Positions 1 through 64,000 of a stretch of 64,000 nucleotides of DNA are shown here, in pieces. The stretch spans positions 14,328 through 78,327 of the forward strand of contig JBDKRG010000011.1 of NCBI GenBank assembly GCA_039683515.1, given 5' to 3'. The translations under genes were made by a program, and so were the position numbers. The notes under the pieces were generated by a model. It was not told where the DNA came from and did not search any database. It was given only the letters and a program-made list of their open reading frames with translations. Origin of the DNA: Candidatus Sumerlaeia bacterium (GTDB taxonomy: Bacteria > Sumerlaeota > Sumerlaeia > MVZB01). How positions within the stretch are numbered: the stretch's first letter is position 1; the number at the start of each line of letters is the position of its first letter.

Positions 1-849
1 GTTCCCAGTAGCTCGGCCGCGAGCTGCCGCACAGGTGCAGCCGGGCCGAGTCGACGTGCGGGATCAGGTTCTCGAGGAGCGACAGCCGCCGCCGGCCGTA
101 GATCTTATATGAAATCGGCTCGTCCACGTCGGGGGGCGGCGACTGCAGGCGGATGATCGTGTCCCACGGCTCGACGTGCACGACGACGCGCTCGCCCGGC
201 TGGATGTCGAACACGACGCCGCGGCCGCGCATCCCCGGCGCCCGGCCTTTCACGGCGCGCAGGATGTTGAACAGGTCGGCCTTCGAAAGCGGAACGGTGA
301 CGGAAGCCTGAAGCAGCCCCGCGTGCAGCTCGCCGAACCCGCGCAGCCAGCCGTCGGGCAGGTCGATCTTTTTCTCGTGGTGGGTCTTTTTTCCCTGCTC
401 GAGCCGGACGCCCTCGGCCGACCCGATCCGCAGCCGCATGCGGCTGGCCGGCGCGATCGCGCGGAAGCATTTTTCGAGCTTGTCGGAGTAATCGATGCTC
501 GTGCAGCCGCCGCGGCGCACGTCGGGCTCCTCGAACACCGTGTTGGCGAAGTGCACCCAGCCCAGAGCCGACCCGTCCTGCGAAAACGCCTCGAACGAGA
601 CGCCGTCGGGATGGATCCCGACGACCGGGTCGAGCACACGCGCGCGCCACTCTTCCTTGTCGAGGACTTCGAAGTTGGAGTGCACGATGTCGCCCAGCGC
701 CAGCATGGCGACGCGGAAGATCTGGGGGCGCGCGATCATCGCCGAGAACGCCCCCGGGGCCGGCATGGCCAGCCCGGCCAGGTCGATTTCGGCGTCGGTC
801 GCGCGGGAAACGCCGTCGTAAGTCATCGTTAACTGAGGCATGGCGGCAC
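1..849 (-). CDS. Hypothetical protein, 3'-truncated by the window edge (start at 849, runs off at position 1); not present as a complete ORF in the track
   Basis: Manual translation of the reverse complement from the ATG (CAT at about 847-849) gives MPQLTMTYDGVSRATDAEIDLAGLAMPAPGAFSAMIARPQIFRVAMLALGDIVHSNFEVLDKEEWRARVLDP... with no stop before the window start. Codon usage is GC3-rich and protein-like. The listed 105..869(-) and 176..832(+) ORFs are other frames and are arginine-rich. Confidence 0.5.
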
Positions 850-931
850 CATTCCTTGCGGTCGATCAAAAAGAAAACGCACGGCGCGCGTGATGCATCA
901 CCACGAAGATTTTAAAAATATTCACCGGCAA

Positions 932-2677
932 TCAGGCCTGATGCTGGAAATCCTTCATTTCGATCTCGACGCTGGTGCGGCCGTTCCACGTGTTCAGGAT
1001 CGGCGTCCCCGCGATCCTGAGCGGACCGCCGGCGTCCAGTTCGCGGATCCGCTTGACCATGTTCCACCCCAGCGCGGCCATCGGTTTGCCGTCGGGCGCC
1101 GCGAGGAACAGCTTCAAATGCTTTTCCTTCATGATGCGCGGTTCCTCGACGAGGCGCAATCCCCCGATCGCGACGACCGGCTTGGGGTTCTCGATCCCGT
1201 GCGGCGCCATGACGGCGAGCTGCTCGACGACCTCCGGGGTCAGCTCGGCGGGCTCGGCCTCGGTGTCGATGTCGACCGCCGGCGTCAGGATGTCGTCCGT
1301 CAGAACCTGGCCGGCGTGGCGGTTGATCGCCTCGCGGAACCGGTCGATGCGGTCCGGGGCGAGCGACAGCCCGGCGGCCATCCGGTGGCCGCCATACTGC
1401 TCGAGGCAGTCGCCGCACTGGCAGAGGGCGTCGTAGAGATCGAAGCCGGCGATGGAGCGGCCGGACCCCTTGGCGACATCGCTGTCGACGCTGATCGCGA
1501 TCACCGGCCGGTAGAAGATCGACTGGATGCGCGAGGCGACGATCCCCAGCACGCCGTGGTGCCAACCGTCCTGCGCGACGACCAGGACCTGATCCTGCCG
1601 GTACGGCTCGATCAGTTTCATCGCCTCGGCGAGGGTCTCGGACTCGATCGCGCGCCGGTTTTCGTTGAACTGGTCGAGCTTGCCGGCCAGCTCCCTGGCG
1701 CGCTTCTCCTCGCGGGTCAGCAGCAGCTCGACGGCGAAGACGGCGTGCTCGGTGCGGCCGGCGGCGTTGAGCCTCGGCCCCAGAACGAAGCCGATGCTCC
1801 CGGTGTCGATTTTGGCCTTGGGCAGGCGCGCCACGTCGGCGAGCCGCGCGATGCCGAGCCGCGGGGCCTCGCGCATGCGCTCGAGCCCGGCGCTCACCAG
1901 GCAGCGGTTCTCGCCGACCAGCGGGACGACGTCGGCGACCGTCCCGAGCGTGACCAGGTCAAGGAGCGACTTGAGGAACTCGCGCGCGCGGTCCTGGTCG
2001 GGGTGGAAACTTTTGAGCAGCGCGTGGGCCAGCTTGAACGCGACGCCCGAGCCCGAGATCGCCTTGCACGGGTAATTGCAGCCGGGCTGCTTCGGGTTGA
2101 TGACCGCGGCGCAATCGGGCAGCTCGGTTCCGGGCTCGTGGTGGTCGGTGATGATCAGGTCGACGCCGAGCTTGCGCGCCAAGCGGGCCTCCGCCATCGC
2201 GCTGATGCCGCAGTCGACCGTGACGATGAGCGTCGCGCCCTCGCCCGCGAGCTGCTCCAGCGCCTGGGGGTTGAGGCCGTAGCCTTCGTTCACGCGATGC
2301 GGGATGTAGTAGTCGGCGGGGCAGCCCAGCTCCTGGATCGTCAGCATCAGGATCGCGGTGGCCGTGATGCCGTCGACGTCGTAGTCGCCCCAGATCCAGA
2401 CCTTTTCGCCGGAGCGGATCGCGCGGCCGATGCGCTCGACGGCCTGGTCCATCCCGAGCAGGTCGTATGGGCTGTGAATCTGCCTGAGCGATGGATTCAG
2501 AAACAGGCGGGCGGCGTCGGGATCGGAAAGGCCGCGGGCGTCGAGGATGCGCGCGACGATCGGCGCGACCCCCAATTCGCCGGCCAGCACGTCGCTCCGG
2601 CGCGAATCGACCGGCCTCAGTTGCCATCGCAGTGTTGACCGATTTTCCGAGCGATTGCGGGGGGTCGTGGTGGCCAC
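932..2677 (-). CDS. recJ: Single-stranded-DNA-specific exonuclease RecJ
   Basis: 581-aa product with DHH/DHHA1 hallmarks (DYDVDGITATAIL, ITDHHEPG, GGGHRMAAGLSL) and RecJ-length architecture. Confidence 0.95.
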   Translation of the reverse strand: MATTTPRNRSENRSTLRWQLRPVDSRRSDVLAGELGVAPIVARILDARGLSDPDAARLFLNPSLRQIHSPYDLLGMDQAVERIGRAIRSGEKVWIWGDYDVDGITATAILMLTIQELGCPADYYIPHRVNEGYGLNPQALEQLAGEGATLIVTVDCGISAMAEARLARKLGVDLIITDHHEPGTELPDCAAVINPKQPGCNYPCKAISGSGVAFKLAHALLKSFHPDQDRAREFLKSLLDLVTLGTVADVVPLVGENRCLVSAGLERMREAPRLGIARLADVARLPKAKIDTGSIGFVLGPRLNAAGRTEHAVFAVELLLTREEKRARELAGKLDQFNENRRAIESETLAEAMKLIEPYRQDQVLVVAQDGWHHGVLGIVASRIQSIFYRPVIAISVDSDVAKGSGRSIAGFDLYDALCQCGDCLEQYGGHRMAAGLSLAPDRIDRFREAINRHAGQVLTDDILTPAVDIDTEAEPAELTPEVVEQLAVMAPHGIENPKPVVAIGGLRLVEEPRIMKEKHLKLFLAAPDGKPMAALGWNMVKRIRELDAGGPLRIAGTPILNTWNGRTSVEIEMKDFQHQA

Positions 2678-2836
2678 GCGGAATGCCTCTGAAAATACGA
2701 CTGGCCTTTTGCGAAATATATCCGCTCAAGGTGTCACAATATCGGCCTTTGACACCTTTCTTGCAACTTTTTAATTTTTAGTGATGTCCGATGGCGCATG
2801 GATGTTTTAGCATCGGTCGCGGAAGGGTAACGGATT

Positions 2837-3199
2837 GTGAACGGGCAGACGGTTCCCACGCGCGTTGTTCTGATCGAGCTGGACGATCGCCCGGCCGCGG
2901 CCGAGCTGGCGTTGGGGCTCGCGCGCGCCGGCCATTCGATCGGCCTGGCGCACGGCACAAACGCCGAATCGGCCGCCGACGGGCTTCAAGTAAAGCTCGA
3001 ACGGGCGGGCGGGATCTCGTTGGCGATCAACCTGGACGAGGGCGGGATGGCGCGCGCCATCCGCCTGATGATCGACGTGTTCGGCCGCCTCGACGAGATC
3101 GCGTGCTTCACGCCGCCGGCGGCCGAGGCCGCCGCCGAGGCCGTCTCGACATTCCCCTCGCGCCGGCACCCACGGGTGCGCGTGATGGATCGCCGCTGA
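2837..3199 (+). pseudogene. Degenerate short-chain dehydrogenase/reductase N-terminal remnant (120 aa)
   Basis: TRVVLIELDDRPAAAELALGLARAGHSIGL... aligns with the SDR Rossmann start (VVLITGASSGIG...ARAGA), but the Gly motif is destroyed. FGRLDEIACF resembles the SDR 'FGrlDvLVN' motif. Too short for a functional SDR. Confidence 0.3.
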
Positions 3200-3228
3200 A
3201 TCCCCAGCCCGGTTTCCCCCAGGGTCTT

Positions 3229-3912
3229 TCACAAAAACCTCGTCTCCGGGTCGCTCACCGGCTCGATCAAATCCGGGCGGTCTTCGTCGGGCTTGTTCAC
3301 GCGCGCGCTCACGCGGCGGCGGTCCATCGCCTCGGCCGGGTAGGGGGCCAGAAGAGCCTTCACATCGGCCGCGGGGTCGAGCCACCGGCCGTAATGCTCC
3401 GGCCCGACGATCACCGGCATCCGGTCGTGGACCGGCGCGACGAGCGCGTTGGCGCCGGTCGTCAGGATCGTGAACGATTCGATCGTCTCGCCGCCCGGAT
3501 GGCGCCAGCGATCCCACAGGCCGGCCAGCGCAAACAGGGCGTGGCCTTTCAGAAAATAATAATACGGGACGCGCTCGGACGGGGTTTTCTCCCATTCGAA
3601 AAAGCCGTCGGCCGGGATCAGGCAGCGCCGCCGCCTGAACGGCTCGCGGAAGGCGGGCTTTTGGGCCGCCGTCTCGCACTTGGCATTGATCATCCTGGCG
3701 CCGACCGAGGCGTCCCGGGCCCAGCCCGGGATCAGCCCCCAGCGCAGCAGCGTCAGTTGCCGCTTCCCGCCCGGCTCCTGCGCGCGCACGGCGGCGACCC
3801 ACTGCGTCGGCGCGATATTGTAGCGCGCCTCGAGGCCGGCGGGGATTTCGCCGAGCCCGAAGGCCTCGGCCAGCGCCTGCGGCGACTGGGTCTGCGTGAA
3901 GCGTCCGCACAT
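3229..3912 (-). CDS. yedK: SOS-response-associated peptidase (SRAP/YedK, abasic-site processing protein)
   Basis: Starts MCGRF with the catalytic Cys2. 227 aa and SRAP/DUF159-like throughout (WNIAPTQ, HDRMPVIV). Confidence 0.9.
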   Translation of the reverse strand: MCGRFTQTQSPQALAEAFGLGEIPAGLEARYNIAPTQWVAAVRAQEPGGKRQLTLLRWGLIPGWARDASVGARMINAKCETAAQKPAFREPFRRRRCLIPADGFFEWEKTPSERVPYYYFLKGHALFALAGLWDRWRHPGGETIESFTILTTGANALVAPVHDRMPVIVGPEHYGRWLDPAADVKALLAPYPAEAMDRRRVSARVNKPDEDRPDLIEPVSDPETRFL

Positions 3913-4028
3913 GATTCGCGCCCTTCCCGATGGTCACGCCTCATCCTACCACATCCGCGCGGCCGCGGATATGCGCCGAAGGCTTTCAGGCAGGTTGAAA
4001 TGGGATGGTCCGCCCGGATGGAAGGACG

Positions 4029-6662
4029 TCACTTCACGGGCGTGTCGATGTCCAGGTCCGGGTCGAGGTCGTGATCGAGCCTGGCGGGCTCGAAATACTC
4101 CGTGCTGCGATTGAACTTCTTGCAGCCGCCGAGGTCGTCGAGCTGGCGGTTGCACTCGATGCGCAGCGCCTCGGCCGAGGCGAAACGGTCCTCGGGCCGC
4201 TTGGCGAGACATTTCATGATGATCTCGTTGGCGGTCTGCGGGACCTTGGCGTTGATGTCGCGCGGGGCGACCGGATTCTTGTGGACCTGCTGGTACGAGA
4301 TATCCCCCGACAGGAACGGGGGCGAGCCGATCAGCGCCTCGTAGAGGACGATGCCGACCGAGTAGAGGTCCGAGCGGCCGTCGATCTTGCCGCCGGTGAC
4401 CTGCTCGGGCGACATGTAGCGCGGCGTCCCGAGCATCGCGCCGGTCGGGGTCAGCGTGTTTTCCTCGATGTGGACGATGCCGAAGTCGGTGATCTTGACC
4501 TCGCCGAGCGAGTTGACCATGATGTTGTCGGGCTTGATGTCGCGGTGGATGATCCCCTTGCTGTGACTGGCCTGGAGCGCGTCGCACAGCTGGACGGCGT
4601 AGTAGAACATCTCGGCGATGTAGTCGATGTTGATGTCCATGCCGTCGCGGAACTGCAGGTCGATGATCTCGCGCATCGCCGGGCCGTCGACGTATTCCAT
4701 CACGATGAAGCTCTGGCCGCTCGTGTTGCTGATATTATAATCGAAAATATTGACGATGTTGTGGTGCGAGAGCGTGGCCGCGATGCGGGCCTCGCGGAAG
4801 AAGCGGTCGAGCGCCTTGGAGCTGCCCGACAGGCTGTCGCGCAGGATCTTCATCGCGACGGTCTGCTGGTTGCGCAGGTCGTAGACCTTGTAGACCACGC
4901 CCATGCCGCCCGAGCCGAGGCGCTCGAGGTACTGGTAGCGGCCGATCGCCATGTCGCCGATCAGCTCGCGCATCTTGGGGTCGACGTCGGTGGGCTTGCC
5001 GAGGCCGTCCTCGAGCAGGCGCAGTTTCTCCGACACGTCGCGCCAGCCGGGGTTGACGCGCGCGATCAGGTCCAGGGCCAGCAGCGCGTCGCGGTCGGAG
5101 TGTCGCGACATCATCTCCTCGTGGAGCTGGTAGATATTTTCGAAGTCCTCTTCCCTCGCCGGCTGGGCGCGGTAGCGGTCGAGGGCGTCGACCGGGCGAC
5201 CGGCCTTGAGCAGCGCCTCGGCGAGCATCCGGTTGGCCTTCTCGGCCACGGCCGGGCTCGATGCGGCCAGCCGCAACTGCTCGATGGCGGCTTCGTAGCG
5301 CTCCTGGTCCCGGTAGAGCTGCCCGAGTTCCATGCGCAGGTGGGGCAGGTCGGGATTGTGCGAGAGGATCTCGAGGTAAAGCGACTCGAGCTCCTGCTTG
5401 ATGTCCTCGTTGCCGGGCGCGATCGACAGCGCCTTCTGCAGGTAGTTGATCGCCTTGGGGTGATCCGCCTGCTGGCGGAAGTACATGCCGAGCCGGATCA
5501 GCGGCTCGCTGTCCAGGTCCTCGGCGAGCTCGATCAGCTCGTCGATGCGGTCCAGAATCTGGGGGTCGATCCCGGCCGAGTAATTCAGGGCCGAGACGTA
5601 TTTTTCCAGCGCCTCGTTGTAGCGGCCGTTCTTGATCTGCAGCTCGGCCATCGAGATCTCGGCCTCGCGGGCGAGTTCCTTCTCGTGCTTGTGCTGGGCC
5701 TCGCGCTCGAGCAGGGCGTTCTCGTTGAGGTAGCGCAGGATCTCGGCCGCCTTGTCGTAGTCGCCGCGCTGCTCGTAGGCCATGGCGATCCGGTCGATCA
5801 TGTCGCGGACCTCGCCGTCGACCGACAGCTGCTTGAGCGCGCGCAACGCCTCGTCCAGCTCGCCGCTGTCGAGCAGGTCCCGGGCGTGGTCGATGATGTA
5901 GCAGCCGACCTCCCAGCCCAGCAGCGCGACGCGGCGCGTCCACTTCTGGGTCAGTTCCGGCCCGCCGTGGTCGAGCAGCAGGACGAAGAACCGGTCGCGC
6001 GACCGCGCCGACATCTCGTTGGGGCGCTCGGGCGAAAACTTGCCCAGATACAGCTCGAGCAGGCCCGGGCCGACCGCCGCCTGGCCGGCGTCGTAGAAAT
6101 TCTCGAGCGTCGGGATGAGGCGCGCCTCGGGCAGGATCCTGCGGCAGAGCGCGATGAGCGCCTCGGCGCCGGCCGTGTTCAGCTTGCCGCGCCGGATGAG
6201 CAGCCCCAGCGCCGGCTCGAACGCCTCGTCGAGCTTGCCCACGCCGAGCCGCTCCAGCATCTTGATGCCTTCCTGGGCGTCGATCAGCCGGCCCATCAGC
6301 ACCTGGATCGTGGTCCACGCCGTCCACCCCTCGATGCATTCGTTGGAGCGGGTCAGGAACTCGGTCAGCTGCTCGCTGACGCGGTCGAGCTCCTCGTCGG
6401 GGGGGAGCGGCTCGCCCTTGCGCGACCTGGCGACCGCGTCGGTGGTCCAATGGATCAGCCGGCCGATCTCGCCGGCCTGCTTGAGCAGGGCGTTGTCGAC
6501 CTGGCGGTCAATGGCCTGGCGGCACAGCTCGAGCGTGCGCTCGTCGAAGCGGCCCATGCGGATGTAGACCTCGGCCAGCGCCGCCATCAGTTCGGTGCTG
6601 TTGGGGTTGTACCGCAGCGCGGCCTCGAGCGACTGCATGGTCTTGTTTAATATCGCGTTCAT
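4029..6662 (-). CDS. Serine/threonine protein kinase with an N-terminal TPR-repeat region (about 600 aa) and a C-terminal Hanks-type kinase domain
   Basis: The C-terminal region has YQYLERLGSGGMGVVYK, AMK, HRDIKPDNIM, DFG and SPE motifs. The N-terminal region has multiple TPR-like helical repeats (AxxYxxxG, NYLQKALSIAPGN). Confidence 0.9.
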   Translation of the reverse strand: MNAILNKTMQSLEAALRYNPNSTELMAALAEVYIRMGRFDERTLELCRQAIDRQVDNALLKQAGEIGRLIHWTTDAVARSRKGEPLPPDEELDRVSEQLTEFLTRSNECIEGWTAWTTIQVLMGRLIDAQEGIKMLERLGVGKLDEAFEPALGLLIRRGKLNTAGAEALIALCRRILPEARLIPTLENFYDAGQAAVGPGLLELYLGKFSPERPNEMSARSRDRFFVLLLDHGGPELTQKWTRRVALLGWEVGCYIIDHARDLLDSGELDEALRALKQLSVDGEVRDMIDRIAMAYEQRGDYDKAAEILRYLNENALLEREAQHKHEKELAREAEISMAELQIKNGRYNEALEKYVSALNYSAGIDPQILDRIDELIELAEDLDSEPLIRLGMYFRQQADHPKAINYLQKALSIAPGNEDIKQELESLYLEILSHNPDLPHLRMELGQLYRDQERYEAAIEQLRLAASSPAVAEKANRMLAEALLKAGRPVDALDRYRAQPAREEDFENIYQLHEEMMSRHSDRDALLALDLIARVNPGWRDVSEKLRLLEDGLGKPTDVDPKMRELIGDMAIGRYQYLERLGSGGMGVVYKVYDLRNQQTVAMKILRDSLSGSSKALDRFFREARIAATLSHHNIVNIFDYNISNTSGQSFIVMEYVDGPAMREIIDLQFRDGMDINIDYIAEMFYYAVQLCDALQASHSKGIIHRDIKPDNIMVNSLGEVKITDFGIVHIEENTLTPTGAMLGTPRYMSPEQVTGGKIDGRSDLYSVGIVLYEALIGSPPFLSGDISYQQVHKNPVAPRDINAKVPQTANEIIMKCLAKRPEDRFASAEALRIECNRQLDDLGGCKKFNRSTEYFEPARLDHDLDPDLDIDTPVK

Positions 6663-6810
6663 ATCAATGCACAGTTATCCCGCACGCATGGCGTCACGCG
6701 GACCCATGCCCGCTGCTCCACTTATCGGCCGGGACCTGAGTAAATCTTTAAGCCCAAATCACTTGGAACGATTCAAATTCGAGGGGGACAAGCGGAATCG
6801 CTCAGAATCG

Positions 6811-6837
6811 AAAAAAAAAGACCCGCCATCGGCGGGG
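6811..6837 (-). terminator. Rho-independent terminator of nadD (hairpin CCCGCC-atc-GGCGGG followed by a U9 run on the minus strand)
   Basis: The plus strand reads aaaaaaaaagaCCCGCCatcGGCGGGg immediately 3' of the nadD stop (6843). Confidence 0.6.
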
Positions 6838-6842
6838 AGGAA

Positions 6843-7427
6843 TCATGCGCCGGGCGTGTACAGTTTTTTGGCCTGTATCCAATCGAGAACACCGCCGGGA
6901 ACCAGGCCGGCCAGCCCCGAGGCGTTCCCTTTTCCCAGCTCCTCGCGGATGAACGTCGAGGACAGGTTCGGCAGCGCGAAGCCCGGCGCGGCCGCGCGGC
7001 CGGCGGCGCCCCCGTGGCCGCCGCGCGGGATCACGAGCGGCGGGGCCAGCTCCATCAGCCGGTCGTATTCGAGCCAGCGCTCGGCGTCGAGCAGCGTGTC
7101 GCTCCCCATGATCCAGCGCCAGCTGTTGCGCGGGTAGCGCCGCGCCAGGGCGCGCATGGTCTCGATCGAATAATGCACGCGCGGCTCGCGCTCGACGTCG
7201 AGGACGTCGACCAGGTCGCCGAAGCACGCGAACGCGCGGCGGGCCATCTCCATCCGGTCCTCGAACGGGGCGAGCTTCTTGCCGAACGGGTGGCCGCCGG
7301 TCGGGATCGCCCAGACGCGGTCGATCTCGCCGGTGCCGAGCGCCCAAGCCACGACCAGCACGTGCGCCATGTGCGGCGGGTTGAAACTGCCGCCGAAGAT
7401 GCCGATGCGCTGGGCGCCGTCCGTCAT
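6843..7427 (-). CDS. nadD: Nicotinate-nucleotide adenylyltransferase NadD
   Basis: The track ORF 6843..7646 has a junk N-terminal extension. The true start is at MTDGAQRIGIFGGSFNPPHMAHV (the (H/T)xGH NMNAT motif). It overlaps the queF stop by 4 nt. Confidence 0.9.
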   Translation of the reverse strand: MTDGAQRIGIFGGSFNPPHMAHVLVVAWALGTGEIDRVWAIPTGGHPFGKKLAPFEDRMEMARRAFACFGDLVDVLDVEREPRVHYSIETMRALARRYPRNSWRWIMGSDTLLDAERWLEYDRLMELAPPLVIPRGGHGGAAGRAAAPGFALPNLSSTFIREELGKGNASGLAGLVPGGVLDWIQAKKLYTPGA

Positions 7428-7885
7428 GACTTGCGGGCCCGCCTGCGCGCGCGCTGCTGCACGAACTGGGCGCGGATCGTGGTCTGCAGGCCGCCGCGGA
7501 CGGTCATCTCGGCCTCGACCTCGATCCACTTGGGGTCGAGGACGCGCACGAGGTCCTCGAGGATGCGGTTGGCCAGATGCTCGTAGAACACGCCGACGTT
7601 GCGGAACGAGAGGAGGTAATACTTGAGCGAGCGCAACTCCACGCACACCTTGTCCGGGATATACGTGATATTGAGGGTGCCGAAGTCGGGCAGCCCCGAG
7701 AACGGGCAGACCGACGTGAACTCGTCGGTCGTCGTCGAAATCTCGATGTCGCGGCCGGGATACTGGTACGGGAACGTCTCGAGGGCCGCGCTGTCGATCG
7801 CCTCGAGTCCCTTGAACTCGAGCTTCTTCCCCCGCGCCTCAAACCCCGCCGCCTCGTTCTTCTTCCTTGCCATTGTCATCCCCAT
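7424..7885 (-). CDS. queF: NADPH-dependent 7-cyano-7-deazaguanine reductase QueF (unimodular type)
   Basis: The Cys motif FTSVCPFSGLPDFGTL and the QueF signature KYYLLSFRNVGVFYE are present. 153 aa. Confidence 0.9.
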   Translation of the reverse strand: MGMTMARKKNEAAGFEARGKKLEFKGLEAIDSAALETFPYQYPGRDIEISTTTDEFTSVCPFSGLPDFGTLNITYIPDKVCVELRSLKYYLLSFRNVGVFYEHLANRILEDLVRVLDPKWIEVEAEMTVRGGLQTTIRAQFVQQRARRRARKS

Positions 7886-7977
7886 TTTCTTAATTGTTAT
7901 TGGAATTGAATATGATTATTTTCCGCTTTTTTTGTTTCGAATTTCTTTCGGATTCTTTCCGATTTTGTCCGATTTCT
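7886..7977 (-). repeat. Copy A of the dispersed AT-rich intergenic element (GAAATCGG...GAAATTCGAAACAAA...), direct with respect to the queC-queF transcript
   Basis: The reverse complement reads agaaatcggacaaaatcggaaagaatccgaaagaaattcgaaacaaaaaaagcggaaaataatcatattcaattcc..., matching the copies at 9325, 17091, 20071, 25041, 45631, 45756 and 59461. Confidence 0.7.
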
Positions 7978-8703
7978 TCACTTCGCGCCGTTGCCCAGGA
8001 TCGCGTCCCAGTCGATCGGGACCTGGTACGGAACGGGATCCCTCACCCCCGCCTCGCGGAACCCCTTGAGCCGCAGCCGGCAGGCGTCGCAACGGCCGCA
8101 GGCGATCCCGTCGGCCGAGGGGCTGTAGCACGAAAACGTCAGGCCGTAGTCGACGCCGAGCTCGAGGCCGCGCCGGATGATGCTCGCCTTGCTCAGCTTC
8201 ATGAGCGGGGCGTGAATGCGCAGCGTGCGGCCCTCGACGCCCGACTTGGTCGCGAGGGCCGCGACTTTCTCGAACGCGGCGATGAACTCCGGACGGCAGT
8301 CGGGATAGCCCGAGTAGTCGATCGCGTTGACCCCGATGAAGATGTCGCTCGAGCCCAGGACCTCGGCCCAGCCCATCGCCAGCGACAGAAAGACGGTGTT
8401 GCGCGCGGGGACGTAGGTCGGCGGGATGCCGTGGCTGATCTCGGCCATCGGGCGGTCGTGCGGGACGGCGATGTCGGCGGTCAGGGCCGAGCCGCCGATC
8501 ACGCGCAGGTCCACCGGCACCACGATATGCTGGGCGACATGGAAATGGTCCGAGACGCGCTTGGCGGCCTCGAGCTCATAGCGGTGGCGCTGGCCGTAGT
8601 CGAACGTGATCGTGTACGGGTCGAACCCCTCGGTCTTGGCGATCGCCAGAACCGTCGTCGAATCCAACCCGCCGCTCGAAAGAATGACAGCCTTGTGAGC
8701 CAT
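7978..8703 (-). CDS. queC: 7-cyano-7-deazaguanine synthase QueC
   Basis: The PP-loop SGGLDSTT is present, together with the C-terminal Zn-binding cysteines CxxC...CGxCxxC. Confidence 0.95.
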
Positions 8704-8883
8704 GCCTGCGCCTCTCCACCGGTCATTCGGACCAAAACCAGTGTAAAGGCAGCCCCCGCGATTCTCACGAAAAAAGTTTTTCTTCCCCGCTTGCCTGGGT
8801 CGACGCGCGCTTCAATGTCAACGGACCCGGAGCGAATGCGCGGCGGCATCTCACGGGGCGAGCCATGTCGCCACCATGCGCGA

Positions 8884-9312
8884 TCAGGCAGCCTGCGCGT
8901 TTCCCTTCGAATTTCTCAGGCTTTGTTCGATGATCTGGACGAGCTCGAGGTCGGGTTCGGATTCCACGACGATCTTGTCGATATATTGATGGAGGTCCAG
9001 GCGCGTGAAGGCCCAGTCCTTGAAGGTATGGTGCGCGATGATGTGGCCCTGGTCGTCCTTGCCCCAGTAGACGGCGTGCCAGTTGTGGCCGCCGTGGACG
9101 AACTCGAGCTTTTGACCGCGGCGCAGGGAATCGATCGAGGACGGATGATGGGCGATCGTGGCGGGGGTCGGAGCGGGGCGAACGGTTTCATCGCCGTGAT
9201 CGGCGTCGGGCTTTTTTTCGCCCGGGGGCTTGTGTTCGCGGCCGGCGTTGGCGTCCCATTCCTCCTTCAGCACGTCGTATCGCATCAACTTCTCGACATC
9301 GAAAGTATCCAT
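8884..9312 (-). CDS. Hypothetical protein (142 aa; His-rich C-terminal region)
   Basis: The track ORF 8884..9384 extends through a repeat element. The plausible start is MDTFDVEKLM, preceded by GGAGGTG. No recognisable family (HGGHNWHAVYWGKDDQGHIIAHHTF). Confidence 0.45.
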   Translation of the reverse strand: MDTFDVEKLMRYDVLKEEWDANAGREHKPPGEKKPDADHGDETVRPAPTPATIAHHPSSIDSLRRGQKLEFVHGGHNWHAVYWGKDDQGHIIAHHTFKDWAFTRLDLHQYIDKIVVESEPDLELVQIIEQSLRNSKGNAQAA

Positions 9313-9324
9313 GCAGTTCACCTC

Positions 9325-9360
9325 CGGTCGGCGGTTCGAATCCTCGGTTTTGTTTCCTTG
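9325..9360 (-). repeat. Copy H (partial) of the AT-rich intergenic element, immediately upstream of the 8884..9312 start codon
   Basis: The reverse complement reads ggaaacaaaaccgaggattcgaacc, matching the family core GAAACAAAACCGAGGA. Confidence 0.5.
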
Positions 9361-9539
9361 TGTTAAGTTGTAATTATAGCCCAATTCCCAATAATGTCCA
9401 TGACATTATTGTTATTAGTCATAATCTAAATAATTATCAAAAGAGCTAAAATGAATGAATATAGACCAGCCCGCGTCCATGTCCGATTATAATAAAGAGA
9501 GAGGATCGGTCATTAAGATTCTTTTGTCTTAAGATTTAT

Positions 9540-10082
9540 TCATTGACGTTTACCCGCATTTTGAGTTTGCAACCCTTTTTCCAGGTTATAGAGCATGCCG
9601 CCGGGCGGCGCGGAGGGATCCGTCACGCCGGGCCGAAGCAATACCGTCACCTTCCGGCCCGAAACCGACGCTACAGGTTGTTCGAGTCCCTCGTCCTTGG
9701 CGTCCAGGTATTCGACCGCAAGTCGGGTCGACGAATCCCATTTCAGGTTGGCTCCGTAAGCGCGCGAATTTCGGACCGCCGCATACAGGAACGCAACCTG
9801 GCTTCCCTTTGCCTTTTTGCCGTGCGGCACGATGAAGATTGCATAGCCGAACGACGTTGTCGCGCCACCGTTGGACTCGACAAGAACGGCATCCAAAACC
9901 CCATCGGGAGAAACAACGCGCGCGACCTCGTCATGACTGGGACCGTCCAAAATTAGAACCAAACAGAAGAGGGCGTACGGCAACAAGCTGACCACTGCCA
10001 AAATCGAAACGACTGCGGCAATCTTTATGATTGCCGGCATCAAGATTCGTTTCGCAGAAATTCTAGCCAGATATTTTCGCAT
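9540..10082 (-). CDS. Hypothetical membrane-anchored protein (N-terminal transmembrane segment, about 130-aa extracytoplasmic domain)
   Basis: A hydrophobic N-terminal helix (IIKIAAVVSILAVVSLLPYALFCLVLIL) is followed by a soluble domain. No family recognised. It lies next to a very AT-rich spacer (9360-9545). Confidence 0.45.
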   Translation of the reverse strand: MRKYLARISAKRILMPAIIKIAAVVSILAVVSLLPYALFCLVLILDGPSHDEVARVVSPDGVLDAVLVESNGGATTSFGYAIFIVPHGKKAKGSQVAFLYAAVRNSRAYGANLKWDSSTRLAVEYLDAKDEGLEQPVASVSGRKVTVLLRPGVTDPSAPPGGMLYNLEKGLQTQNAGKRQ

Positions 10083-10093
10083 TCAATCAGGGG

Positions 10094-10969
10094 TCAATCC
10101 TTCTCCGCCTGGTGCGGGTCGAGGGCGGCGCGGAGGGACTCGCCGAGCGTCTGGAACAGGAACATCGTCAGGCAGATCGAGATCGCGGGGAAGGCCAGCA
10201 CGTGCGGGTGCGACATGAGCGCGTCGCGGCCCTCGGCGGCGAGCGTCCCCCACGAGGCGTGCGGCGCGGTCACGCCCAGGCCGATGAAGCTCAGGAACGA
10301 CTCGGTGAAGATCGCCTGCGGGATCATGAACGTGGCGGTGACGACGACCACGCCGGTCGTGTTGGGCAATATGTGCCGCCTGAAAATCCGCCAGAAACCG
10401 GCGCCGAGCGCGCGGGCGGCCTCGACGAACTCGCGCGTGCGCAGCTCGGCCACGCGGACGCGCACGACGCGGGCCATCTGGAGCCAGTAGACCAGCCCGA
10501 GCGCGATGAAGATATTGGTCAGCCGCGGGCCGGTCACGACCATCAGCGCGATGACGACGAGCAGGAGCGGCACGGCGTAGAGGAAATCGACGAGGCGCAT
10601 GAGCGCGGCCTCGACCAGTCCGCCGCGCAGGCCGGCGACGCCGCCGACGGTGACGCCGATGAGGAGGCTCACGAGCGCGCCCATCGCGCCGACGGCGAGC
10701 GAGATGCGCCCGCCGTACAGGACGCGCGTCAGCAGGTCGCGGCCGAGCGCGTCGGTCCCCATCCAATGCGCGGCGCTCGGGCCGGCATAGGTGTGGTAGA
10801 GGTCCTGCTCGCTTTCGGCGTAGGGGCTCAGCAGCGGGCCGATCAGGACGGTCAGGATCATGAGCATTAACCCGGCCAGCGCAACCCGGAACGCCTTGTC
10901 GCGGCGCATGCGCAGCCACCAGCGCGGCGCGCCGGCGGTCGAGCGGACCTGGGCGGGAGCCATCGTCAT
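10094..10969 (-). CDS. dppC: ABC transporter permease, DppC/OppC family
   Basis: The real protein begins MTMAPAQVRS... (291 aa) and carries the EAA-like motif region EAARALGAGFWRIFRRHILPN. The longer track ORF 10094..11893 is an out-of-frame extension. There is an ATGA start/stop overlap with the upstream permease gene. Confidence 0.85.
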   Translation of the reverse strand: MTMAPAQVRSTAGAPRWWLRMRRDKAFRVALAGLMLMILTVLIGPLLSPYAESEQDLYHTYAGPSAAHWMGTDALGRDLLTRVLYGGRISLAVGAMGALVSLLIGVTVGGVAGLRGGLVEAALMRLVDFLYAVPLLLVVIALMVVTGPRLTNIFIALGLVYWLQMARVVRVRVAELRTREFVEAARALGAGFWRIFRRHILPNTTGVVVVTATFMIPQAIFTESFLSFIGLGVTAPHASWGTLAAEGRDALMSHPHVLAFPAISICLTMFLFQTLGESLRAALDPHQAEKD

Positions 10970-11886
10970 CGCACGCGCGTCCTCGGATCGATCCATTTGG
11001 CGGCGCCGTCGGCAAACAGGTTCAAGCTGACGAGCAGGACCGTGTAGAACACGGTCAGGCCCATGATCATCGGGTAATTGCGGTTGCTGATCGAGTTGAC
11101 GAAATCGCGGCCGAGGCCGGGGATGTCGAAGATCAATTCCACGACGAACGAGCCGGTCATGATCGCGGCGGCCTGCGGGCCGAGGAACGCCAGCACCGGC
11201 GCGAGGATGTGCCGCATGGCGTGGTAGACGACGATGCGCCACGGGGGGACGCCCTTGGCCCGGGCGGTGCGCAGGAAATCGCTGCGCAGGACTTCGGAGA
11301 GCTCGCTGCGCACGAGCCGCGCCAGGTAGGCGGTCGGCAGCGCGGCAAGCGATAGCGCCGGCAGGACGTAGCCGCCCGACGCGGGGAACAGCCGCAGCTT
11401 CAGGGCAAACACGTAGAGCAAAAGGGTGGCGAGGATGAACGAGGGGATGGCGACGCCCGCCGAGGCGACCGTGGCGTTGAGGTGGTCGGGCCAGCGGCCG
11501 GGGCGCAGCGCGGCGGCCACGCCGATCGGGAAGGCAAGGATGAGCGCGAACGCCAGCGCGACCAGGCCGAGCTTGGCCGAAACCGGAAACCGCTGAGAGA
11601 TCAGTTCGCCGACGGAGCGGCCGGGGTGATCGTAGGACGGACCGAACCGGCCGGTCGCGGCGTCGCCAAGATAACGGGCGTATTGCTTCCACGCCGGCTC
11701 GTCGAGGTGGTAGTGGCGCTCGATCGCCTGCTGGACGGCGGCCGGGAGCTTGCGGTCGCGGCTGAACGGCCCGCCGGGGACGACGCGCATGAGCAGGAAC
11801 GTGGTCGTCGCCACGGCCCACGCCACCATCAGCACGACGAGCGCCGAGCGCAGGACAAGCCAGGCAAACCGCAGCGGTGTCTTCAT
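10966..11886 (-). CDS. dppB: ABC transporter permease, DppB/OppB family
   Basis: MKTPLRFAWLVLRSALVVL... begins at M35 of the track ORF; residues 1-34 are translated tandem repeat. Typical OppB BPD_transp_1 core (LRTARAKGVPPWRIVVYHAMRHIL). Confidence 0.85.
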   Translation of the reverse strand: MKTPLRFAWLVLRSALVVLMVAWAVATTTFLLMRVVPGGPFSRDRKLPAAVQQAIERHYHLDEPAWKQYARYLGDAATGRFGPSYDHPGRSVGELISQRFPVSAKLGLVALAFALILAFPIGVAAALRPGRWPDHLNATVASAGVAIPSFILATLLLYVFALKLRLFPASGGYVLPALSLAALPTAYLARLVRSELSEVLRSDFLRTARAKGVPPWRIVVYHAMRHILAPVLAFLGPQAAAIMTGSFVVELIFDIPGLGRDFVNSISNRNYPMIMGLTVFYTVLLVSLNLFADGAAKWIDPRTRVR

Positions 11887-11906
11887 CGGGCAAGCAGGAC
11901 CTCGGG

Positions 11907-11967
11907 TCGAATGGACGAAACGGGCCGAATGGACCGAATGGACCGAATGGACCGATTTGAACGGACC
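11907..11967. repeat. Tandem decamer (GAATGGACC(G/A)) x about 5 in the dppB 5' leader
   Basis: tcgaatggacgaaacgggccgaatggaccgaatggaccgaatggaccgatttgaacggacc. Confidence 0.8.
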
Positions 11968-12170
11968 TTCGGTTTTTACGCCAGTCAAATTTCGCTCATA
12001 AGTGAATCTTCATTCCGCAATTTGCAATCAACACGATCCGAAATTCCCAAAATGGTTGACGTTGATGGGGAAATCACCTATCACATTAATCAGGGTCCAA
12101 ACCCACCATGACACCAACGTGCGAGAAGTCATGAGGGGCAGCGGTCTGCTTGAGGGTTTGACAGGAGTTT

Positions 12171-12413
12171 TTGTTTGAAATGGGATACCGCGACTACGAA
12201 ATACCGATGGAGCTGTTCACCCGCCTTTCCGAAACCGTCCATCTGAATGACGATCAATTGCGCCGCCAGATTCAGAAGGGCGCCGGCGAGCCGATCTACC
12301 GCATCGATCAGCTCGAGCGCCTTTACGGTGACATGGCCTTGGAGCCGCTGATCAAACTGGAATTCGACCGGTTCGACATCCCGCGCCGCAACGGGAAGCG
12401 GAACCGGCGCTAA
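12171..12413 (+). CDS. Small hypothetical protein (80 aa)
   Basis: Clean GC3-rich codon usage and no overlap with a better gene: MGYRDYEIPMELFTRLSETVHLNDDQLRRQIQKGAGEPIYRIDQLERLYGDMALEPLIKLEFDRFDIPRRNGKRNRR. Confidence 0.4.
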   Translation: MFEMGYRDYEIPMELFTRLSETVHLNDDQLRRQIQKGAGEPIYRIDQLERLYGDMALEPLIKLEFDRFDIPRRNGKRNRR

Positions 12414-12438
12414 ACAGGTTTTCCTACCGGGGCAACGC

Positions 12439-13059
12439 ATGCGTTCCAAACTGATGCTGGCCGTCGTCGTCGCCGCGCTGGCGTGGGCCGCGGCCGCGTT
12501 GTATCAGCAATCGAACTGGAAAATCGTGAACAACCCGCCGCCGGCCGGGCCGATCGTCGCGCTCGGCGACAGCCTGACGTTCGGGTTCGGCGCCGACAAA
12601 GGCGGGTCCTACCCCGAACAGCTCGGCAAGCTGATCGGCCGCGCCGTCGTCAACCGGGGCGTCAACGGCGACAAGATCGCCGACGCCGCGGCTCGGCTCG
12701 ACAAGGACGTCCTCGCGCTCAAGCCGTCGATCGTCATTATCCTGCTGGGCGGCAACGACATCCTCACGCAGCAGCCGATGGACCAGAGCTTCAAGACGCT
12801 CGAGGGGATCGTGCGGCGCGTGCAGGGGCGCGGGGCGATGGTCGTTCTCGTCGGCCTGCGCGTCATCGCGCCGGTCGGCGGGGTCGGGGCGCGCTACCAC
12901 AAGCTCGCGCGCCAGACCGGCTGCTTGTTTGTCGACGACATCCTCGACGACATCTACGGCCAGCGCTCGCTCATGTCCGACCAGATCCACCCCAATACGA
13001 AGGGCTACAAGATCATGGCCGAGCGGGTCGCCGGCAAGCTGAAACCGTATATTAAATAA
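12439..13059 (+). CDS. SGNH/GDSL hydrolase (TesA/arylesterase-like), secreted
   Basis: A signal peptide is followed by the GDSLT block (ALGDSLTFG), GGNDIL and DQIHPNTKGY (DxxH). Confidence 0.85.
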   Translation: MRSKLMLAVVVAALAWAAAALYQQSNWKIVNNPPPAGPIVALGDSLTFGFGADKGGSYPEQLGKLIGRAVVNRGVNGDKIADAAARLDKDVLALKPSIVIILLGGNDILTQQPMDQSFKTLEGIVRRVQGRGAMVVLVGLRVIAPVGGVGARYHKLARQTGCLFVDDILDDIYGQRSLMSDQIHPNTKGYKIMAERVAGKLKPYIK

Positions 13060-13155
13060 GCATGATTGCGACCATGGGACCTATACGGTCGGGCCACGCT
13101 TGCAAGTCGACTCTGCGGATTTTATGGTATCTCATCTGGTTAAGGGGTAAGTGAC

Positions 13156-14082
13156 ATGAATTCCGTGCGCGTTGCCGTTGTGCAGGCCGGGGCCGTTCCG
13201 TTCAACACCGAAGCGTGCGTCGAGAAGGCCGTCGGGCTCATTCGCGAGGGGGCGGCCACGGGCGCCAAGGTCCTGGTATTCCCCGAGGCGTTCATCGTCG
13301 GCTACCCGAAAGGGCTCAACTACGGCCTGGCCGTCGGGACTCGCGACGACGCCGGGCGCGAGGAATTCCGGCTCTACCTCGACGCGGCGATCCAGGTGCC
13401 CGGCCCGCAAACGCGGCGCATCGGCGAGGCCGCGGCGGCGCACGGCGTTTACGTGGTGATCGGCGCGATCGAGCGCGAGGGGGGGACGTGCTACTGCACG
13501 GTCCTGTTCTTCGGCCCCGACGGCGCGCTGCTCGGCAAGCACCGCAAGCTCATGCCGACGGCGATGGAGCGCCAGATCTGGGGGTTCGGCGACGGCTCGA
13601 CGCTGACGGTCGTCGACAGCCCGTACGGCAGGATCGGCGCGGTCGTGTGCTGGGAGAACTACATGCCGATGCTGCGCATGGCGATGTATGCCAAGGGGGT
13701 CGCGCTCTACTGCGCGCCGACGGCCGACGACCGCGAGACGTGGCTCCCCACGATGCGCCACATCGCGCTCGAGGGCCGCTGCTTCGTTCTGGCCGCCAAC
13801 CAGTTCTTGCGCAAAAAGGATTTCCCCGACACCGTGCGCGTGACGATCGGCGAGACGCCGGACGCCGTCCTCATGAAGGGGGGCAGCATGATCGTCAACC
13901 CCCTGGGCAAGGTCCTGGCCGGCCCGGATTTCTCCGGCGAGACGATCCTCACCGCCGACCTCGACCTGGACGACATCGGCCGCGGCAAGTTCGACTTCGA
14001 CGTCGCCGGCCACTTCGCCCGGCCCGACGTGTTCCAACTGATCGTCAACGAAAAGCAGGCTCAGCCCGTCGTGACAAAGTAA
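13156..14082 (+). CDS. Nitrilase/cyanide-hydratase family carbon-nitrogen hydrolase
   Basis: The catalytic triad is present: E in FPEAF, K in HRKLMPT, and C in VCWENYMP. 308 aa. Confidence 0.9.
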   Translation: MNSVRVAVVQAGAVPFNTEACVEKAVGLIREGAATGAKVLVFPEAFIVGYPKGLNYGLAVGTRDDAGREEFRLYLDAAIQVPGPQTRRIGEAAAAHGVYVVIGAIEREGGTCYCTVLFFGPDGALLGKHRKLMPTAMERQIWGFGDGSTLTVVDSPYGRIGAVVCWENYMPMLRMAMYAKGVALYCAPTADDRETWLPTMRHIALEGRCFVLAANQFLRKKDFPDTVRVTIGETPDAVLMKGGSMIVNPLGKVLAGPDFSGETILTADLDLDDIGRGKFDFDVAGHFARPDVFQLIVNEKQAQPVVTK

Positions 14083-14089
14083 CGAACCA

Positions 14090-15667
14090 TCATCGGTATA
14101 AAAACCACTCGCGAGCGGCAGTTTGATTGATCGTGAGGCATAGGCTCCACAAGTCGCTGTTGTACTCGTTGTCTGCGGGATTGAGCGTGGCGGGAAAATC
14201 CCCATATGGTTGCGCCACGGTGAATCCGGCGTTCCATTCGCTTCCCTCGGCATAACTCGCCACGTCGGATGTCGAGTCGGTCTGCCATGCGAGCCAGTAT
14301 GTGCCCGGGCTGAGCTTGGCCAGCATATTATTGTGCTTCGGCGGCGTGACAACCCACGTGTTCGAGGTCTCGACGTCGCTCGGAATCGATTGCCAGAGAA
14401 GCTGCCGCGGCGAACTGTCGTCGTAGATGGCCAGACGCACATGGCCTCCGCCGGCATGCGCATAAAACCTCATGTCCTTGACGGTTGCCGGTTGAGTCAG
14501 GGTGACTTTGCTGGCGTGGAGCGTGTTTTTGTGAGTGTAGGCGACCTTTGCCAATGTTTGAGTCGTGAATGTGTTAAAATTGCCCATAATCCCATACATA
14601 TAGCCGTTTTCACGGTCGAGCCAGGACGGGTACAGCGTCCGGTTATCGTCAGGCGAGACGAACTTGCCGGCGATCGTAAAGTCCGCCAGGCGCACCCTGA
14701 TGACGTATCCCTGATAAGTGCTTCGTGTCGCAAAATAACCATAGCCATTCGACGGATCGATCAATGCAGCGATGAAATGGTATCCATAATAAACTTGTAT
14801 AAATCCGGCATACGAAAAATCGGACAATCGAACCCTCGCAATGAGCGCGCTCCCCATGATGGTGTCCATGGCGAAATATGCATAGCCGCCGGCCGGGTCG
14901 ATCGCGGCGCATTCAAACCTGCTTGTGTTGTGCGGCAACGTCAGCGTTCCCACGCGCGTGAAGTCCGAGAGCCGGATCTTGACGACCTTTCCTGGAAAAG
15001 CGCCCACGCCAAAATACGCAAAACCGGCTGATTCATCGAGAACGGCACAAAGTGGGCTTTCGCCCGCCTCAAGCGGCATCGTCTGCACGCGCGTAAAATC
15101 GGAGCTTCGAATTTTAACGATTTTTCCGCTGGTCGAGCCGAGTCCGAAATAAATATGCCTGTCGGATGGGTCGAAAAGGGAACAAGAAATATTTTTTTCA
15201 CCGCTAAGCGTCATGGATGAGAGCCGGGTCAGATCGGCAAGCCGCACGCGAACGATGATGGCCGGATCGGTATAGGCTGCAAGATAAAGGGTCCCCGAGG
15301 TCGGGTCGATAACGCCGCTGGGGAACCTGGTTTCGCCCGGATTCAGCATGAGCTCCTTTTCAATCGCCATGTCGGCAAACCTGATCTTTTTTACGATTCC
15401 GGGCGAACCGCCGGTGAGGTAATACACGTATCCATCCAACGGGCCAAACAAATGGGTTCCGCTGGTTGATCGAAGATCCGACTCGCGAACGAGCTGCATG
15501 CCGGCGTTGGGGTATGCGGTTGTTCCGGGGGTTGTGCTGCCAGCCGTCGCGGCGCCAAACGACTGGATCTGGAGAAGGATATACAACACCAGGAAAATGA
15601 TATGTCTGGCATTCAACGTCAGAGGCTCCGTCTTTAGGCTCGTCCCACCGAACAGTTTATATATCAA
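14090..15667 (-). CDS. Secreted YVTN-type beta-propeller repeat protein with a C-terminal extra domain
   Basis: Signal peptide. About 6-7 repeats of approximately 45 aa (G.VVKIRLSDFTRV.TLTL...IDP..GYAYF). GC content is noticeably lower than the surrounding DNA. The true start may be an internal TTG (NARHIIFLVLYILLQ...). Confidence 0.6.
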   Translation of the reverse strand: MIYKLFGGTSLKTEPLTLNARHIIFLVLYILLQIQSFGAATAGSTTPGTTAYPNAGMQLVRESDLRSTSGTHLFGPLDGYVYYLTGGSPGIVKKIRFADMAIEKELMLNPGETRFPSGVIDPTSGTLYLAAYTDPAIIVRVRLADLTRLSSMTLSGEKNISCSLFDPSDRHIYFGLGSTSGKIVKIRSSDFTRVQTMPLEAGESPLCAVLDESAGFAYFGVGAFPGKVVKIRLSDFTRVGTLTLPHNTSRFECAAIDPAGGYAYFAMDTIMGSALIARVRLSDFSYAGFIQVYYGYHFIAALIDPSNGYGYFATRSTYQGYVIRVRLADFTIAGKFVSPDDNRTLYPSWLDRENGYMYGIMGNFNTFTTQTLAKVAYTHKNTLHASKVTLTQPATVKDMRFYAHAGGGHVRLAIYDDSSPRQLLWQSIPSDVETSNTWVVTPPKHNNMLAKLSPGTYWLAWQTDSTSDVASYAEGSEWNAGFTVAQPYGDFPATLNPADNEYNSDLWSLCLTINQTAAREWFLYR

Positions 15668-15806
15668 CCCATGTCGGTTGACAATCGCTAACCGGCGAGG
15701 ATTCTGGTTGCATGAGTGCCGGGTGGCGTTGTGAGGTGAATGGGTGTAACCTGAATGTGTAAGCGCTTTGCGACGGCGATAATGGATTTAAGGAAGGGCC
15801 CTGGAA

Positions 15807-17090
15807 TTGGAAGAGATCAAGGCAAATGCGGAGCGGCGGCAGCGGGCGTTGCTGATCGGGATCCACGCCGAGGGGACCTCGCGCGAGGAGGCCGAGGACC
15901 ACGTCGAGGAGCTGGCGAGCCTGACCGACACGATGGGGGCCGAGGTCGCCGGCATGGAAATCGTGCGGATGGGGCGGCCGACGCCGCATTTCTACCTGGG
16001 CAGCGGCAAGGCCGAGGAGATCAAGGCGATCGCCGAGGCCGAGGAGGCCGACGTGCTGATCTTCGACTTCGACCTGAGCCCGAGCCAGCAGCGCAACTGG
16101 GAAAAATTCACCGAGCGCGCCGTGATCGACCGGCAGGAGGTCATCCTCGACATCTTCGCGAGCCGCGCCCAGACGCGCGAGGCGCGGCTGCAGGTCGGCC
16201 TCGCGCGCATGGAATACAGCCTGCCCCGGCTGCGGCGCGCGTGGACGCACCTGGAGCGCCAGCGCGGCGGCGCGGGCCTGCGCGGCGGCCCCGGCGAACT
16301 CCAACTCGAAGTCGACCGCCGCGCCGCGATGGAGCGCATCGCGCGGTTCAAGCGCGAGCTCAAGCAGGTCCGCATGCAGCGCCAGGTGCAGCGCAAGAGC
16401 CGCTCGACGCGGCCGATCCCGTCGGCGGCGATCGTCGGCTACACCAACGCCGGCAAAAGCTCGCTGCTGCGGGCACTGACCGGCGCCGACGTGTTCATCG
16501 AGGACAAGCTGTTCGCGACGCTCGACCCGACGACGCGCCGCATTGAACTTTCCAACCGCCAGCCGCTGCTGCTGACCGACACCGTGGGGTTCATCCGCAA
16601 GCTGCCGCACGACCTCGTCGAGGCGTTCAAGGCGACGCTGGAAGAGGCCGCCATCGCCGACTTCATCGTCCACGTGCTCGACGTGAGCCACCCCAAGATC
16701 GAGGAGCATTACGCCGTCACGAACGAGGTCCTGAAAGATCTGCACGCCGTGCACAAGAAGACGATCCTCGTCCTGAACAAGGCCGACGTCGACCACGACC
16801 CGCTCATCCACGCGCGGATGGCCCGGCACAACCCGCTGTGCTACGAGGTCTCGACGCACACGGGCCAGGGTCTCGAGGTGCTGCGCGAGGCGATGGCGTC
16901 ACACTTCGTGCTGCCGATGGAACGGTTCAGGCTGCACATCCCGCATGGCCGGTTCGACGTGGTCGACCTCGTCCACCGCGAGGGCGAAGTCCTGACCCAG
17001 AAGCACGACGAAACCGGCGTGTGGCTCGAGGCGGACCTGCCGGTGAGGTTCAAGGCGCAGTTCGAGGAATTTATAAAAGAAAAATCCTAA
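15807..17090 (+). CDS. hflX: GTPase HflX
   Basis: An HflX N-domain is followed by a G-domain (GYTNAGKSSLL, DTVGF, NKAD). TTG start in the track. Confidence 0.9.
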   Translation: MEEIKANAERRQRALLIGIHAEGTSREEAEDHVEELASLTDTMGAEVAGMEIVRMGRPTPHFYLGSGKAEEIKAIAEAEEADVLIFDFDLSPSQQRNWEKFTERAVIDRQEVILDIFASRAQTREARLQVGLARMEYSLPRLRRAWTHLERQRGGAGLRGGPGELQLEVDRRAAMERIARFKRELKQVRMQRQVQRKSRSTRPIPSAAIVGYTNAGKSSLLRALTGADVFIEDKLFATLDPTTRRIELSNRQPLLLTDTVGFIRKLPHDLVEAFKATLEEAAIADFIVHVLDVSHPKIEEHYAVTNEVLKDLHAVHKKTILVLNKADVDHDPLIHARMARHNPLCYEVSTHTGQGLEVLREAMASHFVLPMERFRLHIPHGRFDVVDLVHREGEVLTQKHDETGVWLEADLPVRFKAQFEEFIKEKS

Positions 17091-17160
17091 ATTCGAATAT
17101 CGAAATCCGAATATCGAAATCCTAAACAAATCCGAATCTAGAAATTCAAATAATATTCTC
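17091..17160 (+). repeat. Copy B of the AT-rich intergenic element, directly after the hflX stop
   Basis: attcgaatatcgaaatccgaatatcgaaatcctaaacaaatccgaatctagaaattcaaataatattctc. Confidence 0.6.
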
Positions 17161-17455
17161 GTCGCAGAGGGGCAGAGATTGGCAGAGAGCGCGGAGAAGA
17201 ACATATTTTTCTTCTCTGCAAAACTCTGCGTTCTCTGCGACAAAATCTTGCTTTGAATATATTCCTGTCGCGGAGTGGCAGAGAGCGCAGAGAAAAACAT
17301 TTTTTCTTCTCTGCAAAACTCTGCGTTCTCTGCGACAAAATCTTGTTTTGAATATATTCCTGTCGCGAAGGGGCAGAGAGCGCGGAGAAAAAACATATTT
17401 TTCTTCTCCGCATCTCGGCAAAACTTCGCGTTCTCTGCGACAAAAGTTTTATTCA
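17159..17455. repeat. Tandem array of 3 units of approximately 95-107 bp, each an internal hairpin (GTCGCAGAG...CTCTGCGAC family)
   Basis: The units begin at about 17159, 17267 and 17360. The shared core is gcagagagcgc(g/a)gagaa(a/g)aacat(a)tttttcttctctgcaaaactctgcgttctctgcgacaaaatcttg(c/t)tttgaatatattcc. It lies between the convergent hflX and MFS genes. Confidence 0.85.
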
Positions 17456-18726
17456 ACCGGCGCGGCGACGAGATGCAGCTTTGCAAGGCGCAGGGCGAAA
17501 TACACGCCGCCCGCCATGCAGATGACGCCGCAGATGAGGAGCGTCGGCTGGACGCCGATGTGGCGGGCCATGAAGCCGGCCACCAGCGCGCCGAACGGGC
17601 TCACGCCCAGGAACGCCATCGTGAACAGGCTCATGATCCGGCCGCGGTGGGCGTCGCTGACAACGGTCTGAATCATCATGTTGCTCGAGCCGACCTGCAC
17701 GATGAAGCCGTAGCCGAGGCCGATCAGGGCCAGCGCCGACAGCCAGATCCAATGCGAAATCGAAAGGACGATCAGGCCGACGCTGAAGATCAGCGTGGCC
17801 GAGGCGACGGAGCGGTCGAGCCCGCCGATGCCGCGGCGCGAGGCCAGGAACAACGCCGCGCCGAACGTGCCGATGCCGGCGATCGCCGTCAGGTAGCCGA
17901 GCGTATGGCCGTTGCCGTGGAGGACTTTGTCGACGAGCATCGGCATGAGCGCGACGTAGGGCATCCCCACGATGGCGACAAGCGCAACCATGAGCAGAAG
18001 CGACCGGATCGGCGTCGAACGCATGGCGTATGCGAAGCCTTCGCCGATGTTGGTTATAAATTCGCGCAGCAACGAGTCCGATTTCGCGGGCCGGACATCC
18101 TGCGCGGGCAGGCCCCGCATGGCCAGGATCGCCCAAAGGGCGCCGACGTAACTGACGCCGTTGAGCAGGAAGCAGAAGCCGTCGCCCTTGGGAAGAAGCA
18201 GAAACAGCCCGGCGACCGACGGGCCGAGCATGCGCGCGCCGTTGGCCATGATCGAGTTCAGGGCGATGGCGTTGTTCAGGTCCTCCTTGCCGACCATGTG
18301 AACGTAAAACGACTGGCGCAGCGGCAGGTCGAACGCGTTCGCGGTGCCGAGCAGGACGGCCAGGGCCATGATCTGCCAGATGGCGATGTGATCGGTCAGG
18401 ACCAGCGCCGCGAGCGCAAGGGCCTGGAACATCAGGATCGATTGCGTGATGAGCAGGGTGCGCCGGCGGTCGAAGCGGTCCGCGACGAAGCCCGACGCCG
18501 GCCCGAGGAAAAAGACCGGCACCTGCGCGCAAAACACGACTGTGCCGTTCATGGCCGGGTTGTGCGTCAGGCGCCAGACGAGCCAGCCCATGGCGACCTG
18601 CTGCATCCAGGTGCCCATGAACGAAATCGTCTGGCCGATGAAAAACAGGCGGAAATTGCGATGTTCGAGGGCCCGCACCATGAACCACCAGCGTGGCCGG
18701 CGGGGACTGACTGACGAGGGATCCAT
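17449..18726 (-). CDS. MFS transporter (EntS/MFS_3-like, 12 transmembrane segments)
   Basis: 425 aa with multiple hydrophobic helices and an MFS signature region. Confidence 0.85.
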   Translation of the reverse strand: MDPSSVSPRRPRWWFMVRALEHRNFRLFFIGQTISFMGTWMQQVAMGWLVWRLTHNPAMNGTVVFCAQVPVFFLGPASGFVADRFDRRRTLLITQSILMFQALALAALVLTDHIAIWQIMALAVLLGTANAFDLPLRQSFYVHMVGKEDLNNAIALNSIMANGARMLGPSVAGLFLLLPKGDGFCFLLNGVSYVGALWAILAMRGLPAQDVRPAKSDSLLREFITNIGEGFAYAMRSTPIRSLLLMVALVAIVGMPYVALMPMLVDKVLHGNGHTLGYLTAIAGIGTFGAALFLASRRGIGGLDRSVASATLIFSVGLIVLSISHWIWLSALALIGLGYGFIVQVGSSNMMIQTVVSDAHRGRIMSLFTMAFLGVSPFGALVAGFMARHIGVQPTLLICGVICMAGGVYFALRLAKLHLVAAPVE

Positions 18727-18862
18727 GGATCACACCTGCAAAAAAACCTGAACAGAAAGAAGAGATGAGACATGAAAGATGAGAGATGAGATCGAAATCC
18801 CATCCCCCACACCTCAACCCCAACATAGTAGCATCGCGCGCGCGGAGGTTCGATGAATTTGA

Positions 18863-19411
18863 TCAGGCGCGGTTCTTGACGTAAATGACGGCGTCCTCGC
18901 GCGTGCCGTCGGGGCGGGGCTCGCCGCAAGGGATGACAAGCTCGCGGGTAAAACCGAGCCGCTCGGGAATTTTCCAGCTTTTCGTGTTCGATAGCGCGGC
19001 CCGAATGCGAATCTCTCCGGCGCCGAGTTGGTTGATCGCGTATTCGGCGACCGCCCCGACCGCTTCGGTCATGAAGCCGCTGCCGGATTTGCGTGTGTCC
19101 ATCCAGTAGCCGATCTCAAAGCTCGGGATCGCGAGGTCCTTGGGACGGATGCCGATGAAGCCGACAAAATCGCCTGTTCGATTTTCCCGGATGGTAAAAC
19201 GGAATTCGCGCATCGGGTCGTCGGACTCGAGCAGGCGCGCAATATTTTTTCGCGTGTCCTCGCCTGTCGGCACAGGGTTGACCCACGGCATATAGCGGCT
19301 CAGCGCGGGAAGGCTGGCGAGGATCGCCGCGTGGGCCGCCTCGGCATCGGCGGGCTCGGCCCGGCAAAGCGTCAGGCGCGGAGTACGGAGTACGGGGGAC
19401 GAGTCATGCAT
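18863..19411 (-). CDS. GNAT family N-acetyltransferase (RimJ/RimL-like)
   Basis: 182 aa with the RimJ/L-type LTLCRAEPADAE...FEIGYW acetyltransferase fold motifs. Confidence 0.8.
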   Translation of the reverse strand: MHDSSPVLRTPRLTLCRAEPADAEAAHAAILASLPALSRYMPWVNPVPTGEDTRKNIARLLESDDPMREFRFTIRENRTGDFVGFIGIRPKDLAIPSFEIGYWMDTRKSGSGFMTEAVGAVAEYAINQLGAGEIRIRAALSNTKSWKIPERLGFTRELVIPCGEPRPDGTREDAVIYVKNRA

Positions 19412-19421
19412 GGCCGGAAAC

Positions 19422-20066
19422 CTAAACGACGCGGTTGACCACCTGCTTGACGCCGCTCATGGACGAGAGATCCCTGAGCAGGCGCTGCGCCTTGGCGATC
19501 GAACCGGTGAACGAGACGTTGACGACCAGGTTGCCGTCCTTGTCCTGGCTGATTTTTGCGCCGCAGGCGTCGGCGCGCTCGATGAGGAATTTTTCCTGGA
19601 TGCGCTGGTAGATCCATTCGTCGTTCTGCGCGAGGATCCGGAATTGATGCTTGATGCGGCCGCGGACAATGATCCTGTTTTCGACATAGCCCATGGCGTG
19701 CAGGATGAGGAGGGCCAGCACCGTGCCGATGATCGCCAGCAGGTAATGCTGCGAGCCGGCGAACACGCCGAGCGCGGCGACGACCCAGACCGTCGCGGCC
19801 GAGGTCAGGCCGTGGATCGCCTCGTGACGGTCGCGGATGATCGTGCCCGCGCCGAGGAAGCCGATGCCCGTGACGATCTGCGCGGCGATTCGGCCGGGGT
19901 CCCCGCCGATCACGATTGACGCATACGTGAACATGGCCGAGCCGATGGCGATCAACATGTTCGTGCGCAGGCCGGCGGGCTTGTGCTGAAGCTCGCGCTC
20001 GAGCCCGAGCGCGGCGCCGCACAGCGCCGCGATCAGGAACGCGGGGATGAAGTGGAGATCGCTCAT
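19422..20066 (-). CDS. mgtC: MgtC/SapB family membrane protein
   Basis: An MgtC N-terminal 4-TM domain (ALCGAALGLERE, GIGFLGAGTI) is followed by an ACT-like C-terminal domain. Confidence 0.9.
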   Translation of the reverse strand: MSDLHFIPAFLIAALCGAALGLERELQHKPAGLRTNMLIAIGSAMFTYASIVIGGDPGRIAAQIVTGIGFLGAGTIIRDRHEAIHGLTSAATVWVVAALGVFAGSQHYLLAIIGTVLALLILHAMGYVENRIIVRGRIKHQFRILAQNDEWIYQRIQEKFLIERADACGAKISQDKDGNLVVNVSFTGSIAKAQRLLRDLSSMSGVKQVVNRVV

Positions 20067-20070
20067 GTGG

Positions 20071-20150
20071 ATTCCTTAAGCCCGAAATTCGAATATCGAA
20101 ACCCGAAACAAATTCTAATTTAGAAAATTCGAAATTCAAAAAAACTTTTA
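20071..20150 (+). repeat. Copy C of the AT-rich intergenic element, abutting the mgtC start codon (opposite orientation to the transcript)
   Basis: attccttaagcccgaaattcgaatatcgaaacccgaaacaaattctaatttagaaaattcgaaattcaaaaaaac. Confidence 0.6.
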
Positions 20151-20206
20151 TCACGAAATGCGTGGTACACACAAATTCCGCCTGAAGGCGTGACTCCGAA
20201 CAAAAA

Positions 20207-22243
20207 TTATCGATACAATTCGAGCTCGCCGGGGCGGGTCTCGATGGGGAGCAGGGTCGGGTGGAAATCGATGCCGCTCACGCCGGCGCCCCCCTCGACC
20301 GCCATCGGGATCGGCAGGCGCTTGAGGCGCGCGACTTTTTCGCGCGTCTCCTGGCCCATGGCGCCGCTCAGGAGCAGCCACCCGCGCAGGCGCTCGGGGA
20401 ACTGGTCGAGCGTCAGGTCGGCGCTGAAAATCCGCGTCTGCGTGGGATAGCGGACCGGGTAGCGCAGGTTGAAGCGGTCGGGCCGGCCGGGGTCGGGGCG
20501 CTCGATCGTGAGGCCCGCGTTCGTGATTTCGCCGTTGTCGGGCCTGCCGTCGAACCACTCGGGGGAGCCGGCCAGGCCCGCCGGCAGCGGCCGGCCGCTC
20601 CAGTCGGCGAGGGTCGACCAGTCGAGGAGCCACTTGTTCTGCTGGGGCCTGGGCTTTTGTTTCTTGAACTTGATCTTGACGTCGGGGTCGATGGCGCGGG
20701 CGCGCGCGGCGAGCGTTGCGCTCGACTCGGGCGTCGATTCGGCCATGCGGGCCAGGCGCCGCGACTCGGCCTTGTCGAGCTTGCGCCGGGCCTTGTCGTC
20801 GAGCAGGCCGGCGGCGGCGAGCCTTGCGCGCGCATCGCCGAAACGGCCGTCTCGGGCATCGGCCCTGGCCAGGGCTCGCGCCACGGCTCGGGCGTCCTCG
20901 GATTTGGGGTCGGGGACGTCGCCGAGCCATTCGGCCTGGGCGTCGCGGACTTCGTCGGCGGGGACGGGCGGCGCGATCGCGGACTGCACGCTGCGGCCGA
21001 TGACCTCGAAGACGAAGAACACGCCGATGTTCTGCATCGCCTCGTAGGTCTGGCTCGCCCACGACGCGGCCTTGTAGGTGCGGCGGCGCGGCGTGTCCGA
21101 GCCGATGAAAATGTAATGCATGAGCTGGCCGCGCCGGCGCGCGCGCGCCGCGTCGAGCCGGCGGTCGGGGTTTTGGCCGGGGTCGTCGACGATCGCGCCG
21201 GCCCAGCGGCGCATGTCCGCGGGGGCTTCGGGATTGCTTTCGAGCGCCGATTGCCACGCGCGCATCGACTCGGCCCGGCCGCGGTCGGGCGCCGGCGGCA
21301 GCGACGCGATCAGCTCCGAGCCGAGCCTGTTTTCGGCCGACGCGTTCGCGGTCTTCGCGGCGCCGCCGGCCAGGATCGCGCGGATGAGCTCGGGATCGGC
21401 GGGGCGGACGGGCGGGGTGCGGTCGGGGTAGCCGACCTGCGCCGAGGCCATGGCGCGGCGGCGAAGCGCGGCGCTTTCCTCGGCGGCCTGGACGCGCAGC
21501 TTTTCGGCGGCGCCCCAATCGGGCCGGTTGACGAGCGCCTGTTGCGCGTAGAACTCGGCGGCCTCGGGGTCGTCGTGGTCGAACGCAAACTGCGCGCGGT
21601 CGAGGTCCCCGGCCGCGAGGGCCCGGCCGACGCGGCGCTGGAGGCTCTCGAAGCGCGCCGGATCGCGCTTGCCGAGCGAGCCCGACTGCATCGCCATGTC
21701 GTAGGCGCGGCGTTCGAGCGGGTCGGCCTCGGCCGGCTGGATGAGGTCGTTCACGGCGTCGACGCCGAGCTGCGCGACGGCCTGGATGCGCCCCTGCAGC
21801 GTCTCCCCGACCGTGACCATCAGCCGATTGAACCAGTTCGCGTAATAACCGTAGCGCCGGATGAACTGCGCCTGGCGGCTACGGAAATCGGGATTCTCCG
21901 AAACCGTCTCGAGGATGATCCCGCGCAGGTAATACGAATCGGTGTGCCGGTAGAGGTCGCGCAGGGCCTGTTCGCGCTCGTCGGCCGACTGGACCGTCAG
22001 CGCCCACGCGTAGGCATTCCAGTCGGCCAGCTCGCTCGCCTTCGTGTTGGGAACGGGATGATTCGAGAGGCTGGCGCGCAGCAGGGCGGCGGCTTCCTGG
22101 TCGGCGGCGGCGAATGCTAAAGATGAAAATGCAAAGAGACAAATGAGAACGCTTGCTCGTATTCGGTGACGATTCCAGCCTTCGCCAAGGCTTCGGCCGG
22201 CAAGACGAGCACGAGCACGAACGATTCGAGGCGCGAAAATCAT
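20207..22243 (-). CDS. Hypothetical secreted/periplasmic protein (678 aa) translationally coupled to the upstream GT39
   Basis: The track ORF 20207..23716 is chimeric. Its arginine-rich N-terminal 490 aa is a shadow of the GT39 gene. The real start is MIFAPRIV..., followed by a signal-like LICLFAFSSLAFAAADQ. An ATGA overlap with the GT39 stop lies at 22240-22243. Confidence 0.6.
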   Translation of the reverse strand: MIFAPRIVRARARLAGRSLGEGWNRHRIRASVLICLFAFSSLAFAAADQEAAALLRASLSNHPVPNTKASELADWNAYAWALTVQSADEREQALRDLYRHTDSYYLRGIILETVSENPDFRSRQAQFIRRYGYYANWFNRLMVTVGETLQGRIQAVAQLGVDAVNDLIQPAEADPLERRAYDMAMQSGSLGKRDPARFESLQRRVGRALAAGDLDRAQFAFDHDDPEAAEFYAQQALVNRPDWGAAEKLRVQAAEESAALRRRAMASAQVGYPDRTPPVRPADPELIRAILAGGAAKTANASAENRLGSELIASLPPAPDRGRAESMRAWQSALESNPEAPADMRRWAGAIVDDPGQNPDRRLDAARARRRGQLMHYIFIGSDTPRRRTYKAASWASQTYEAMQNIGVFFVFEVIGRSVQSAIAPPVPADEVRDAQAEWLGDVPDPKSEDARAVARALARADARDGRFGDARARLAAAGLLDDKARRKLDKAESRRLARMAESTPESSATLAARARAIDPDVKIKFKKQKPRPQQNKWLLDWSTLADWSGRPLPAGLAGSPEWFDGRPDNGEITNAGLTIERPDPGRPDRFNLRYPVRYPTQTRIFSADLTLDQFPERLRGWLLLSGAMGQETREKVARLKRLPIPMAVEGGAGVSGIDFHPTLLPIETRPGELELYR

Positions 22244-23898
22244 TTCTTCTGATCCAGCTGCTTTTGCAACCGTTCCAATTTTTGAAGGCGCTGCCGGGAC
22301 TCGACGTCGGGGGTCGGCTGGGGCGGCGGCGCGAGTTCCACCTTGCCGCCGGCGACGGGCGCGCCCTCGACCTGCAGGACCACGGTCTCGAAATTCTGCG
22401 GCTGGTAACGGAAATTCATCGCCATCGGGTTCTGGTTGAGCCGGGGGACAAGATCGGGGAAGAGCGGCAGCGCGCTGGAGTGGAAATCGCCGACCAGGCG
22501 CAGCGGCATGGCCTGCATCTGCGCGTTGATGAAGTCGTGGAATTGCGCGAGCGGCAGCTGCGCGTACCAATTCGAGAAAATCACGACGTCGCCGGGCTGG
22601 AGGGTCGACCAGATGCTCTGCGGCAGGTACTTGACCGCGCGGCCCGACCAGAAGATCGCCTTGGGGGGGCCGACTTCCGCGTCCACCTTCTCGTTGTAGG
22701 ACTCGTTCGTGAAGACGCGGCCGATCGAGGCGGCGGGCATTTCGGCGACGCGCTCGGCGGCGAGCTTGAAATCCTCGAACGGCTGGGTCTGGCTCCACGC
22801 GACGACGCCGGCAAAGACCAGGGCGTAGGCGATCGCCGGCCCGGCAACCGCGGCGAAGCGCAGCCGATTGGACTCGCAACGGCGCTGCCACGTCGCGAAA
22901 CCGTGGCCGGCGAAGACGCAAACGAGCGGAACCAGCGGGAACAGGTAACGCTCCTGGTACGACATGAACGCCGACTGGAGGGCGAGGATCGCCAGCATCA
23001 GCGCGAGGCCGATCCAGCCCGCCCAGCGCAGCCGCCACGTCGACCAGTTGACGCGAAACAGGCCGTACAGGAAAAAGCCAAACAGCCCCCACGTCACGAA
23101 ATACGGCCCGCGCATGACGAATTCCTCGACCATCATCCAGTAGTCGATCGGCCGCGTCGCGCGATCCTCGATCTGGCGGAAATGCGTCAGGAGCGGCGTG
23201 ATCCCCTCGCGCGCGAGCCACAGCGGCACGGCAAGCCACGGGAGGATGGAGAGGCAGTCCTGAGTTCTGAGTCCTGAGTCCTGAGTCTTTTTCGCAAACA
23301 TGCGCCACGCCATCACGGCGGCGATCGGGATCAGGAGGAAAATGCCCTGGTAGCGGGTCAGCGTCGCCAGCGTGCCGAGGAGCGAGGCGATCAGCAGCCA
23401 GCGCGAGCCGGCCTTCGGGTCGGGCGCGATCGGCCGGCCCTCGCTGTGGATGAACTGGTCGGGGCGCCACGCCGCGACGGCGAGCGCCACCGAAGCCAGC
23501 GAGCCGCTCCACAGGGCGACCATCAGCGCGTCGGTCATCGGCTGAAGGCTCCAGCGCATCGGCATCGGGCTGACGATCCAGGCCACGGCGGCCCACCGCG
23601 CGGCGCGCCGGCCGAAGAGCGTTTTCGTCAGCGCCATGATCGGGATCACGGCCAGCGCGCCGGCAAGGAACGAAACCAGCCGGCCGGCGTTTTCGAGCCC
23701 GACGCCCGGGATCCACGCAAACAGCCGGGCGACGATGGCGTAAAACGGGGGCCAGTAACTCAGGCCGAAACGGAAGGTGTCGAGCGCGAGGACGCCGTCG
23801 GTGTAGGCGCCGTTGGCAAGCGGCAGGAAAAACCCGCGCCAGGCGAGCGCCGCTGCGACTGCGATCAAATCGTCACGGAGTTTGACGGGACGTGCCAT
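22240..23898 (-). CDS. Glycosyltransferase family 39 (PMT/ArnT-like polytopic membrane glycosyltransferase)
   Basis: 552 aa with about 12 transmembrane segments and a PMT_2-type N-terminus (LIAVAAALAWRGFFLP...YWPPFYAIVARLF). It contains the internal heptamer repeat GAGTCCT x4 (23256-23283), which encodes TQDSGLRTQD. Confidence 0.8.
   Translation of the reverse strand: MARPVKLRDDLIAVAAALAWRGFFLPLANGAYTDGVLALDTFRFGLSYWPPFYAIVARLFAWIPGVGLENAGRLVSFLAGALAVIPIMALTKTLFGRRAARWAAVAWIVSPMPMRWSLQPMTDALMVALWSGSLASVALAVAAWRPDQFIHSEGRPIAPDPKAGSRWLLIASLLGTLATLTRYQGIFLLIPIAAVMAWRMFAKKTQDSGLRTQDCLSILPWLAVPLWLAREGITPLLTHFRQIEDRATRPIDYWMMVEEFVMRGPYFVTWGLFGFFLYGLFRVNWSTWRLRWAGWIGLALMLAILALQSAFMSYQERYLFPLVPLVCVFAGHGFATWQRRCESNRLRFAAVAGPAIAYALVFAGVVAWSQTQPFEDFKLAAERVAEMPAASIGRVFTNESYNEKVDAEVGPPKAIFWSGRAVKYLPQSIWSTLQPGDVVIFSNWYAQLPLAQFHDFINAQMQAMPLRLVGDFHSSALPLFPDLVPRLNQNPMAMNFRYQPQNFETVVLQVEGAPVAGGKVELAPPPQPTPDVESRQRLQKLERLQKQLDQKK
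23256..23283. repeat. Heptanucleotide tandem repeat (A)GTCCTG x4 (one unit AGTTCTG) inside the GT39 coding sequence
   Basis: cagtcctgagttctgagtcctgagtcctgagtc. The same heptamer recurs at 48112-48153 and 48292-48308. Confidence 0.85.
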
Positions 23899-24063
23899 GC
23901 GACCTCATTCCACCGATGTATCCTCGATATCGCGGCGGGTCGCGTCAATAAAAACATCGTGAAATCGCAAGGAATCGGGCGGGTGCATTTTGTTTGCTCA
24001 TTCATCGGGGCTGGCCAATAATGGCCCGGATTTGCGCATTGAATATTCATCCGGAGGTTGGCG

Positions 24064-25038
24064 ATGGAATACACCCGACTCGGCCGCAGCGGCCTCGACG
24101 TCAGCCGCGTGACGCTCGGCACGATGAACTTCGGCAACGTCACGGGCGAGGCCGACGCCTTCAAGATCATGGACCGCGCCCTCGAGCTCGGGATCACGTT
24201 CTTCGACACCTCGAACAACTACGGGTTCGTGCCCAAGGGCCTCACCGAGCAGATCATCGGCCGCTGGCTGGCGCAGGGGGGCGACCGCCGCGACAGCATC
24301 GTGCTCGCCACCAAGTTCTACGCCGGGATGGGCAACAGCCCCACCCACCAGAAGGGCCTGACCGCGATCAAGATCCGCCGCGACATCGAGGACAGCCTCA
24401 GGCGCCTGCAGACCGATCACGTCGATTTGTACCAGATGCACCACGTCGACCGTCGCGTCGGGTGGGAAGAGCTGTGGCCGGCGCTCGAGCGGGTCGTCAA
24501 CGACGGCAAGACGATTTACGTCGGGTCGAGCAATTTCGGCGGGTGGCACATCGCGCAGGCGCAGGCGCTGGCCCGCGAGCGCCACTTCATGGGACTCATC
24601 AGCGAACAGCACCAGTATTCCTTGGTCTGCCGGCTGCCCGAGCTCGAGGTCCTGCCGTGCTGCAAGGCGCACGGGATCGGCGTCATCGTGTATTCGCCGC
24701 TCGGCGGGGGGCTCTTGAGCGGCCACGCGCTGAACCCCTCCAAGGGGACGCGCGCCGACAGCGACGAGGCCCGCGCCAGGATCGAGAAATGGCGGCCGGC
24801 GCTCGAGGCGTTCGGCGCGCTGTGCAAAAAGATCGGCCAGCGCGAAGCCGACGTGGCGCTCGCGTGGACGCGCCGGAACGACGCGATCACGTCGCTGATC
24901 CTCGGCCCGCGAAACGTCGAGCAACTCGAGCAACTCGTCGCCGGGTTGAGCTTGAAACTGGACGACGAGACGATGGCGGAACTGGACAAGATCTTCCCGG
25001 GCCCCGGAGGCCCCGCGCCGGAAGCTTACGCATGGTAA
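24064..25038 (+). CDS. Aldo/keto reductase
   Basis: MEYTRLGRSGLDVSRVTLGTMNFG start and AKR-typical length. The track ORF starts 2 codons earlier at a TTG. Confidence 0.9.
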   Translation: MEYTRLGRSGLDVSRVTLGTMNFGNVTGEADAFKIMDRALELGITFFDTSNNYGFVPKGLTEQIIGRWLAQGGDRRDSIVLATKFYAGMGNSPTHQKGLTAIKIRRDIEDSLRRLQTDHVDLYQMHHVDRRVGWEELWPALERVVNDGKTIYVGSSNFGGWHIAQAQALARERHFMGLISEQHQYSLVCRLPELEVLPCCKAHGIGVIVYSPLGGGLLSGHALNPSKGTRADSDEARARIEKWRPALEAFGALCKKIGQREADVALAWTRRNDAITSLILGPRNVEQLEQLVAGLSLKLDDETMAELDKIFPGPGGPAPEAYAW

Positions 25039-25040
25039 GA

Positions 25041-25130
25041 GGGAAATCAGTCAGAATCAGAAAGAATCGGAGAGAAATTCGAAACAAATCCGAGGAAATA
25101 TTAATAAAAATCATTCAATGAATTAAATGG
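25041..25130 (+). repeat. Copy D of the AT-rich intergenic element, directly after the AKR stop
   Basis: gggaaatcagtcagaatcagaaagaatcggagagaaattcgaaacaaatccgaggaaatattaataaaaatcattcaatgaattaaatgg. Confidence 0.7.
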
Positions 25131-25335
25131 AACGCGGATGACGCGGATCGGGCGGATGTGCACGGATCATTTTTGAACCGCCAAGACGCCCAGATCACCA
25201 GGACCCGAAATCTTTCATTCTATTGTTCTTTGCGCCCTTGGCGTCTTGACGGTTCGATTGCGCCCTTCAAACAAACATGTTTTTTGCGCTTTTTGCACTT
25301 TTGCGATTTCGCGTGATCAATCTGGATTGGCTGTT

Positions 25336-26421
25336 TTACCCCGCCAACACGCCAACCTGCTCTCCAACCGCAAGTCCGCTCAGGACCTCCCTCGCCCCTC
25401 CTCTTCTCGACTCCCCGAGCGTCACGAACCTTCTCTCGAATTCGCCGTTGCCCTTCTCGACCCACACATACGTCAATTGCCCCACTTGTAAGATAGCTTT
25501 CTCGGGCGCGTAGATGCGCTTTTCGCGGCCGGTCGGGATCAGCAGTCGGCCAAACATGCCGGGATAGATTTCGGCGCGTTCGGGGAGGGCGACCTTGACC
25601 AGCATCGAGCGCGAGCCGGGCTCGGCCTGCGGGACGATCTCCTCAACTCTGCCGGTAATCGTCGTTGAAAGCGCATCGATCGAAATGGTCAGCTCGGCGC
25701 CGGGTCGCAACCGGCCGGCGAGCGATTCGCGCACGTAGGCTTCGAGCCTCATCCGCGACGGATCGTAGAGCTTCAGGATCGGCGTGCCGGGCGTGGCGGT
25801 GTCGCCGGGGTCGGCGTATTTATCGACGATCCGGCCGGCGAAGGGGGCTTCGATCACGGCGTAGCTCGAGCCGGCCTGCGCCTCGCCGACGGACTGTTCG
25901 GCGCGCGCGACTTCGGCCTGGGCGGTCTTGTAGGCGGCCTCGGCGGTGTCGAACTGGGCGCGCGCGATGATCCCTTTATCGACGAGCTGCTTCATCCGGT
26001 TGTATTCCTTCTGGGCCTCGGACTGGCGCGCGCGGGCGGAGTTGAGCGACTGCTGGGCCTGCTGCTCGCGCGCGGCGAGGTCGCGGCTGTCGAGCCGCGC
26101 GAGGACCTGGCCGCGCTCGACGCGGTCGCCCGCGCCGACGTTGATCTCGCCGATCGTTGCCATGATGCGCGGCGAAATCATCGCCTCGCGGATGGCGGAA
26201 AGCGTCCCCGGCACGCGCTCGATGACGAGGTCGTCCGAGGCGATCACCGGCTCGACCGCCGCGAATTTCGGAGCCTGAGCTTCGGGCGCGGCCACCACGC
26301 CCGGCTCGACCTTGGTCTTGAAAACGCCGGCCAGCCAGGCAAGCAACAGGACCAGGGCGACCGTGCCCATCACCCACAAAATAACGCTGCGAAGGTTGTT
26401 CTTATTCATCTTTTTCCTCAT
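25336..26421 (-). CDS. RND efflux periplasmic adaptor (membrane fusion protein, HlyD/AcrA family)
   Basis: An N-terminal transmembrane anchor is followed by a coiled-coil region (QQAQQSLNSARARQSEAQKEYNRMKQL), a lipoyl-like domain and a beta-barrel domain. The likely start is MRKKMNKNN. Confidence 0.85.
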   Translation of the reverse strand: MRKKMNKNNLRSVILWVMGTVALVLLLAWLAGVFKTKVEPGVVAAPEAQAPKFAAVEPVIASDDLVIERVPGTLSAIREAMISPRIMATIGEINVGAGDRVERGQVLARLDSRDLAAREQQAQQSLNSARARQSEAQKEYNRMKQLVDKGIIARAQFDTAEAAYKTAQAEVARAEQSVGEAQAGSSYAVIEAPFAGRIVDKYADPGDTATPGTPILKLYDPSRMRLEAYVRESLAGRLRPGAELTISIDALSTTITGRVEEIVPQAEPGSRSMLVKVALPERAEIYPGMFGRLLIPTGREKRIYAPEKAILQVGQLTYVWVEKGNGEFERRFVTLGESRRGGAREVLSGLAVGEQVGVLAG

Positions 26422-29400
26422 GGTGCAGCCCGTGGCCGGGCTTGTTGGCATAAACCAGGTAATACACGACCGGGATGACGCCGAGCGTGAAGACCGTCGA
26501 GGCCGCCACGCCGAAGATCACCGACCAGGCAAGGCCCGAGAAGATCGGGTCGAGCGTGATGACGATGTTGCCGAGCAGCGCCGTGCCGGCCGTTAGAATA
26601 ATCGGCCGCGTGCGGATCGCGCCGGACTGGATGAGCGACTCCTCGAGCGTCAATCCGCGCCTTAATCCGCGGTGAATGAAATCGACGAGGATCACCGAGT
26701 TGCGCACGACGATCCCGGCCAGCGCGATCATCCCGATCATCGCCGTGGCCGTGAAGAAGATCGGATTGGGCAGGCCGGCCACCACGCGCTCGCCGAACAA
26801 TCCAAGGCACCAGAAGCCCGGCATGATACCGATCATGGTGAGCGGGATCGCGAGGATCATGATCGCGGCGATGAGCGCCGAGCCGGTCTGAAGCCAAAGA
26901 ATCAGGTAAATGCCGATGCACGCCGCGCCGAACGCGAGGCCCAGGTCGCGGAATGCGTCGACGGTGATCTTCCACTCCCCTTCCCCGAGCCAGTTGATCG
27001 ACGTGCCGGCGGGAAGGGTCCATGGGATCCCGCCGCCGGGGCGGATGTAGTTGCGGTCGTTGAGAGGTTTGGGGTCAGCCGTCCCTCCGGGACTTTGTTG
27101 CTGGCGTTGATCTTGACCCGCCACTGACGTGGCGGGCTGAAGGCGATCGTCCCTCCGGGACTCGGTTTTCAGCCGGTCGGCGCCGACGTCGAGGACCACG
27201 TCGGCTGGGGCGCGGCCGGCGGTTTCAGCGAAGACGTAGGCGACGCGGCGCAGGTTCTTGTGATAGATCGTCTGGTCGACTTTTGTGTTGCGGATGCGGC
27301 CGACTTCGCCGAGCGGGACCATCGGTTGCGGGGCGTCCTCGAGCTGCGTGCCGACGCGCCGCTTCGTGATCCCGGCGCGGCCCTTGATGTAAAGCGACGA
27401 GAGCGAGTCGGGGTCCGAGCGCATCGGCCGCGACAGGCGCAGGACGATCGGGAGCGGCTGGGCCTCGGTCGGGATGTTCAGATCAGTCGCGGTCTGGCCG
27501 TCGATCGCGAGCGCGAGGGTCTGCGCGACGTCCTCGGTGCCGACGCCCGAAAGCGCGGCCTTTTCCTTGTCGGTGTCGAACACGAGCTTGGTTTGATCGG
27601 CCTCGACCGAGCTGTCGACGTCGACGACGAGCGGCTCTTTCTTCAGGCGCTCCGCGGTGACCAACGCCGCCTTTTGCAATGTTTGATAAGGCGTCTGCGG
27701 GTCGCCGTAGATTTCGGCCGTGACGGTCGAGATCACCGGCGGGCCGGGCGGCACTTCGACGATCTTGATGTTCGCGCCGAACGGCCGCGCGATTTTCTCG
27801 AGGTCGCGGCGGATGCGCAGGATGAGCGCGTGCGACTGCTGCGCGCGCGTTTTTTTGCCGATGAGGCTCACGCGCAGGTCGGCGACGTTCCCGCCCTGGC
27901 GCATGTAGTAGTGGCGCACCATGCCGTTGAAATCCATCGGCGAGGACAAGCCGACGAAACCGGTAAAATTCACGACCTCGGGGACGGTGCGCAGATACTG
28001 GGCGAGCGCGCGCGTGGCGGCCTCGGTGCGCTCCAGCGTGGTGCCCTCGTCCATGTCGACGACGACCTGGAACTCGTTCTTGTTGTCGAACGGGAGCATC
28101 TTGAGCGGCACGAGCCGGAACGCGGGCAGCGCGATGGCCGCGACAAAAAGCAGTCCGATCGCGCCCAGGAACAGCCACGCCAGCGCGCGGCTGCGCAGCA
28201 TCGGGCCCAGCAGCGCGTTGTAGATCTTGTAGAGCGGCGTGCGCTTGACGTCATAGTCCTCGCGGCCGCCGTGGCCGTCGCGCTTGAGGATCACGCGCGC
28301 CAGGAACGGCGTCACGCAGAACGCGACGATGAGGCTCATGCCGATCGTGATCGGGACGTTGAGCGCCATCGGCCGCATGTAGGGGCCCATCATCCCGGTG
28401 ATGAAAAACATCGGGATGAACGAGATGATCACGGCGATGGTGGCGAGGATCAGGGCGGGGCGGATCTCCTGGACGGCCAGCAGGATCGCGCGGCGCGGCG
28501 ACCATTTGCGCATCCGGTAGAAACGCTCGATATTTTCGACGTCGGTGATCGGGTCGTCGACGAGCAATCCCAGGGCGAGAATGAGCGCGAAGAGCGTCAC
28601 GCGGTTGATCGTGTAGCCGGCGACGTAATTGATGAGCAGCGTCGCGCCGTAGCAGACCGGCACGGCGAGCGCGATCACCAGCGCCGCGCGCCAGCCCAGG
28701 ACGAGCCCGACGAAGATCACGACCGTCAGCACGGCGACGGCGAGCGCCTCGACGAGGTCGTTCACCTTTTCGTTGGCCGTCTCGCCGTAGTTGCGCGTGA
28801 TCGTGCAGTGGATGTCGGGCGGCAGGAGGCGCTGCGCGGCGAGCTCGAGGCGCCGCTCGGCGTCGCGGGCGACCCAGACGGCGTTCGTGCCGCGCTGCTT
28901 GGCGACGGCGATCGAGACCGCCGGGTAAAGCCGCGGTTCCTTGTCGGCGCCGGCCGGCCCGAACCCGACCCACGTATAGGTCGTGGCCTCGTCCGGGCCG
29001 TCGATGACGCGCGCGACGTCCTTCAGGTAGACCGGGATGCCGTCGACGACGTTGACGACGAGATTTTCGAGGTCGCGCACGCCGGCGATGAACGAGCCGG
29101 CCTCGATCTTGATGGAGGCGTCGGCCTTGTCGATCGACCCGGCCGGGAGCTGGACGTTGTGCACGCCGAGCGCCCACGCGACCTCGAGCGGGGTCGTGCG
29201 GCGGGCGGCGAGGGCGTCGGGCATGAGCTCGACGCGAACGGCGCGCGGCCGGCCGCCGACCACCGTCACGCGGTTGGTGTTCGGCACGCCCTGGAGCTCG
29301 ATGACGAGTTCCTCGGCGAGGCGGCGCAGCTCGTAGTCGTCGGAGCGCGTGGGGTTGTCGCTCCACAGCGTGGCGATCACGATCGGGACGTCGTCGATCT

Positions 29401-29869
29401 CGATCGGCTTGACGACCCAGAACTTGACGGAGGCCGGGACCTGGTCGATGCTCGACTGGATTTTGTTATAGATTTTGACGAGGCTGGCCTCGCGGTTCTC
29501 GCCGACGTAAAAGCGGACGGTCACGATCGAGGAGCCCTCGCGCGACATGGAGTAAACGTACTCGACCCCATCGATCTGCGAGAGGAGTTTTTCGAGCGGA
29601 GTGGAGACCTGGCGCTCGACCTGCTCGGCGGAGAGGCCGGGGGCGCTCACCAGCACGTCGGCCAGCGGGACGACAATCTGCGGCTCTTCCTCGCGGGGGG
29701 TGAGCCACAGCGCGACGAGGCCCGCCAGCAGCGTGCCGATGATGAACATGACCGGCAGCGGCCCCTGCAGGAATTTCGCGACGATCCTGGAGCTGATGCC
29801 CAGCTCCACAACTTCTTCGGGCTCGTTCGCCATCCGCGCTGTCCCCTTGACCGGAGATTTGTATATCAC
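26402..29869 (-). CDS. RND family efflux transporter permease (AcrB/CzcA superfamily)
   Basis: About 1150 aa with 12 transmembrane segments and two large periplasmic loops. The track start is GTG at 29869; an in-frame ATG (MANEPEE) lies at 29833. Confidence 0.95.
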   Translation of the reverse strand: MIYKSPVKGTARMANEPEEVVELGISSRIVAKFLQGPLPVMFIIGTLLAGLVALWLTPREEEPQIVVPLADVLVSAPGLSAEQVERQVSTPLEKLLSQIDGVEYVYSMSREGSSIVTVRFYVGENREASLVKIYNKIQSSIDQVPASVKFWVVKPIEIDDVPIVIATLWSDNPTRSDDYELRRLAEELVIELQGVPNTNRVTVVGGRPRAVRVELMPDALAARRTTPLEVAWALGVHNVQLPAGSIDKADASIKIEAGSFIAGVRDLENLVVNVVDGIPVYLKDVARVIDGPDEATTYTWVGFGPAGADKEPRLYPAVSIAVAKQRGTNAVWVARDAERRLELAAQRLLPPDIHCTITRNYGETANEKVNDLVEALAVAVLTVVIFVGLVLGWRAALVIALAVPVCYGATLLINYVAGYTINRVTLFALILALGLLVDDPITDVENIERFYRMRKWSPRRAILLAVQEIRPALILATIAVIISFIPMFFITGMMGPYMRPMALNVPITIGMSLIVAFCVTPFLARVILKRDGHGGREDYDVKRTPLYKIYNALLGPMLRSRALAWLFLGAIGLLFVAAIALPAFRLVPLKMLPFDNKNEFQVVVDMDEGTTLERTEAATRALAQYLRTVPEVVNFTGFVGLSSPMDFNGMVRHYYMRQGGNVADLRVSLIGKKTRAQQSHALILRIRRDLEKIARPFGANIKIVEVPPGPPVISTVTAEIYGDPQTPYQTLQKAALVTAERLKKEPLVVDVDSSVEADQTKLVFDTDKEKAALSGVGTEDVAQTLALAIDGQTATDLNIPTEAQPLPIVLRLSRPMRSDPDSLSSLYIKGRAGITKRRVGTQLEDAPQPMVPLGEVGRIRNTKVDQTIYHKNLRRVAYVFAETAGRAPADVVLDVGADRLKTESRRDDRLQPATSVAGQDQRQQQSPGGTADPKPLNDRNYIRPGGGIPWTLPAGTSINWLGEGEWKITVDAFRDLGLAFGAACIGIYLILWLQTGSALIAAIMILAIPLTMIGIMPGFWCLGLFGERVVAGLPNPIFFTATAMIGMIALAGIVVRNSVILVDFIHRGLRRGLTLEESLIQSGAIRTRPIILTAGTALLGNIVITLDPIFSGLAWSVIFGVAASTVFTLGVIPVVYYLVYANKPGHGLHHEEKDE

Positions 29870-30111
29870 TCAACCATTCTCGCCGAAGCATCGGCGAATT
29901 TGCAAGGTTCGTCGGAGGGAAAATGGAAAACCTGACAAAAAAATTGAAAGCAGCAATGCGAACAGAAATACAAACACGAAATTCACGAAAGAAGAGCACG
30001 AAAATGCACGAAAATGTCTACATGCCAAGGATCATTCTTATTTCGTGGGAATTCGTGGTCTTTTTTTCGTGGATTTTCGTGTTTGAATTCGCGTCGGGTC
30101 GAAGACCCGAC

Positions 30112-31170
30112 CTACCATTTGCGGATCAGCTCGGCGTTGCCGACCCACATGACGAAAAAGGGATGTTTTGAAGCGCGGTTCTTGACGTAAATCAGGAACG
30201 GGCGGTTCGCAACAAAATAGGTCGTGGTCATGATGCCTGCACAGGCGGCCACCATCACGGCGGCGGCATCGACGAAGGCGCCGTTCCTGTCGAGCTGGAA
30301 TCGGATCCCCTCGAGTGCGGTCTTGATATACGGCCGATCGAACCGCGTTCCGAGCAGGTTCGCCCCTTCCAGGTCGCTGAAGCTGTGGACGATGCCGAAC
30401 GCGATCTCCGGGACCTGTAGAATATCGAGGTAGTCGAATTCCTTCGCATTGCGGCCCCGTTTGATTTTCTCCTCGACGCCGCCCAACGTGCCCGCGAGCG
30501 TTGAACCCGGAGCCACGCACGCGATCACGATCTGGCACGGGGCCGAGTCGGCGAACAGGTCGACGATAAATTCCCTCGCATGACGCTGATGATTCTGCAC
30601 GGGCATGTAATCGGCATACAAAAGGCGAGGCTGCGCGCGGAGCTCTTCGATTTTCTCAATGTTTTTGTCCCAAAGACCAAATGACCGCACCGGGGCGGAT
30701 TTGCCGGGGCCGTCCTGGAACTCGAGTGGGCGCTCGAAATCGAGATAGGGCAGGGCGAACGGCACCCACGCCTTCATGACGGCGTATGCAAGGAGCGAGT
30801 TGGGCTCGATCGGAACCGACGGCAGCAAATACCCGGCAAGGGCCTCGTCCAGCTCCGCCTGGATTTCAGCGACGTTATGGGCGTCGACGTAATGCGCGGC
30901 GGATCGGCTCTCTTCGGGAAGCATGTCGTCGGGCAGCGGCGGCGCGTGGCGCAGGGCGTCATGGGTCACCCCGCCTCTGTCGAGCCGGATCGGGCCGCCG
31001 ATCACGTCGGTTTCGAGTTTGCGCCAGGCGGTCTCGAACGCGGCCGCCCAGATCGTGTTGCGCTTCCAATTGAGCGGCGCGTTCAATGCCGCGACGACAT
31101 CGGTGCCGGCGAGTTCACAGGAATCGCCATTGAACACCGGCTCGGCGAGGAACGCGTGCTGATCGGCCAT
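30112..31170 (-). CDS. Hypothetical protein with a serpin-like C-terminal region (possible bacterial serpin)
   Basis: The C-terminus NGAFVDAAAVMVAACAGIM...FVANRPFLIYVKNRASKHPFFVMWVGNAELI aligns with the serpin hinge/s1C-s4B-s5B consensus (GTEAAA...F.A.+PF.F.I......LF.G+V). The N-terminal part is less convincing. Confidence 0.4.
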   Translation of the reverse strand: MADQHAFLAEPVFNGDSCELAGTDVVAALNAPLNWKRNTIWAAAFETAWRKLETDVIGGPIRLDRGGVTHDALRHAPPLPDDMLPEESRSAAHYVDAHNVAEIQAELDEALAGYLLPSVPIEPNSLLAYAVMKAWVPFALPYLDFERPLEFQDGPGKSAPVRSFGLWDKNIEKIEELRAQPRLLYADYMPVQNHQRHAREFIVDLFADSAPCQIVIACVAPGSTLAGTLGGVEEKIKRGRNAKEFDYLDILQVPEIAFGIVHSFSDLEGANLLGTRFDRPYIKTALEGIRFQLDRNGAFVDAAAVMVAACAGIMTTTYFVANRPFLIYVKNRASKHPFFVMWVGNAELIRKW

Positions 31171-31282
31171 GATCGATTCCTTTTCTCAAGTAGTTCGGAA
31201 ACAACTCCATACATACGCCAAGACGCCAAGAACGCCAAGTCGAATCCTGGCGTTCTTGGCGTCTTGGCGTAAAAAAAGGCTC

Positions 31283-32110
31283 TTACTTGATCCGGCGCTT
31301 GGCGGCGGCCTGGGCGCGCTTCTGCATGCGGACGTAGCGCTCTTCCTTTTTCGAATACTGGTTGATGATGTCGCGGACCTCGATCGGCGAGTCGGTAACG
31401 TGGAACAGGTTCATGTCGACCTGGCTGATCTTGCCCTCGACGAGCATCCGGTTGCGCAGCCACTCGACCATCCCCTTCCAGTACGCCGAGCCGAACAGGA
31501 TGATCGGGAAGTTGTGCATCTTGTTGGTCTGGACGAGCGTGAGCGCCTCGAACAGCTCGTCGAGCGTGCCGAACCCGCCGGGGAAAATCACGAACCCGCA
31601 GGCGTATTTGACGAACATCATCTTGCGGATGAAGAAATAGTGGAAGTGGATCGCGACGTCGCAATAGGGGTTCAGGCCCTGTTCGAACGGCAGCTCGATG
31701 TTGAGGCCGACCGAGTTGACGCCGGCCTCGCGCGCGCCGCGGTTGGCGGCCTCCATCATGCCCGGGCCGCCGCCGGTGACGATCGACCAGCCGTCCTCGC
31801 CCAGGAGGCGCGCGGTCTCGACGGCCTTCTGGTAGATCATGTCCTCGGGGGTCACGCGCGCCGAGCCGAATATCGTGATGGCCGGCCCGAGCGTCGCGAG
31901 CACCTCGAAACCCTCGACGAACTCGCCCATGATGCGGAACACGCGCCAGGTGTCGGTCTCGGTGAACGGCACGGCGCCGTCGCCGGTGGTGAGCAGTTGT
32001 TCGTCGGCGGTCTGCTGCGTGTGCCGGACCGGCTTCTGGTCGGCGGTTTTCTTGTCGCGGGCGGTTTTCCTGGTGACCATCTGTCTTACCTCATTCAACC
32101 GAAGTGACAT
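31283..32110 (-). CDS. LOG family protein (cytokinin riboside 5'-monophosphate phosphoribohydrolase-like; TIGR00730)
   Basis: GGGPGMMEAANRGA and PGGFGTLDELFE motifs. Confidence 0.85.
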   Translation of the reverse strand: MSLRLNEVRQMVTRKTARDKKTADQKPVRHTQQTADEQLLTTGDGAVPFTETDTWRVFRIMGEFVEGFEVLATLGPAITIFGSARVTPEDMIYQKAVETARLLGEDGWSIVTGGGPGMMEAANRGAREAGVNSVGLNIELPFEQGLNPYCDVAIHFHYFFIRKMMFVKYACGFVIFPGGFGTLDELFEALTLVQTNKMHNFPIILFGSAYWKGMVEWLRNRMLVEGKISQVDMNLFHVTDSPIEVRDIINQYSKKEERYVRMQKRAQAAAKRRIK

Positions 32111-32168
32111 TTTTAGCGATGAGATTTTTCGAATAATTTCTCATCTCTCATCTCTCAAATCTCATCTC

Positions 32169-33005
32169 TTAGTTCTGGCGGGCATCGACGCTGTGGCAGC
32201 TGTGCGTGCTCTCCCAGTAGAGCGAGATGCCGGTTTCGTGCTCGGTGAGGGCGCGCTTGCGGAACCGCAGCAGGCGGCGCTCGACGGAGAACGGGCCGGC
32301 CTTGGCCTTGCAGATCGTGCCGGGCTGGACGCGCTGCTCGATCAGCTCCATGCCGAACCAGCGCAACGTCGTCTCGAGGCCGCGGCGATTGTAGAACGTG
32401 CACGAGGTGTGCTCGTAGGGGCTGTTTTCAACGGGACAGTATATCAGCTCGCTCGTCTCGGTCTCGGCCGTGTCGATCAGCATGCCGGACTCGATGAGCA
32501 GCTCACCGCCCATGGCGAGGCAGTCGACCAGCCGCCGCAGCCCGAGCGCCGGGTAGCGCAGGTGATAGAGGACGCCGAAGAACATGATGACGTCGTAGGG
32601 GGTCTGCTCGGTGGGATTGAGCTGGTAGAGGTTCAGCTTGCGCATCTTGACGCGCGAGTTGAAGTGCGGGATGAGCAGCTCGACGGCGCCTGCGGAGAGG
32701 TCGTTGTCGATGCCGTCGATCTCGGAAGCGCCGCGGCGCTCGGCCTCGAAGCTGAACATGCCGTCGCGGCAGCCGACGTCGAGGACGCGCTTGCCGGCGA
32801 AGTCGACGTTGGCCAGCGCGGCCTTGATGAACGCCCAGCTGTCGTGGTAGCCGCCGAACTCGGACTTGGTGCGCACGCCGGGCTCGAGCTCGAGCTCGTG
32901 GTACCACACGTACTGGTCGACGCGCTCCTGGAGCCGTTTCTGTTCCTCGGTCAGGGCTCCGGCGGCGTTCTTTTTGCCTCGGTTCTTAAACAGCCAGTTG
33001 AGCAT
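32169..33005 (-). CDS. Class I SAM-dependent methyltransferase (CmoB/TIGR04290-like)
   Basis: WYHELELEPGVRT is followed by the SAM motif I VLDVGCRDGMFS. The real start is MLNWLFKNRGKK; the track N-terminal extension is not coding-like. Confidence 0.8.
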   Translation of the reverse strand: MLNWLFKNRGKKNAAGALTEEQKRLQERVDQYVWYHELELEPGVRTKSEFGGYHDSWAFIKAALANVDFAGKRVLDVGCRDGMFSFEAERRGASEIDGIDNDLSAGAVELLIPHFNSRVKMRKLNLYQLNPTEQTPYDVIMFFGVLYHLRYPALGLRRLVDCLAMGGELLIESGMLIDTAETETSELIYCPVENSPYEHTSCTFYNRRGLETTLRWFGMELIEQRVQPGTICKAKAGPFSVERRLLRFRKRALTEHETGISLYWESTHSCHSVDARQN

Positions 33006-33176
33006 TCGATCGCCTTCCTTGCCAGATCGGCGGGATCCGCCCCGCGCAAGCCCATTATCGGCACTGCGGGGGGTTGTGGCAAGAGGCGCGTTGGGCTTGA
33101 ATGGGTCGCATCGGCCCCACTCCTTGCTGGACACGCCCGAAAAAGGGCTGATACCATTGATTCAGGGATCAACAGC

Positions 33177-34532
33177 ATGGCCGTCAATGCCTCATCGACC
33201 GGCGCGAACGAGCGGGCGGAAACTCCGCAATCCGCAATCCGCAATCCGCAATCGGCTTCGCCGGAGCGCGACTACCATGTCGCGTTCTTCACGAACACCT
33301 ACCGGCCGTTCGTGGGCGGGGTGGCGCTGTCGGTCGAGCTGTTCCAGCGCTACCTGACGGCGCTCGGGGACCACGTCACGGTCTACGCGCCGCATTTCGA
33401 CGGCGAGGCCGCCGCCGAGGACGAGCCCAACGTCCAGCGCCTGCCGGCCATCAAGCATTTCAACGACACCGACTTCAGCCTGCCGCTGCCCGTCTCGTTC
33501 CAGATGCTCCAGGATTTCCACGACATCCCGTTCGACGTCGTGCACGTGCATCACCCGTTTTTATTGGGTGAAATGGGGATGCACCTGGCCCGCCAGAGGC
33601 GGCTGCCGCTGGCCTTCACCTACCACACGCAGTACGAAAGCTACACGCACTACGTGCCGATGAACCGCGAGCAGGCCGAGCGCACCATCCTGCGCCACAC
33701 GCACGAGTTCTGCGACCTGTGCGACCTCGTGATCGCGCCGACCTACGACATCAAGCGTGCGCTGGTCGAGCGCGGCGTCAAGACGTGGATCGAGGTCCTG
33801 CCGACCGGCGTCGAGCTGGGCCGCTTCGAGGAGATCGACGCCGCCGGGGCGCGCCGCCGGCTCGGGATCGAGCCCGGCGACCCGGTCCTGCTGCACGTGG
33901 GCCGGCTGGCGGCCGAGAAAAACCTCGAATACCTGCTGCGCGCGGCCACGATCGTCCTGCGCGACAACCCGACGGCGCACCTCGTTATCGCGGGCGAAGG
34001 CAAGCTCCAGGACCAGCTGCACAAGATGGCCGCCGAGGCGCCCGGCGCCGGGATCCCGGACCGGATCCATTTCGCCGGGCTGCTCACCGGCAAGCCGCTC
34101 GACGAAATCTATGCCGCCGCCGACCTGTTCGTGTTCTCCTCGCAGACGGAAACGCAGGGGATGGTGGTCGCCGAGGCGCTGGCGGCCGGGACGCCGGTCG
34201 TGGCGCTCGACGCCAACGGCGTGCGCGACCTCGTGCGCGACGACGAGAACGGGCGGCTGCTCGCGGCCGACGCGGACGAGGCGGCGTTCGCGCGCGCCGT
34301 GAGCGAATCGCTCGCCGACCGCCCGCGGCTCGACGAGTGGCGCCACGAGGCGCTCCGGACCGCGCGCATGCTCGGCATGGACATCCAGGCCCGGCGCCTG
34401 CACGAAATCTACGGCCAGCTCAAAATGATCCCCAACCACCGCCTCAAGCAGGAAACGGTGAGCTTCGGCCTCATCCGCAACTACTTCGAGACGGTGTGGG
34501 AAGACCTGGGGAAATGGTTTGAGAGAATCTAA
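33177..34532 (+). CDS. GT4 family glycosyltransferase (RfaB-like) with a heptamer repeat in its 5' coding region
   Basis: GT-B fold markers are present (FTNTYRPFVGGVALSV; E-x7-E region FSSQTETQGMVVAEALAAGTPVV). The ATG at 33177 is the only in-frame start. The track ORF 31839..34532 is a fused upstream extension. Confidence 0.85.
   Translation: MAVNASSTGANERAETPQSAIRNPQSASPERDYHVAFFTNTYRPFVGGVALSVELFQRYLTALGDHVTVYAPHFDGEAAAEDEPNVQRLPAIKHFNDTDFSLPLPVSFQMLQDFHDIPFDVVHVHHPFLLGEMGMHLARQRRLPLAFTYHTQYESYTHYVPMNREQAERTILRHTHEFCDLCDLVIAPTYDIKRALVERGVKTWIEVLPTGVELGRFEEIDAAGARRRLGIEPGDPVLLHVGRLAAEKNLEYLLRAATIVLRDNPTAHLVIAGEGKLQDQLHKMAAEAPGAGIPDRIHFAGLLTGKPLDEIYAAADLFVFSSQTETQGMVVAEALAAGTPVVALDANGVRDLVRDDENGRLLAADADEAAFARAVSESLADRPRLDEWRHEALRTARMLGMDIQARRLHEIYGQLKMIPNHRLKQETVSFGLIRNYFETVWEDLGKWFERI
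33225..33252 (+). repeat. Heptanucleotide tandem repeat CCGCAAT x4 within codons about 17-25 of the GT4 gene
   Basis: ctCCGCAATCCGCAATCCGCAATCCGCAATcggc. The unit length is not a multiple of 3. The same heptamer (reverse complement ATTGCGG) recurs at 36961-36987. Confidence 0.9.
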
Positions 34533-34540
34533 AAGAATGA

Positions 34541-34625
34541 TGAATGATGAGTGATGAATGATGAAAAAAAATAAGGAATGACGATTTCACTCATCATTCC
34601 TCATTCATCATTCATCATTGAATTC
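34541..34625. repeat. GAATGATGA-family inverted repeat/hairpin between the convergent GT4 and PA-rich protein genes (bidirectional terminator candidate)
   Basis: The left arm is gaatgatgaatgatgagtgatgaatgatga. The loop is aaaaaaaataaggaatgacgatttcac. The right arm is tcatcattcctcattcatcattcatcatt. Confidence 0.6.
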
Positions 34626-34628
34626 TGA

Positions 34629-36482
34629 TTATTCTTCCGTTTCCTTGCGGCGCTTGCGCGCTTCGCGCAGCTTTTCCTTCACCTCGACCGCCGACGGACG
34701 GAGCGCCGCCGCGATCGACAGGTGATGGACCGCGCCGGCCCAGTTGGAAATCACGAAATCGCTCATCCCCTTGTGATACTCGCGGCTGAACAGGTCGTCG
34801 CTGCCGCCGGAGCCGTTCTCGGGGCTTCCGCCGTCGACCGGGAGCGACGGCGAAATCGCCGTGGACTGGTCGATCATGGTCTCCGCGTCGTCGAGGACGA
34901 GCGTCTCGTCCTCATGGACGGCGACGGTCGGGGTGACGTCGACCGCGGGCAGGTCCATGGCCGTCGAGGTCTCGTCGAACGCCGTCGACGAGGCCGTCGG
35001 GTTGTCGACGAACCCGCGCGTGGCGGCGTATTCGGGCTGCATGCCCGAGGGCGGCTCCATGATCTCGGGGACGATCGGCTTCAGCATCTCGTCGACATCG
35101 GCGACCGGCTCATCGACCTTGGTTTCCTCCTCGAAGCTCGGCAGGTCGGCAAACTCGATCCGGGTGGTCTGCATTTCCTCGGCGGGTTCCGGCGCGGAGG
35201 CCGCCACGGGCTCGGCTTGCGGTTTGGAGAAGAACGGGTCCTCGGCGGGAACGTCGATGCTGATCGGCGCGATCTCTTCGGCCGGGGCCGAATCGAGCGA
35301 GATCGGGGCCACCGACACGGGCTCGAATTCCGGAATCGTGATCGGACCGGATTCGACCGGGGCCGGCTCGGCGTTGACCGAAGGCAGCTCGATCGGGGCG
35401 TCGTCGAGCTTGATGGGGGCGCTGGCCGTCACCTCGGTCCTGGGCTCGGACTCGGTCTTGAAGAATGAGTCGAGCGAGTCCTGGACCGACGGCTCGGCCT
35501 GCGGCGCGGAGACCCGGGTCGGGTCGGACGCCGAGGCGAACAATGCATCGAGGTTGTCGATTGAGGTCTTGGGCTCCTCGGCCTGGGGCGCGGGCTCGGC
35601 CGGCTTGAAAAGCGAATCCATGTCGCCGAGCGCGGCGGGCTGCGCGGCGGGCTGCGGCTCGAAAGCGTCGAGCGCGGTCTCGGGCTGCGCCGCGGCGGGC
35701 TCGGGCCGGGCCTTGGCGGCGCCCTTGCGGCGCATGATCACGGCGCCGGCGATGGCCAGGACGACCACGCCGATGGCGCCGTACAGGACGGCCGGGCTGG
35801 CGACGAGGTTCTTGATTTTATCCATGGCCGAAGCGCGGCGGACCGGCGGCGGGGGCGGCGGGGCCTGTTCCTCGGCGTCGGCCTTTTCCACGGCGGGCTT
35901 GGCCTGGCCCGCGGGCTTGGCGGAGTCGGCCGGGGCGACGGCAACGGGGCCGGGCTTTTCGGATCCGGAATCGGCCGGGACCGCGGTGGCCGCCACGGCG
36001 CTGGCGGTCGTCTGGCCGACGGACTTCATGATCGACTGGATACTCTCGTTGCGGCGCTTGTCGCGCAGGCGCCGGAACGCCGGCGAGTGTTCGGAGGCGT
36101 CGTCGGTCGGCCTGAGCATGCTCTCGGCGCGCTTGACGTAAAACTCGAAGGCCTGCTCCTCGGGGAACTGCACGGCGGCCGCGCGGCTCAACTCGAGGAC
36201 GGCGTCATACTGGCGGAGCAGGTAGGCGCGCCGGATTTTTTCGCGGGCCTCATTGACGGACTTGAACGTGACCGACGGCGGCGCGGGCGTGGCGGCCGCC
36301 GGCTGGACCTGGTCCGGGCTGATCACCGGCGTGGGTGACGAAGGCGTCTCGTTCTCGACGGCCGGCAACTGAACGACGCCGCCCGGTGAGGGTGAGGCGG
36401 CCGTGGTCGCCGCGCGCGCCGACAGCGGCAACGCCGCCGCCAACGCGAAAATCATCAAGAGAGACAGGGACTTCCTTATCAT
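34629..36482 (-). CDS. Hypothetical Pro/Ala/Glu-rich protein with a signal peptide, a central transmembrane helix and a conserved C-terminal about 55 aa
   Basis: The likely start is MIRKSLSLLMIFALAAALPLSARA. The sequence is mostly low complexity. The transmembrane helix is VLYGAIGVVVLAIAGAVIM. The C-terminus reads LFSREYHKGMSDFVISNWAGAVHHLSIAAAL. Confidence 0.5.
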   Translation of the reverse strand: MIRKSLSLLMIFALAAALPLSARAATTAASPSPGGVVQLPAVENETPSSPTPVISPDQVQPAAATPAPPSVTFKSVNEAREKIRRAYLLRQYDAVLELSRAAAVQFPEEQAFEFYVKRAESMLRPTDDASEHSPAFRRLRDKRRNESIQSIMKSVGQTTASAVAATAVPADSGSEKPGPVAVAPADSAKPAGQAKPAVEKADAEEQAPPPPPPVRRASAMDKIKNLVASPAVLYGAIGVVVLAIAGAVIMRRKGAAKARPEPAAAQPETALDAFEPQPAAQPAALGDMDSLFKPAEPAPQAEEPKTSIDNLDALFASASDPTRVSAPQAEPSVQDSLDSFFKTESEPRTEVTASAPIKLDDAPIELPSVNAEPAPVESGPITIPEFEPVSVAPISLDSAPAEEIAPISIDVPAEDPFFSKPQAEPVAASAPEPAEEMQTTRIEFADLPSFEEETKVDEPVADVDEMLKPIVPEIMEPPSGMQPEYAATRGFVDNPTASSTAFDETSTAMDLPAVDVTPTVAVHEDETLVLDDAETMIDQSTAISPSLPVDGGSPENGSGGSDDLFSREYHKGMSDFVISNWAGAVHHLSIAAALRPSAVEVKEKLREARKRRKETEE

Positions 36483-36869
36483 CGAACGCCACCCTCTCGG
36501 GAATGGATACAATCGACATGACGGCATGGCAAAGACACGCCACTTTCGGCGGGGCCGCCGCGGACAGCTCACTTTTAGCAATCCGGCGGCCGGAGGTCCA
36601 CAGAAAAGGCTCGATCAATCGAAGATTGATGATTGTCGATGGCCGATTTGGGTCTCCGCCCCAAGATGACACCAAGCCGCTTAGAACCGGGACGGCACAC
36701 CCGCGCGAAGACTGAAAGAGTGTTACAGATTATATGACGATCCCGGGAACGCCACTCTCCCGAGTGGCTTTGTCGATTGATTCCTGCCGATCGGGCGATC
36801 GGCGTTCCCAGGGAATTTCATAATGCTTGAACCCAAACCCCGGCCTGCTATCATGATCGGGCATACGGT

Positions 36870-36955
36870 GCCGGGATGGCGGAACTGGCAGACGCAAGGG
36901 ACTTAAAATCCCTCGCCCACAAGGCGTGCGGGTTCGATTCCCGCTCCCGGCACCA
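36870..36955 (+). tRNA. tRNA-Leu (anticodon UAA), 86 nt including CCA
   Basis: GCCGGGATGGCGGAACTGGCAGACGCAAGGGACTTAAAATCCCTCGCCCACAAGGCGTGCGGGTTCGATTCCCGCTCCCGGCACCA. The acceptor stem is 7 bp, the anticodon loop is CTTAAAA, and the T-arm GGTTCGATTCC follows a long variable arm. Confidence 0.9.
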
Positions 36956-37111
36956 ATTTTATTGCGGATTTCGGATTGCGGATTGAAGCCGAGGCCGTTT
37001 GCCGCGGCGCGCAAAAACCCAATGCGCAAATGCGCAGGTTCACTTCAGCGACATGTGAGATTCAAAATTCGTCTCATCTCTCATGTCTCATCTTTCATCT
37101 CTCATTGAATT

Positions 37112-38152
37112 TCAGCTTCTCAGCAGGCGGCCGACTTCGGTGAGGAGGCACTCGACGAAGTGGGCGCGCGCGGCCGGGGTGTAGAAGTAGGGGGCCTCGG
37201 CGCTGGCGGCGTGGAGGCGGTCGGCGGACTCGAGCAGCCCCTCGGCCGAGCGGCCGTCGGCCAGCGCGCGCAACTCGGGCTCCAAATCGCGGTTGAGCAG
37301 CCCCGTGCCGCCGGTCTTGATCACCAGCGCGTCGCGCAGGAGCGTGACGGCCATCAGCAGGTCGGCCGCGCTATCGGCGCCGGCGAACGCGTCGGCGGCG
37401 CGAAAAATCGACGCAAACCCGTGGTCGAGCAGGAGTTTCAGCGCGTCCAGGATCTTCTTGCGCCGCTGTAGCGTGTCTTCGTCGCACAGCGACAGCGCCA
37501 GGCCGGGGCGCCCCTCGGCAAGGCCCGCGATCAGGTTGGACTGGTCCTCGCCCACGCCGCGCTTCTCGCGCAGCCATTTCGCGAGCATCTCGCCCGGAAC
37601 CGGCTCCAGCGGCATCTCGCTCGAGCGCGAGCGGATCGTGCCCAGCATCCGGCTCGGCTCGGAGCTGATCAGGATGAACTGGACGTGGCCGGGCGGCTCC
37701 TCGAGGATTTTCAGCAGGCAGTTGGCGGCCGACTCGTTCATCCGGTCGGCGGGCTCGATGAGGACGATCTTGCGCGGCGACTCGAGCGGGCCGGTGGCGA
37801 CGCGGTCCTCGAGCGAACGGACGTCGTCGACGCGGATCATCCCCGAGGCCGAGTTCGGGCTGACTTCAATGATGTCGGGGTGGACCGCGCGGGCGACCTT
37901 GATGGCGCGCGCGTGGGTCGCCGGGTCGCCGCCGTCGGCGACGATTTCGCGCGCCAGGGCGAACGCCATCGTCGTCTTGCCGATCCCGGCCGGGCCGCTC
38001 AGCAGGAGCGCCTGCGGCAGGCGCCGGTCGCGCCACGCCCGCCGCAAAAACGCCTTCACCGGCTCGTTGCCGAGGATCTGGTCGAGTGTCAGGCCGCGCG
38101 CCGGATCAAGCGGAGGGGGTTCGGGGACAGCGATGGTTTTTCTGGGCGGCAT
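37112..38152 (-). CDS. holB: DNA polymerase III subunit delta' (HolB)
   Basis: AAA+ clamp-loader fold with Walker A LLLSGPAGIGKTT and the delta'-type arrangement. Confidence 0.85.
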   Translation of the reverse strand: MPPRKTIAVPEPPPLDPARGLTLDQILGNEPVKAFLRRAWRDRRLPQALLLSGPAGIGKTTMAFALAREIVADGGDPATHARAIKVARAVHPDIIEVSPNSASGMIRVDDVRSLEDRVATGPLESPRKIVLIEPADRMNESAANCLLKILEEPPGHVQFILISSEPSRMLGTIRSRSSEMPLEPVPGEMLAKWLREKRGVGEDQSNLIAGLAEGRPGLALSLCDEDTLQRRKKILDALKLLLDHGFASIFRAADAFAGADSAADLLMAVTLLRDALVIKTGGTGLLNRDLEPELRALADGRSAEGLLESADRLHAASAEAPYFYTPAARAHFVECLLTEVGRLLRS

Positions 38153-38188
38153 GGGTCGTATGGGTCCCTTCGAGTCCGATGGGACCCG

Positions 38189-38836
38189 TTAAAAACCGGC
38201 TTCGCGGAGGGTGTCGAGGGTCAATCCGCCCCTGGGCTGCCGGCCCTGAGCTTCCAGGGCGCGCTGGACGTAGCGGGCGAGCATGTCGGCCTCGAGGTTG
38301 ACGCGCACGCCCGGCGCGGCGGCGTTCAGGTTGGTCTGGCCGGCCGTGTGCGGGATGACCGCCACGCTGAACGTCTCCCCGGTCAGCTCCGTGATCGTCA
38401 GGCTGATCCCGTCGACCGCGACCGATCCCTTGACGGCCAGCAGCGACGCCAGTTCCGGCGGGTACGAGCACTCGAGGCGCCACGCCTCGCCGCGCATTTC
38501 CCAGCGGCGGATCGTGCCGATGCCGTCGACGTGCCCCATGACGAGGTGTCCGCCGAGCCGGTCGCCGGCCATCAGCGAACGTTCAAGATTCACCTTGTGG
38601 CCCTTGTCCAGACCGCCGAGCGTCGTCCGCCCGATCGTTTCGCCGGACATGAAAAAAACGAGACGGTCGGGCCTCGAGGGAGGCTCGACCGTCAGGCAAA
38701 CGCCGTTGATGGCGATCGATTCGCCGACGCGCAGGTCCGAAACCGCGGGCGCGGTGGAGATTTCCAGGCGCGCGCCGCCCGGCGCGGCCGCGCGCCCGAG
38801 CACGGTCCCGATGCGCTCGATGATTCCGGTGAACAT
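38189..38836 (-). CDS. ribE: Riboflavin synthase (alpha subunit)
   Basis: MFTGIIE start and duplicated lumazine-binding halves (NGVCLTV / DGISLTI). Confidence 0.9.
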   Translation of the reverse strand: MFTGIIERIGTVLGRAAAPGGARLEISTAPAVSDLRVGESIAINGVCLTVEPPSRPDRLVFFMSGETIGRTTLGGLDKGHKVNLERSLMAGDRLGGHLVMGHVDGIGTIRRWEMRGEAWRLECSYPPELASLLAVKGSVAVDGISLTITELTGETFSVAVIPHTAGQTNLNAAAPGVRVNLEADMLARYVQRALEAQGRQPRGGLTLDTLREAGF

Positions 38837-38839
38837 AAC

Positions 38840-39751
38840 TTACTGGGCGACGCTGGTGGTCGCGGTCGTCACGGTCGTCGAAACCGCCGGCGCCGCGAGG
38901 CTCGCCTTGGCTTCCAGCCGCTCGAGGCGAAGCTTGGCGGTCGCGGCGAAGCTGAGCTGGCTTTCGCGCTCGTTCAGCATCTGGCGCAGCATGTCGACGA
39001 ACCGGTTCTGGGCGGCGTCGGTCCCTTCCTCGGCGGGGGTGGCCGCCGGGGTCGGCGCGGCCCGGTCCTTGAGGATCTGCTGGTAGAGCGCGACCGCCTT
39101 GTCGTTGGCGCCGGTCAGCTCGTTGATGCGGGCCTCACCGAGCAACGCGTAGTAGTAAAGATACGGGTTCTGGCCGTTGGCCGCGTTCTTGGCGGTCTGG
39201 TACTGGGCCAGCGCCTGGTCGAGGAGGCCGCGCTGGGTCAGCGTGCCGCTCGTCGGGAAGAACGACTGGTTCTCATAGGAGTAAGCCAGGGCGATCTGGC
39301 CGCGGGCGCGTTCCTCGTTGCCGCCGGCCTGCTGGATGTACTGCTTGTAGGCCTCCTGCGCCTGCGGGAACTGGTCGAGCGAATAATACGTGAGGCCCTT
39401 GAGGAAGACCAGTTCGCGGGCGAGTTGGGAGCCCGTGCCGAACTTGCCGATGTCGGAATTGATGTCGTTGAGCAGGGACTTGTAGGCATCGGCGCGGGCC
39501 TTGGGGTCGGCCTGGCGGTCGCCCATCTCGTACTGGCCCATCCGGAGGGAGACCGCCTCGTTGATCTGGCTCTGGACGTTCTCGGTGTGCGCGACGTAGG
39601 CGCGGATGCCGATGATCAGCAGAATCAAAACCAGGATGCCCATCATGATGGACGTGCGGTTTCTATGGAGCATCTCGACGGTCTGCATGAAGCCGTCGGC
39701 GATCTCATCGCGTTCGAGCTGTTCACGGTTCGGTTTGGGTTGTTTGGCCAT
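38840..39751 (-). CDS. Membrane-anchored TPR protein (YfgM-like architecture)
   Basis: A short cytoplasmic N-terminus, one transmembrane helix (MMGILVLILLIIGI) and a periplasmic TPR-like domain. Confidence 0.6.
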   Translation of the reverse strand: MAKQPKPNREQLERDEIADGFMQTVEMLHRNRTSIMMGILVLILLIIGIRAYVAHTENVQSQINEAVSLRMGQYEMGDRQADPKARADAYKSLLNDINSDIGKFGTGSQLARELVFLKGLTYYSLDQFPQAQEAYKQYIQQAGGNEERARGQIALAYSYENQSFFPTSGTLTQRGLLDQALAQYQTAKNAANGQNPYLYYYALLGEARINELTGANDKAVALYQQILKDRAAPTPAATPAEEGTDAAQNRFVDMLRQMLNERESQLSFAATAKLRLERLEAKASLAAPAVSTTVTTATTSVAQ

Positions 39752-39897
39752 GATTACTGGTTCATGTCTCCACCTATGTTCATGGCGACCGGGACGATTC
39801 GGTCCGGGCGCCCGTCAGCCGCGCGAGGCCAACATCAAACCACCTATTTAGCGATGCGTGCCCCATAAATGCAAGGCGAAAGTAGGCCGCGCGCGCC

Positions 39898-41565
39898 TTA
39901 CTTGTAGAGCTGCCGGATCCGGACGTCGTGGAAGTAATGGCCGAGGATCTGGCGGTAGTTGTAGCCCTTGGCCGCCATGACCCGCGCCCCATTCTGGCAC
40001 ATCCCGACGCCGTGACCCCAGCCGGCGCCGTAGATCGTGATGCTGCCCAGGCAGCCGTCGGGGCCGGCGGTCTTGGTAAATGTAAACAGGGTCGAATAAA
40101 CCTCGCCCATCGCCTCGCGGATCTCGAGTTCGCGGCGGATCGAGACCTGGCGCCGCTCGCCAATGATCCGCATCCGCGAGACGCGGCCCGACGCCGTGCG
40201 CTTGTCGACGACCACGTCCTTGACCCGGCCGGTCCCATACATCCGGTCGGCCATGTCGGAGAACGAGGAGCCGCTGAAGGTTTTGCTCCAGCGGTAGGAC
40301 TTGTCGTAGCTCGGGACGCCGGCGTTGCGCGGGCTGCACAGGGTCGGGTGGTTGCCGCTCGTGAACTCGTAGGCGGCCTGCCAGCTGTCCAGGTCGGGCG
40401 CCCCGGCCTCGAGCGTGTCGTACTGGTTGCGGGACCAGCCGGCGTTGGTCGAGCCCCACACGTCCGACGCCGTCGAGATCGTGCCGCCGCAGGAGTTGCT
40501 GTAGACGGCGTCGACGCACTCGCCGTGGTAGACGAGGATCTCGCCGCGGGTGGCGTCGACCGCCTGCCGGCCGGCGACGCATTCGGCCCCCTTGCCCTTG
40601 TAGACCTGGGCCATCGCCGTGTCGTAGAAATCGAAGAACGAGCTGGAGACGATGCCCATCTGGATCTTGGCGACGGCCTCGCTGCGGGCGGCGACGGCCT
40701 GGCTCTTCATCGACTCGAGCGGCGCCTCGTCGCCGATCTCGGCCGGGACGACCGAATAGATGTAGTACTCGACCCACAGGTCGTTGACCGCGGTCAGCGT
40801 CCCCTGCTCGTTGATGACGAGGTCGATCTCGCCGCGGTAGTGGCGCGCCTTGGAGACGTCGCGCGACGACCACTTGTTGGCCTTGACCTCAAAGAGGGCG
40901 ATCGAGGATTCGCTGCCGCCGAGCGGGACGAGGCGCAGCCGCTGCGGGTCGTTGGCCAGGATCGACCCCTTTTCGCCGAGGAGGCGGACCTGGCCCTCGC
41001 GCGCCACGGCCTTGTCCTCGTAGATCGAACCGATCGCGGCCTCGGTGAACTTGCGGGCGCGGTCCTGGGCCTCCTGCGCCGAGCCGTATTCGCCGATCGT
41101 GACGAGGATGCGGGTGGCGTCGGCCGTCCGCCCGGGCAGGCGCATGACCTTGACCGGCAGCTTGTACTTGTCGCGCGCTTCCATGCCGAGCCGGATCGCG
41201 TCGCGGTCCATGTGGCCGTCGAGTTCGTGGAGGACGAGCCGGTAGACGCGGCTGCCCGGCCGGCCGCGCGTGATCTGCACGAAATACGGCTTGCCGCCGA
41301 GGACCGTGCCGAGCGGTTTGCCCTCGGAGGAGAGGATCTGGTAGCTGGCGTCGCCCTGGACGGCAAGCTGATCGATGTCCTCCTTGACGCAGATCCGCAC
41401 CCGGTAATTGCGGTCGCGGAAGATCTGCTGGGCGAAGACTGCCGAAACTGAGCAACCCAGGACGAGAACGAATGCAAACGCTCGGCGGATGTGGGAATTG
41501 TCAAAATGGATCAAGCGCACAAGCACGTTCCTGCCAGATACCCTGGCCGTCACAGTATCGGGCAA
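39898..41565 (-). CDS. SpoIID/LytB domain protein
   Basis: The C-terminal SpoIID/LytB domain includes YHGECVDAVYSNSCGGTISTASDVWGS and GAGWGHGVGMCQNGARVMAAKGYNYRQILGHYF. Confidence 0.85.
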   Translation of the reverse strand: MPDTVTARVSGRNVLVRLIHFDNSHIRRAFAFVLVLGCSVSAVFAQQIFRDRNYRVRICVKEDIDQLAVQGDASYQILSSEGKPLGTVLGGKPYFVQITRGRPGSRVYRLVLHELDGHMDRDAIRLGMEARDKYKLPVKVMRLPGRTADATRILVTIGEYGSAQEAQDRARKFTEAAIGSIYEDKAVAREGQVRLLGEKGSILANDPQRLRLVPLGGSESSIALFEVKANKWSSRDVSKARHYRGEIDLVINEQGTLTAVNDLWVEYYIYSVVPAEIGDEAPLESMKSQAVAARSEAVAKIQMGIVSSSFFDFYDTAMAQVYKGKGAECVAGRQAVDATRGEILVYHGECVDAVYSNSCGGTISTASDVWGSTNAGWSRNQYDTLEAGAPDLDSWQAAYEFTSGNHPTLCSPRNAGVPSYDKSYRWSKTFSGSSFSDMADRMYGTGRVKDVVVDKRTASGRVSRMRIIGERRQVSIRRELEIREAMGEVYSTLFTFTKTAGPDGCLGSITIYGAGWGHGVGMCQNGARVMAAKGYNYRQILGHYFHDVRIRQLYK

Positions 41566-41675
41566 TCATGAAACCCCTGTCAAGGTCAGTAGGTCGCTTC
41601 GGCTCGAAGCGACCTGCGGACAAAAAAGGCGGCGCGCCATTTAGCGCGCCGCCCTCGTCTCTTATCAACGTTCCA

Positions 41676-44630
41676 TTACTGGGCGAAGTAAATCTCGTCC
41701 GACAGCTTCTGCATGTCCTGGAACCACTCGTTCACGGTCGGGCCGAACGAGAAGCGGCGGCCGCGGATCCAGTCGCCCTGAGTGTAGTAGGTGACCGGCT
41801 TGCCGGCTTCGGCCTTGACCACCGCCATGTGCGATGACGCCGTCTCGGCCGTGCGGACCAACTGATCGGCGGGGAAGATCAGCCCCAAGCCGATCCAGCC
41901 GATTTCGGGCCCCTCGAAGCCGCGCGACGCCATGACGCCCTTGCGGGTGTCGAGCAGGAACTCGTCCTTGGGCAAGCGGGTCATCTCGAGGCCGATCTCG
42001 ATCTTGTCGCCGGGCCGGCCGCCGGTGACGGTGATCTCGTTGGTCGACTCGCGCCGGCCGCCGTTGGCGGTCAGGCGCCAGGTGACGGTGTAGGCCTTCT
42101 TGGGCCCGACGCCCTCGCCCTTGTATTCGAGCGTGACCGAGTCCGAGGTGATCTCGGCGAGGCTGGCGGTGAAGTGGATGTCGCCGGGCTTCTCGACTTC
42201 GGACGGGTTGCGCACCGGGTAGGGCTGGTCGTTGACGAACAGGGTCACGCCGCCCAGGCCGGCCGTGCCGCCCAGCAGGAAGATGTCCATCCCCCACGGC
42301 TGCTCGCGGTGGTAGTTGCCCCAGTTGCCGAGCCGGGTGATGAGCTGGTCCTTGAGCTTGTAGTAGAGGTCGAACTGGCCGTTATAGACGCGATAGGCGT
42401 TCTGTTCGGATTCCCAGCACGCGTTGCCCCGCTCGTTGAGGAACTTGTAGGAGACGGTCTGGGCCTTGATGGCCGAGCGCAGCCTGCCGGTCCATTCGGC
42501 GTAGAGCTTCTCGGGCGCCTCGGAGGCCTTGCCGTTGTAGCTGACCAGCGCCTGGAGCATGCCGGCCAGGTCGCCGCGGGAGCGTGCCCCGTCGAAGTCC
42601 TTCCAGAACGAGCGGCTCTTGAGGCTCTTGCGCAGCTCGACGATGCGGCGGTCCTTGAGGACGTCGAGCCAGTAGCGCAGGCCCTCGTCGCTGTTCACGT
42701 ATTTCCTCGCGAGGGCGTCCGGGATGCAGGGGGCGCGCATCGCGTTCTCGAGCTGGGCGGCCAGGGGGTCCTTCGGCGCGCCCGGGTTGGTCTTGGCGAT
42801 CGCCTTCTCCAGCTGCAGGTTGATGGCGTAGAGCATCTGGGGGACGGCCGGGATGACGGCCTTCATTTGCGAGCTGACGTCGAGCCACCGGTACGGCATG
42901 AACGTGATCGCCGTGCCGCGCTTCATCTTCCATGTGTCGTCGGCCTTGCCGTCGTTGTCGACGTCGACGCTCCAGGTGTCGATCACGCCGTCGCGGTTGG
43001 TGTCCTTCAGCTCGTAGCCCATGTCCTTCCGGCCGTCGCGGTCGAAGTCGACGTCGAGCCACGACTTGTCGGCGCCGACGATGTGGATGCGCTGGTCGAC
43101 GGGCTGGTAATACATCGCGACCGGCTGGCTGGGGTCCAGGATCAGTTCAAAGCGGCGGTTGAAATCGCCGCACTCGGGCGAGCCGACGCGCGGGAAGATC
43201 GAGTTCTCGCGCTTGTAGAAGCTTCCCTTGAGCGGCTGGCCCTTCTTGTGGCCGGGCTTTTCCAGGTCGTTGGCGTTGCCCTTCTCGTTGGCCGCGGCCT
43301 CGATCTTTTCCTGTTCGGGGGTCAGGACGCGCCGGGTGATGACGCCTTCCCAGCGCTCGTTGAAGTTCTTGTCGGCCGGGTCGCAGTTCTGGCCGTCCTC
43401 GACCCACGTGAGCATCGTGCGGGCCCAGATGACGTTGTCGCCGATGGCGCGGACCTTGTCCCACTGGACGGTCGGCTGGGTCGGGACGCCGCGCAGCTGC
43501 ATCGCTTCGCAGTATTTTGGGTTGAACCGCAGATTCGATGCGCCGCGCCGCACGGCGCCGTTGGTGTCCCACTGGCAGCCGGGCGTGACCGCCGAGATCG
43601 AGCAGTCGTAATGATGGATCGTGCCGTCGGCCGGCGCCGCGCCGACCGCGTCGAAGCTGTGGCGGTACGAGTCGATCATCCCCTCGCCGCCGCTGAAGCG
43701 GATCGCCTCGTCGGGCGCGCCGTCGTGGTTCAGGTCATAAAACGCGAACGGATTTTCCCAGTAGGTCACCCAGAGGTTCCGGTCGGGCTCGAAGACGAAC
43801 GAATGGAAGACCTGGTCCGGACCGAACGGCGTGCGCCACTGGCATTCTTCCTGGGCGTACTTGTAGCCGAAGAGCTGGAGCAGCTTGTGCGTATCGCTGT
43901 AGTCGGTATAGACAAGGGCGCGCATGCGCTCGCCGGAGAAGTAACCCAGGGTCGGGCCGACCCAGTACATCGTCTCGCGCTCGGCGGCGCGGTCGCCGTC
44001 GAGGTCCTGGAACTCGATCACCGAGTCGACGATGCCGTCGGCGTGCCAGTCGACGACCCACAGGTCGTTGACCTGGTCGGGCTCGCCGCCCTGGACCAGG
44101 TCGCCGCCCTCGTCGATCACGCGGACGAGGATCGGCTGGGCGGCCGCCGGGGCGTAGCGCGACGTGTCGAGGAACCAGACTTCCTCGGGCCGGCCGTCGT
44201 TGTTGGTGTCGTAGTAGAAACGCTGCTGCTGGCGGTCGATGATGCTGCGGCCCTCGGTCGCGGGCGCGCCGCCGAAGGGGGTCTTCACCGGAGCCGGGCG
44301 GGGGGTCGGCCGGACGCCGGGCTGGGCCTGAGCACCGTCTCCCCGGCGCGAAAGGCGCGGTCTCTGGCCGACGGCGGGCTCACCCCGGCCGAGGTTGTAT
44401 TTCTTGCCGTTGTCGAGGATCTCCTTGATCCTGGCGGGGTCGAGCCGCGCGTAATCGCCGAAGACCTTCTCGAACAGCATCTGGGCATTGGCCATGTCGA
44501 CCGGGTCGTTGGGGTTGATTTTCTTGGCTGGGGGATTTGAAGCCGGCTTGGCATCGGGAGCCGCGGCCTGGGTCGACACCGCCCCCACCCAGAGGCAGAT
44601 GACGACAACAGCGCTGAGCACGAATCGCAT
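41676..44630 (-). CDS. Large secreted protein with EF-hand/FG-GAP-like DxDxDG calcium-binding motifs
   Basis: Signal peptide MRFVLSAVVVICLWVGAVSTQAAAP. Repeated DTNNDGRPEE, DLNHDGAPDE, DFDRDGRKD, DTNRDGVID and DVDNDGKADD loops. No catalytic motif recognised. The first 27 codons of the track ORF overlap coaX and are not used. Confidence 0.6.
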   Translation of the reverse strand: MRFVLSAVVVICLWVGAVSTQAAAPDAKPASNPPAKKINPNDPVDMANAQMLFEKVFGDYARLDPARIKEILDNGKKYNLGRGEPAVGQRPRLSRRGDGAQAQPGVRPTPRPAPVKTPFGGAPATEGRSIIDRQQQRFYYDTNNDGRPEEVWFLDTSRYAPAAAQPILVRVIDEGGDLVQGGEPDQVNDLWVVDWHADGIVDSVIEFQDLDGDRAAERETMYWVGPTLGYFSGERMRALVYTDYSDTHKLLQLFGYKYAQEECQWRTPFGPDQVFHSFVFEPDRNLWVTYWENPFAFYDLNHDGAPDEAIRFSGGEGMIDSYRHSFDAVGAAPADGTIHHYDCSISAVTPGCQWDTNGAVRRGASNLRFNPKYCEAMQLRGVPTQPTVQWDKVRAIGDNVIWARTMLTWVEDGQNCDPADKNFNERWEGVITRRVLTPEQEKIEAAANEKGNANDLEKPGHKKGQPLKGSFYKRENSIFPRVGSPECGDFNRRFELILDPSQPVAMYYQPVDQRIHIVGADKSWLDVDFDRDGRKDMGYELKDTNRDGVIDTWSVDVDNDGKADDTWKMKRGTAITFMPYRWLDVSSQMKAVIPAVPQMLYAINLQLEKAIAKTNPGAPKDPLAAQLENAMRAPCIPDALARKYVNSDEGLRYWLDVLKDRRIVELRKSLKSRSFWKDFDGARSRGDLAGMLQALVSYNGKASEAPEKLYAEWTGRLRSAIKAQTVSYKFLNERGNACWESEQNAYRVYNGQFDLYYKLKDQLITRLGNWGNYHREQPWGMDIFLLGGTAGLGGVTLFVNDQPYPVRNPSEVEKPGDIHFTASLAEITSDSVTLEYKGEGVGPKKAYTVTWRLTANGGRRESTNEITVTGGRPGDKIEIGLEMTRLPKDEFLLDTRKGVMASRGFEGPEIGWIGLGLIFPADQLVRTAETASSHMAVVKAEAGKPVTYYTQGDWIRGRRFSFGPTVNEWFQDMQKLSDEIYFAQ

Positions 44631-44670
44631 GAACGAACCCTCCATCACGAACGGGATGTTATATACGCCC

Positions 44671-45474
44671 CTAACGTCGAGGCGGTAGCGGACAGTTGAA
44701 GTTGAGGCCATAGATCTGGCGAAGGCCGTAGAGCGTCAGGTCGGGCTCGACGGCGCGCAGGAAAGGCAGGTGCCGGCGCAGGTTGAGGGCGTCGCCGCCG
44801 GTGGCGATCACGTCGCACGCCTGGCCGATCTCCTCCTTGGAGCGCTCGACGAGCGTGTTGATCGCGCCGTAGTAGCCGTGCAGCAGGCCGGCCTGGATCG
44901 ACTCCGCCGTCGTGCGGCCGATGACGTGCTCGGGCTCGGTGAGCGGGACTTGCGGCAGGCGCGCGGTTCCCTTGGCCAGGGCCTGCGCGGCCATCTCGAT
45001 CCCCGGCATGATCGCCCCGCCCATGTAAACCGGCATCGCCCCCTCGTTCTTGGGGGGCGCGACGTAGTCGAGCGTGATCGCCGTCCCGAAGTCGAGAATC
45101 AGCAGCGGGGCGCCGTACATGTAAAAACCGCCGGCGGCGTTGGCGAGGCGGTCCATGCCGACCTCGGCCGGGTGGCGGTAGCCGTTGACGATCCCGATCG
45201 GCGTCTTCTCGCTCAGGATCAGCGGCATCGCCTTGTATTCCTGCTCGATGGCGCGCGCGATCGGCAGCTCGAGCGACGGGACGACCGAGGAGACGATCGC
45301 CCCCTGCAGCGGCATGCTTTCGCCGACGAGCCCGCGCATCAGCAGGGCGTATTCGTCGGACGTGCGCTGGGGGGTCGACGCGATCGACCAGGTCTTGCGC
45401 AGCGCCCCGCGGATGAACAGTCCCAGATGGATGTGGGTGTTGCCAATGTCGACGGTCAGGATCATGCCAGCCAA
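44671..45474 (-). CDS. coaX: Type III pantothenate kinase
   Basis: ILTVDIGNTHIHLGL (ASKHA fold phosphate 1) and DFGTAITLDY. Confidence 0.9.
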   Translation of the reverse strand: MAGMILTVDIGNTHIHLGLFIRGALRKTWSIASTPQRTSDEYALLMRGLVGESMPLQGAIVSSVVPSLELPIARAIEQEYKAMPLILSEKTPIGIVNGYRHPAEVGMDRLANAAGGFYMYGAPLLILDFGTAITLDYVAPPKNEGAMPVYMGGAIMPGIEMAAQALAKGTARLPQVPLTEPEHVIGRTTAESIQAGLLHGYYGAINTLVERSKEEIGQACDVIATGGDALNLRRHLPFLRAVEPDLTLYGLRQIYGLNFNCPLPPRR

Positions 45475-45630
45475 CCTCGATCGAGTTGATCAGAATCGGT
45501 TCGGGAAAATCCCCCATGAGACAGCATACGATCCTAGGCCAACCGCCCCGAAGTCGCAAGGATTGCGTGAACCCGCCCGCCCATCAAACGCGCCTCCGAA
45601 CCTGAGCCCATGGATTCCGCGCCCACCGGG

Positions 45631-45718
45631 ATCAATCGGAAAGAATCGATCGGAATCGGAAACAAATTCGAAACAAAACCGAGGAAAAAGACGGGAAATA
45701 TTCATAAATAACCATTCC
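45631..45718 (+). repeat. Copy E of the AT-rich intergenic element
   Basis: atcaatcggaaagaatcgatcggaatcggaaacaaattcgaaacaaaaccgaggaaaaagacgggaaatattcataaataaccattcc. Confidence 0.7.
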
Positions 45719-45755
45719 AACAGCGGACTTGAGCTTGAAACCCAAATGTAGCTGT

Positions 45756-45837
45756 CGGAATGATTATTTCTTTCTCGGTAATCTTTTTTTCGATTTTTGT
45801 TTCGGATTTGTGAATGATTCCGCCTGATTCTGGATGA
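45756..45837 (-). repeat. Copy F of the AT-rich element, inverted relative to E and starting at the yicC stop codon
   Basis: The reverse complement reads ...ggaatcattcacaaatccgaaacaaaaatcgaaaaaaagattaccgagaaagaaataatcattcc. E and F are arranged tail-to-tail around about 40 bp. Confidence 0.6.
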
Positions 45838-46743
45838 TTATTGAATATTCTGTATCTGTTCGCGGATCTTTTCCAGGATCGACTTCATTTCGAGGCCGAG
45901 GCCGGTCAGGGTGGTGTCGCGCGACTTGGACATGATCGTGTTGACCTCGCGCCCCATCTCCTGAAGCAGGAAGTCCAGCGCGCGGCCGGCCGAGTCGTCG
46001 CCGCCGCCGGCGAGCAGATCGTCGTAGCGGTCCAGGTGCGCCAGCATGCGGACGATCTCCTCGCTGATGTCGGCGCGGTCGGCGTAGAGCGCCACTTCCA
46101 TCTCGAGCCGGCCCGGCTCGAGGCGGGTCTTGATCTGCTCCTCGAGCTCGGCGAGGCGCTGGCCGAGCCGCTCGCGGTAGAGCGTCACGACCTCGTCCTT
46201 GCGCAGGGCGATGCCGGCGAGGCGCTCGCGAAGCTGGTTGCCGAGGTCGGAAAGCTGCTGGCCGAGGGCGCCCCCCTCGCGCGCGCGGTCGCGGTCGAAC
46301 GCCGCAAAGGCTTCGTCCAGCGCGTCCAGCAGCGCCGCCCACTGCGTGTTTTCGTCGATCTCGGCCGGAACGACTTCCAACACCCCGGGAAGGCCCGCGA
46401 CCAGTTCCAGCGGGACCTCGCTGGCGGCGACGGCGTGGCGCAGCTCGTTGAGCCGCTCGATATACGAATGCGCCAGCGGCAGGTTGAGCTGGACTTCGGG
46501 CCGGGCCTGCTCGGCGAACAGGCAGCGGACGCGGCAGTCGATCTTGCCGCGCGCGATGCGCCCCTTGAGCAGCCCGCGCACCTTCATTTCGAGCCCCGCC
46601 AGCTCGCGCGGCAGCGAGACCGAGGCGTCGTGGAACCGGTTGTTGACCGAGCGGAGCTCGACCGTGAACTGCCCCAGCGCGGTCTCCGTGCGAACCCGGC
46701 TGAACCCGGTCATGCTGCGCAGATTGATTTCCCGATTGCCCAT
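45838..46743 (-). CDS. yicC: YicC family stress-induced protein
   Basis: MTGFSR...FTVELRSVNNRFHD N-terminal signature and a DUF1732-like C-terminus. Confidence 0.85.
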   Translation of the reverse strand: MGNREINLRSMTGFSRVRTETALGQFTVELRSVNNRFHDASVSLPRELAGLEMKVRGLLKGRIARGKIDCRVRCLFAEQARPEVQLNLPLAHSYIERLNELRHAVAASEVPLELVAGLPGVLEVVPAEIDENTQWAALLDALDEAFAAFDRDRAREGGALGQQLSDLGNQLRERLAGIALRKDEVVTLYRERLGQRLAELEEQIKTRLEPGRLEMEVALYADRADISEEIVRMLAHLDRYDDLLAGGGDDSAGRALDFLLQEMGREVNTIMSKSRDTTLTGLGLEMKSILEKIREQIQNIQ

Positions 46744-46766
46744 GATCTATCGCTCCCCGCCTGTTC

Positions 46767-46945
46767 GTGCGTCGTGCGTCGTAATCGTAATCGAGATTCG
46801 ATCACCCGTCACCGACTGTAATGCAACTCACTCGTTGGCCGAAAGTGTTTTGTCGAAGAATGGGTCCTATGGGACCGATGGGACCGATGGGACCTATGGG
46901 TTCATAGGATTCGATCAATTCGATTACGATTACGACGCACGACGC
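46767..46945. repeat. Long inverted repeat (arms about 29 bp, CGTGCGTCGTGCGTCGTAATCGTAATCGA) enclosing a loop that contains the 9-mer tandem ATGGGACCG x4
   Basis: The left arm is at 46767-46795 and the right arm at 46917-46945. The loop includes gggtcctatgggaccgatgggaccgatgggacctatggg. Confidence 0.8.
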
Positions 46946-46966
46946 ACGAGCACGAGCACGAATGCG

Positions 46967-48106
46967 CTACTTCTTGTCTTTCCAGAACAGCTCGACCCAC
47001 GCGACCTTCACCACCGCGGCGATCGGGACGGCCACGATCATCCCGCCGATGCCCCCCTGCGCGCCGATCACCAGCGCGGCCATGACCATCAGCGGATGCA
47101 GGCTGGCGTGCTTGCCGACGATGTACGGCTGCAGGATGAACCCCTCATTGGCCTGGATGGCCATGTTGCCGAGCAGGAGAACGCCGAGATAGGCGCCGCG
47201 CGCATTCCAGTCCGGATACTGGCTGCTGAACAGGATCCATAACACGCCCGGAATAAATCCGGCCAGCGGCCCCAGGTACGGGATGAAGTTGAGCAGGCCC
47301 GCGACAAACCCGATCAGGACGGCATACTGCCGCATCCCGATGACCGCCAGCAGGAGCGCCATCAGGCAGCCGTTGATGGCGCAGACGGTCAACTGGCCGC
47401 GCAGGAAGCCGCCGACCGCGCGATCGGCCTGGACCATCACTTTCCAGATCCGCTCGCGGTCGCCCGCCGGCAACAGCTTTTTCAGGATCGGCGGGATGTG
47501 GTCGAAATCGACAAGCAGGTAAAACGCGATAATGCCGACGATCGACAGCGACCCGGCGAGGCCGATGATCGACGCGATGCTGATCGCGAGGCCGCCCGCG
47601 ACGCTTTTCATCGCCGTCACCGAACCGGTGGCAACGGTGCGGCCCGGGGCGTTGCCGCCCGAGAACCGCCTGAGGAGGTCTTCGATCTGGCCGAGGTCGC
47701 CGCTCAGCGAATCCTTGATCGCCGAGCGCGTCGGCTCGTCGAGCCAGGCCGCCCCCCACTTGTCAACCATCACCGTCAGCCATGCGAGCAGCTCATGGAC
47801 GCCCGCGGAAAGCTGCTGGTACAAGACCGGGATGAGCCACAGCATCAGGCCGATCAGCACGGCCACGACGAGGCCCGCCAGGACAAAGATGCCCGCGACG
47901 CGCCCGAGCCTGAGCCGGCGCTGAACGAACAACACGACGGGATGGAAGACGTAAGCGAGGATGAGCGCCAGCAGGAACGGCCCGATCACGTCCATGATCG
48001 TCGTCAGGATCGGCCCGACCTGCCGCAGGATGAAAACGGCCAGCGCAACGATCGCGAACGCCGCGAGCGTCTTGCGCCATGCGAGGGGAAGAGAGTTTTC
48101 CGTCAT
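46967..48106 (-). CDS. AI-2E family transporter (PerM/YdiK, UPF0118)
   Basis: The real start is MTENSLPLAWRKTLAAFAIV... The upstream 62 codons of the track ORF are a translated heptamer array. About 8 transmembrane helices. Confidence 0.85.
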   Translation of the reverse strand: MTENSLPLAWRKTLAAFAIVALAVFILRQVGPILTTIMDVIGPFLLALILAYVFHPVVLFVQRRLRLGRVAGIFVLAGLVVAVLIGLMLWLIPVLYQQLSAGVHELLAWLTVMVDKWGAAWLDEPTRSAIKDSLSGDLGQIEDLLRRFSGGNAPGRTVATGSVTAMKSVAGGLAISIASIIGLAGSLSIVGIIAFYLLVDFDHIPPILKKLLPAGDRERIWKVMVQADRAVGGFLRGQLTVCAINGCLMALLLAVIGMRQYAVLIGFVAGLLNFIPYLGPLAGFIPGVLWILFSSQYPDWNARGAYLGVLLLGNMAIQANEGFILQPYIVGKHASLHPLMVMAALVIGAQGGIGGMIVAVPIAAVVKVAWVELFWKDKK

Positions 48107-48111
48107 GAAAA

Positions 48112-48153
48112 GAGTCCTGAGTCCTGGGTCCTGGGTCCTGGGTCCTGGGTCCT
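48112..48153. repeat. Heptamer array GAGTCCT x2 + GGGTCCT x4 immediately upstream (6-48 nt) of the AI-2E transporter start
   Basis: gagtcctgagtcctgggtcctgggtcctgggtcctgggtcct. On the coding strand this is AGGACYC x6, each unit containing the SD-like core AGGA. Confidence 0.9.
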
Positions 48154-48240
48154 GAGGACGAAGTTTGTTGGCTCGGGCGGAATTAGTCAAGTCCCTGCTT
48201 AGCGGTGCGTGTCCGTGCCCCGTCCGTGTTTGTCCGTGTA

Positions 48241-48270
48241 CAACAAAAATCCCAGGGCGTTGACCCTGGG
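48241..48270 (-). terminator. Rho-independent terminator of the IclR regulator gene
   Basis: Minus strand: CCCAGGG-tcaacg-CCCTGGG followed by ATTTTTGTTG. Confidence 0.7.
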
Positions 48271-48314
48271 ATTGAATTGTTTCCCTCAGCACTCAGGACT
48301 CAGGACGATTCTTC

Positions 48315-49121
48315 TCACTTCGCGATCGGAACGACGTTGCTTTCGGTGAGGCCGAAGTGTTCGCGCGAGAGTTCCTGGGTGACGCTGCGGAGGAACGTGC
48401 CGATTTCGATGAGCTTGGCCGGGGTGTTGCGGGCGGTCGGGCCCGTGACGCTCATGCCGGCCAGGCAGCGGCCCTGGCCGTTGAGGATCGGCGCGGCCAC
48501 GCAGCTGACGCCGATGATGTTTTCCTCGTGGTCCTCGCTGAAGCCGCGCAGGCGGATCGAATCGAGCTCCTCCATGAGGCGGGCCTTGTCGGTGATCGTG
48601 TTGGCCGTCAGGGGCTTCAGCTCGACCTTGTCGAGCATCTCCTCGCGCTGCTCGTCGGTCATGTAGGCCAGGATGACCTTGCCGACGCCCGAGCAGTAGA
48701 TCGCCTGCTGGCGGTTGGGGATCTCGAACAGGCGCAGCGGGTGCCACCCCTCCATGATGGACAGGTAAACCAGTTCCTTGCCCTGGATGCGGGCCAGGTT
48801 CACGGTCTCTCCGAACTGCGAGAGCACACGCTCCATATATGGATGCGCAATGCGCACGACATCCTGCCGTGCCTCGGTGATGCGCCCCAGCTCGATGAAC
48901 TTGGTTCCCAATTCATACCGGTTGGTCCGCTCGTCCTTGCGCAGGTAGCCGAGCTTGTCCAACGAGCACAGGATGCGGTACAACGACACGCGCGAGATGC
49001 GCGGGTACCGCTCGACGAGCTCCATGTAGGTTAACCCACGCGGCCGCTCGCGGAAGACCTCCAGAACCTCGAAGGTCTTCATGATCATCGGAACGAGGTT
49101 TTTCTCAAGTCTCTGATTCAT
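48315..49121 (-). CDS. IclR family transcriptional regulator
   Basis: An N-terminal wHTH is followed by an IclR effector domain (GVSCVAAPILNGQGRCLAGMSVTGP). Confidence 0.85.
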   Translation of the reverse strand: MNQRLEKNLVPMIMKTFEVLEVFRERPRGLTYMELVERYPRISRVSLYRILCSLDKLGYLRKDERTNRYELGTKFIELGRITEARQDVVRIAHPYMERVLSQFGETVNLARIQGKELVYLSIMEGWHPLRLFEIPNRQQAIYCSGVGKVILAYMTDEQREEMLDKVELKPLTANTITDKARLMEELDSIRLRGFSEDHEENIIGVSCVAAPILNGQGRCLAGMSVTGPTARNTPAKLIEIGTFLRSVTQELSREHFGLTESNVVPIAK

Positions 49122-49314
49122 AGTCCCGACCCAACTTCGATGGAATTGTAAACGAATTCCCCAAATGAAAACTGTGACTATAGTGCATCTTCAGATCCGG
49201 AGTGTAAAGTCAAAATATGCAAAAAAAGATTAAAATATATAGCGCTGAGCGGTGGCCATTTGCTTGACTTTTCAGAGATAAAGGTTTTTAATCCGGTGGT
49301 CATGACTTTCGTGG

Positions 49315-50043
49315 GTGAAAGTGCATATTCAATATACTCAGGAAGGCAACACAGCCATGGTTGAACCCAAACGAACCCTCGCCGGCGTCGATGAACTGGA
49401 GGCTTTCAAGAAAATCTCCGCGACGCTCTATGCGGGCGCAATTTCCGACATTATGGATGAGATGGGCTTCCGCCACCAGGCGATCGACCCGACGCTGGGC
49501 ATCCGGGCCCTGCATCCGTCGATGGTGGCCATCGGCCGCGCCTTGACGTTCCAGAACGGGCTCTCCACGCGCATGGATGAACCCTACGAAAAGGCGATCG
49601 AGGGGCTCGACAGCATGCAGCCGGGCCAGCTCACCATCGCCGGCGGCTACGCCCCGGTCGAGGGGATCATGGGCGAGCTGAGCGCCACGGCCATCCGCAA
49701 GCGCGGCGGCGTGGGGGCGGTGGTCAATGGTTTCACCCGCGACGGCCGCAAGCTGCTCGACATGAAGTTCCCGGTCTTCGCCAAGGGGATCTCGCCGATC
49801 GACACGACCGGCCGGATCCGGGTGGTCGACTACAACGTCCCGCTCCAGTTCGGCCACATCGCGATCAAGCCGGGCCAGATCGTTTTCGCCGACTACGACG
49901 GGATCCTGGTCATCCCGACCGAGGCCGAGGACGAGATCATCGCCAAGGCGCTGGAGCGCGCCGAGGTCGAGACGAAGGTCCGCGAGGCCCTCGCCGCCGG
50001 CGAGAGCATGGATACAGTGTGGAAACGTTACCACGTTCTTTGA
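49315..50043 (+). CDS. RraA family protein (RraA-like/4-hydroxy-4-methyl-2-oxoglutarate aldolase family)
   Basis: GDVLV-like core and GAVVNGFTRDGRKL. The start may be the internal MVEPKRT. Confidence 0.8.
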   Translation: MKVHIQYTQEGNTAMVEPKRTLAGVDELEAFKKISATLYAGAISDIMDEMGFRHQAIDPTLGIRALHPSMVAIGRALTFQNGLSTRMDEPYEKAIEGLDSMQPGQLTIAGGYAPVEGIMGELSATAIRKRGGVGAVVNGFTRDGRKLLDMKFPVFAKGISPIDTTGRIRVVDYNVPLQFGHIAIKPGQIVFADYDGILVIPTEAEDEIIAKALERAEVETKVREALAAGESMDTVWKRYHVL

Positions 50044-50105
50044 TATGATCGGGCAGCGGCTATTCCGAGGCGAATGACCGAAACGTCCGACAGGAGTTAA
50101 AACAG

Positions 50106-51440
50106 ATGAAAGCTACGATGCAGGAATTGACGCGGAAGACCGCAGTGCCGGGCCCGCGTTCGAAGGCACTCCTTGACGAGTGGAAGAAGTGGGAATCCCA
50201 GGTCACGGGTTTCCAGGCCCCCGTGGTTCTCGATCACGGCAAAGGCGTCATCCTGACCGACGTCGACGGCAACGAGTATTGGGACTGGACCAGCGGCGTG
50301 CTGGTGGCCAATCTCGGCCATAGCCATCCCGATCACGTCGCCGCGATCCAGGCACAGGCCGCGCGCCTCCTGAACTGCTACGATGTTCCGACGGCCGAGC
50401 GCATCAACGCCGCCAAGGCCCTCTGCGGCGTCACGCCGCAGAACCTTGACAAGGCGTTCTTCATGACGACCGGCGCCGAAGCCGTCGAGGCGTGCATCCG
50501 CGTCGCCCGCCGCGCCACCGGCAACTTCGAGATCATCTCCTTCCAGGGCGGCTTCCACGGCCGCACCTACGCGTCGATGAGCGTCGGCGGCCTTTCCGGC
50601 GTCAAAAAGCAGTATGGCCCGCTGATGGCCGGCGTCATCAACGTCCCATACCCGAACCCGTACCGCCCGTTCTGCGGCATCACGAGCGACGAAGCCCTGG
50701 TCGACGCCACGTTCGAGCTGATGGAAAACCAGATCCGCGCCCAGTCCACCGGTTCGCTGGCGGCCGTTCTGATCGAGCCCTACCAGGGCGCCGGCGGCTT
50801 CCTGTTCCCGCCCGAGGGCTTCCTGCCGCGGCTCGAGAAGTGGGCCCGCGACAAGGGCCTGATCTTCATTATCGACGAAGTCCAGGCCAGCTTCGGCCGC
50901 ACGGGCAAGTGGTTCTGCTCGGAGTGGGAAGGCCTCACGCCGCACCTCATGTCGATCGGCAAGGGGATCGGCTCGGGCGTCCCGACCAGCGCCATGGCGG
51001 CCGAGTCGGGCGTCATGGAGTGCATGCACAAGGGCGAGATGAGCTCGACGTGCGGCGGCAACCCGCTCTCCTCGGCGGCCTGCATCGCCGCGATCGACAT
51101 CATCAAGCGCGAAAACCTCGTCGAAAACGCCCGCAAGGTCGGCGAAGTCCTCAAGAGCCGCCTGAAGGGGATCCAGGAAAACAGCAAGTACCTGGGCGAC
51201 GTCCGCGGCCGCGGCCTCGTCATCGGCCTCGAGATCGTCAAGGATCGCAAGACCAAGGAGCCGTCGGCCGACCTGACCAAGAAGATCATCCTGACGGCGG
51301 CCTCGAAGGGCCTGCTGATGGGCCCCGTCGGCGTGTTCGGCAACGTCATCCGCGTCGCCCCGCCGCTGGTCGTCACCGAGGACCAGGCCCACGCCATGGC
51401 GGACATCTTCGCCGACGCGCTGGCCGAGGTCGAGAAGTAG
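50106..51440 (+). CDS. Class III (omega-type) PLP-dependent aminotransferase
   Basis: GGFHGRT, DEVQASFGRTGKWF and the PLP lysine region SIGKGIGSG. Confidence 0.9.
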   Translation: MKATMQELTRKTAVPGPRSKALLDEWKKWESQVTGFQAPVVLDHGKGVILTDVDGNEYWDWTSGVLVANLGHSHPDHVAAIQAQAARLLNCYDVPTAERINAAKALCGVTPQNLDKAFFMTTGAEAVEACIRVARRATGNFEIISFQGGFHGRTYASMSVGGLSGVKKQYGPLMAGVINVPYPNPYRPFCGITSDEALVDATFELMENQIRAQSTGSLAAVLIEPYQGAGGFLFPPEGFLPRLEKWARDKGLIFIIDEVQASFGRTGKWFCSEWEGLTPHLMSIGKGIGSGVPTSAMAAESGVMECMHKGEMSSTCGGNPLSSAACIAAIDIIKRENLVENARKVGEVLKSRLKGIQENSKYLGDVRGRGLVIGLEIVKDRKTKEPSADLTKKIILTAASKGLLMGPVGVFGNVIRVAPPLVVTEDQAHAMADIFADALAEVEK

Positions 51441-51621
51441 TTCGCAGTCCCGCCTTCGGGCGGAATCTGAACATGAAATCAGGCCCGAACGGCCCCCGGG
51501 TCGTCCGGGCCTGATTCGTTCAGACCATTTTCAAAGTGGATGATGCGTTCGATTACGATTACGATTACGAGCACGAGCACGAGCACGACGCTCTACATAC
51601 ATACAGGAGATATCCCTCACC

Positions 51622-52863
51622 ATGACTGTCGACCGCGCGTTGATTCACAAGATCGCCGCCGAAGAGCTTGAGGCCGGCGCCAAATTCCTGATGGACATGA
51701 TCCGCTACCCGTCGACCCCGGGCCAGGAAAACGAGCTGATGCACTTCATCGAGAAGGAAATCAAGCCGCTGGCCGACAAGGTCGAACGCGTCGGGTTCCC
51801 GGCCGATTTCCGCAACGACCCCGAATACTCGTTCCCGATCGAGGGGATCGACTACGAGGGGCGCTTCAACCTGCGCGTGGTCATCGGCGACGACAGCGTC
51901 AAGTCCCCCTCGCTCATCTTCAACGCGCACACCGACGTCGTCCCGGCGTCCGAAAACCAGCCGCGGGCGTTCGACCCCGAGCGCAAGGACGGCGTCATTT
52001 ACGGCCGCGGCGCGTGCGACGACAAAGGGAGCGTGGCCACGCTCTACATGCTGGCGCGCATCCTCAAGCGCCTGCCGGCCAAGCCCAAGGCCAAGATCGT
52101 CCTGCACCTGGTCAACGAGGAGGAAAACGGCGGCAACGGCACGCTCAACATGATCCGCACGGGCGAGAAGGCCGACGCATTCGTCGTCATGGAGCCCACG
52201 CGCGGCCGCCTGATGCCGTCGGTGCGCGGGGCGGTCTGGTTCCGCGTGAAATTCCGCGGCCTCGCCGGCCACGTCGGCAGCGCCGGCAAGACCGTCAGCG
52301 CGCTCAAGCTCGCCGTGGAGGCGATCGAGCTGCTCGAGCAGTTCCACGCCGAGACGCTCGCCGCCAGCCGCGGCATCCAGTTCTTCGACGACTACCCCAA
52401 CCCGATGCCGATCAACTTCGGCCGCCTCAACGCGGGCGTGTGGCCGGCCTCGGCCCCCAACGCGGCCGTCCTCGAGGGCGTCATGGGCCTGCTGCCCAAC
52501 CTCACGCGCGAGCAGATCATGGAGGGCATGGAGCGCACGCTGCGCGAGCGCGGCTCGGAAAAGCTGCGCGACAACTTCAGCTTCGAGTTCATGTACCGCC
52601 ACGACTCGCACGTGACCGACCCGGGCCACAAGGTCGTCAAGACCCTCCAGAAGGCCGTCCAGAACGCCGGCATGTCGGGCGAGCTGACCGGCATGGTCGC
52701 CTCGTGCGACTCCAACTACTACTCGAACTTCCTCAAGATGCCGGGCGTGGTCTTCGGCCCCGGCGACCTGATCGTGGCCCACGGCGCCGACGAGCAGATC
52801 GAAGTCGCCCAGCTGGCGCAGGCCGCCTCGGCCATGGCGCAGCTCGCCTGCGAATGGGAATGA
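51622..52863 (+). CDS. M20 family metallopeptidase/deacylase (ArgE/DapE-like)
   Basis: HTDVV, GACDDKG and NEEENGG metal-binding motifs. Confidence 0.85.
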   Translation: MTVDRALIHKIAAEELEAGAKFLMDMIRYPSTPGQENELMHFIEKEIKPLADKVERVGFPADFRNDPEYSFPIEGIDYEGRFNLRVVIGDDSVKSPSLIFNAHTDVVPASENQPRAFDPERKDGVIYGRGACDDKGSVATLYMLARILKRLPAKPKAKIVLHLVNEEENGGNGTLNMIRTGEKADAFVVMEPTRGRLMPSVRGAVWFRVKFRGLAGHVGSAGKTVSALKLAVEAIELLEQFHAETLAASRGIQFFDDYPNPMPINFGRLNAGVWPASAPNAAVLEGVMGLLPNLTREQIMEGMERTLRERGSEKLRDNFSFEFMYRHDSHVTDPGHKVVKTLQKAVQNAGMSGELTGMVASCDSNYYSNFLKMPGVVFGPGDLIVAHGADEQIEVAQLAQAASAMAQLACEWE

Positions 52864-52898
52864 TGAAAGATGAATGATGAATGATGAATGATGAAAAC

Positions 52899-52925
52899 GG
52901 CCGGGGAAGACCTCCCCGGCTTTTT
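52899..52925 (+). terminator. Rho-independent terminator after the M20 gene
   Basis: GGCCGGGGAagacCTCCCCGGC followed by TTTTT. It is embedded in a GAATGATGA-family repeat. Confidence 0.85.
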
Positions 52926-53001
52926 AAATTTCCTCATTCACCCTTGATTGATCCCCCCGCATCCGATTTAATCGTCCCTAACATGCTAGGGATGGCTGTA
53001 A

Positions 53002-54153
53002 ATGGTTCGTTTGATCGGATTTGCGCACCTTATTCTCCTTCTCGTCGCGCCCGCGATCGCCGCCGGCGCCGCTCCGCAACGCGTTAAAACCAAGCTCGAC
53101 GAAGTCGCGCCTTATCGGCGGTTCGTGTGGGTCACGCGCTGGGATTTCCGCAACGCCGAGGACGTCAAGAAAATCTGCTACAACGCCGCCTCGGCGCGGT
53201 TCACCGACATCCTGTTCCAGGTCCGCGGCGAAGGGACGGTTTTCTACAACAGCTCGCTCGAGCCGTGGGCGTGGGAACTGACCGGCAGCGACGCGTCCTC
53301 CACCGGCGCGGACCCGGGCTGGGATCCGCTCGCCACGGCGATCCGCGAAGGTCACCGCTGGGGTCTGCGCGTCCACGCCTATGTGAACGTCCTGCCCGGC
53401 TGGGCGCAGAAAACCAACCCGCCGCGCTCGAGCGGCCAGCTCATCGTCAAGCACCCGGGCTGGTTCATGGTCGACGCCGACGGCGACCCGATGAGCGCCG
53501 GCTGGTATCGCTTCCTCGACCCGGGCCTGCCCGATGTGCGCGCCCACATCGCCGCGCTCGCGGGCGAAATCGCGCGCAATTATGCCGTCGACGGCATCCA
53601 CCTCGACTACATCCGCTACCCGTTCGAGAAGGGCGAATACTCGTATCGCAAGCCGGTCGTGAATCAATTCAAGAAAACCTACGGCGGCACGCCCGGCCGC
53701 AACCCGTCGAGCTGGAACGAATTCCGGCGGGCGCAGGTCACCGAGACCGTGCGCATGATCTCGGCCGCGGCGCGCAAGGCCCACCCCGGCATCGAGATTT
53801 CCGCCTCGGTCGTCGCCGACCCCGACGACGCGCAGGCGGCCTGCCAGCAGCCCGAACTGTGGCTCGGCAAGGGCTACATCGACGCGGCGGTGCCGATGGC
53901 CTACACCGACGACATGGACCGCTTCAACCGCCTGGCCGGGCGCTTTATTCAAAACGGCAACGCCAAGCACACCTGGGTCGGCATCATCGCCACCCCCGAC
54001 AAGAACAGCCACGTCGCCGAGCAGATCCGCCGCCTGAGCCGGCTCAACGTCGGCGGCATCGCGCTCTTCTGCTACAGCGACCTGTTCTACGACCATCGCC
54101 CGACGACGCGCGCCCGCGCCGTCTACGACATCTTCGTGAGCAAGCGAACGTGA
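53002..54153 (+). CDS. Secreted glycoside-hydrolase-like family 10 protein (GHL10/DUF187, YngK-like)
   Basis: Signal peptide. The DGIHLDYIRYP motif is typical of DUF187. Confidence 0.75.
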   Translation: MVRLIGFAHLILLLVAPAIAAGAAPQRVKTKLDEVAPYRRFVWVTRWDFRNAEDVKKICYNAASARFTDILFQVRGEGTVFYNSSLEPWAWELTGSDASSTGADPGWDPLATAIREGHRWGLRVHAYVNVLPGWAQKTNPPRSSGQLIVKHPGWFMVDADGDPMSAGWYRFLDPGLPDVRAHIAALAGEIARNYAVDGIHLDYIRYPFEKGEYSYRKPVVNQFKKTYGGTPGRNPSSWNEFRRAQVTETVRMISAAARKAHPGIEISASVVADPDDAQAACQQPELWLGKGYIDAAVPMAYTDDMDRFNRLAGRFIQNGNAKHTWVGIIATPDKNSHVAEQIRRLSRLNVGGIALFCYSDLFYDHRPTTRARAVYDIFVSKRT

Positions 54154-55709
54154 CCTATCACCCGGCGGAAAGCTTCTGGGAGTGGCGCGAGCGCATCAAG
54201 CGATTGATGGCCGGCGGCGCGGCGTCGGAGAAAACCGCCGAGAGAAAAAACGATTACCTGCCCGCCCTGGGCGTCGCCCCGCTCAACGAAAAACTCATCC
54301 AGACGATCTGGGCGCAGCAGCTGATCCAGGGCTCCGGCCTGCGCCTCGCCGACGGCCGACCGCTGCGCGTCCTCGACCCGGGCCGCGCCAGCGGCGACGG
54401 GCCGGACTTCCAGGGCGCGCGCCTGCTCGTCGATGACCAATCGGTCGAGGGCGACATCGAAATCCACATCGACGCATCCGGCTGGCAGGCGCACGGCCAC
54501 CACCGCGACCTCGATTACAACCGCGTCGCGCTGCACGTGGTTCTGCATATCGACGACGGCGCGGCGTTCGACCTGGCGCACAACGGCTCGAAAATCCCGC
54601 GCCTCGAAATCGAAAAATACATCTTCCCGGACCTCGACACGCTGCGCCGCTCGCTCACCCCCGACGATTTCGCCTACGCCCAGCCGGCCGAGGCCGGCCG
54701 CTGCCAGACCGTCCTCATGAGCCTGGACCACCTCGTGTTGGCCGACTTCCTCGACCGCGCCGGCGACGAGCGGCTCGTGGCCAAGATGCAGCGGCTTCAG
54801 GAGCAGGCCGCGCAGACCGACATCGAACAGGTGTTCTACCAATCGATGATGATGTCGCTCGGGGGATCGGGATCGGCGAAGACGCTCTATTACCTGCTCG
54901 CCAAACGCACTCCCCTCGCCGAGTTGTCCGATTTCGCCGCCGAGCTGCCCGAGCAGGAGCGCCCGACGGCGATCGAGGCGCTGCTGCTGGCCGTCGCCGG
55001 GCTGCTGCCGAACGCCTTGGAGATGGTCGACGCGCCGGCCGAGTCGATCGAGAGGCGCGACAAGCTCGCCGGATACTGGGAGAAATGGCACTCCTACTGG
55101 TGCGACCGGCTCATCCCGGCCAATCGGCGCTGGTTCCAGGGAATGCGCCCGGTGAATTTCCCGACGCGGCGGCTGGCCGGCGTCGCGGTGATTCTTTCGC
55201 GCGCGATCAATCGCAAGAAATTTCCGCTGGCCGATTTGCTCGGCCACATTCGCGCCGGCCAGGGCGCGCTGGAAGCCTCCGGCCCGCGCAAGAAGCGCCA
55301 CCCGGTCGTCGAGGATCTGGTCGAGTGGTTCCGCGTCGGCGGCGAGGGGCATTTCTGGGGCAATCACTACTCGTTCACGGCCAAGCCGGCCGGCCGCACG
55401 ATGGACCTGATCGGCGAAGGCGCCGCGCTGTCGCTGGTCCTGAACGCGCTCGCCCCGGCGGCGCTCCTTGCGGCGAGAAGAGCGAACGACGAACAGCTCG
55501 AGTCGGCCGTCTGCCGGCTCTACGCGCTGATCCCGCCGCTGCAAAGCAACCACATCACCGAGTTCATGACGAAACGCCTGTTCGGCGACGCCGACTGGGC
55601 GCGCGGCCTGATCAACACCGAGCGCCGCCGCCAGGCCCTTTTCCAAATCTTCCACACCTGCTGCAACGCCGAAGAACGCAACTGCGAGGCGTGCTATTTC
55701 CGGAAGTAG
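54150..55709 (+). CDS. DUF2851-like hypothetical protein (519 aa) with a C-terminal Cys cluster
   Basis: GTG start overlapping the GHL10 stop (GTGA). The track ORF 53127..55709 is an out-of-frame 5' extension. The C-terminus is CCNAEERNCEACYF. Confidence 0.5.
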   Translation: MTYHPAESFWEWRERIKRLMAGGAASEKTAERKNDYLPALGVAPLNEKLIQTIWAQQLIQGSGLRLADGRPLRVLDPGRASGDGPDFQGARLLVDDQSVEGDIEIHIDASGWQAHGHHRDLDYNRVALHVVLHIDDGAAFDLAHNGSKIPRLEIEKYIFPDLDTLRRSLTPDDFAYAQPAEAGRCQTVLMSLDHLVLADFLDRAGDERLVAKMQRLQEQAAQTDIEQVFYQSMMMSLGGSGSAKTLYYLLAKRTPLAELSDFAAELPEQERPTAIEALLLAVAGLLPNALEMVDAPAESIERRDKLAGYWEKWHSYWCDRLIPANRRWFQGMRPVNFPTRRLAGVAVILSRAINRKKFPLADLLGHIRAGQGALEASGPRKKRHPVVEDLVEWFRVGGEGHFWGNHYSFTAKPAGRTMDLIGEGAALSLVLNALAPAALLAARRANDEQLESAVCRLYALIPPLQSNHITEFMTKRLFGDADWARGLINTERRRQALFQIFHTCCNAEERNCEACYFRK

Positions 55710-55718
55710 GTCGCTTCA

Positions 55719-55847
55719 ATGCAGTAGCCCGAGCGTCAGCGAGGGACTCGGCCGATACGCAATCAGAACCGCAAGTTGAAATTCGAAATCTGAACGAATT
55801 GAATTCCACTAAGGCGAAGTCCCTCGCTGACGCTCGGGCTACTGCAT
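55719..55847. mobile_element. MITE-like palindromic element: perfect 30-bp terminal inverted repeats flanking a 69-nt AT-richer loop
   Basis: The left arm is ATGCAGTAGCCCGAGCGTCAGCGAGGGACT (55719-55748). The right arm is its exact reverse complement (55818-55847). The loop contains gaaattcgaaatctgaacgaattgaattcc, related to the AT-rich element family. Confidence 0.7.
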
Positions 55848-55922
55848 GAGTCGGCTCAGAGAGCCGACCTACCAGTTGTGCCCGCCTGCCCCTCATGCTA
55901 GCCTGATCCGGGGAGTGCGTCG

Positions 55923-57164
55923 ATGCTGCATGGGTGGCAATACCTGCGTCCGGAGGATCTCGAGACGATCGCGCGCGGGATCGCCGACGGCGAAGTCCAC
56001 GGCGGGCCGTTCCACATCGAGCTGGACTGGGTCGACGCCTGCAATGCCAAGTGCTTCTTCTGCGCCAGCTCGGCCGTGCACTCGGACAAAACCCTGAGCT
56101 GGGCGCGCGCCCACGAAATTCTCGAGGAGGCGCGCCGCGGCGGCCTGCGCAGCATCCGCCTCGCCGGCGGCGGCGAGCCGCTGCTGCACCCGAACCTCCC
56201 CGACCTGGCCGACTGGCTCGCCGCCAACGACATCGTCCTCGACCAGGTCAACACCAACGGGATCGCGCTGAACGACTCGCGCATCGCCGCGCTCATGGTC
56301 CCGCGGATCGGCGAGGTCCACGTGAGCCTCAACTACAGCGACGCCGAGTCCTACGCCGAGGGGATGCGCCTCCCGGCCCAGGTTTTCGACAAGGTTTGCG
56401 AGGGCATTTCCCGTCTCGACGAGGCGCGGCGGCGCGAAGGCTCGCGGCTCGGCCGGCTCAGCGTCCAGTTCTTCGTCTACAAGCGCACGCTGGGCCAGAT
56501 CGGCCGGATGTATGAGCTCGGCCGCCGGCTCGGCACCGACCGGATCAGTTTCATGGAGCTCTACGGCATCGACCCGGCGCTGCAATATTGCGAGTCGGAC
56601 GTCCCCGCGATCGCCGCGCAAATGCGCGAGATCATGCAGGACGACAACGAAGGGCGAATCGAAAGCCTGCTGTGGTCGCGCGGAGCCGGCCCGGCAATCA
56701 AGGCGATCGAGCGCGAGCTCCGGCCGCAGAAGCGCGAGGAAACGATCGACTTCAACACGCGCTTCTGCTTCATCGCGTGGTATTCGATGACGGTGATCGG
56801 GAGCGAGGCGGTCTACCCGTGCTGCTTCTTCTTCGACGAGCCGAAGGGGCTGGACGACCTGAACGGCAAATCGCTGGACGAGGTCTGGCGCGGGCCGCAT
56901 TACCGGCGGATGCGCGAGGAATTCCGGCGGTGGTTCCTGACCGGGATCCGCGTCCCGATGTTCAGCCGCCGCCACCGGCACATGAAGCTCGCCTGCGCCA
57001 GCCACAGCGCCTGCCCGCTGACGATCTCCCTGGCCGACGAATCGTTTTACGCCATGGTGAACGAACGGCTTGAAAAAGAGCGCGGAAAAATCGGCACGCG
57101 GATCAAGGTTATCCCCGAAAAGCTCGGCCGGACGATCCTCGACGCCCTCCGCCGCGGGAAATAA
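55923..57164 (+). CDS. Radical SAM/SPASM-domain protein (maturase-like), substrate unknown
   Basis: The N-terminal CX3CX2C is DACNAKCFFC. A C-terminal Cys-rich SPASM-like region is present (YPCCFFFDEP...CASHSACP). Confidence 0.85.
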   Translation: MLHGWQYLRPEDLETIARGIADGEVHGGPFHIELDWVDACNAKCFFCASSAVHSDKTLSWARAHEILEEARRGGLRSIRLAGGGEPLLHPNLPDLADWLAANDIVLDQVNTNGIALNDSRIAALMVPRIGEVHVSLNYSDAESYAEGMRLPAQVFDKVCEGISRLDEARRREGSRLGRLSVQFFVYKRTLGQIGRMYELGRRLGTDRISFMELYGIDPALQYCESDVPAIAAQMREIMQDDNEGRIESLLWSRGAGPAIKAIERELRPQKREETIDFNTRFCFIAWYSMTVIGSEAVYPCCFFFDEPKGLDDLNGKSLDEVWRGPHYRRMREEFRRWFLTGIRVPMFSRRHRHMKLACASHSACPLTISLADESFYAMVNERLEKERGKIGTRIKVIPEKLGRTILDALRRGK

Positions 57165-57179
57165 CGGCTCCATTCGATC

Positions 57180-57295
57180 TCGCGCAGCGATCGCAGAGAA
57201 ACAGAGACCATCGAATTTTGCTATCTGTTTATTCCTGTCTTCAAAAATTCCTCAGCATCTCTGCCTAACTCTGCTCCTCTGCGGCAAGAATCAGT
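57180..57295. repeat. Solo copy of the GCAGAG...CTCTGC hairpin family, directly after the radical SAM gene
   Basis: gcgatcgcagagaaacagagaccatcgaattttgctatctgtttattcctgtcttcaaaaattcctcagcatctctgcctaactctgctcctctgcggc. Compare the units at 17159-17455. Confidence 0.6.
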
Positions 57296-57331
57296 TTGTG
57301 GCTGCCGCTCCGAGCCGAAGCGGCCTGCCGG

Positions 57332-57679
57332 CTATGCGCAGCGTTCGGCGTCGACCGGCTGCAGGTTCATCATGTATTCGAGTTCCTCGACCGCCACGCG
57401 GAACTGAACGAGGCGGTTCCAGCGCCGGCCGTGCGGCGTGGCGTCGATCGTGACGCTCAAGTCGGCCAGCCGAGGGAACAGCCCGCGCAACCGGCGGCCC
57501 AGCTCGGCCGTCTCGTCATGGAAATATTGGCCGAGGCGGCGATGCCGGCGCAGGCCGATCCAGTGGAACGACAGGATGACCTGCCCCCCCTCCTCGCGCA
57601 CGGACAAGTTCGAAATGACGATTTTCTGGCGGTGCAAGGCGGCGGTTACGATGTATTCCTGGTCACATGGATTTTCCAT
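57332..57679 (-). CDS. Hypothetical protein (115 aa) co-transcribed with the stand-alone response regulator
   Basis: Start at MENPCDQEYIV. The upstream part of the track ORF is an Arg/Pro-rich shadow. No family recognised. Confidence 0.4.
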   Translation of the reverse strand: MENPCDQEYIVTAALHRQKIVISNLSVREEGGQVILSFHWIGLRRHRRLGQYFHDETAELGRRLRGLFPRLADLSVTIDATPHGRRWNRLVQFRVAVEELEYMMNLQPVDAERCA

Positions 57680-57711
57680 GTCACGCTCCTGTTGGCTTGA
57701 ATTTGGAACGG

Positions 57712-58107
57712 TCACTGTACGGCTTGCAACGAATCGGACGGATACATTGCCAGGTCGAGGGCATGTTTGATTTCGCACGGCGTCGCCGTCTTGCTGATCA
57801 GGTCCACGACCCCTTCGTTCAGGTAGTCGACCCACGTCCTCAGGTTCGGCATGTCCGACATGACGATCAGCTGGCTTTGGCGGCGATGGTCGCGCAGCCA
57901 TTCCAGGCAACACTTGGGCCGGCTGTTGAGGAGATCCTCGTCGAGCATGACGATGTCGAACGGCTCGGTTTCCAACAGGCCCTGGGCCCCTTCCCACGAT
58001 TGCGCCCACTGGGCCTTGAGGCCGAAATGCCGGATCACATCGCTCATGCCGCGATACGTCGGGTAGTCGTTCACGATCAAGAGCGCTGATAATCTTTTAT
58101 TTGCCAT
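57712..58107 (-). CDS. Single-domain response regulator (CheY-like receiver)
   Basis: The acidic pocket is in LIVNDYP. The phospho-acceptor is in DIVMLDEDL. The T/S is in LIVMSD and the K in DLISKTATP. Confidence 0.8.
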   Translation of the reverse strand: MANKRLSALLIVNDYPTYRGMSDVIRHFGLKAQWAQSWEGAQGLLETEPFDIVMLDEDLLNSRPKCCLEWLRDHRRQSQLIVMSDMPNLRTWVDYLNEGVVDLISKTATPCEIKHALDLAMYPSDSLQAVQ

Positions 58108-58245
58108 TTAACCTGTTCTCCCCGCCGACAGCCGTCCATCGTTTGTCCGAGCTGATACCACCGAGTCTCCACAAACCCCGTTCGAAGCGCTATCGGGGCA
58201 AGTCCTATTTTCCGGTCGGGGTTGAAACTATTTCATGGCTGATCC

Positions 58246-59460
58246 ATGATGGCTGCCTGGACGCGAACCCGACCGAATCCGGAACCGAGGAAATTCATGC
58301 GCGGACCGAATCACGAGAGTTTTCCGCGAACGCGGGCGCAACTCGAAGAGATCGAGGATTTCACCCTTGCCCCGTACGCGATCCGCGCCGGCCGCAGCCA
58401 CGGCCGCGACGTCGAGGAGCAGCCGGCCGCCATGCGCACCGAATTCCAGCGCGACCGCGACCGCATCCTGCACTGCGCCGCGTTCCGCCGGCTCGAATAC
58501 AAGACCCAGGTCTTCGTCACGCACGAGGGGGACTACTTCCGCACGCGCCTGACCCACACGCTCGAAGTGGCGCAGATCGCCCGCAGCATCGCGCGCACCC
58601 TCGGGCTGAATTCGGATCTGATCGAGGCCATTTCGCTTGCCCACGACCTCGGACACACGCCGTTCGGCCACACCGGCGAGTCGGTCCTGAACGAGCTTCT
58701 CGCCGGCGAAGGGGGCTTCGAGCACAACGCCCAGAGCCTGCGCGTCGTCGAGGTCCTCGAGGAGCGATTCTGCGACAGGCCCGGCCTCAACCTGACGTGG
58801 GAAGTGCGCGAGGGGATCGCCCGCCACTCCAAATCCAACACGCCGGCCGTCACGCGATACGTCAACGGCAACCAGCCCTCGCTCGAGGCGCAGGTCGCCG
58901 ACCTCGCCGACGAGATCGCCTACAACCACCACGACCTCGACGACGCGCTCGGGATGGGGCTCCTCCCCGTCGATGCGCTGCGCGACGTCGGCTGGCTGTG
59001 GGAGATCTGGCGGACCGAGGCCGAGCGCTTCCCGGATTCCAGCCCGCGCCACCGCCAGAACCGGTTCCTCGGCGCGCTGATCGAAACCATGATCGACGAC
59101 ACGATCGAGGCGACCGCCGACGAGCTCAACCGAAACGGGATCGACTCGCCCGAGGCGGTGCTGGCGTTCCCCAGGCGGCTCGCGGTCTTCAGCCCGGCCG
59201 TGCGCGTTCATCAGGACGGCCTGCGCAAGTTCCTGCTCGAGCGCGTCTACCACCACCCCAGGACGCTCAAGATGCAGTACAAGGCGGCCGGGTTCTTCAA
59301 GAAGCTGTTCGAGCTCTACCGCGAGCAGCCCGACCTGCTCCCCGTCGAATGCCAGGCCATGATCGGGAAATGGGGGCTCATGCGCGTCCTGACCGATTAC
59401 CTCTCGGGGATGACCGACCGGATGTGCATGGAGCAGTATAAGGAACATTTTGAATCGTAA
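58246..59460 (+). CDS. dGTPase-family HD-domain phosphohydrolase
   Basis: RDRDRILHCAAFRRLEYKTQVF...THTLEVAQIARSIA...HDLGHTPFGH. The probable start is the internal MRGPNHESF. Confidence 0.9.
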   Translation: MMAAWTRTRPNPEPRKFMRGPNHESFPRTRAQLEEIEDFTLAPYAIRAGRSHGRDVEEQPAAMRTEFQRDRDRILHCAAFRRLEYKTQVFVTHEGDYFRTRLTHTLEVAQIARSIARTLGLNSDLIEAISLAHDLGHTPFGHTGESVLNELLAGEGGFEHNAQSLRVVEVLEERFCDRPGLNLTWEVREGIARHSKSNTPAVTRYVNGNQPSLEAQVADLADEIAYNHHDLDDALGMGLLPVDALRDVGWLWEIWRTEAERFPDSSPRHRQNRFLGALIETMIDDTIEATADELNRNGIDSPEAVLAFPRRLAVFSPAVRVHQDGLRKFLLERVYHHPRTLKMQYKAAGFFKKLFELYREQPDLLPVECQAMIGKWGLMRVLTDYLSGMTDRMCMEQYKEHFES

Positions 59461-59550
59461 TCGGTTAGAATCGGAAAGAATCGGCCGGAAATTCGAACCA
59501 AAAATTGAGGAAAAAGAAAAAACCAAATTAAGATAATGATTCAAAAGGAG
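59461..59550 (+). repeat. Copy G of the AT-rich intergenic element, spanning from the dGTPase stop to the SD of the CE7 esterase gene
   Basis: tcggttagaatcggaaagaatcggccggaaattcgaaccaaaaattgaggaaaaagaaaaaaccaaattaagataatgattcaaaaggag. Confidence 0.7.
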
Positions 59551-59558
59551 CGCGTTGG

Positions 59559-60869
59559 ATGATCGCCGAAACGACCAGGCTCGCCCGAAATGCCGCGCTG
59601 ATTTGCCTGCTCATGTTCGTGCTCGCGGCGGCCCACGCGGCCCCGCCGATCGACGTCAACGTCGACAAGAGCGACGGCGTCTACAAATGCGGCGAGAAGG
59701 CGGTCTTTACGGTCAGGCCCACGGCGGCGCTGCCGACGGATGGCCTCCGCGTCCGCTACGTTTTCATCCGCGACGGGATCACCACCGAAAGCGCCGGCCG
59801 GTTCACGATCCAATCCGAGCCGGTCGCGTTCGAGCGCACGATGTTCGGCCCCGGCCAGCTGATGGTCCGGCTGCGCTGGGACGGCCCGACGACCGGCACC
59901 GTCATGGCCGGCGCGATCTTCAGCCCTTACAAGATCATGCCGTCCATGGACGAGCCGGCCGACTTCGACGCCTTCTGGGCCAGGCAAAAAGCCACGCTCG
60001 CCGGCGACTACACGGCCGAGATCGTCCCCGCGCAGTCCGTCCAGCCCGGCTATGAAGTCTTCCACGTGAAGATCCCGATGCCCGACGGGCCGCCGGTGCA
60101 GGGCTACATGACCAGGCCGGTTGGCGCGGCCCCGCGCAGCCTCGGCGCGATCGCCTTCACGCACGGCGCCTACATGCCGCCGCGCTCCTCGAACGTCATG
60201 CCCGGCCGCCCCGGGATGATCGTCTTCGACTTCAACGCCCACGGCCACGCCGACGGCATGCCGGCGGATTTCTACAGGAGGCTCGGCCGCAACGAGCTGC
60301 GCCAATACTGGCTGCGCGGCTGGGAAAGCCGCGACACGGTCTACTTCCTGCGCATGTACAAGCGCCTGATGCGCGCGATCGATTTCCTGACGCGCCGGCC
60401 CGAGTGGGACGGCAAAACCCTTGCCGTTTTCGGCGGCAGCCAGGGGGGCGCGCAGGCGATCGCCGCCGCCGGGCTCGACCCGCGCGTCAGCGTCATCGTC
60501 GCCGGGATCCCGGCCATGTGCGACCTGACCGGCTACGCCGCCGGCCGCGTCGACGGCTGGCCGCACGTCATCAAGCTCGGCGCCGGCGGCAGGCCGCTGC
60601 ATCCCGACTACGTCGAGACGGCCCGCTATTTCGACAGCGTGAATTTCGCCCGGCGCATCAAGTGCCCGTCGTTCTTCGCCACGGGCCTGATCGACCTCAC
60701 CTGCCCGCCGTGCACGGTCATGGCCGCCTACAACGCCCTCGGCTCGAAGGACAAGCAGATCCTGATCATGCCCAAAAAAGCGCACGAATTCTCGACGGAT
60801 TTGGCGCAGAGAAAAATCGGCGAAGATTTTATCAAGCGAGTCATTCGGGAACAGAACGAATCCAAGTAA
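59559..60869 (+). CDS. Secreted acetyl-xylan esterase/cephalosporin-C deacetylase family (CE7) hydrolase
   Basis: Signal peptide, the GxSQG nucleophile motif (VFGGSQGG), and a C-terminal His region. Confidence 0.8.
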   Translation: MIAETTRLARNAALICLLMFVLAAAHAAPPIDVNVDKSDGVYKCGEKAVFTVRPTAALPTDGLRVRYVFIRDGITTESAGRFTIQSEPVAFERTMFGPGQLMVRLRWDGPTTGTVMAGAIFSPYKIMPSMDEPADFDAFWARQKATLAGDYTAEIVPAQSVQPGYEVFHVKIPMPDGPPVQGYMTRPVGAAPRSLGAIAFTHGAYMPPRSSNVMPGRPGMIVFDFNAHGHADGMPADFYRRLGRNELRQYWLRGWESRDTVYFLRMYKRLMRAIDFLTRRPEWDGKTLAVFGGSQGGAQAIAAAGLDPRVSVIVAGIPAMCDLTGYAAGRVDGWPHVIKLGAGGRPLHPDYVETARYFDSVNFARRIKCPSFFATGLIDLTCPPCTVMAAYNALGSKDKQILIMPKKAHEFSTDLAQRKIGEDFIKRVIREQNESK

Positions 60870-61006
60870 TAAACCAGTCGCAAAGACGCAAAGGCGCCAG
60901 AAACATCAAATTTTAATTCTGGATTCTTCTTTGCGGATTGGCGGCTTTGAGTGTGATCCGATTTGGAATCGATCTCTCTGCGGCCTCTGCGGTTCGATTC
61001 TCCGGA

Positions 61007-62821
61007 TTAATCCAGTTCGAACTGCGCGCGGTATTCCTCGGCGCCGGCCATGGGGGGCTGGTCTTTCTTGAGCAGGACATGGTGGCCCAGCACCAGCGCG
61101 TCCATGTGCGTCAGCATGAAGCAGCGGTAGGCTTCCTCGGGCCGGCAGACGATCGGCTCGCCGCGGATGTTGAAGCTGGTGTTGATGATCACCGGGCAGC
61201 CGGTCTTGGCCTCGAACTGTTTCATGACGTCGTAGAGGAGGCCGTGGCGCTCGCGGTCGACGGTCTGGACGCGCGCCGAATAGTCGACGTGCGTGATGGC
61301 CGGGACGTCCGAGCGGACTTCCTTGACGCGGTCGAGGCCCGTTTTGTGGCCTTCGTCGCCGCGGCGATGCCCGGGGCGGACCGGGGCGACGAGAAGCATG
61401 TAGGGGCTCTCGCGGTCGATCTCGAACCAGTCGCTCGCGCGTTCTTTCAGAACGCACGGGGCGAACGGGCGGAACGATTCGCGGAACTTGATCTTGAGGT
61501 TCATCGTCGACTGCATGCTGGTCGAGCGGGCGTCCCCCAAAATCGAGCGGCTGCCGAGGGCGCGCGGGCCGAACTCCATGCGGCCCTGCACCCAGCCGAC
61601 GACGTTCTCGGAGGCGATCAAGTCGGAGACGACCGAGGCCAGTTCCTCGTCGCTGTAGGTCGTGCATTTGGCGCCGAAAGGCTCAAGCAGCTTTTTGATC
61701 TCGTCGTCGCTGAACTCGGGCCCCAGCCGCGAGCCGTGCATCGAGTCGCCGGGGTTGGCGGTGCGCGGATTGCCGAAGAAATTGTGCCAGACGTCGAGCG
61801 CCGCGCCGAGCGCGCCGCCCGCGTCGCCGGCCGCGGGCTGGATCCAGAAGCCGTCGACGATCCCCGAGCGGAGGATCTCGCCGTTGCCGACGCAGTTCAG
61901 GGCGACGCCGCCGGCCATGCACAGGTTCTTGCTGCCGGCGCGCTCGCAGGCGCGGCGGGCAAGCTTGAGCATGATCTCCTCGGTGACGACCTGGACCGAG
62001 GCGGCCATGTCCATCTCGCGCTTGCCGATCGGGGTCTCGGGCGTGCGCGCGGGACCGCCGAACAGCTCGGCGAACGGCCGGCTCGTCATCGTCAGGCCGC
62101 GCGTGAAATGGAAATAATCCATGTTGAGCTTGAACGAGCCGTCGGCGGCGACGCTGATCAGCTTGTCGCGGATCAGGCCGGCGTAGACCGGCTCGCCGAA
62201 CGGGGCGAGGCCCATGAGCTTGTATTCGCCGCTATTGACCTTGAACCCGCAGAAGTAGGTAAAGGCCGAGTAGAGCATGCCGATCGAGTGCGGGAAATGG
62301 ATCTCCTCGAGGATCTGGATCTGGTTGCCGGAGCCCTTGGCGAGCGTCGTGGTCGCCCACTCGCCCACCCCGTCGATGGTGAGGATGGCGGCGTCTTCGA
62401 AGGGGGACGGATAAAAGGCGCTGGCGGCGTGCGAGCGGTGGTGCTCGGTGAAGAGGATCTTGCCCTTGAAGTCGGGGCCCATCTCGTCGCGCATCGTGCG
62501 GCGGATCTGGAGGCGGTCGCGGCTCCACAGCGAGATGGCGCGGAAATACTGGCCGATGCCGTGGGGGGCCATCGCCAGCAGGGTCTCGAGGATCCGGTCG
62601 AGCTTGATGAACGGCTTTTCGTAGAAGACGATCGCGTCGACCTGGCCGCAGTCGAGCCCGGCTTCATCCAGGACGTATTGGATCGCGCCCTTGGGCCAGC
62701 GTTCGTCGTGCTTGCGGCGGCTGAAGCGTTCCTCCTGGGCGGCGGCGACGATCTCGCCGTCGCGCACGAGCGCGGCGGCCGAATCGTGATACAAAGCCGA
62801 AATTCCCAGGATGGACGTCAT
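61007..62821 (-). CDS. Carbamoyltransferase (NodU/CmcH family)
   Basis: The N-terminus ILGISALYHDSAAALVRDGEIVAAAQEERFSRRKHD and the 604-aa length are typical. Confidence 0.9.
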   Translation of the reverse strand: MTSILGISALYHDSAAALVRDGEIVAAAQEERFSRRKHDERWPKGAIQYVLDEAGLDCGQVDAIVFYEKPFIKLDRILETLLAMAPHGIGQYFRAISLWSRDRLQIRRTMRDEMGPDFKGKILFTEHHRSHAASAFYPSPFEDAAILTIDGVGEWATTTLAKGSGNQIQILEEIHFPHSIGMLYSAFTYFCGFKVNSGEYKLMGLAPFGEPVYAGLIRDKLISVAADGSFKLNMDYFHFTRGLTMTSRPFAELFGGPARTPETPIGKREMDMAASVQVVTEEIMLKLARRACERAGSKNLCMAGGVALNCVGNGEILRSGIVDGFWIQPAAGDAGGALGAALDVWHNFFGNPRTANPGDSMHGSRLGPEFSDDEIKKLLEPFGAKCTTYSDEELASVVSDLIASENVVGWVQGRMEFGPRALGSRSILGDARSTSMQSTMNLKIKFRESFRPFAPCVLKERASDWFEIDRESPYMLLVAPVRPGHRRGDEGHKTGLDRVKEVRSDVPAITHVDYSARVQTVDRERHGLLYDVMKQFEAKTGCPVIINTSFNIRGEPIVCRPEEAYRCFMLTHMDALVLGHHVLLKKDQPPMAGAEEYRAQFELD

Positions 62822-62830
62822 GAAACAACC

Positions 62831-63046
62831 TTAGAATAATGGATACAGAACCGCCATCAGCGACCCATATTGGACCATCAACACGGCCATGAGGCTCAGC
62901 ACGACGATCAGCACGATCATCGGGATGAGCCACCATTTCTTGTTTTCGCGCAGGAACCAGACGAATTCCACGGCGAGCGAAACATCCTCCGGATCGTCCG
63001 CCCCCTGCTCAACCGCGGCCGCGGATTGTTCCTGGCGCATGCTCAT
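62831..63046 (-). CDS. DUF5989/SxtK-like small membrane protein (71 aa), paralogue 1
   Basis: EFVWFLRENKKWWLIPMIVLIVVLSLMAVL...VLYPLF. Single transmembrane helix. Confidence 0.7.
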   Translation of the reverse strand: MSMRQEQSAAAVEQGADDPEDVSLAVEFVWFLRENKKWWLIPMIVLIVVLSLMAVLMVQYGSLMAVLYPLF

Positions 63047-63050
63047 CCTC

Positions 63051-63278
63051 CTACAGCACCGGGTAGATGAACGGCATCAGCGGGCCGAGGTGGATCGTGA
63101 GGAACGCAAGGAGGCCCAGGACGACGACCAGCACGATCAGCGGGATCAGCCACCACTTCTTGTTTTCCTTGAGGAACCAGACGAACTCGGTGACCAGAGA
63201 GGGGTTTTCGTTTTCATCCGGTTCGGTCGGATTGGTGGGATTCATGGTGGGTTGATCGGCCATGGTAACGCGCCTCAT
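63051..63278 (-). CDS. DUF5989/SxtK-like small membrane protein (75 aa), paralogue 2
   Basis: EFVWFLKENKKWWLIPLIVLVVVLGLLAFL...FIYPVL. Tandem paralogue of the preceding gene. Confidence 0.7.
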   Translation of the reverse strand: MRRVTMADQPTMNPTNPTEPDENENPSLVTEFVWFLKENKKWWLIPLIVLVVVLGLLAFLTIHLGPLMPFIYPVL

Positions 63279-63334
63279 CGGGTTTGGTGCCTCGCGCCGG
63301 AGGCTGGATTTACCATACAGGAGAATCGGGGATG

Positions 63335-63450
63335 ATGAAAGACGAATTGAATGATGAATGATGAGTGATGAGTGATGAAAGATGAAAGGAAAACCGAATC
63401 GGGCGGTTGGCGATCCGGGCCTTTTTCATCATTCATCACTCATCATTCAT
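63335..63450. repeat. GAATGATGA-family inverted repeat in the divergent intergenic region between the sxtK-like operon and the PP2C gene
   Basis: gatgaatgatgagtgatgagtgatgaaagatgaaagg ... cgggcggttggcgatccgggcctttt ... tcatcattcatcactcatcattcatcattcc. Confidence 0.6.
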
Positions 63451-63516
63451 CATTCCTCCTCATTCTCATTTCAAGGTTGCCGATCGTGGCCCACTATGTT
63501 GTAATCTTTACCGACA

Positions 63517-64000
63517 ATGCAGGCCCTCGCGGCGTGGTACATAGGCCTGGAGCCCTATTGGAATTGGGTTTTTGTGAGCGATCTCGCCAACCATCGAACG
63601 ACTCCCCGAATTCAGCTGGCAGCGCACGGCATCACTGATTGCGGCCGGAAACGCCCGCATAATGAAGACAGCATCCTCGTGGCCGAGGAACTGAGGCTGT
63701 TCCTGGTGGCCGACGGGATGGGTGGGCACGCCGCCGGCGAAGTCGCCAGCCGCACCGCCGTCGAGTCGGTCAAGGAATTCATCGCGCAGGCCCAGCGCGA
63801 CCACGATTTCACGTGGCCGTTCGGCATGGACGAGCAGTACAGCATGTCCGAGAACATGCTGCTGACGGGTTTCTTCATCGCCAACCGGCGGGTCGGGCGC
63901 ATGGCCGAGGAAAACGCCCATTACGCCGGGATGGGGACGACGATGGCGGCGATCTACGCCCCCGACCATCAGATCCACATCGCCCACGTCGGCGACTCGC
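63517..64000 (+). CDS. PP2C-family Ser/Thr protein phosphatase (5' portion; continues beyond the window)
   Basis: Manual translation gives MQALAAWYIGLEPYWNWVFVSDLANHRTTPRIQLAAHGITDCGRKRPHNEDSILVAEELRLFLVADGMGGHAAGEVAS... (PP2C motifs 1-2). Not in the track because there is no stop in the window. Confidence 0.8.
   Translation, partial: MQALAAWYIGLEPYWNWVFVSDLANHRTTPRIQLAAHGITDCGRKRPHNEDSILVAEELRLFLVADGMGGHAAGEVASRTAVESVKEFIAQAQRDHDFTWPFGMDEQYSMSENMLLTGFFIANRRVGRMAEENAHYAGMGTTMAAIYAPDHQIHIAHVGDS

Follow-up and report, generated by a model that had tools for sequence, protein, structure and literature searches.

We propose that the six tandem heptamers in front of an AI-2E family permease gene are a slippage-prone heptanucleotide microsatellite that has expanded over the 5′ untranslated region (5′UTR) of that gene, where any effect on expression would be graded and probably small. 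Our rough probability for this reading is 0.6. In the mechanism that we envisage, the last unit would give the gene its Shine-Dalgarno (SD) element, with AGGA 8 nt before the AUG, and the five upstream units would be passengers, tolerated in this orientation because the leader holds no start codon and is unusually unstructured. The tract would be one of the intergenic hexamer and heptamer arrays that appear to be spread lineage-wide in a subclade of Candidatus Sumerlaeia, the source of the 64,000-nt stretch of DNA analyzed here (hereafter the window). Unit number and unit type would turn over fast, presumably by replication slippage and by the concerted expansion of one variant at a time; such turnover would alter the leader length and the count of upstream AGGA sequences, and would leave the SD-to-AUG spacing as it is. 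With this spacing unaffected, any consequence for expression should be graded, probably small, and not that of an on/off switch. The tract thus matters little for this particular gene, which most likely relies on one normal SD site at the point where a microsatellite ends.

The tract was confirmed both by reading the sequence directly and by Tandem Repeats Finder (TRF). On the plus strand, positions 48112–48153 consist of two GAGTCCT units followed by four GGGTCCT units; on the minus strand, from which the permease is read, this is a leader array of (AGGACCC)x4(AGGACTC)x2. A TTTTC linker (48111–48107) separates the proximal AGGACTC unit (48112–48118) from the ATG (48106–48104), and the sequence-only reading was right that the tract ends 5 nt before the start codon and that each unit contains AGGA. 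TRF reports 48114–48154 with a period of 7, 5.9 copies, 97% matches and a score of 75. The array score of the tract is 32, compared with a cut-off of at least 10 at which 0.2 period-7 arrays per 64 kb would arise by chance. With near-perfect head-to-tail units, a length beyond chance and variation among relatives, the tract has the hallmarks of a long heptanucleotide SSR.

The gene behind the tract (46967–48106, minus strand) encodes a 379-aa permease of the AI-2E family (PerM/TqsA-like), which matches AI-2E_transport (PF01594) with E = 1.7e-41. The start that defines this length is also that of the NCBI protein from the source MAG (P0001, 100% identity) and of independent Logan gene calls. 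Furthermore, the N-terminus, MT(E/D)..LPLAWRKTL, is conserved with L004, a relative at 86% identity. The next gene upstream, also on the minus strand (48315–49121), encodes an IclR-family regulator. Several other identities were considered for the tract and rejected. An N-terminal extension or leader peptide was suggested by the 42-nt tract being in frame, with the longest open reading frame (ORF) starting at GTG 48292; that start lies inside a second array and upstream of a terminator (both described below), and the NCBI and Logan calls together with the conserved N-terminus back ATG 48106 instead. An assembly artefact was dismissed because the tract recurs, in addition to the NCBI MAG, in Logan assemblies made independently from two runs. 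Neither AGGACYC nor its complement GRGTCCT contains G tracts of at least three residues with the spacing that a G-quadruplex needs. A binding site for the adjacent IclR regulator appears unlikely: the palindrome usual for such sites is missing from the tract, and the RraA/aminotransferase operon runs divergently from iclR.

The sequence-only reading saw in the tract six phased SD-like sites. This stands in so far as AGGA is present in all six units and the lineage does use SD sites: in Sumerlaeia relatives, GGAG, GAGG or AGGA occurs at positions −18 to −4 in 31 of 46 called genes, as opposed to 3 of 46 in the control interval of −40 to −26. It does not stand for the spacing, since the AGGA of the proximal unit (48118–48115, 8 nt from the ATG) alone sits at SD distance, whereas the other five end 15, 22, 29, 36 and 43 nt upstream. 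The 16S rRNA is encoded outside the window, and a canonical anti-SD sequence is deduced from the SD usage in relatives. Judged from the sequence, the proximal unit is most likely the one SD site of the gene, and an ordinary one. This unit and the TTTTC linker are invariant, and the SD-to-ATG spacing is therefore fixed whatever the unit number, contrary to the suggestion that a change in repeat number would alter it. Thus, AGGACTCTTTTCATG is identical in three strains, namely the window, L002 and L003, of which L003 is the only truly different close strain compared, with a contig that begins inside the tract. In addition, the leader alone has a minimum free energy of −14.8 kcal/mol against a shuffle mean of −22.8 kcal/mol (z = +2.57). 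Being weaker than that of 200 of 200 shuffles, this fold indicates an open leader, which is also free of start codons.

Upstream of the tract, we infer a minus-strand promoter (48162–48190) made of a −35 element TTGACT (48190–48185), a 17-nt spacer and a −10 element CAAACT (48167–48162). It was placed by comparison with L004, where TTGACA-N17-CAAACT matches the TTGACT-N17-CAAACT of the window within an intergenic spacer that has otherwise diverged. The −10 element is poor, and a scan for consensus promoters found no sigma-70 match upstream of the tract, so that the assignment draws solely on conservation with this single relative. If the promoter is placed right, transcription would begin some 8 nt upstream of the array, which would then be transcribed and form nearly the whole 5′UTR. 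Since such a promoter lies upstream of the tract, slippage would change the leader length only; the notion that unit number affects promoter-to-start geometry is thus not supported. The tract is non-coding and sits below the inferred −10 and above a fixed SD, which is not where the repeat of a phase-variable contingency locus is placed.

The remainder of the spacer between iclR and the permease gene contains three further elements, all described here for the minus strand. Three phased CACGGAC motifs, spaced by 10 and 11 nt, occupy 48211–48238 between the terminator and the −35 element; analogous phased motifs exist in relatives, as four GTCCA in L004 and four GGAC(C/T)C in L005. The intrinsic terminator of iclR (48248–48273), with 11 pairs and a T tail, is conserved in L004. 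Closest to iclR, beginning 8 nt past its stop codon, is an inverted partner array (48286–48306) with the sequence GTCCTGA GTCCTGA GTGCTGA. The sequence-only reading had noted two units at 48292–48308; there are indeed two perfect units plus one variant, and what had been missed is that their orientation is opposite to that of the leader tract. A search with Rfam 15 covariance models of 46700–48400 gave no match even at E ≤ 1, and across the whole window, at the gathering threshold, Rfam recognized only a tRNA and Acido-Lenti-1.

Comparison with relatives shows that the tract differs between close strains. Two Logan contigs from one sample, L134 and L002, match the window sequence over their whole reach. 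Both break within the tract and overlap there by only 21 nt, which may reflect graph branching from heterogeneity or from k-mers shared with other arrays. L003, whose permease has 98% amino acid identity, carries at least seven units, in the order AGGACTC x4, AGTACTC and AGGACTC x2, followed by AGGACTCTTTTCATG. Its AGTACTC unit contains no AGGA. Relative to the window, the four distal units of L003 all have T instead of C at the same position, a pattern that points to the loss and re-expansion of a unit variant, not to four point mutations. L004 has no array; a single AGGACTTCTTTATG stands at the same spacing, and its leader, of similar length and behind the same terminator, holds only gcAGGACTtctttATG. 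L005 (67%) also has no leader array and carries (AGTCCTG)x5.4 directly past the iclR stop codon, at the site of the partner array of the window. L012 (63%) has arrays at both places, (AATGATG)x3.3 at the partner-array site and (TTTCTCA)x3.3 before the permease start. No arrays were found at the more distant Sumerlaeia loci L007, L010 and L011.

Turnover also appears to depend on the locus. A 7-kb contig from the L003 strain shows the array corresponding to 18761–18791 with the same unit number as in the window, and this stability beside a changing leader tract argues that arrays turn over at locus-dependent rates; on the same contig, the copy number of a 95-nt tandem repeat is different by two and a GNAT gene is absent. 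Two further searches for relatives yielded little to compare: among GTDB species genomes, the ortholog search returned only a 31%-identical match in Nonomuraea and no close genome, and the search of IclR homologs for the partner array of the 98% strain returned only the strain that is identical to the window.

The leader tract is one of many in the window. At about three or more copies, there are 8 arrays of period 7 and 4 of period 4, and 0–2 for periods 5, 6 and 8–12. At a score of at least 10, 15 period-7 arrays were counted, whereas a first-order Markov model of the window predicts 0.2 (30 simulations, with a maximum of 2 arrays). Relative to the ORF map, 12 of the 15 are intergenic and thus fall within the non-coding 17% of the window (p = 2e-7). 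The units recur as families: AATGATG with five arrays, ACTCAGG/ACCCAGG with three, AATCCGC and ACGACGC with two each, and AGAGATG with two in the census plus one, 18761–18791, that was reported by TRF only. Recurring families occur in both orientations. The window also contains arrays of hexamers, octamers and nonamers, among them GGAC-bearing 9-mer arrays at 11908–55 and 46860–900.

Coding sequence is not free of such arrays. As the sequence-only reading had pointed out, the unit is found in frame within a gene for a GT39/PMT_2 glycosyltransferase; by TRF this tract spans 23256–23287 (minus strand) as (AGTCCTG)x4.6, or (CAGGACT)x4.6 on the coding strand, and its translation, TQDSGLRTQD, falls in a loop whose length varies. 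The in-ORF heptamer tracts of the two glycosyltransferase genes, GT39 (23256–87) and GT4 (33224–53), are better candidates for phase variation than the leader tract. A miniature transposable element had been suggested by the arrays at 34535–65 and 63425–55, which are identical in reverse complement; it was rejected, as the loops between paired arms are unrelated and L004 has the terminator and the promoter without the arrays.

Many arrays come in inverted pairs. The leader tract and its partner are 90% complementary over 20 nt (48114–48133 and 48287–48306), with 153 nt between the arms, and four further inverted pairs bracket intergenic spacers in the window. One of these lies in the spacer 3′ of the permease gene and is built of tandem hexamers and heptamers, with the trailer-side arm (46920–46952) just past the AI-2E stop codon and the leader-side arm (46762–46794) before yicC; its arms match over 33 nt at 97% and are predicted to form a 30-bp perfect stem (fold z = −7.2). 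The others are 34536–64/34591–619 between convergent genes, 63349–87/63424–58 between divergent genes, and 31214–37/31248–71, which has period-8 units.

In addition to pairing, the arrays show a preferred orientation relative to genes. Arrays that follow a stop codon are about as frequent as those that precede a start codon, and the strand that carries TGA (GAATGAT, GATGAGA, GTCCTGA) is the sense strand after stops, with its complement being sense before starts, in seven independent cases (p = 0.016). In two unit families, ATG is likewise found on the trailer strand. A simple, partial explanation for this bias may therefore be that upstream start codons are selected against in leaders.

The unit of the leader tract extends well beyond this lineage. 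(AGGACTC)x3 was found in at least 120 stretches of the JGI metagenomes, with GC contents of 0.36–0.71 among the 80 matches listed. The exact leader sequence gave 0 matches in these metagenomes, and across the 120 matches listed no protein was closely related to those of the window. Many matches make up (GAGTSCT)n-loop-(AGGACTC)n hairpins, with T runs behind some of them, and several (AGGACTC)n contigs also hold AATCCGC and ACTCAGC arrays. Gene boundaries were evaluated for the 66 arrays with adequate flanks among the matches listed. In 18 of these 66, a long ORF starts within 20 nt past the end of AGGACTC, and in 12 an opposite-strand ORF stops there; the mirrored arrangements number 8 and 5, so that the orientation totals are 30 versus 13 (p = 0.014). 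The predicted starts next to (AGGACTC)n agree exactly with independent gene calls in five of seven cases tested. Unit number varies here as well, with 3, 9, 9, 11 and 12 units in the leaders of orthologous FlaA1/EpsC-like genes, and one accD cluster has members labelled Dormibacteraeota and Bryobacteraceae in a sampling of contig taxonomy. A device specific to the permease gene is not borne out by these data, given the 14 other arrays in the window, the presence of the unit past stop codons and within an ORF, and its occurrence in at least 120 unrelated metagenome contigs.

How else could the tract be explained? One alternative, which we regard as rather unlikely, starts from the partner array. 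In transcripts that read through from iclR, the leader tract would pair with the partner behind the iclR stop codon, burying the SD and the AUG or creating an RNase III site; translation would then be confined to mRNA that began at the promoter, and the stem would be tuned by the number of units. The 20-nt, 90%-complementary inverted repeat provides the arms, and the hypothetical read-through RNA folds with a minimum free energy of −91.5 kcal/mol (z = −5.2), in a structure where the two arrays are paired with each other and the stem extends across the last units as far as the AUG. The promoter-initiated leader by itself is open. Further in keeping with this idea are the four other inverted pairs, one of them with the 30-bp perfect stem on the far side of the same gene, the recurrence of the (GAGTSCT)n-loop-(AGGACTC)n hairpins in metagenome contigs, and the precedent of the H. 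influenzae hmw genes, where a 5′UTR heptamer SSR acts via a hairpin that is cut by RNase III (PMC12721329). However, a good intrinsic terminator sits between the arms, and read-through may be rare; the partner counts 2–3 units where the leader has 6; and the pair is not obligatory, since L005 lacks the leader array but not the partner, and L004 lacks both. Moreover, complementarity is automatic whenever one unit family occurs in two orientations.

The proposal of the sequence-only reading, that all six AGGA serve as phased SD sites and that slippage switches or strongly tunes translation through SD-to-ATG or promoter-to-start geometry, has to our mind little chance of being correct. Five of the six AGGA, ending 15–43 nt from the ATG, are beyond SD range, and the fixed proximal unit and linker make the spacing independent of unit number, while the inferred promoter lies upstream of the tract. 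The unit is also arrayed past stop codons, within an ORF and in hairpin arms, where an SD role is impossible, and one unit of L003, AGTACTC, is devoid of AGGA. These points outweigh what the proposal does account for, namely the AGGA in every unit, the SD usage of the lineage, and the variation of unit number and sequence between strains; the extra upstream SD-like sites could conceivably act as standby sites. Least probable, by a little, is an array of reiterated GGAC sites for a DNA- or RNA-binding protein, with the phased CACGGAC motifs belonging to the same regulatory system; a comparable role has been suggested for the TAACTGA repeats discussed below. It would accommodate the phased GGAC at 48211–48238, the two 9-mer arrays, the 3–4 phased GTCC or GGAC motifs in the orthologous spacers of L004 and L005, the limited set of units common to loci and species, and their biased orientation relative to genes. 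Yet it comes without a candidate binding protein, the unit families AATGATG, AGAGATG and AATCCGC are mutually unrelated in sequence, the motif periods differ (7, 9 and 10–11 nt), and arrays vary freely in length and in the type of unit from one close strain to the next.

Having given preference to a slippage-prone microsatellite with a single SD at its end, we would note that pure local slippage leaves three things unexplained: the recurrence of units across loci and phyla, the inverted pairs, and the orientation bias with respect to genes. Recurrence, pairing and bias may point to selection or to some process that goes further than passive slippage, and this broader pattern is more interesting than the single tract. 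To the question of what heptamer repeats do, it adds that a handful of units turn up again at different loci, in different species and even in different phyla; that the arrays lie tight against stop and start codons and are strand-biased, the TGA strand following stops and the complement preceding starts; and that the frequent inverted pairs would zip the spacer shut in read-through RNA. As a speculation that is unlikely to hold, inverted heptamer arrays, (AGGACTC)n/(GAGTCCT)n included, might form a widespread and evolvable intergenic module. Set in fixed orientation against stop and start codons, such modules would pair across the spacer in read-through RNA or single-stranded DNA and insulate neighbor genes by a hidden SD/AUG, terminator stems or RNase III sites, with slippage as the tuning device; the AI-2E tract would be one arm of such a module.

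Among known systems, the cyanobacterial STRR heptanucleotides (Calothrix PCC 7601) consist of a few 7-nt units in tandem at many intergenic sites of one lineage; the arrays of the window have different units and belong to a different phylum. More generally, heptamers are the commonest class of long SSR in SSR-rich bacteria, according to the account of Mrazek 2007 given in PMC4679880. The bacterial heptanucleotide SSRs of Mrazek et al. 2007, as relayed in PMC4679880 and PMC4692102, resemble ours in their near-perfect 7-nt units, their length far beyond chance, their concentration in certain lineages, their mostly non-coding location and their presumed origin by polymerase slippage. Unlike these SSRs in general, the leader unit here carries an SD core and its array ends 5 nt before a start codon. 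A literature search by title found no paper on such repeats in Sumerlaeota.

Two systems at gene starts or within genes illustrate what heptamer variation can achieve. In H. influenzae hmw1A/hmw2A, (ATCTTTC)n is a 5′UTR heptamer SSR that acts as a copy-number rheostat and not as a frameshift switch (Rapun-Araiz et al. 2025, PMC12721329); the repeat pairs with a downstream G-rich arm, and the resulting long hairpin is cut by RNase III (PMC12721329). The leader studied here differs in being unstructured when alone, with its only complementary partner upstream of the promoter. In Pseudomonas fluorescens, GGTGCCC in pflu0185 is an in-ORF heptanucleotide contingency locus, where the gain or loss of a single 7-nt unit shifts the frame (bioRxiv 10.1101/2024.05.01.592015). 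Since the leader tract is non-coding, a frameshift switch of this type does not apply to it; the comparison is relevant to the in-ORF tracts of GT39 and GT4.

By position, the TAACTGA repeats come near to the leader tract. They occur in 2–6 copies, mostly a few nucleotides upstream of starts, in one orientation, and overlap the ribosome-binding region (MacGregor 2015, PMC4679880); their scattered distribution crosses phylum boundaries (marine Beggiatoaceae, cyanobacteria and Bacteroidetes), and what they do is unproven (PMC4679880). TAACTGA has no complementarity to 16S rRNA, whereas AGGACYC has AGGA, and TAACTGA is mostly found before starts, whereas the arrays of the window follow stops about as often. 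The closest described pattern is that of the Xanthomonas GGGAATC arrays. These arrays, treated alongside the Nostoc GGGGAYT arrays by Rehm et al. 2015 (PMC4692102), are 89–93% intergenic and near a neighboring ORF; 70–75 inverted pairs are able to form stem-loops, and length and sequence vary extensively between close relatives (PMC4692102). The arrays of the window are likewise mostly intergenic and often come in inverted pairs. The Xanthomonas and Nostoc units are G-rich and form G-quadruplexes, whereas AGGACYC has no G runs and stands here beside several unrelated families. With these arrays, a subclade of the uncultured phylum Sumerlaeota joins Xanthomonas, heterocystous cyanobacteria, Burkholderia and Beggiatoaceae as lineages rich in intergenic heptamer repeats.

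Heptamer tracts lie within the coding sequences of glycosyltransferase genes. One of them, (TCCGCAA)x4.3 at 33224-33253, sits where a GT4 glycosyltransferase gene encodes the N-terminal part of its protein; the ATG of this gene is at 33177 and its GT4 domains begin at residue 46. There is no alternative in-frame start codon ahead of the conserved fold; the gain or loss of one TCCGCAA unit would thus shift the frame of the gene, and the frameshift expected from such a one-unit change makes the GT4 gene a candidate for phase variation. Another tract, (CAGGACT)x4.6 at 23256-23287, lies in the ORF of a GT39/PMT_2 gene. Its length is unchanged in the 99% strain, and in orthologs of 64-66% identity the same loop holds related peptides of differing length (TQDSGPGTQ, SGLRTQDS). 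As a separate observation, a match to the Acido-Lenti-1 sRNA is present in this Sumerlaeia genome at 27117-27162, scoring 48 bits vs a gathering score of 37.

Differences were also seen against L013, a contig of a close, ~95%-identical strain. A 95-nt tandem repeat present in 2.4 copies at 17180-17412 has two fewer copies in L013, and a GNAT acetyltransferase gene (18866-19456), which carries a (CGGAGTA)x2.4 duplication near its 5' end, is missing from it.

GAATGAT arrays occupy gene ends and intergenic spacers. Inverted pairs are located between convergent genes (34535-34565 and 34591-34619) and between divergent genes (63349-63387 and 63424-63458). The reverse complement of 63425-55 is exactly 34535-65, including the variant unit GAGTGAT, and this match suggests copying between the loci, rather than independent slippage. 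An M20 peptidase gene has a further array, (GAATGAT)x5 at 52858-52895, which starts within the gene's final codons and stop codon; a hairpin resembling an intrinsic terminator comes after this array. The same order of stop, array and terminator is found at iclR in the window and in L005 and L012, which are ortholog loci of the AI-2E permease region in relatives.

Downstream of the permease gene, an inverted repeat of 33 nt at 97% (46762-46794 and 46920-46952) brackets the spacer from the AI-2E stop to the yicC start. Each arm consists of TCGTGC(G) and TCGTAA units in tandem, and the RNA at 46762-46952 is predicted to fold with a perfect 30-bp stem (z = -7.2); the corresponding spacer in the L005 ortholog is 52 nt and holds only (TCGTAA)x3. 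Other inverted repeats in the window are a perfect one of 24 nt (31214-31237 and 31248-31271), made of period-8 units of the ACGCCAAGA type with 10 nt separating the arms, and one of 35 nt at 94% in non-repetitive sequence (55719-55753 and 55813-55847), whose arms are 59 nt apart.

In each of the three orthologous spacers, the stretch from the iclR terminator to the predicted permease promoter contains a phased series of GGAC or GTCC motifs, three or four in number and with a period of 9-11 (48211-48238 in the window, ~603-637 in L004 and ~9183-9215 in L005). The motifs differ in strand and sequence context; possibly, they form a binding array for a regulator. Two arrays of nonamers, at 11908-11955 (x5.3) and 46860-46900 (x4.6), share a GGACCGA(A)TG core. 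The pattern GGAC-N5-GGAC-N5-GGAC occurs twice, vs 0.01 expected.

In metagenome loci, AGGACTC units number 12 (L019), 11 (L030), 9 (L053), 3 (L075) and 9 (L092) in the leaders of orthologous genes for FlaA1/EpsC-like NDP-sugar epimerases, and after these units each gene has its own AGGGGG SD. The leader is clearly a variable-number locus in a lineage other than the window's. Hairpins in L016, L080, L049 and other metagenome loci often have GTGCTGA units in the left arm and AGGACTC units in the right, a pairing that leaves one G-G mismatch each 7 nt. The GTGCTGA-type variant is also the third unit (48286-48292) of the window's partner array, the inverted heptamer units after the iclR stop.

Follow-up and report, generated by a model that had tools for sequence, protein, structure and literature searches.

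The 129-nt palindrome that separates a DUF2851 family gene from a radical SAM/SPASM gene in this 64-kb stretch of DNA from a Candidatus Sumerlaeia bacterium (the window, meaning the whole of the sequence analysed) is, at a probability that we put at roughly 0.65, a head-to-head (HH) inverted doublet of a Class-3-type REP-like repeat, in which two units enclose a trapped unique spacer and which was presumably propagated by a Y1 HuH enzyme. Its arms are copies of a multi-copy intergenic word, and the mini-hairpin within the unit has been conserved through compensatory changes.

A perfect inverted repeat behind the DUF2851 stop codon

The left arm, ATGCAGTAGCCCGAGCGTCAGCGAGGGACT, occupies positions 55719–55748, and its exact reverse complement lies at 55818–55847 with 69 nt in between, which confirms the 129-nt palindrome with perfect 30-bp arms and a 69-nt loop described in the first-pass annotation. 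The DUF2851 stop ends at 55709, which leaves 9 nt before the element, and the radical SAM ATG at 55923 follows the element after 75 nt. The features of the region are as follows.

54150–55709, + strand: DUF2851 family gene, the upstream neighbour (Pfam PF11013, E 3e-56)
55719–55748, + strand: left arm, one copy of ATGCAGTAGCCCGAGCGTCAGCGAGGGAC(T), with its CAGTA/GTAG foot end outward
55728–55745, + strand: left-arm mini-hairpin, CCC-GA-GC-GTCA-GC-GA-GGG (Class 3 architecture, compensatory changes)
55749–55817, no strand: loop or spacer of 69 nt, AT-richer and unique, containing GAAATTCGAAAT
55818–55847, − strand: right arm, second copy of the word (arm conserved in relatives)
55821–55838, − strand: right-arm mini-hairpin (same basis as for the left arm)
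55850–55872, − strand: canonical GTAG-type REP-like hairpin, GTAG-GTCGGCTC-TCT-GAGCCGAC (fold, scan for GTAG plus stem, conservation)
55893–55915, + strand: proximal segment upstream of the radical SAM start, TCATGCTAGCCTGAT..GGGGAG (conservation)
55923–57164, + strand: radical SAM/SPASM gene, the downstream neighbour (Pfam PF04055 and PF13186)

The complementarity of the arms reaches 35 nt at 94%, and shuffled windows contained no match to the arm, even when up to three mismatches were allowed. Folding of the 129-mer predicted a perfect 30-bp stem on both strands, at −77 kcal/mol for the + strand RNA (z −12.3), −82.6 kcal/mol for the − strand RNA (z −12.3), and −47.1 kcal/mol for the DNA (z −10.9). 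None of 200 shuffles reached a fold as good.

Two Logan unitigs from SRR15035646 support the locus independently. One (L111), on which the exact DUF2851 product was called, terminates at ...ATGCAGTAGCCCGAGCGTCAGCGAGGGAC, the inner end of the left arm, and the other (L001) opens at GTCCCTCGCTGACGC..., the inner end of the right arm; a graph with k=31 is expected to break at a 30-nt inverted repeat. Breaks of this kind do occur here in De Bruijn assemblies, and a false inverted duplication might have been produced by an assembly or fold-back artefact. We regard this as hardly credible, since each arm lies on a separate, independent unitig with the correct unique flank, both the right arm and the break recur unchanged in a second sample (SRR32314411), and the arm ends are the exact boundaries of a word known from other genomes. 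The locus is not an assembly artefact: the two unitigs end exactly at the arms.

Rfam returned nothing for the element at its gathering thresholds. In a scan by E-value, the MIR529 plant miRNA precursor was matched at 25.6 bits against a threshold of 75, a spurious result that reflects the long hairpin. An integron attC site was rejected on inspection, as there are no RYYYAAC/GTTRRRY boxes, and an intrinsic terminator was rejected for want of a U-tract. The start of the word can also be read as a mini-ORF, ATG-CAG-TAG, for which no supporting evidence was found.

When the loop was compared by blastn-short with the window and 111 loci, only fragments of 11–17 nt at chance level were returned. 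Neither the loop nor the 129-mer has a second copy in this set, so that the repeated part is the arms and not the 129-nt unit. The first-pass annotation had also noted in the loop a motif of a dispersed AT-rich family, as a sign that the families are related or that the loop is a hitch-hiker. The 12-mer on which this was based, GAAATTCGAAAT, is indeed present at 55778–55789, and it recurs with one mismatch at three other sites in the window (0.38 expected), but the likeness beyond the 12-mer, a AATCAGAA...GAAATTCGAAA resemblance, is weak.

The arm is a dispersed intergenic word

The central 20-mer of the arm, GCCCGAGCGTCAGCGAGGGA, was found as an exact core at 43 loci in GTDB, searched with one genome per species, and at 57 further loci in metagenomes. 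The RecJ encoded in the window is 100% identical to a protein that NCBI lists under a "Candidatus Sumerlaeia bacterium" MAG. The copies were examined closely in a relative of the source, "bacterium bin.378", a GTDB representative (GCA_021372575.1) in which the synteny around the locus is maintained (GHL10, DUF2851, radical SAM, a hypothetical gene, a response regulator, and an HD-domain gene) at protein identities of 76% for RecJ, 75% for DUF2851, and 67% for the radical SAM protein. Its genome contains the 29-mer ATGCAGTAGCCCGAGCGTCAGCGAGGGAC in 10 exact copies, one of them cut at a contig start, as well as four additional copies with 1–3 mismatches and two cores without the 5′ part (the foot). 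These were located via the exact core only, and the count of at least 14 is therefore a lower bound. All copies are intergenic, have unrelated flanks, and stand in either orientation relative to genes, at varying distances from gene starts and ends. The word also clusters with other REP-type hairpins in mosaic arrays. About 13 copies are singlets, compared with at most one decayed doublet, and the identity among roughly 10 bin.378 copies and both window arms is 29/29.

When 34 distinct contexts from a number of lineages were compared, the 5′ edge of the word, ATGCAG[T/A]A, was sharp and the 3′ edge, GGGA[C/T]T..CC, was softer. The word is also present, as ATGCAG[T/A]AGCCC..., in a lower-GC metagenomic lineage (Ga0116193, Ga0208826), often as inverted doublets. 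No second arm locus was detected in the source itself within the 64-kb window and about 4 kb beyond it (L106, reached via RecJ, and L111). The exact 27-mer GCAGTAGCCCGAGCGTCAGCGAGGGAC had no match in JGI metagenomes, and the 20-nt core had none in viral contigs. The core motif was not found printed in the literature searched, the few matches being unrelated primers, and a literature search on Sumerlaeota repeats returned nothing relevant.

The search for further arm copies that the first-pass annotation had proposed thus shows that the arm is not locus-specific: it is multi-copy in bin.378, where the orthologous site holds one arm. A unique arm with identical orthologous loci was the pattern that had been linked to a hairpin peculiar to this locus. 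We consider it improbable that a terminator, attenuator, or RNase III site evolved in place here and resembles a repeat only incidentally, and the dispersed copies at unrelated loci, which are not all in equivalent regulatory positions, largely refute this explanation. It does account for a site immediately past the DUF2851 stop and shortly before the radical SAM start, for the extreme stability of the predicted stem, and for the conservation of the right arm in a 93%-identity relative, in which a unitig break suggests the full inverted repeat. However, the element has neither a U-tract nor a terminator-like site, and one arm is present in bin.378 and none in two other relatives (L103 and L105), although the genes on either side and the proximal upstream segment have been kept. 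A doublet of a dispersed REP-like repeat may have been co-opted for regulation later, which would fit our preferred reading.

The repeat unit resembles Class 3 REP-like sequences

The repeat unit spans about 30 nt and comprises the foot CAGTA followed by CCC-GA-GC-GTCA-GC-GA-GGG, the sole fold of the 30-mer. By nearest-neighbour calculation, a single 30-mer reaches −3.0 kcal/mol as DNA (z +0.22) and −8.8 kcal/mol as RNA (z −0.85), neither of which is above shuffled sequences; the unit is therefore not a canonical REP palindrome. Its closest likeness is to the Class 3 REP-like sequences that flank Class 3 Y1 HuH (IS200/RAYT-related) genes in Planctomycetes, Acidobacteria, and Legionella (Quentin et al. 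2018, PMC6006769). Table S1 of that source gives their architecture as a weak, GA-flanked hairpin, ((((..((....))..)))). The units listed include CCGAG-CCGC-GA-CC-GTAA-GG-GA-GCGG in L. pneumophila, CAGAG-CCGC-GA-CC-GTCA-GG-GA-GCG in S. usitatus (about 600 copies per genome), and ACGAGCCGGAAGCGTCAGCGACGGG in P. limnophilus.

Compared with the units given there, the window unit has the same order of elements after its 5′ foot (a stem of 3–4 bp, GA, 2 bp, a GNNA tetraloop, 2 bp, GA, and the closing stem), a similarly weak secondary structure, and similarly dispersed intergenic copies. Furthermore, AGCGTCAGCGA is common to the window arm and the P. limnophilus unit. The foot differs, being CAGT-A in the window and bin.378 and CnGA-G in the published units, with one extra base of offset; sister lineages have the feet CAGA-A (7 contexts) and CTGA-A (L096). 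The window word also has a conserved 5′ extension, ATG, and its outer stem is only 3 bp long. Sumerlaeota is not among the host phyla reported, and the parts of that source consulted here say nothing of inverted doublets whose long arms match perfectly. No Class 3 gene of the kind described there was found beside any copy in the loci examined.

Natural heterodimers connect the two groups of sequences. In L096/L099, the core arm reads CTGAA-GCCC-GA-GC-GTCA-GC-GA-GGGA and the reverse complement of the partner arm reads CTGAA-CCGC-GA-CC-GTCA-GG-GA-GCGG, so that both arms bear the CTGA-A foot, and 20 nt of the partner, CCGCGACCGTCAGGGAGCGG, are identical to a published S. usitatus Class 3 unit. 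In the L081 heterodimer, likewise, one arm has GC/GC as its inner stem and its partner has CC/GG. Such changes preserve the mini-hairpin and weaken the pairing of arm to arm, indicating that the small hairpin is the conserved structure.

This was examined further in 16 distinct unit variants, published and found here, part of the latter having been pre-filtered for complementarity. All cells pair (100%), four of the five pairs change on both sides, none of 500 shuffles matches this result, and slid registers collapse. A covariance model built from the 11 published Class 3 units only (R1) aligned both window arms over all 28 positions; the arms ranked 3rd and 4th in the window at 14.9 bits (E ~0.29), level with two coding-region matches, a score that is not significant by itself.

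The unit also shares features with GTAG REPs, including SMAG and BIME units (PMC3733652). Both are intergenic, multi-copy sequences of 20–40 bp that occur as singlets, as dimers, and in mosaics with other REP types. In the window arm, a GTAG is located at 55724–55727, immediately 5′ of the CCC stem. The position is occupied by GAAG, GCAG, or CGTA in family variants, and since GTAG is not conserved in the family, its presence in the window may be coincidental. Canonical GTAG REPs have stems of 6–13 bp and fold well, in contrast to the 3+2 bp around a GA/AG internal loop of the window unit.

Neighbouring GTAG hairpins do have such stable stems, with z values of about −5. The hairpin at 55850–55872 lies 2 nt from the right arm and shares its strand. 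It folds as DNA at −9 kcal/mol (z −4.85) and has been kept in the related loci L104 and L102, with changes in the loop only. A scan for GTAG followed by a stem recovered two similar hairpins in the window, at 30093–30115 (−) and 41589–41613 (+), and canonical GTAG hairpins with stems of 8–9 bp are among the intergenic words common to the window and bin.378.

Inverted doublets share a polarity and enclose unrelated loops

Across all loci examined, the core forms the arms of a hairpin in 12 independent doublets, found across phyla, with mutually unrelated loops of 2–250 nt. The doublet in L064, for example, has perfect arms of 34 nt and a loop of 113 nt. The foot end is outward in 12/12 doublets. 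Reverse polarity was seen only in a gammaproteobacterial family, in which the core is located at the apex of a different hairpin. Same-polarity doublets with unrelated loops have arisen many times.

Foot-outside pairs are known as HH dimers, the preferred type of REP dimer, and their spacers usually measure 20–100 bp and tend to be conserved (Di Nocera et al. 2013, PMC3733652). The window element agrees with these dimers in its foot-outside polarity and in its 69-nt spacer, which is within the usual range. It departs from them in that the spacers of the present family are unrelated to each other.

A comparison with REPINs (Bertels & Rainey 2011, PMC3116915) gave a similarly mixed result. In both cases, a pair of inverted REP-type units folds together with its spacer into a single long hairpin, as single-stranded DNA or RNA, and the overall length is about 100–130 nt. 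The spacing of 69 nt nearly equals that of the SBW25 GI type, which is 71 bp (PMC3116915). However, in the REPIN model the doublet is what replicates, doublets outnumber singlets, and singlets are decayed, whereas most copies in bin.378 are singlets and these show 29/29 identity, the window spacer is unique, and the window arms seem to be of different ages. The element does not fit the REPIN model.

The first-pass annotation had likened the palindrome to a miniature inverted-repeat transposable element (MITE). The mobile-element-like part of that proposal agrees with the dispersed, multi-copy, intergenic arm; the MITE model specifically is not supported. Under this model, the palindrome would be a 129-nt mobile unit derived by deletion from an IS with a DDE transposase, the 30-nt arms serving as its terminal inverted repeats. 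The element does resemble MITEs: it is small, non-coding, and intergenic, and the length of its perfect terminal inverted repeats is typical. An IS (DDE_Tnp_1) is also inserted in the same intergenic region of the relative L103. However, the target-site duplications that the first-pass annotation had proposed to look for were absent from the doublet, flanked as ...GCTTCA | element | GAGTCG..., and no duplication of 5 nt or more was found in the 34 contexts of the word, the few matches of 3–4 nt being at chance level. The loop and the whole unit are unrepeated in the loci examined, so there is no conserved interior, and the putative terminal repeat occurs mainly as a singlet. The inverted pairs found elsewhere enclose unrelated loops. 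No autonomous element with these ends, or other parental IS, was seen, and no locus examined had a transposase gene between long-range inverted copies. Overall, we judge a classical MITE to be very unlikely.

A different view of the doublets is that GCCCGAGCGTCAGCGAGGGA is a cross-phylum module whose HH doublets are generated by a directed process or, alternatively, that the unit is kept for a host function without a transposase. We consider this speculative and quite unlikely. In the directed version, an inverted copy would be added near an existing unit, either by an enzyme of the HuH type or by template switching at the mini-hairpin during replication. If this were true, arbitrary intergenic DNA would repeatedly be enclosed in long perfect hairpins that hosts use as transcript barriers, through a general "hairpin-making" activity distinct from REPIN replication, and the family would have to be active or constrained enough to yield 29/29 identity between genera.

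The locus in relatives and the search for an enzyme

Conservation of the locus differs among relatives. In the 93%-identity relative from the other sample (L104, SRR32314411), the right arm is identical and the unitig breaks at the same base, a break that suggests the presence of the full inverted repeat. At the orthologous site of bin.378 (L102, 5889–5917), only the right arm is found, with two mismatches (27/29), and the left arm is absent. Behind this arm, an inverted pair of another REP type has been inserted, and after that comes the same small hairpin as in the window, GAGTCGGCTC-nnn-GAGCCGACCTACC. The intergenic DNA around the arm cannot be aligned to the window. No arm was detected at the orthologous site of a 76% relative (L105) or of the 67% relative with the inserted IS (L103). 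A search for DUF2851 homologs found none closer than that of bin.378 (75%), and in the more distant Sumerlaeia recovered by this search, synteny is lost and the word is absent. The right arm, the small hairpin, and the TCATGCTAGCCTGAT..GGGGAG segment are conserved across relatives and are thus the older parts; the left arm is either a later addition in the lineage of the window, and so younger than the right, or a unit that bin.378 has lost.

We searched for a Y1/HuH transposase among about 7,000 ORF segments, using phmmer with an approximate E. coli RayT query and two regular-expression screens directed at Class 3 tnpA-Y1 (HuH motif NHVH, Y motif YV[VI]xEQ). Neither the window nor the 111 loci examined, about 800 kb of sequence, contained such an ORF. 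The proposed link to an enzyme is drawn from family resemblance.

The absence of a transposase from the window and these loci is one argument for another explanation, in which the 29-mer is a word bound by a host protein (a DNA- or RNA-binding regulator or nucleoid-type protein) and the doublet is a palindromic double site, with no mobility involved. The 29/29 identity, despite orthologous proteins that are only 67–76% identical, can be read in the same way, as can the orthologous right arm, which is still 27/29 amid unalignable intergenic DNA. In addition, singlets are no more decayed than doublets, against the REPIN prediction (PMC3116915). On the other hand, recognition by a cognate HuH enzyme predicts an equally strong constraint on the sequence. 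The unit is found in either orientation, and its distance from gene starts and ends varies. Its presence or absence differs among close relatives at a single locus, it is located in mosaic arrays with other REP-type hairpins, and it matches repeats whose family has been linked to Y1 HuH genes (PMC6006769). Taken together, a host-bound word appears unlikely to us.

On our preferred reading, an HH doublet of a Class-3-type repeat, the units would fold as single-stranded DNA, and in this form a Class-3-type Y1 HuH enzyme, with its gene at another site in the genome, would recognise and copy them. Copying of single-stranded DNA by an HuH enzyme would leave no target duplication. The second unit would have landed, or been retained, at a distance of 69 nt from the first and inverted relative to it, immediately behind the DUF2851 stop.

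Predicted effects on the neighbouring genes

A transcript reading through from DUF2851 would be expected to fold into the perfect 30-bp stem. The stem may then act as a barrier or stabiliser at the 3′ end and be cleaved by RNase III, and would in this way keep DUF2851 and the radical SAM gene apart. Both possibilities raised in the first-pass annotation, processing by RNase III and an insulating effect on the radical SAM gene, are plausible on the predicted fold, because a perfect 30-bp stem would form in any transcript.

Orthologs of the radical SAM gene were found in conserved synteny, and the segment at 55893–55915 is the sole part of the intergenic region that is conserved at all five orthologous loci. 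This segment is probably a 5′ UTR or ribosome-binding site and possibly promoter-proximal. A consensus scan of 55400–56100 found no promoter-like (sigma-70-like) site and no intrinsic-terminator-like site. The element precedes the conserved segment, which therefore stays on the radical SAM side of the stem.

Discussion

The element is best read as a REP-like repeat of the Class 3 HuH type that was previously undescribed in Sumerlaeota. This reading extends the little-studied Class 3 (CnGA-foot) REP-like family to an uncultured phylum. The natural heterodimers indicate that the conserved structure of the family is the small hairpin within the unit, rather than the long stem formed between the arms. 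Two features, foot-outward doublets with unrelated spacers and perfectly conserved singlets, depart from the REPIN model, and these departures could help in the design of experiments on substrate copying by Class 3 HuH enzymes. For the analysis of such genomes, units of this kind break k-mer assemblies at predictable points. For the organism itself, a perfect 30-bp stem placed right behind a stop codon may affect the expression of neighbouring genes.

The arm core in other repeat contexts

The central 20 nt of the palindrome arm (hereafter, the core) behaves like a module common to several repeat families. In Proteobacteria, this 20-mer lies at the apex or on a side branch of larger, quite different repeats, of which two types were recognized: CCCTCTCCCCC-core-AGGTGGGAGAGGG and GTCATTCCGGG-core-GCCCGGAATCCATAACC, and in the latter the insert found at the corresponding place in the other arm is a different one. 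The larger repeats were found at the following genomic or metagenomic loci:

L009, L010, L017, L023, L025, L030, L033 and L044: Gammaproteobacteria MAG MFD00731
L003, L037, L043, L051 and others: Alphaproteobacteria

The core also forms head-to-tail tandem arrays with periods of 48 and 58 nt (L091 1761-1828, L083 ~7640-7700, L065 1479-1556 and L079 ~1839). Each of these arrays places the core within a local hairpin, for example, GTCCGCAT-core-GCGGAC.

The DUF2851-radical SAM interval and mosaic arrangements

We compared the palindrome-bearing interval between the DUF2851 and radical SAM genes across relatives. At the orthologous locus of GCA_032942435.1 (L103 3661-5712), the two genes are separated by a DUF6290 gene and a DDE_Tnp_1 insertion sequence, indicating that this region has been repeatedly targeted by insertions. 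The sole intergenic segment kept across all five orthologous loci is TCATGCTAGCCTGAT..GGGGAG, located 8-30 nt 5' of the radical SAM start (55893-55915 in the window), and may act as a leader or a regulatory element of that gene.

Beside the palindrome, 2 nt from its right arm, lies one of three canonical GTAG-tagged REP-like hairpins (GTAG + GTCG..., perfect 8-9 bp stems, z of about -5):

30093-30115 (-): GTAG hairpin
41589-41613 (+): GTAG hairpin
55850-55872 (-): GTAG hairpin

A 35-mer around 41579-41613 is also present in the related MAG bin.378 (GCA_021372575.1; locus L028). Together, the hairpins and the shared 35-mer suggest a second, classical REP family in the window genome and bin.378, and a RAYT is possibly also present in the genomes that carry these hairpins. 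In bin.378, the right-arm copy at the orthologous site is separated from the small hairpin by an insertion (L102, ~5919-6000): two inverted copies of a further REP-type word, ATGCCGCTTTCGGCGAACGCGGCCTACC ... GGTAGGCCGCTTTCGCCGAAAGCGGCAT, whose GTAG ends point inward. This same GCCGAACGCGGCAT word precedes the ATGCAG word (the 29-mer dispersed arm repeat) by 2-17 nt in 3-4 additional bin.378 copies, which produces mosaic, BIME-like arrangements.

Intergenic repeats across the window

An AT-rich intergenic family, AATCGGAAAGAATCG...GAAATTCGAAAC..., may be connected with promoters or 5' UTRs. Compared with this family, the palindrome loop has only AATCAGAA...GAAATTCGAAA in common. The members of the AT-rich family are:

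17087-17144: AT-rich element
20083-20126: AT-rich element
25045-25098: AT-rich element
45634-45687: AT-rich element
59459-59512: AT-rich element

Separately, positions 27117-27162 (+) of this Sumerlaeia genome match the Rfam Acido-Lenti-1 sRNA (48 bits, gathering score 37).

A tandem array at 17177-17445 comprises three copies of a ~95-nt unit (93% identical), each with an internal inverted repeat, TTCTCTGCG...CGCAGAGAA; the word TTCTCTGCGACAAAA is found again 5' of the radical SAM gene in the relative L103 and in bin.378. Further long inverted repeats in intergenic DNA, whose arms are unrelated, are:

31214-31271: inverted repeat
34533-34636: inverted repeat
45642-45831: inverted repeat
46762-46952: inverted repeat
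48114-48306: inverted repeat
63349-63458: inverted repeat

One such repeat has 33-nt arms (97%) around a 125-nt loop, and another has perfect 24-nt arms, TACGCCAAGACGCCAAGAACGCCA, around a 10-nt loop. Many arms are made up of short tandem motifs, for example, (GATGAAT)n, (GTCCTGA)n or (CGTAAT)n(CGTGCGT)n, and some words of these repeats are shared with bin.378. Intergenic DNA in this lineage appears to be generally characterized by long hairpins built of low-complexity words.
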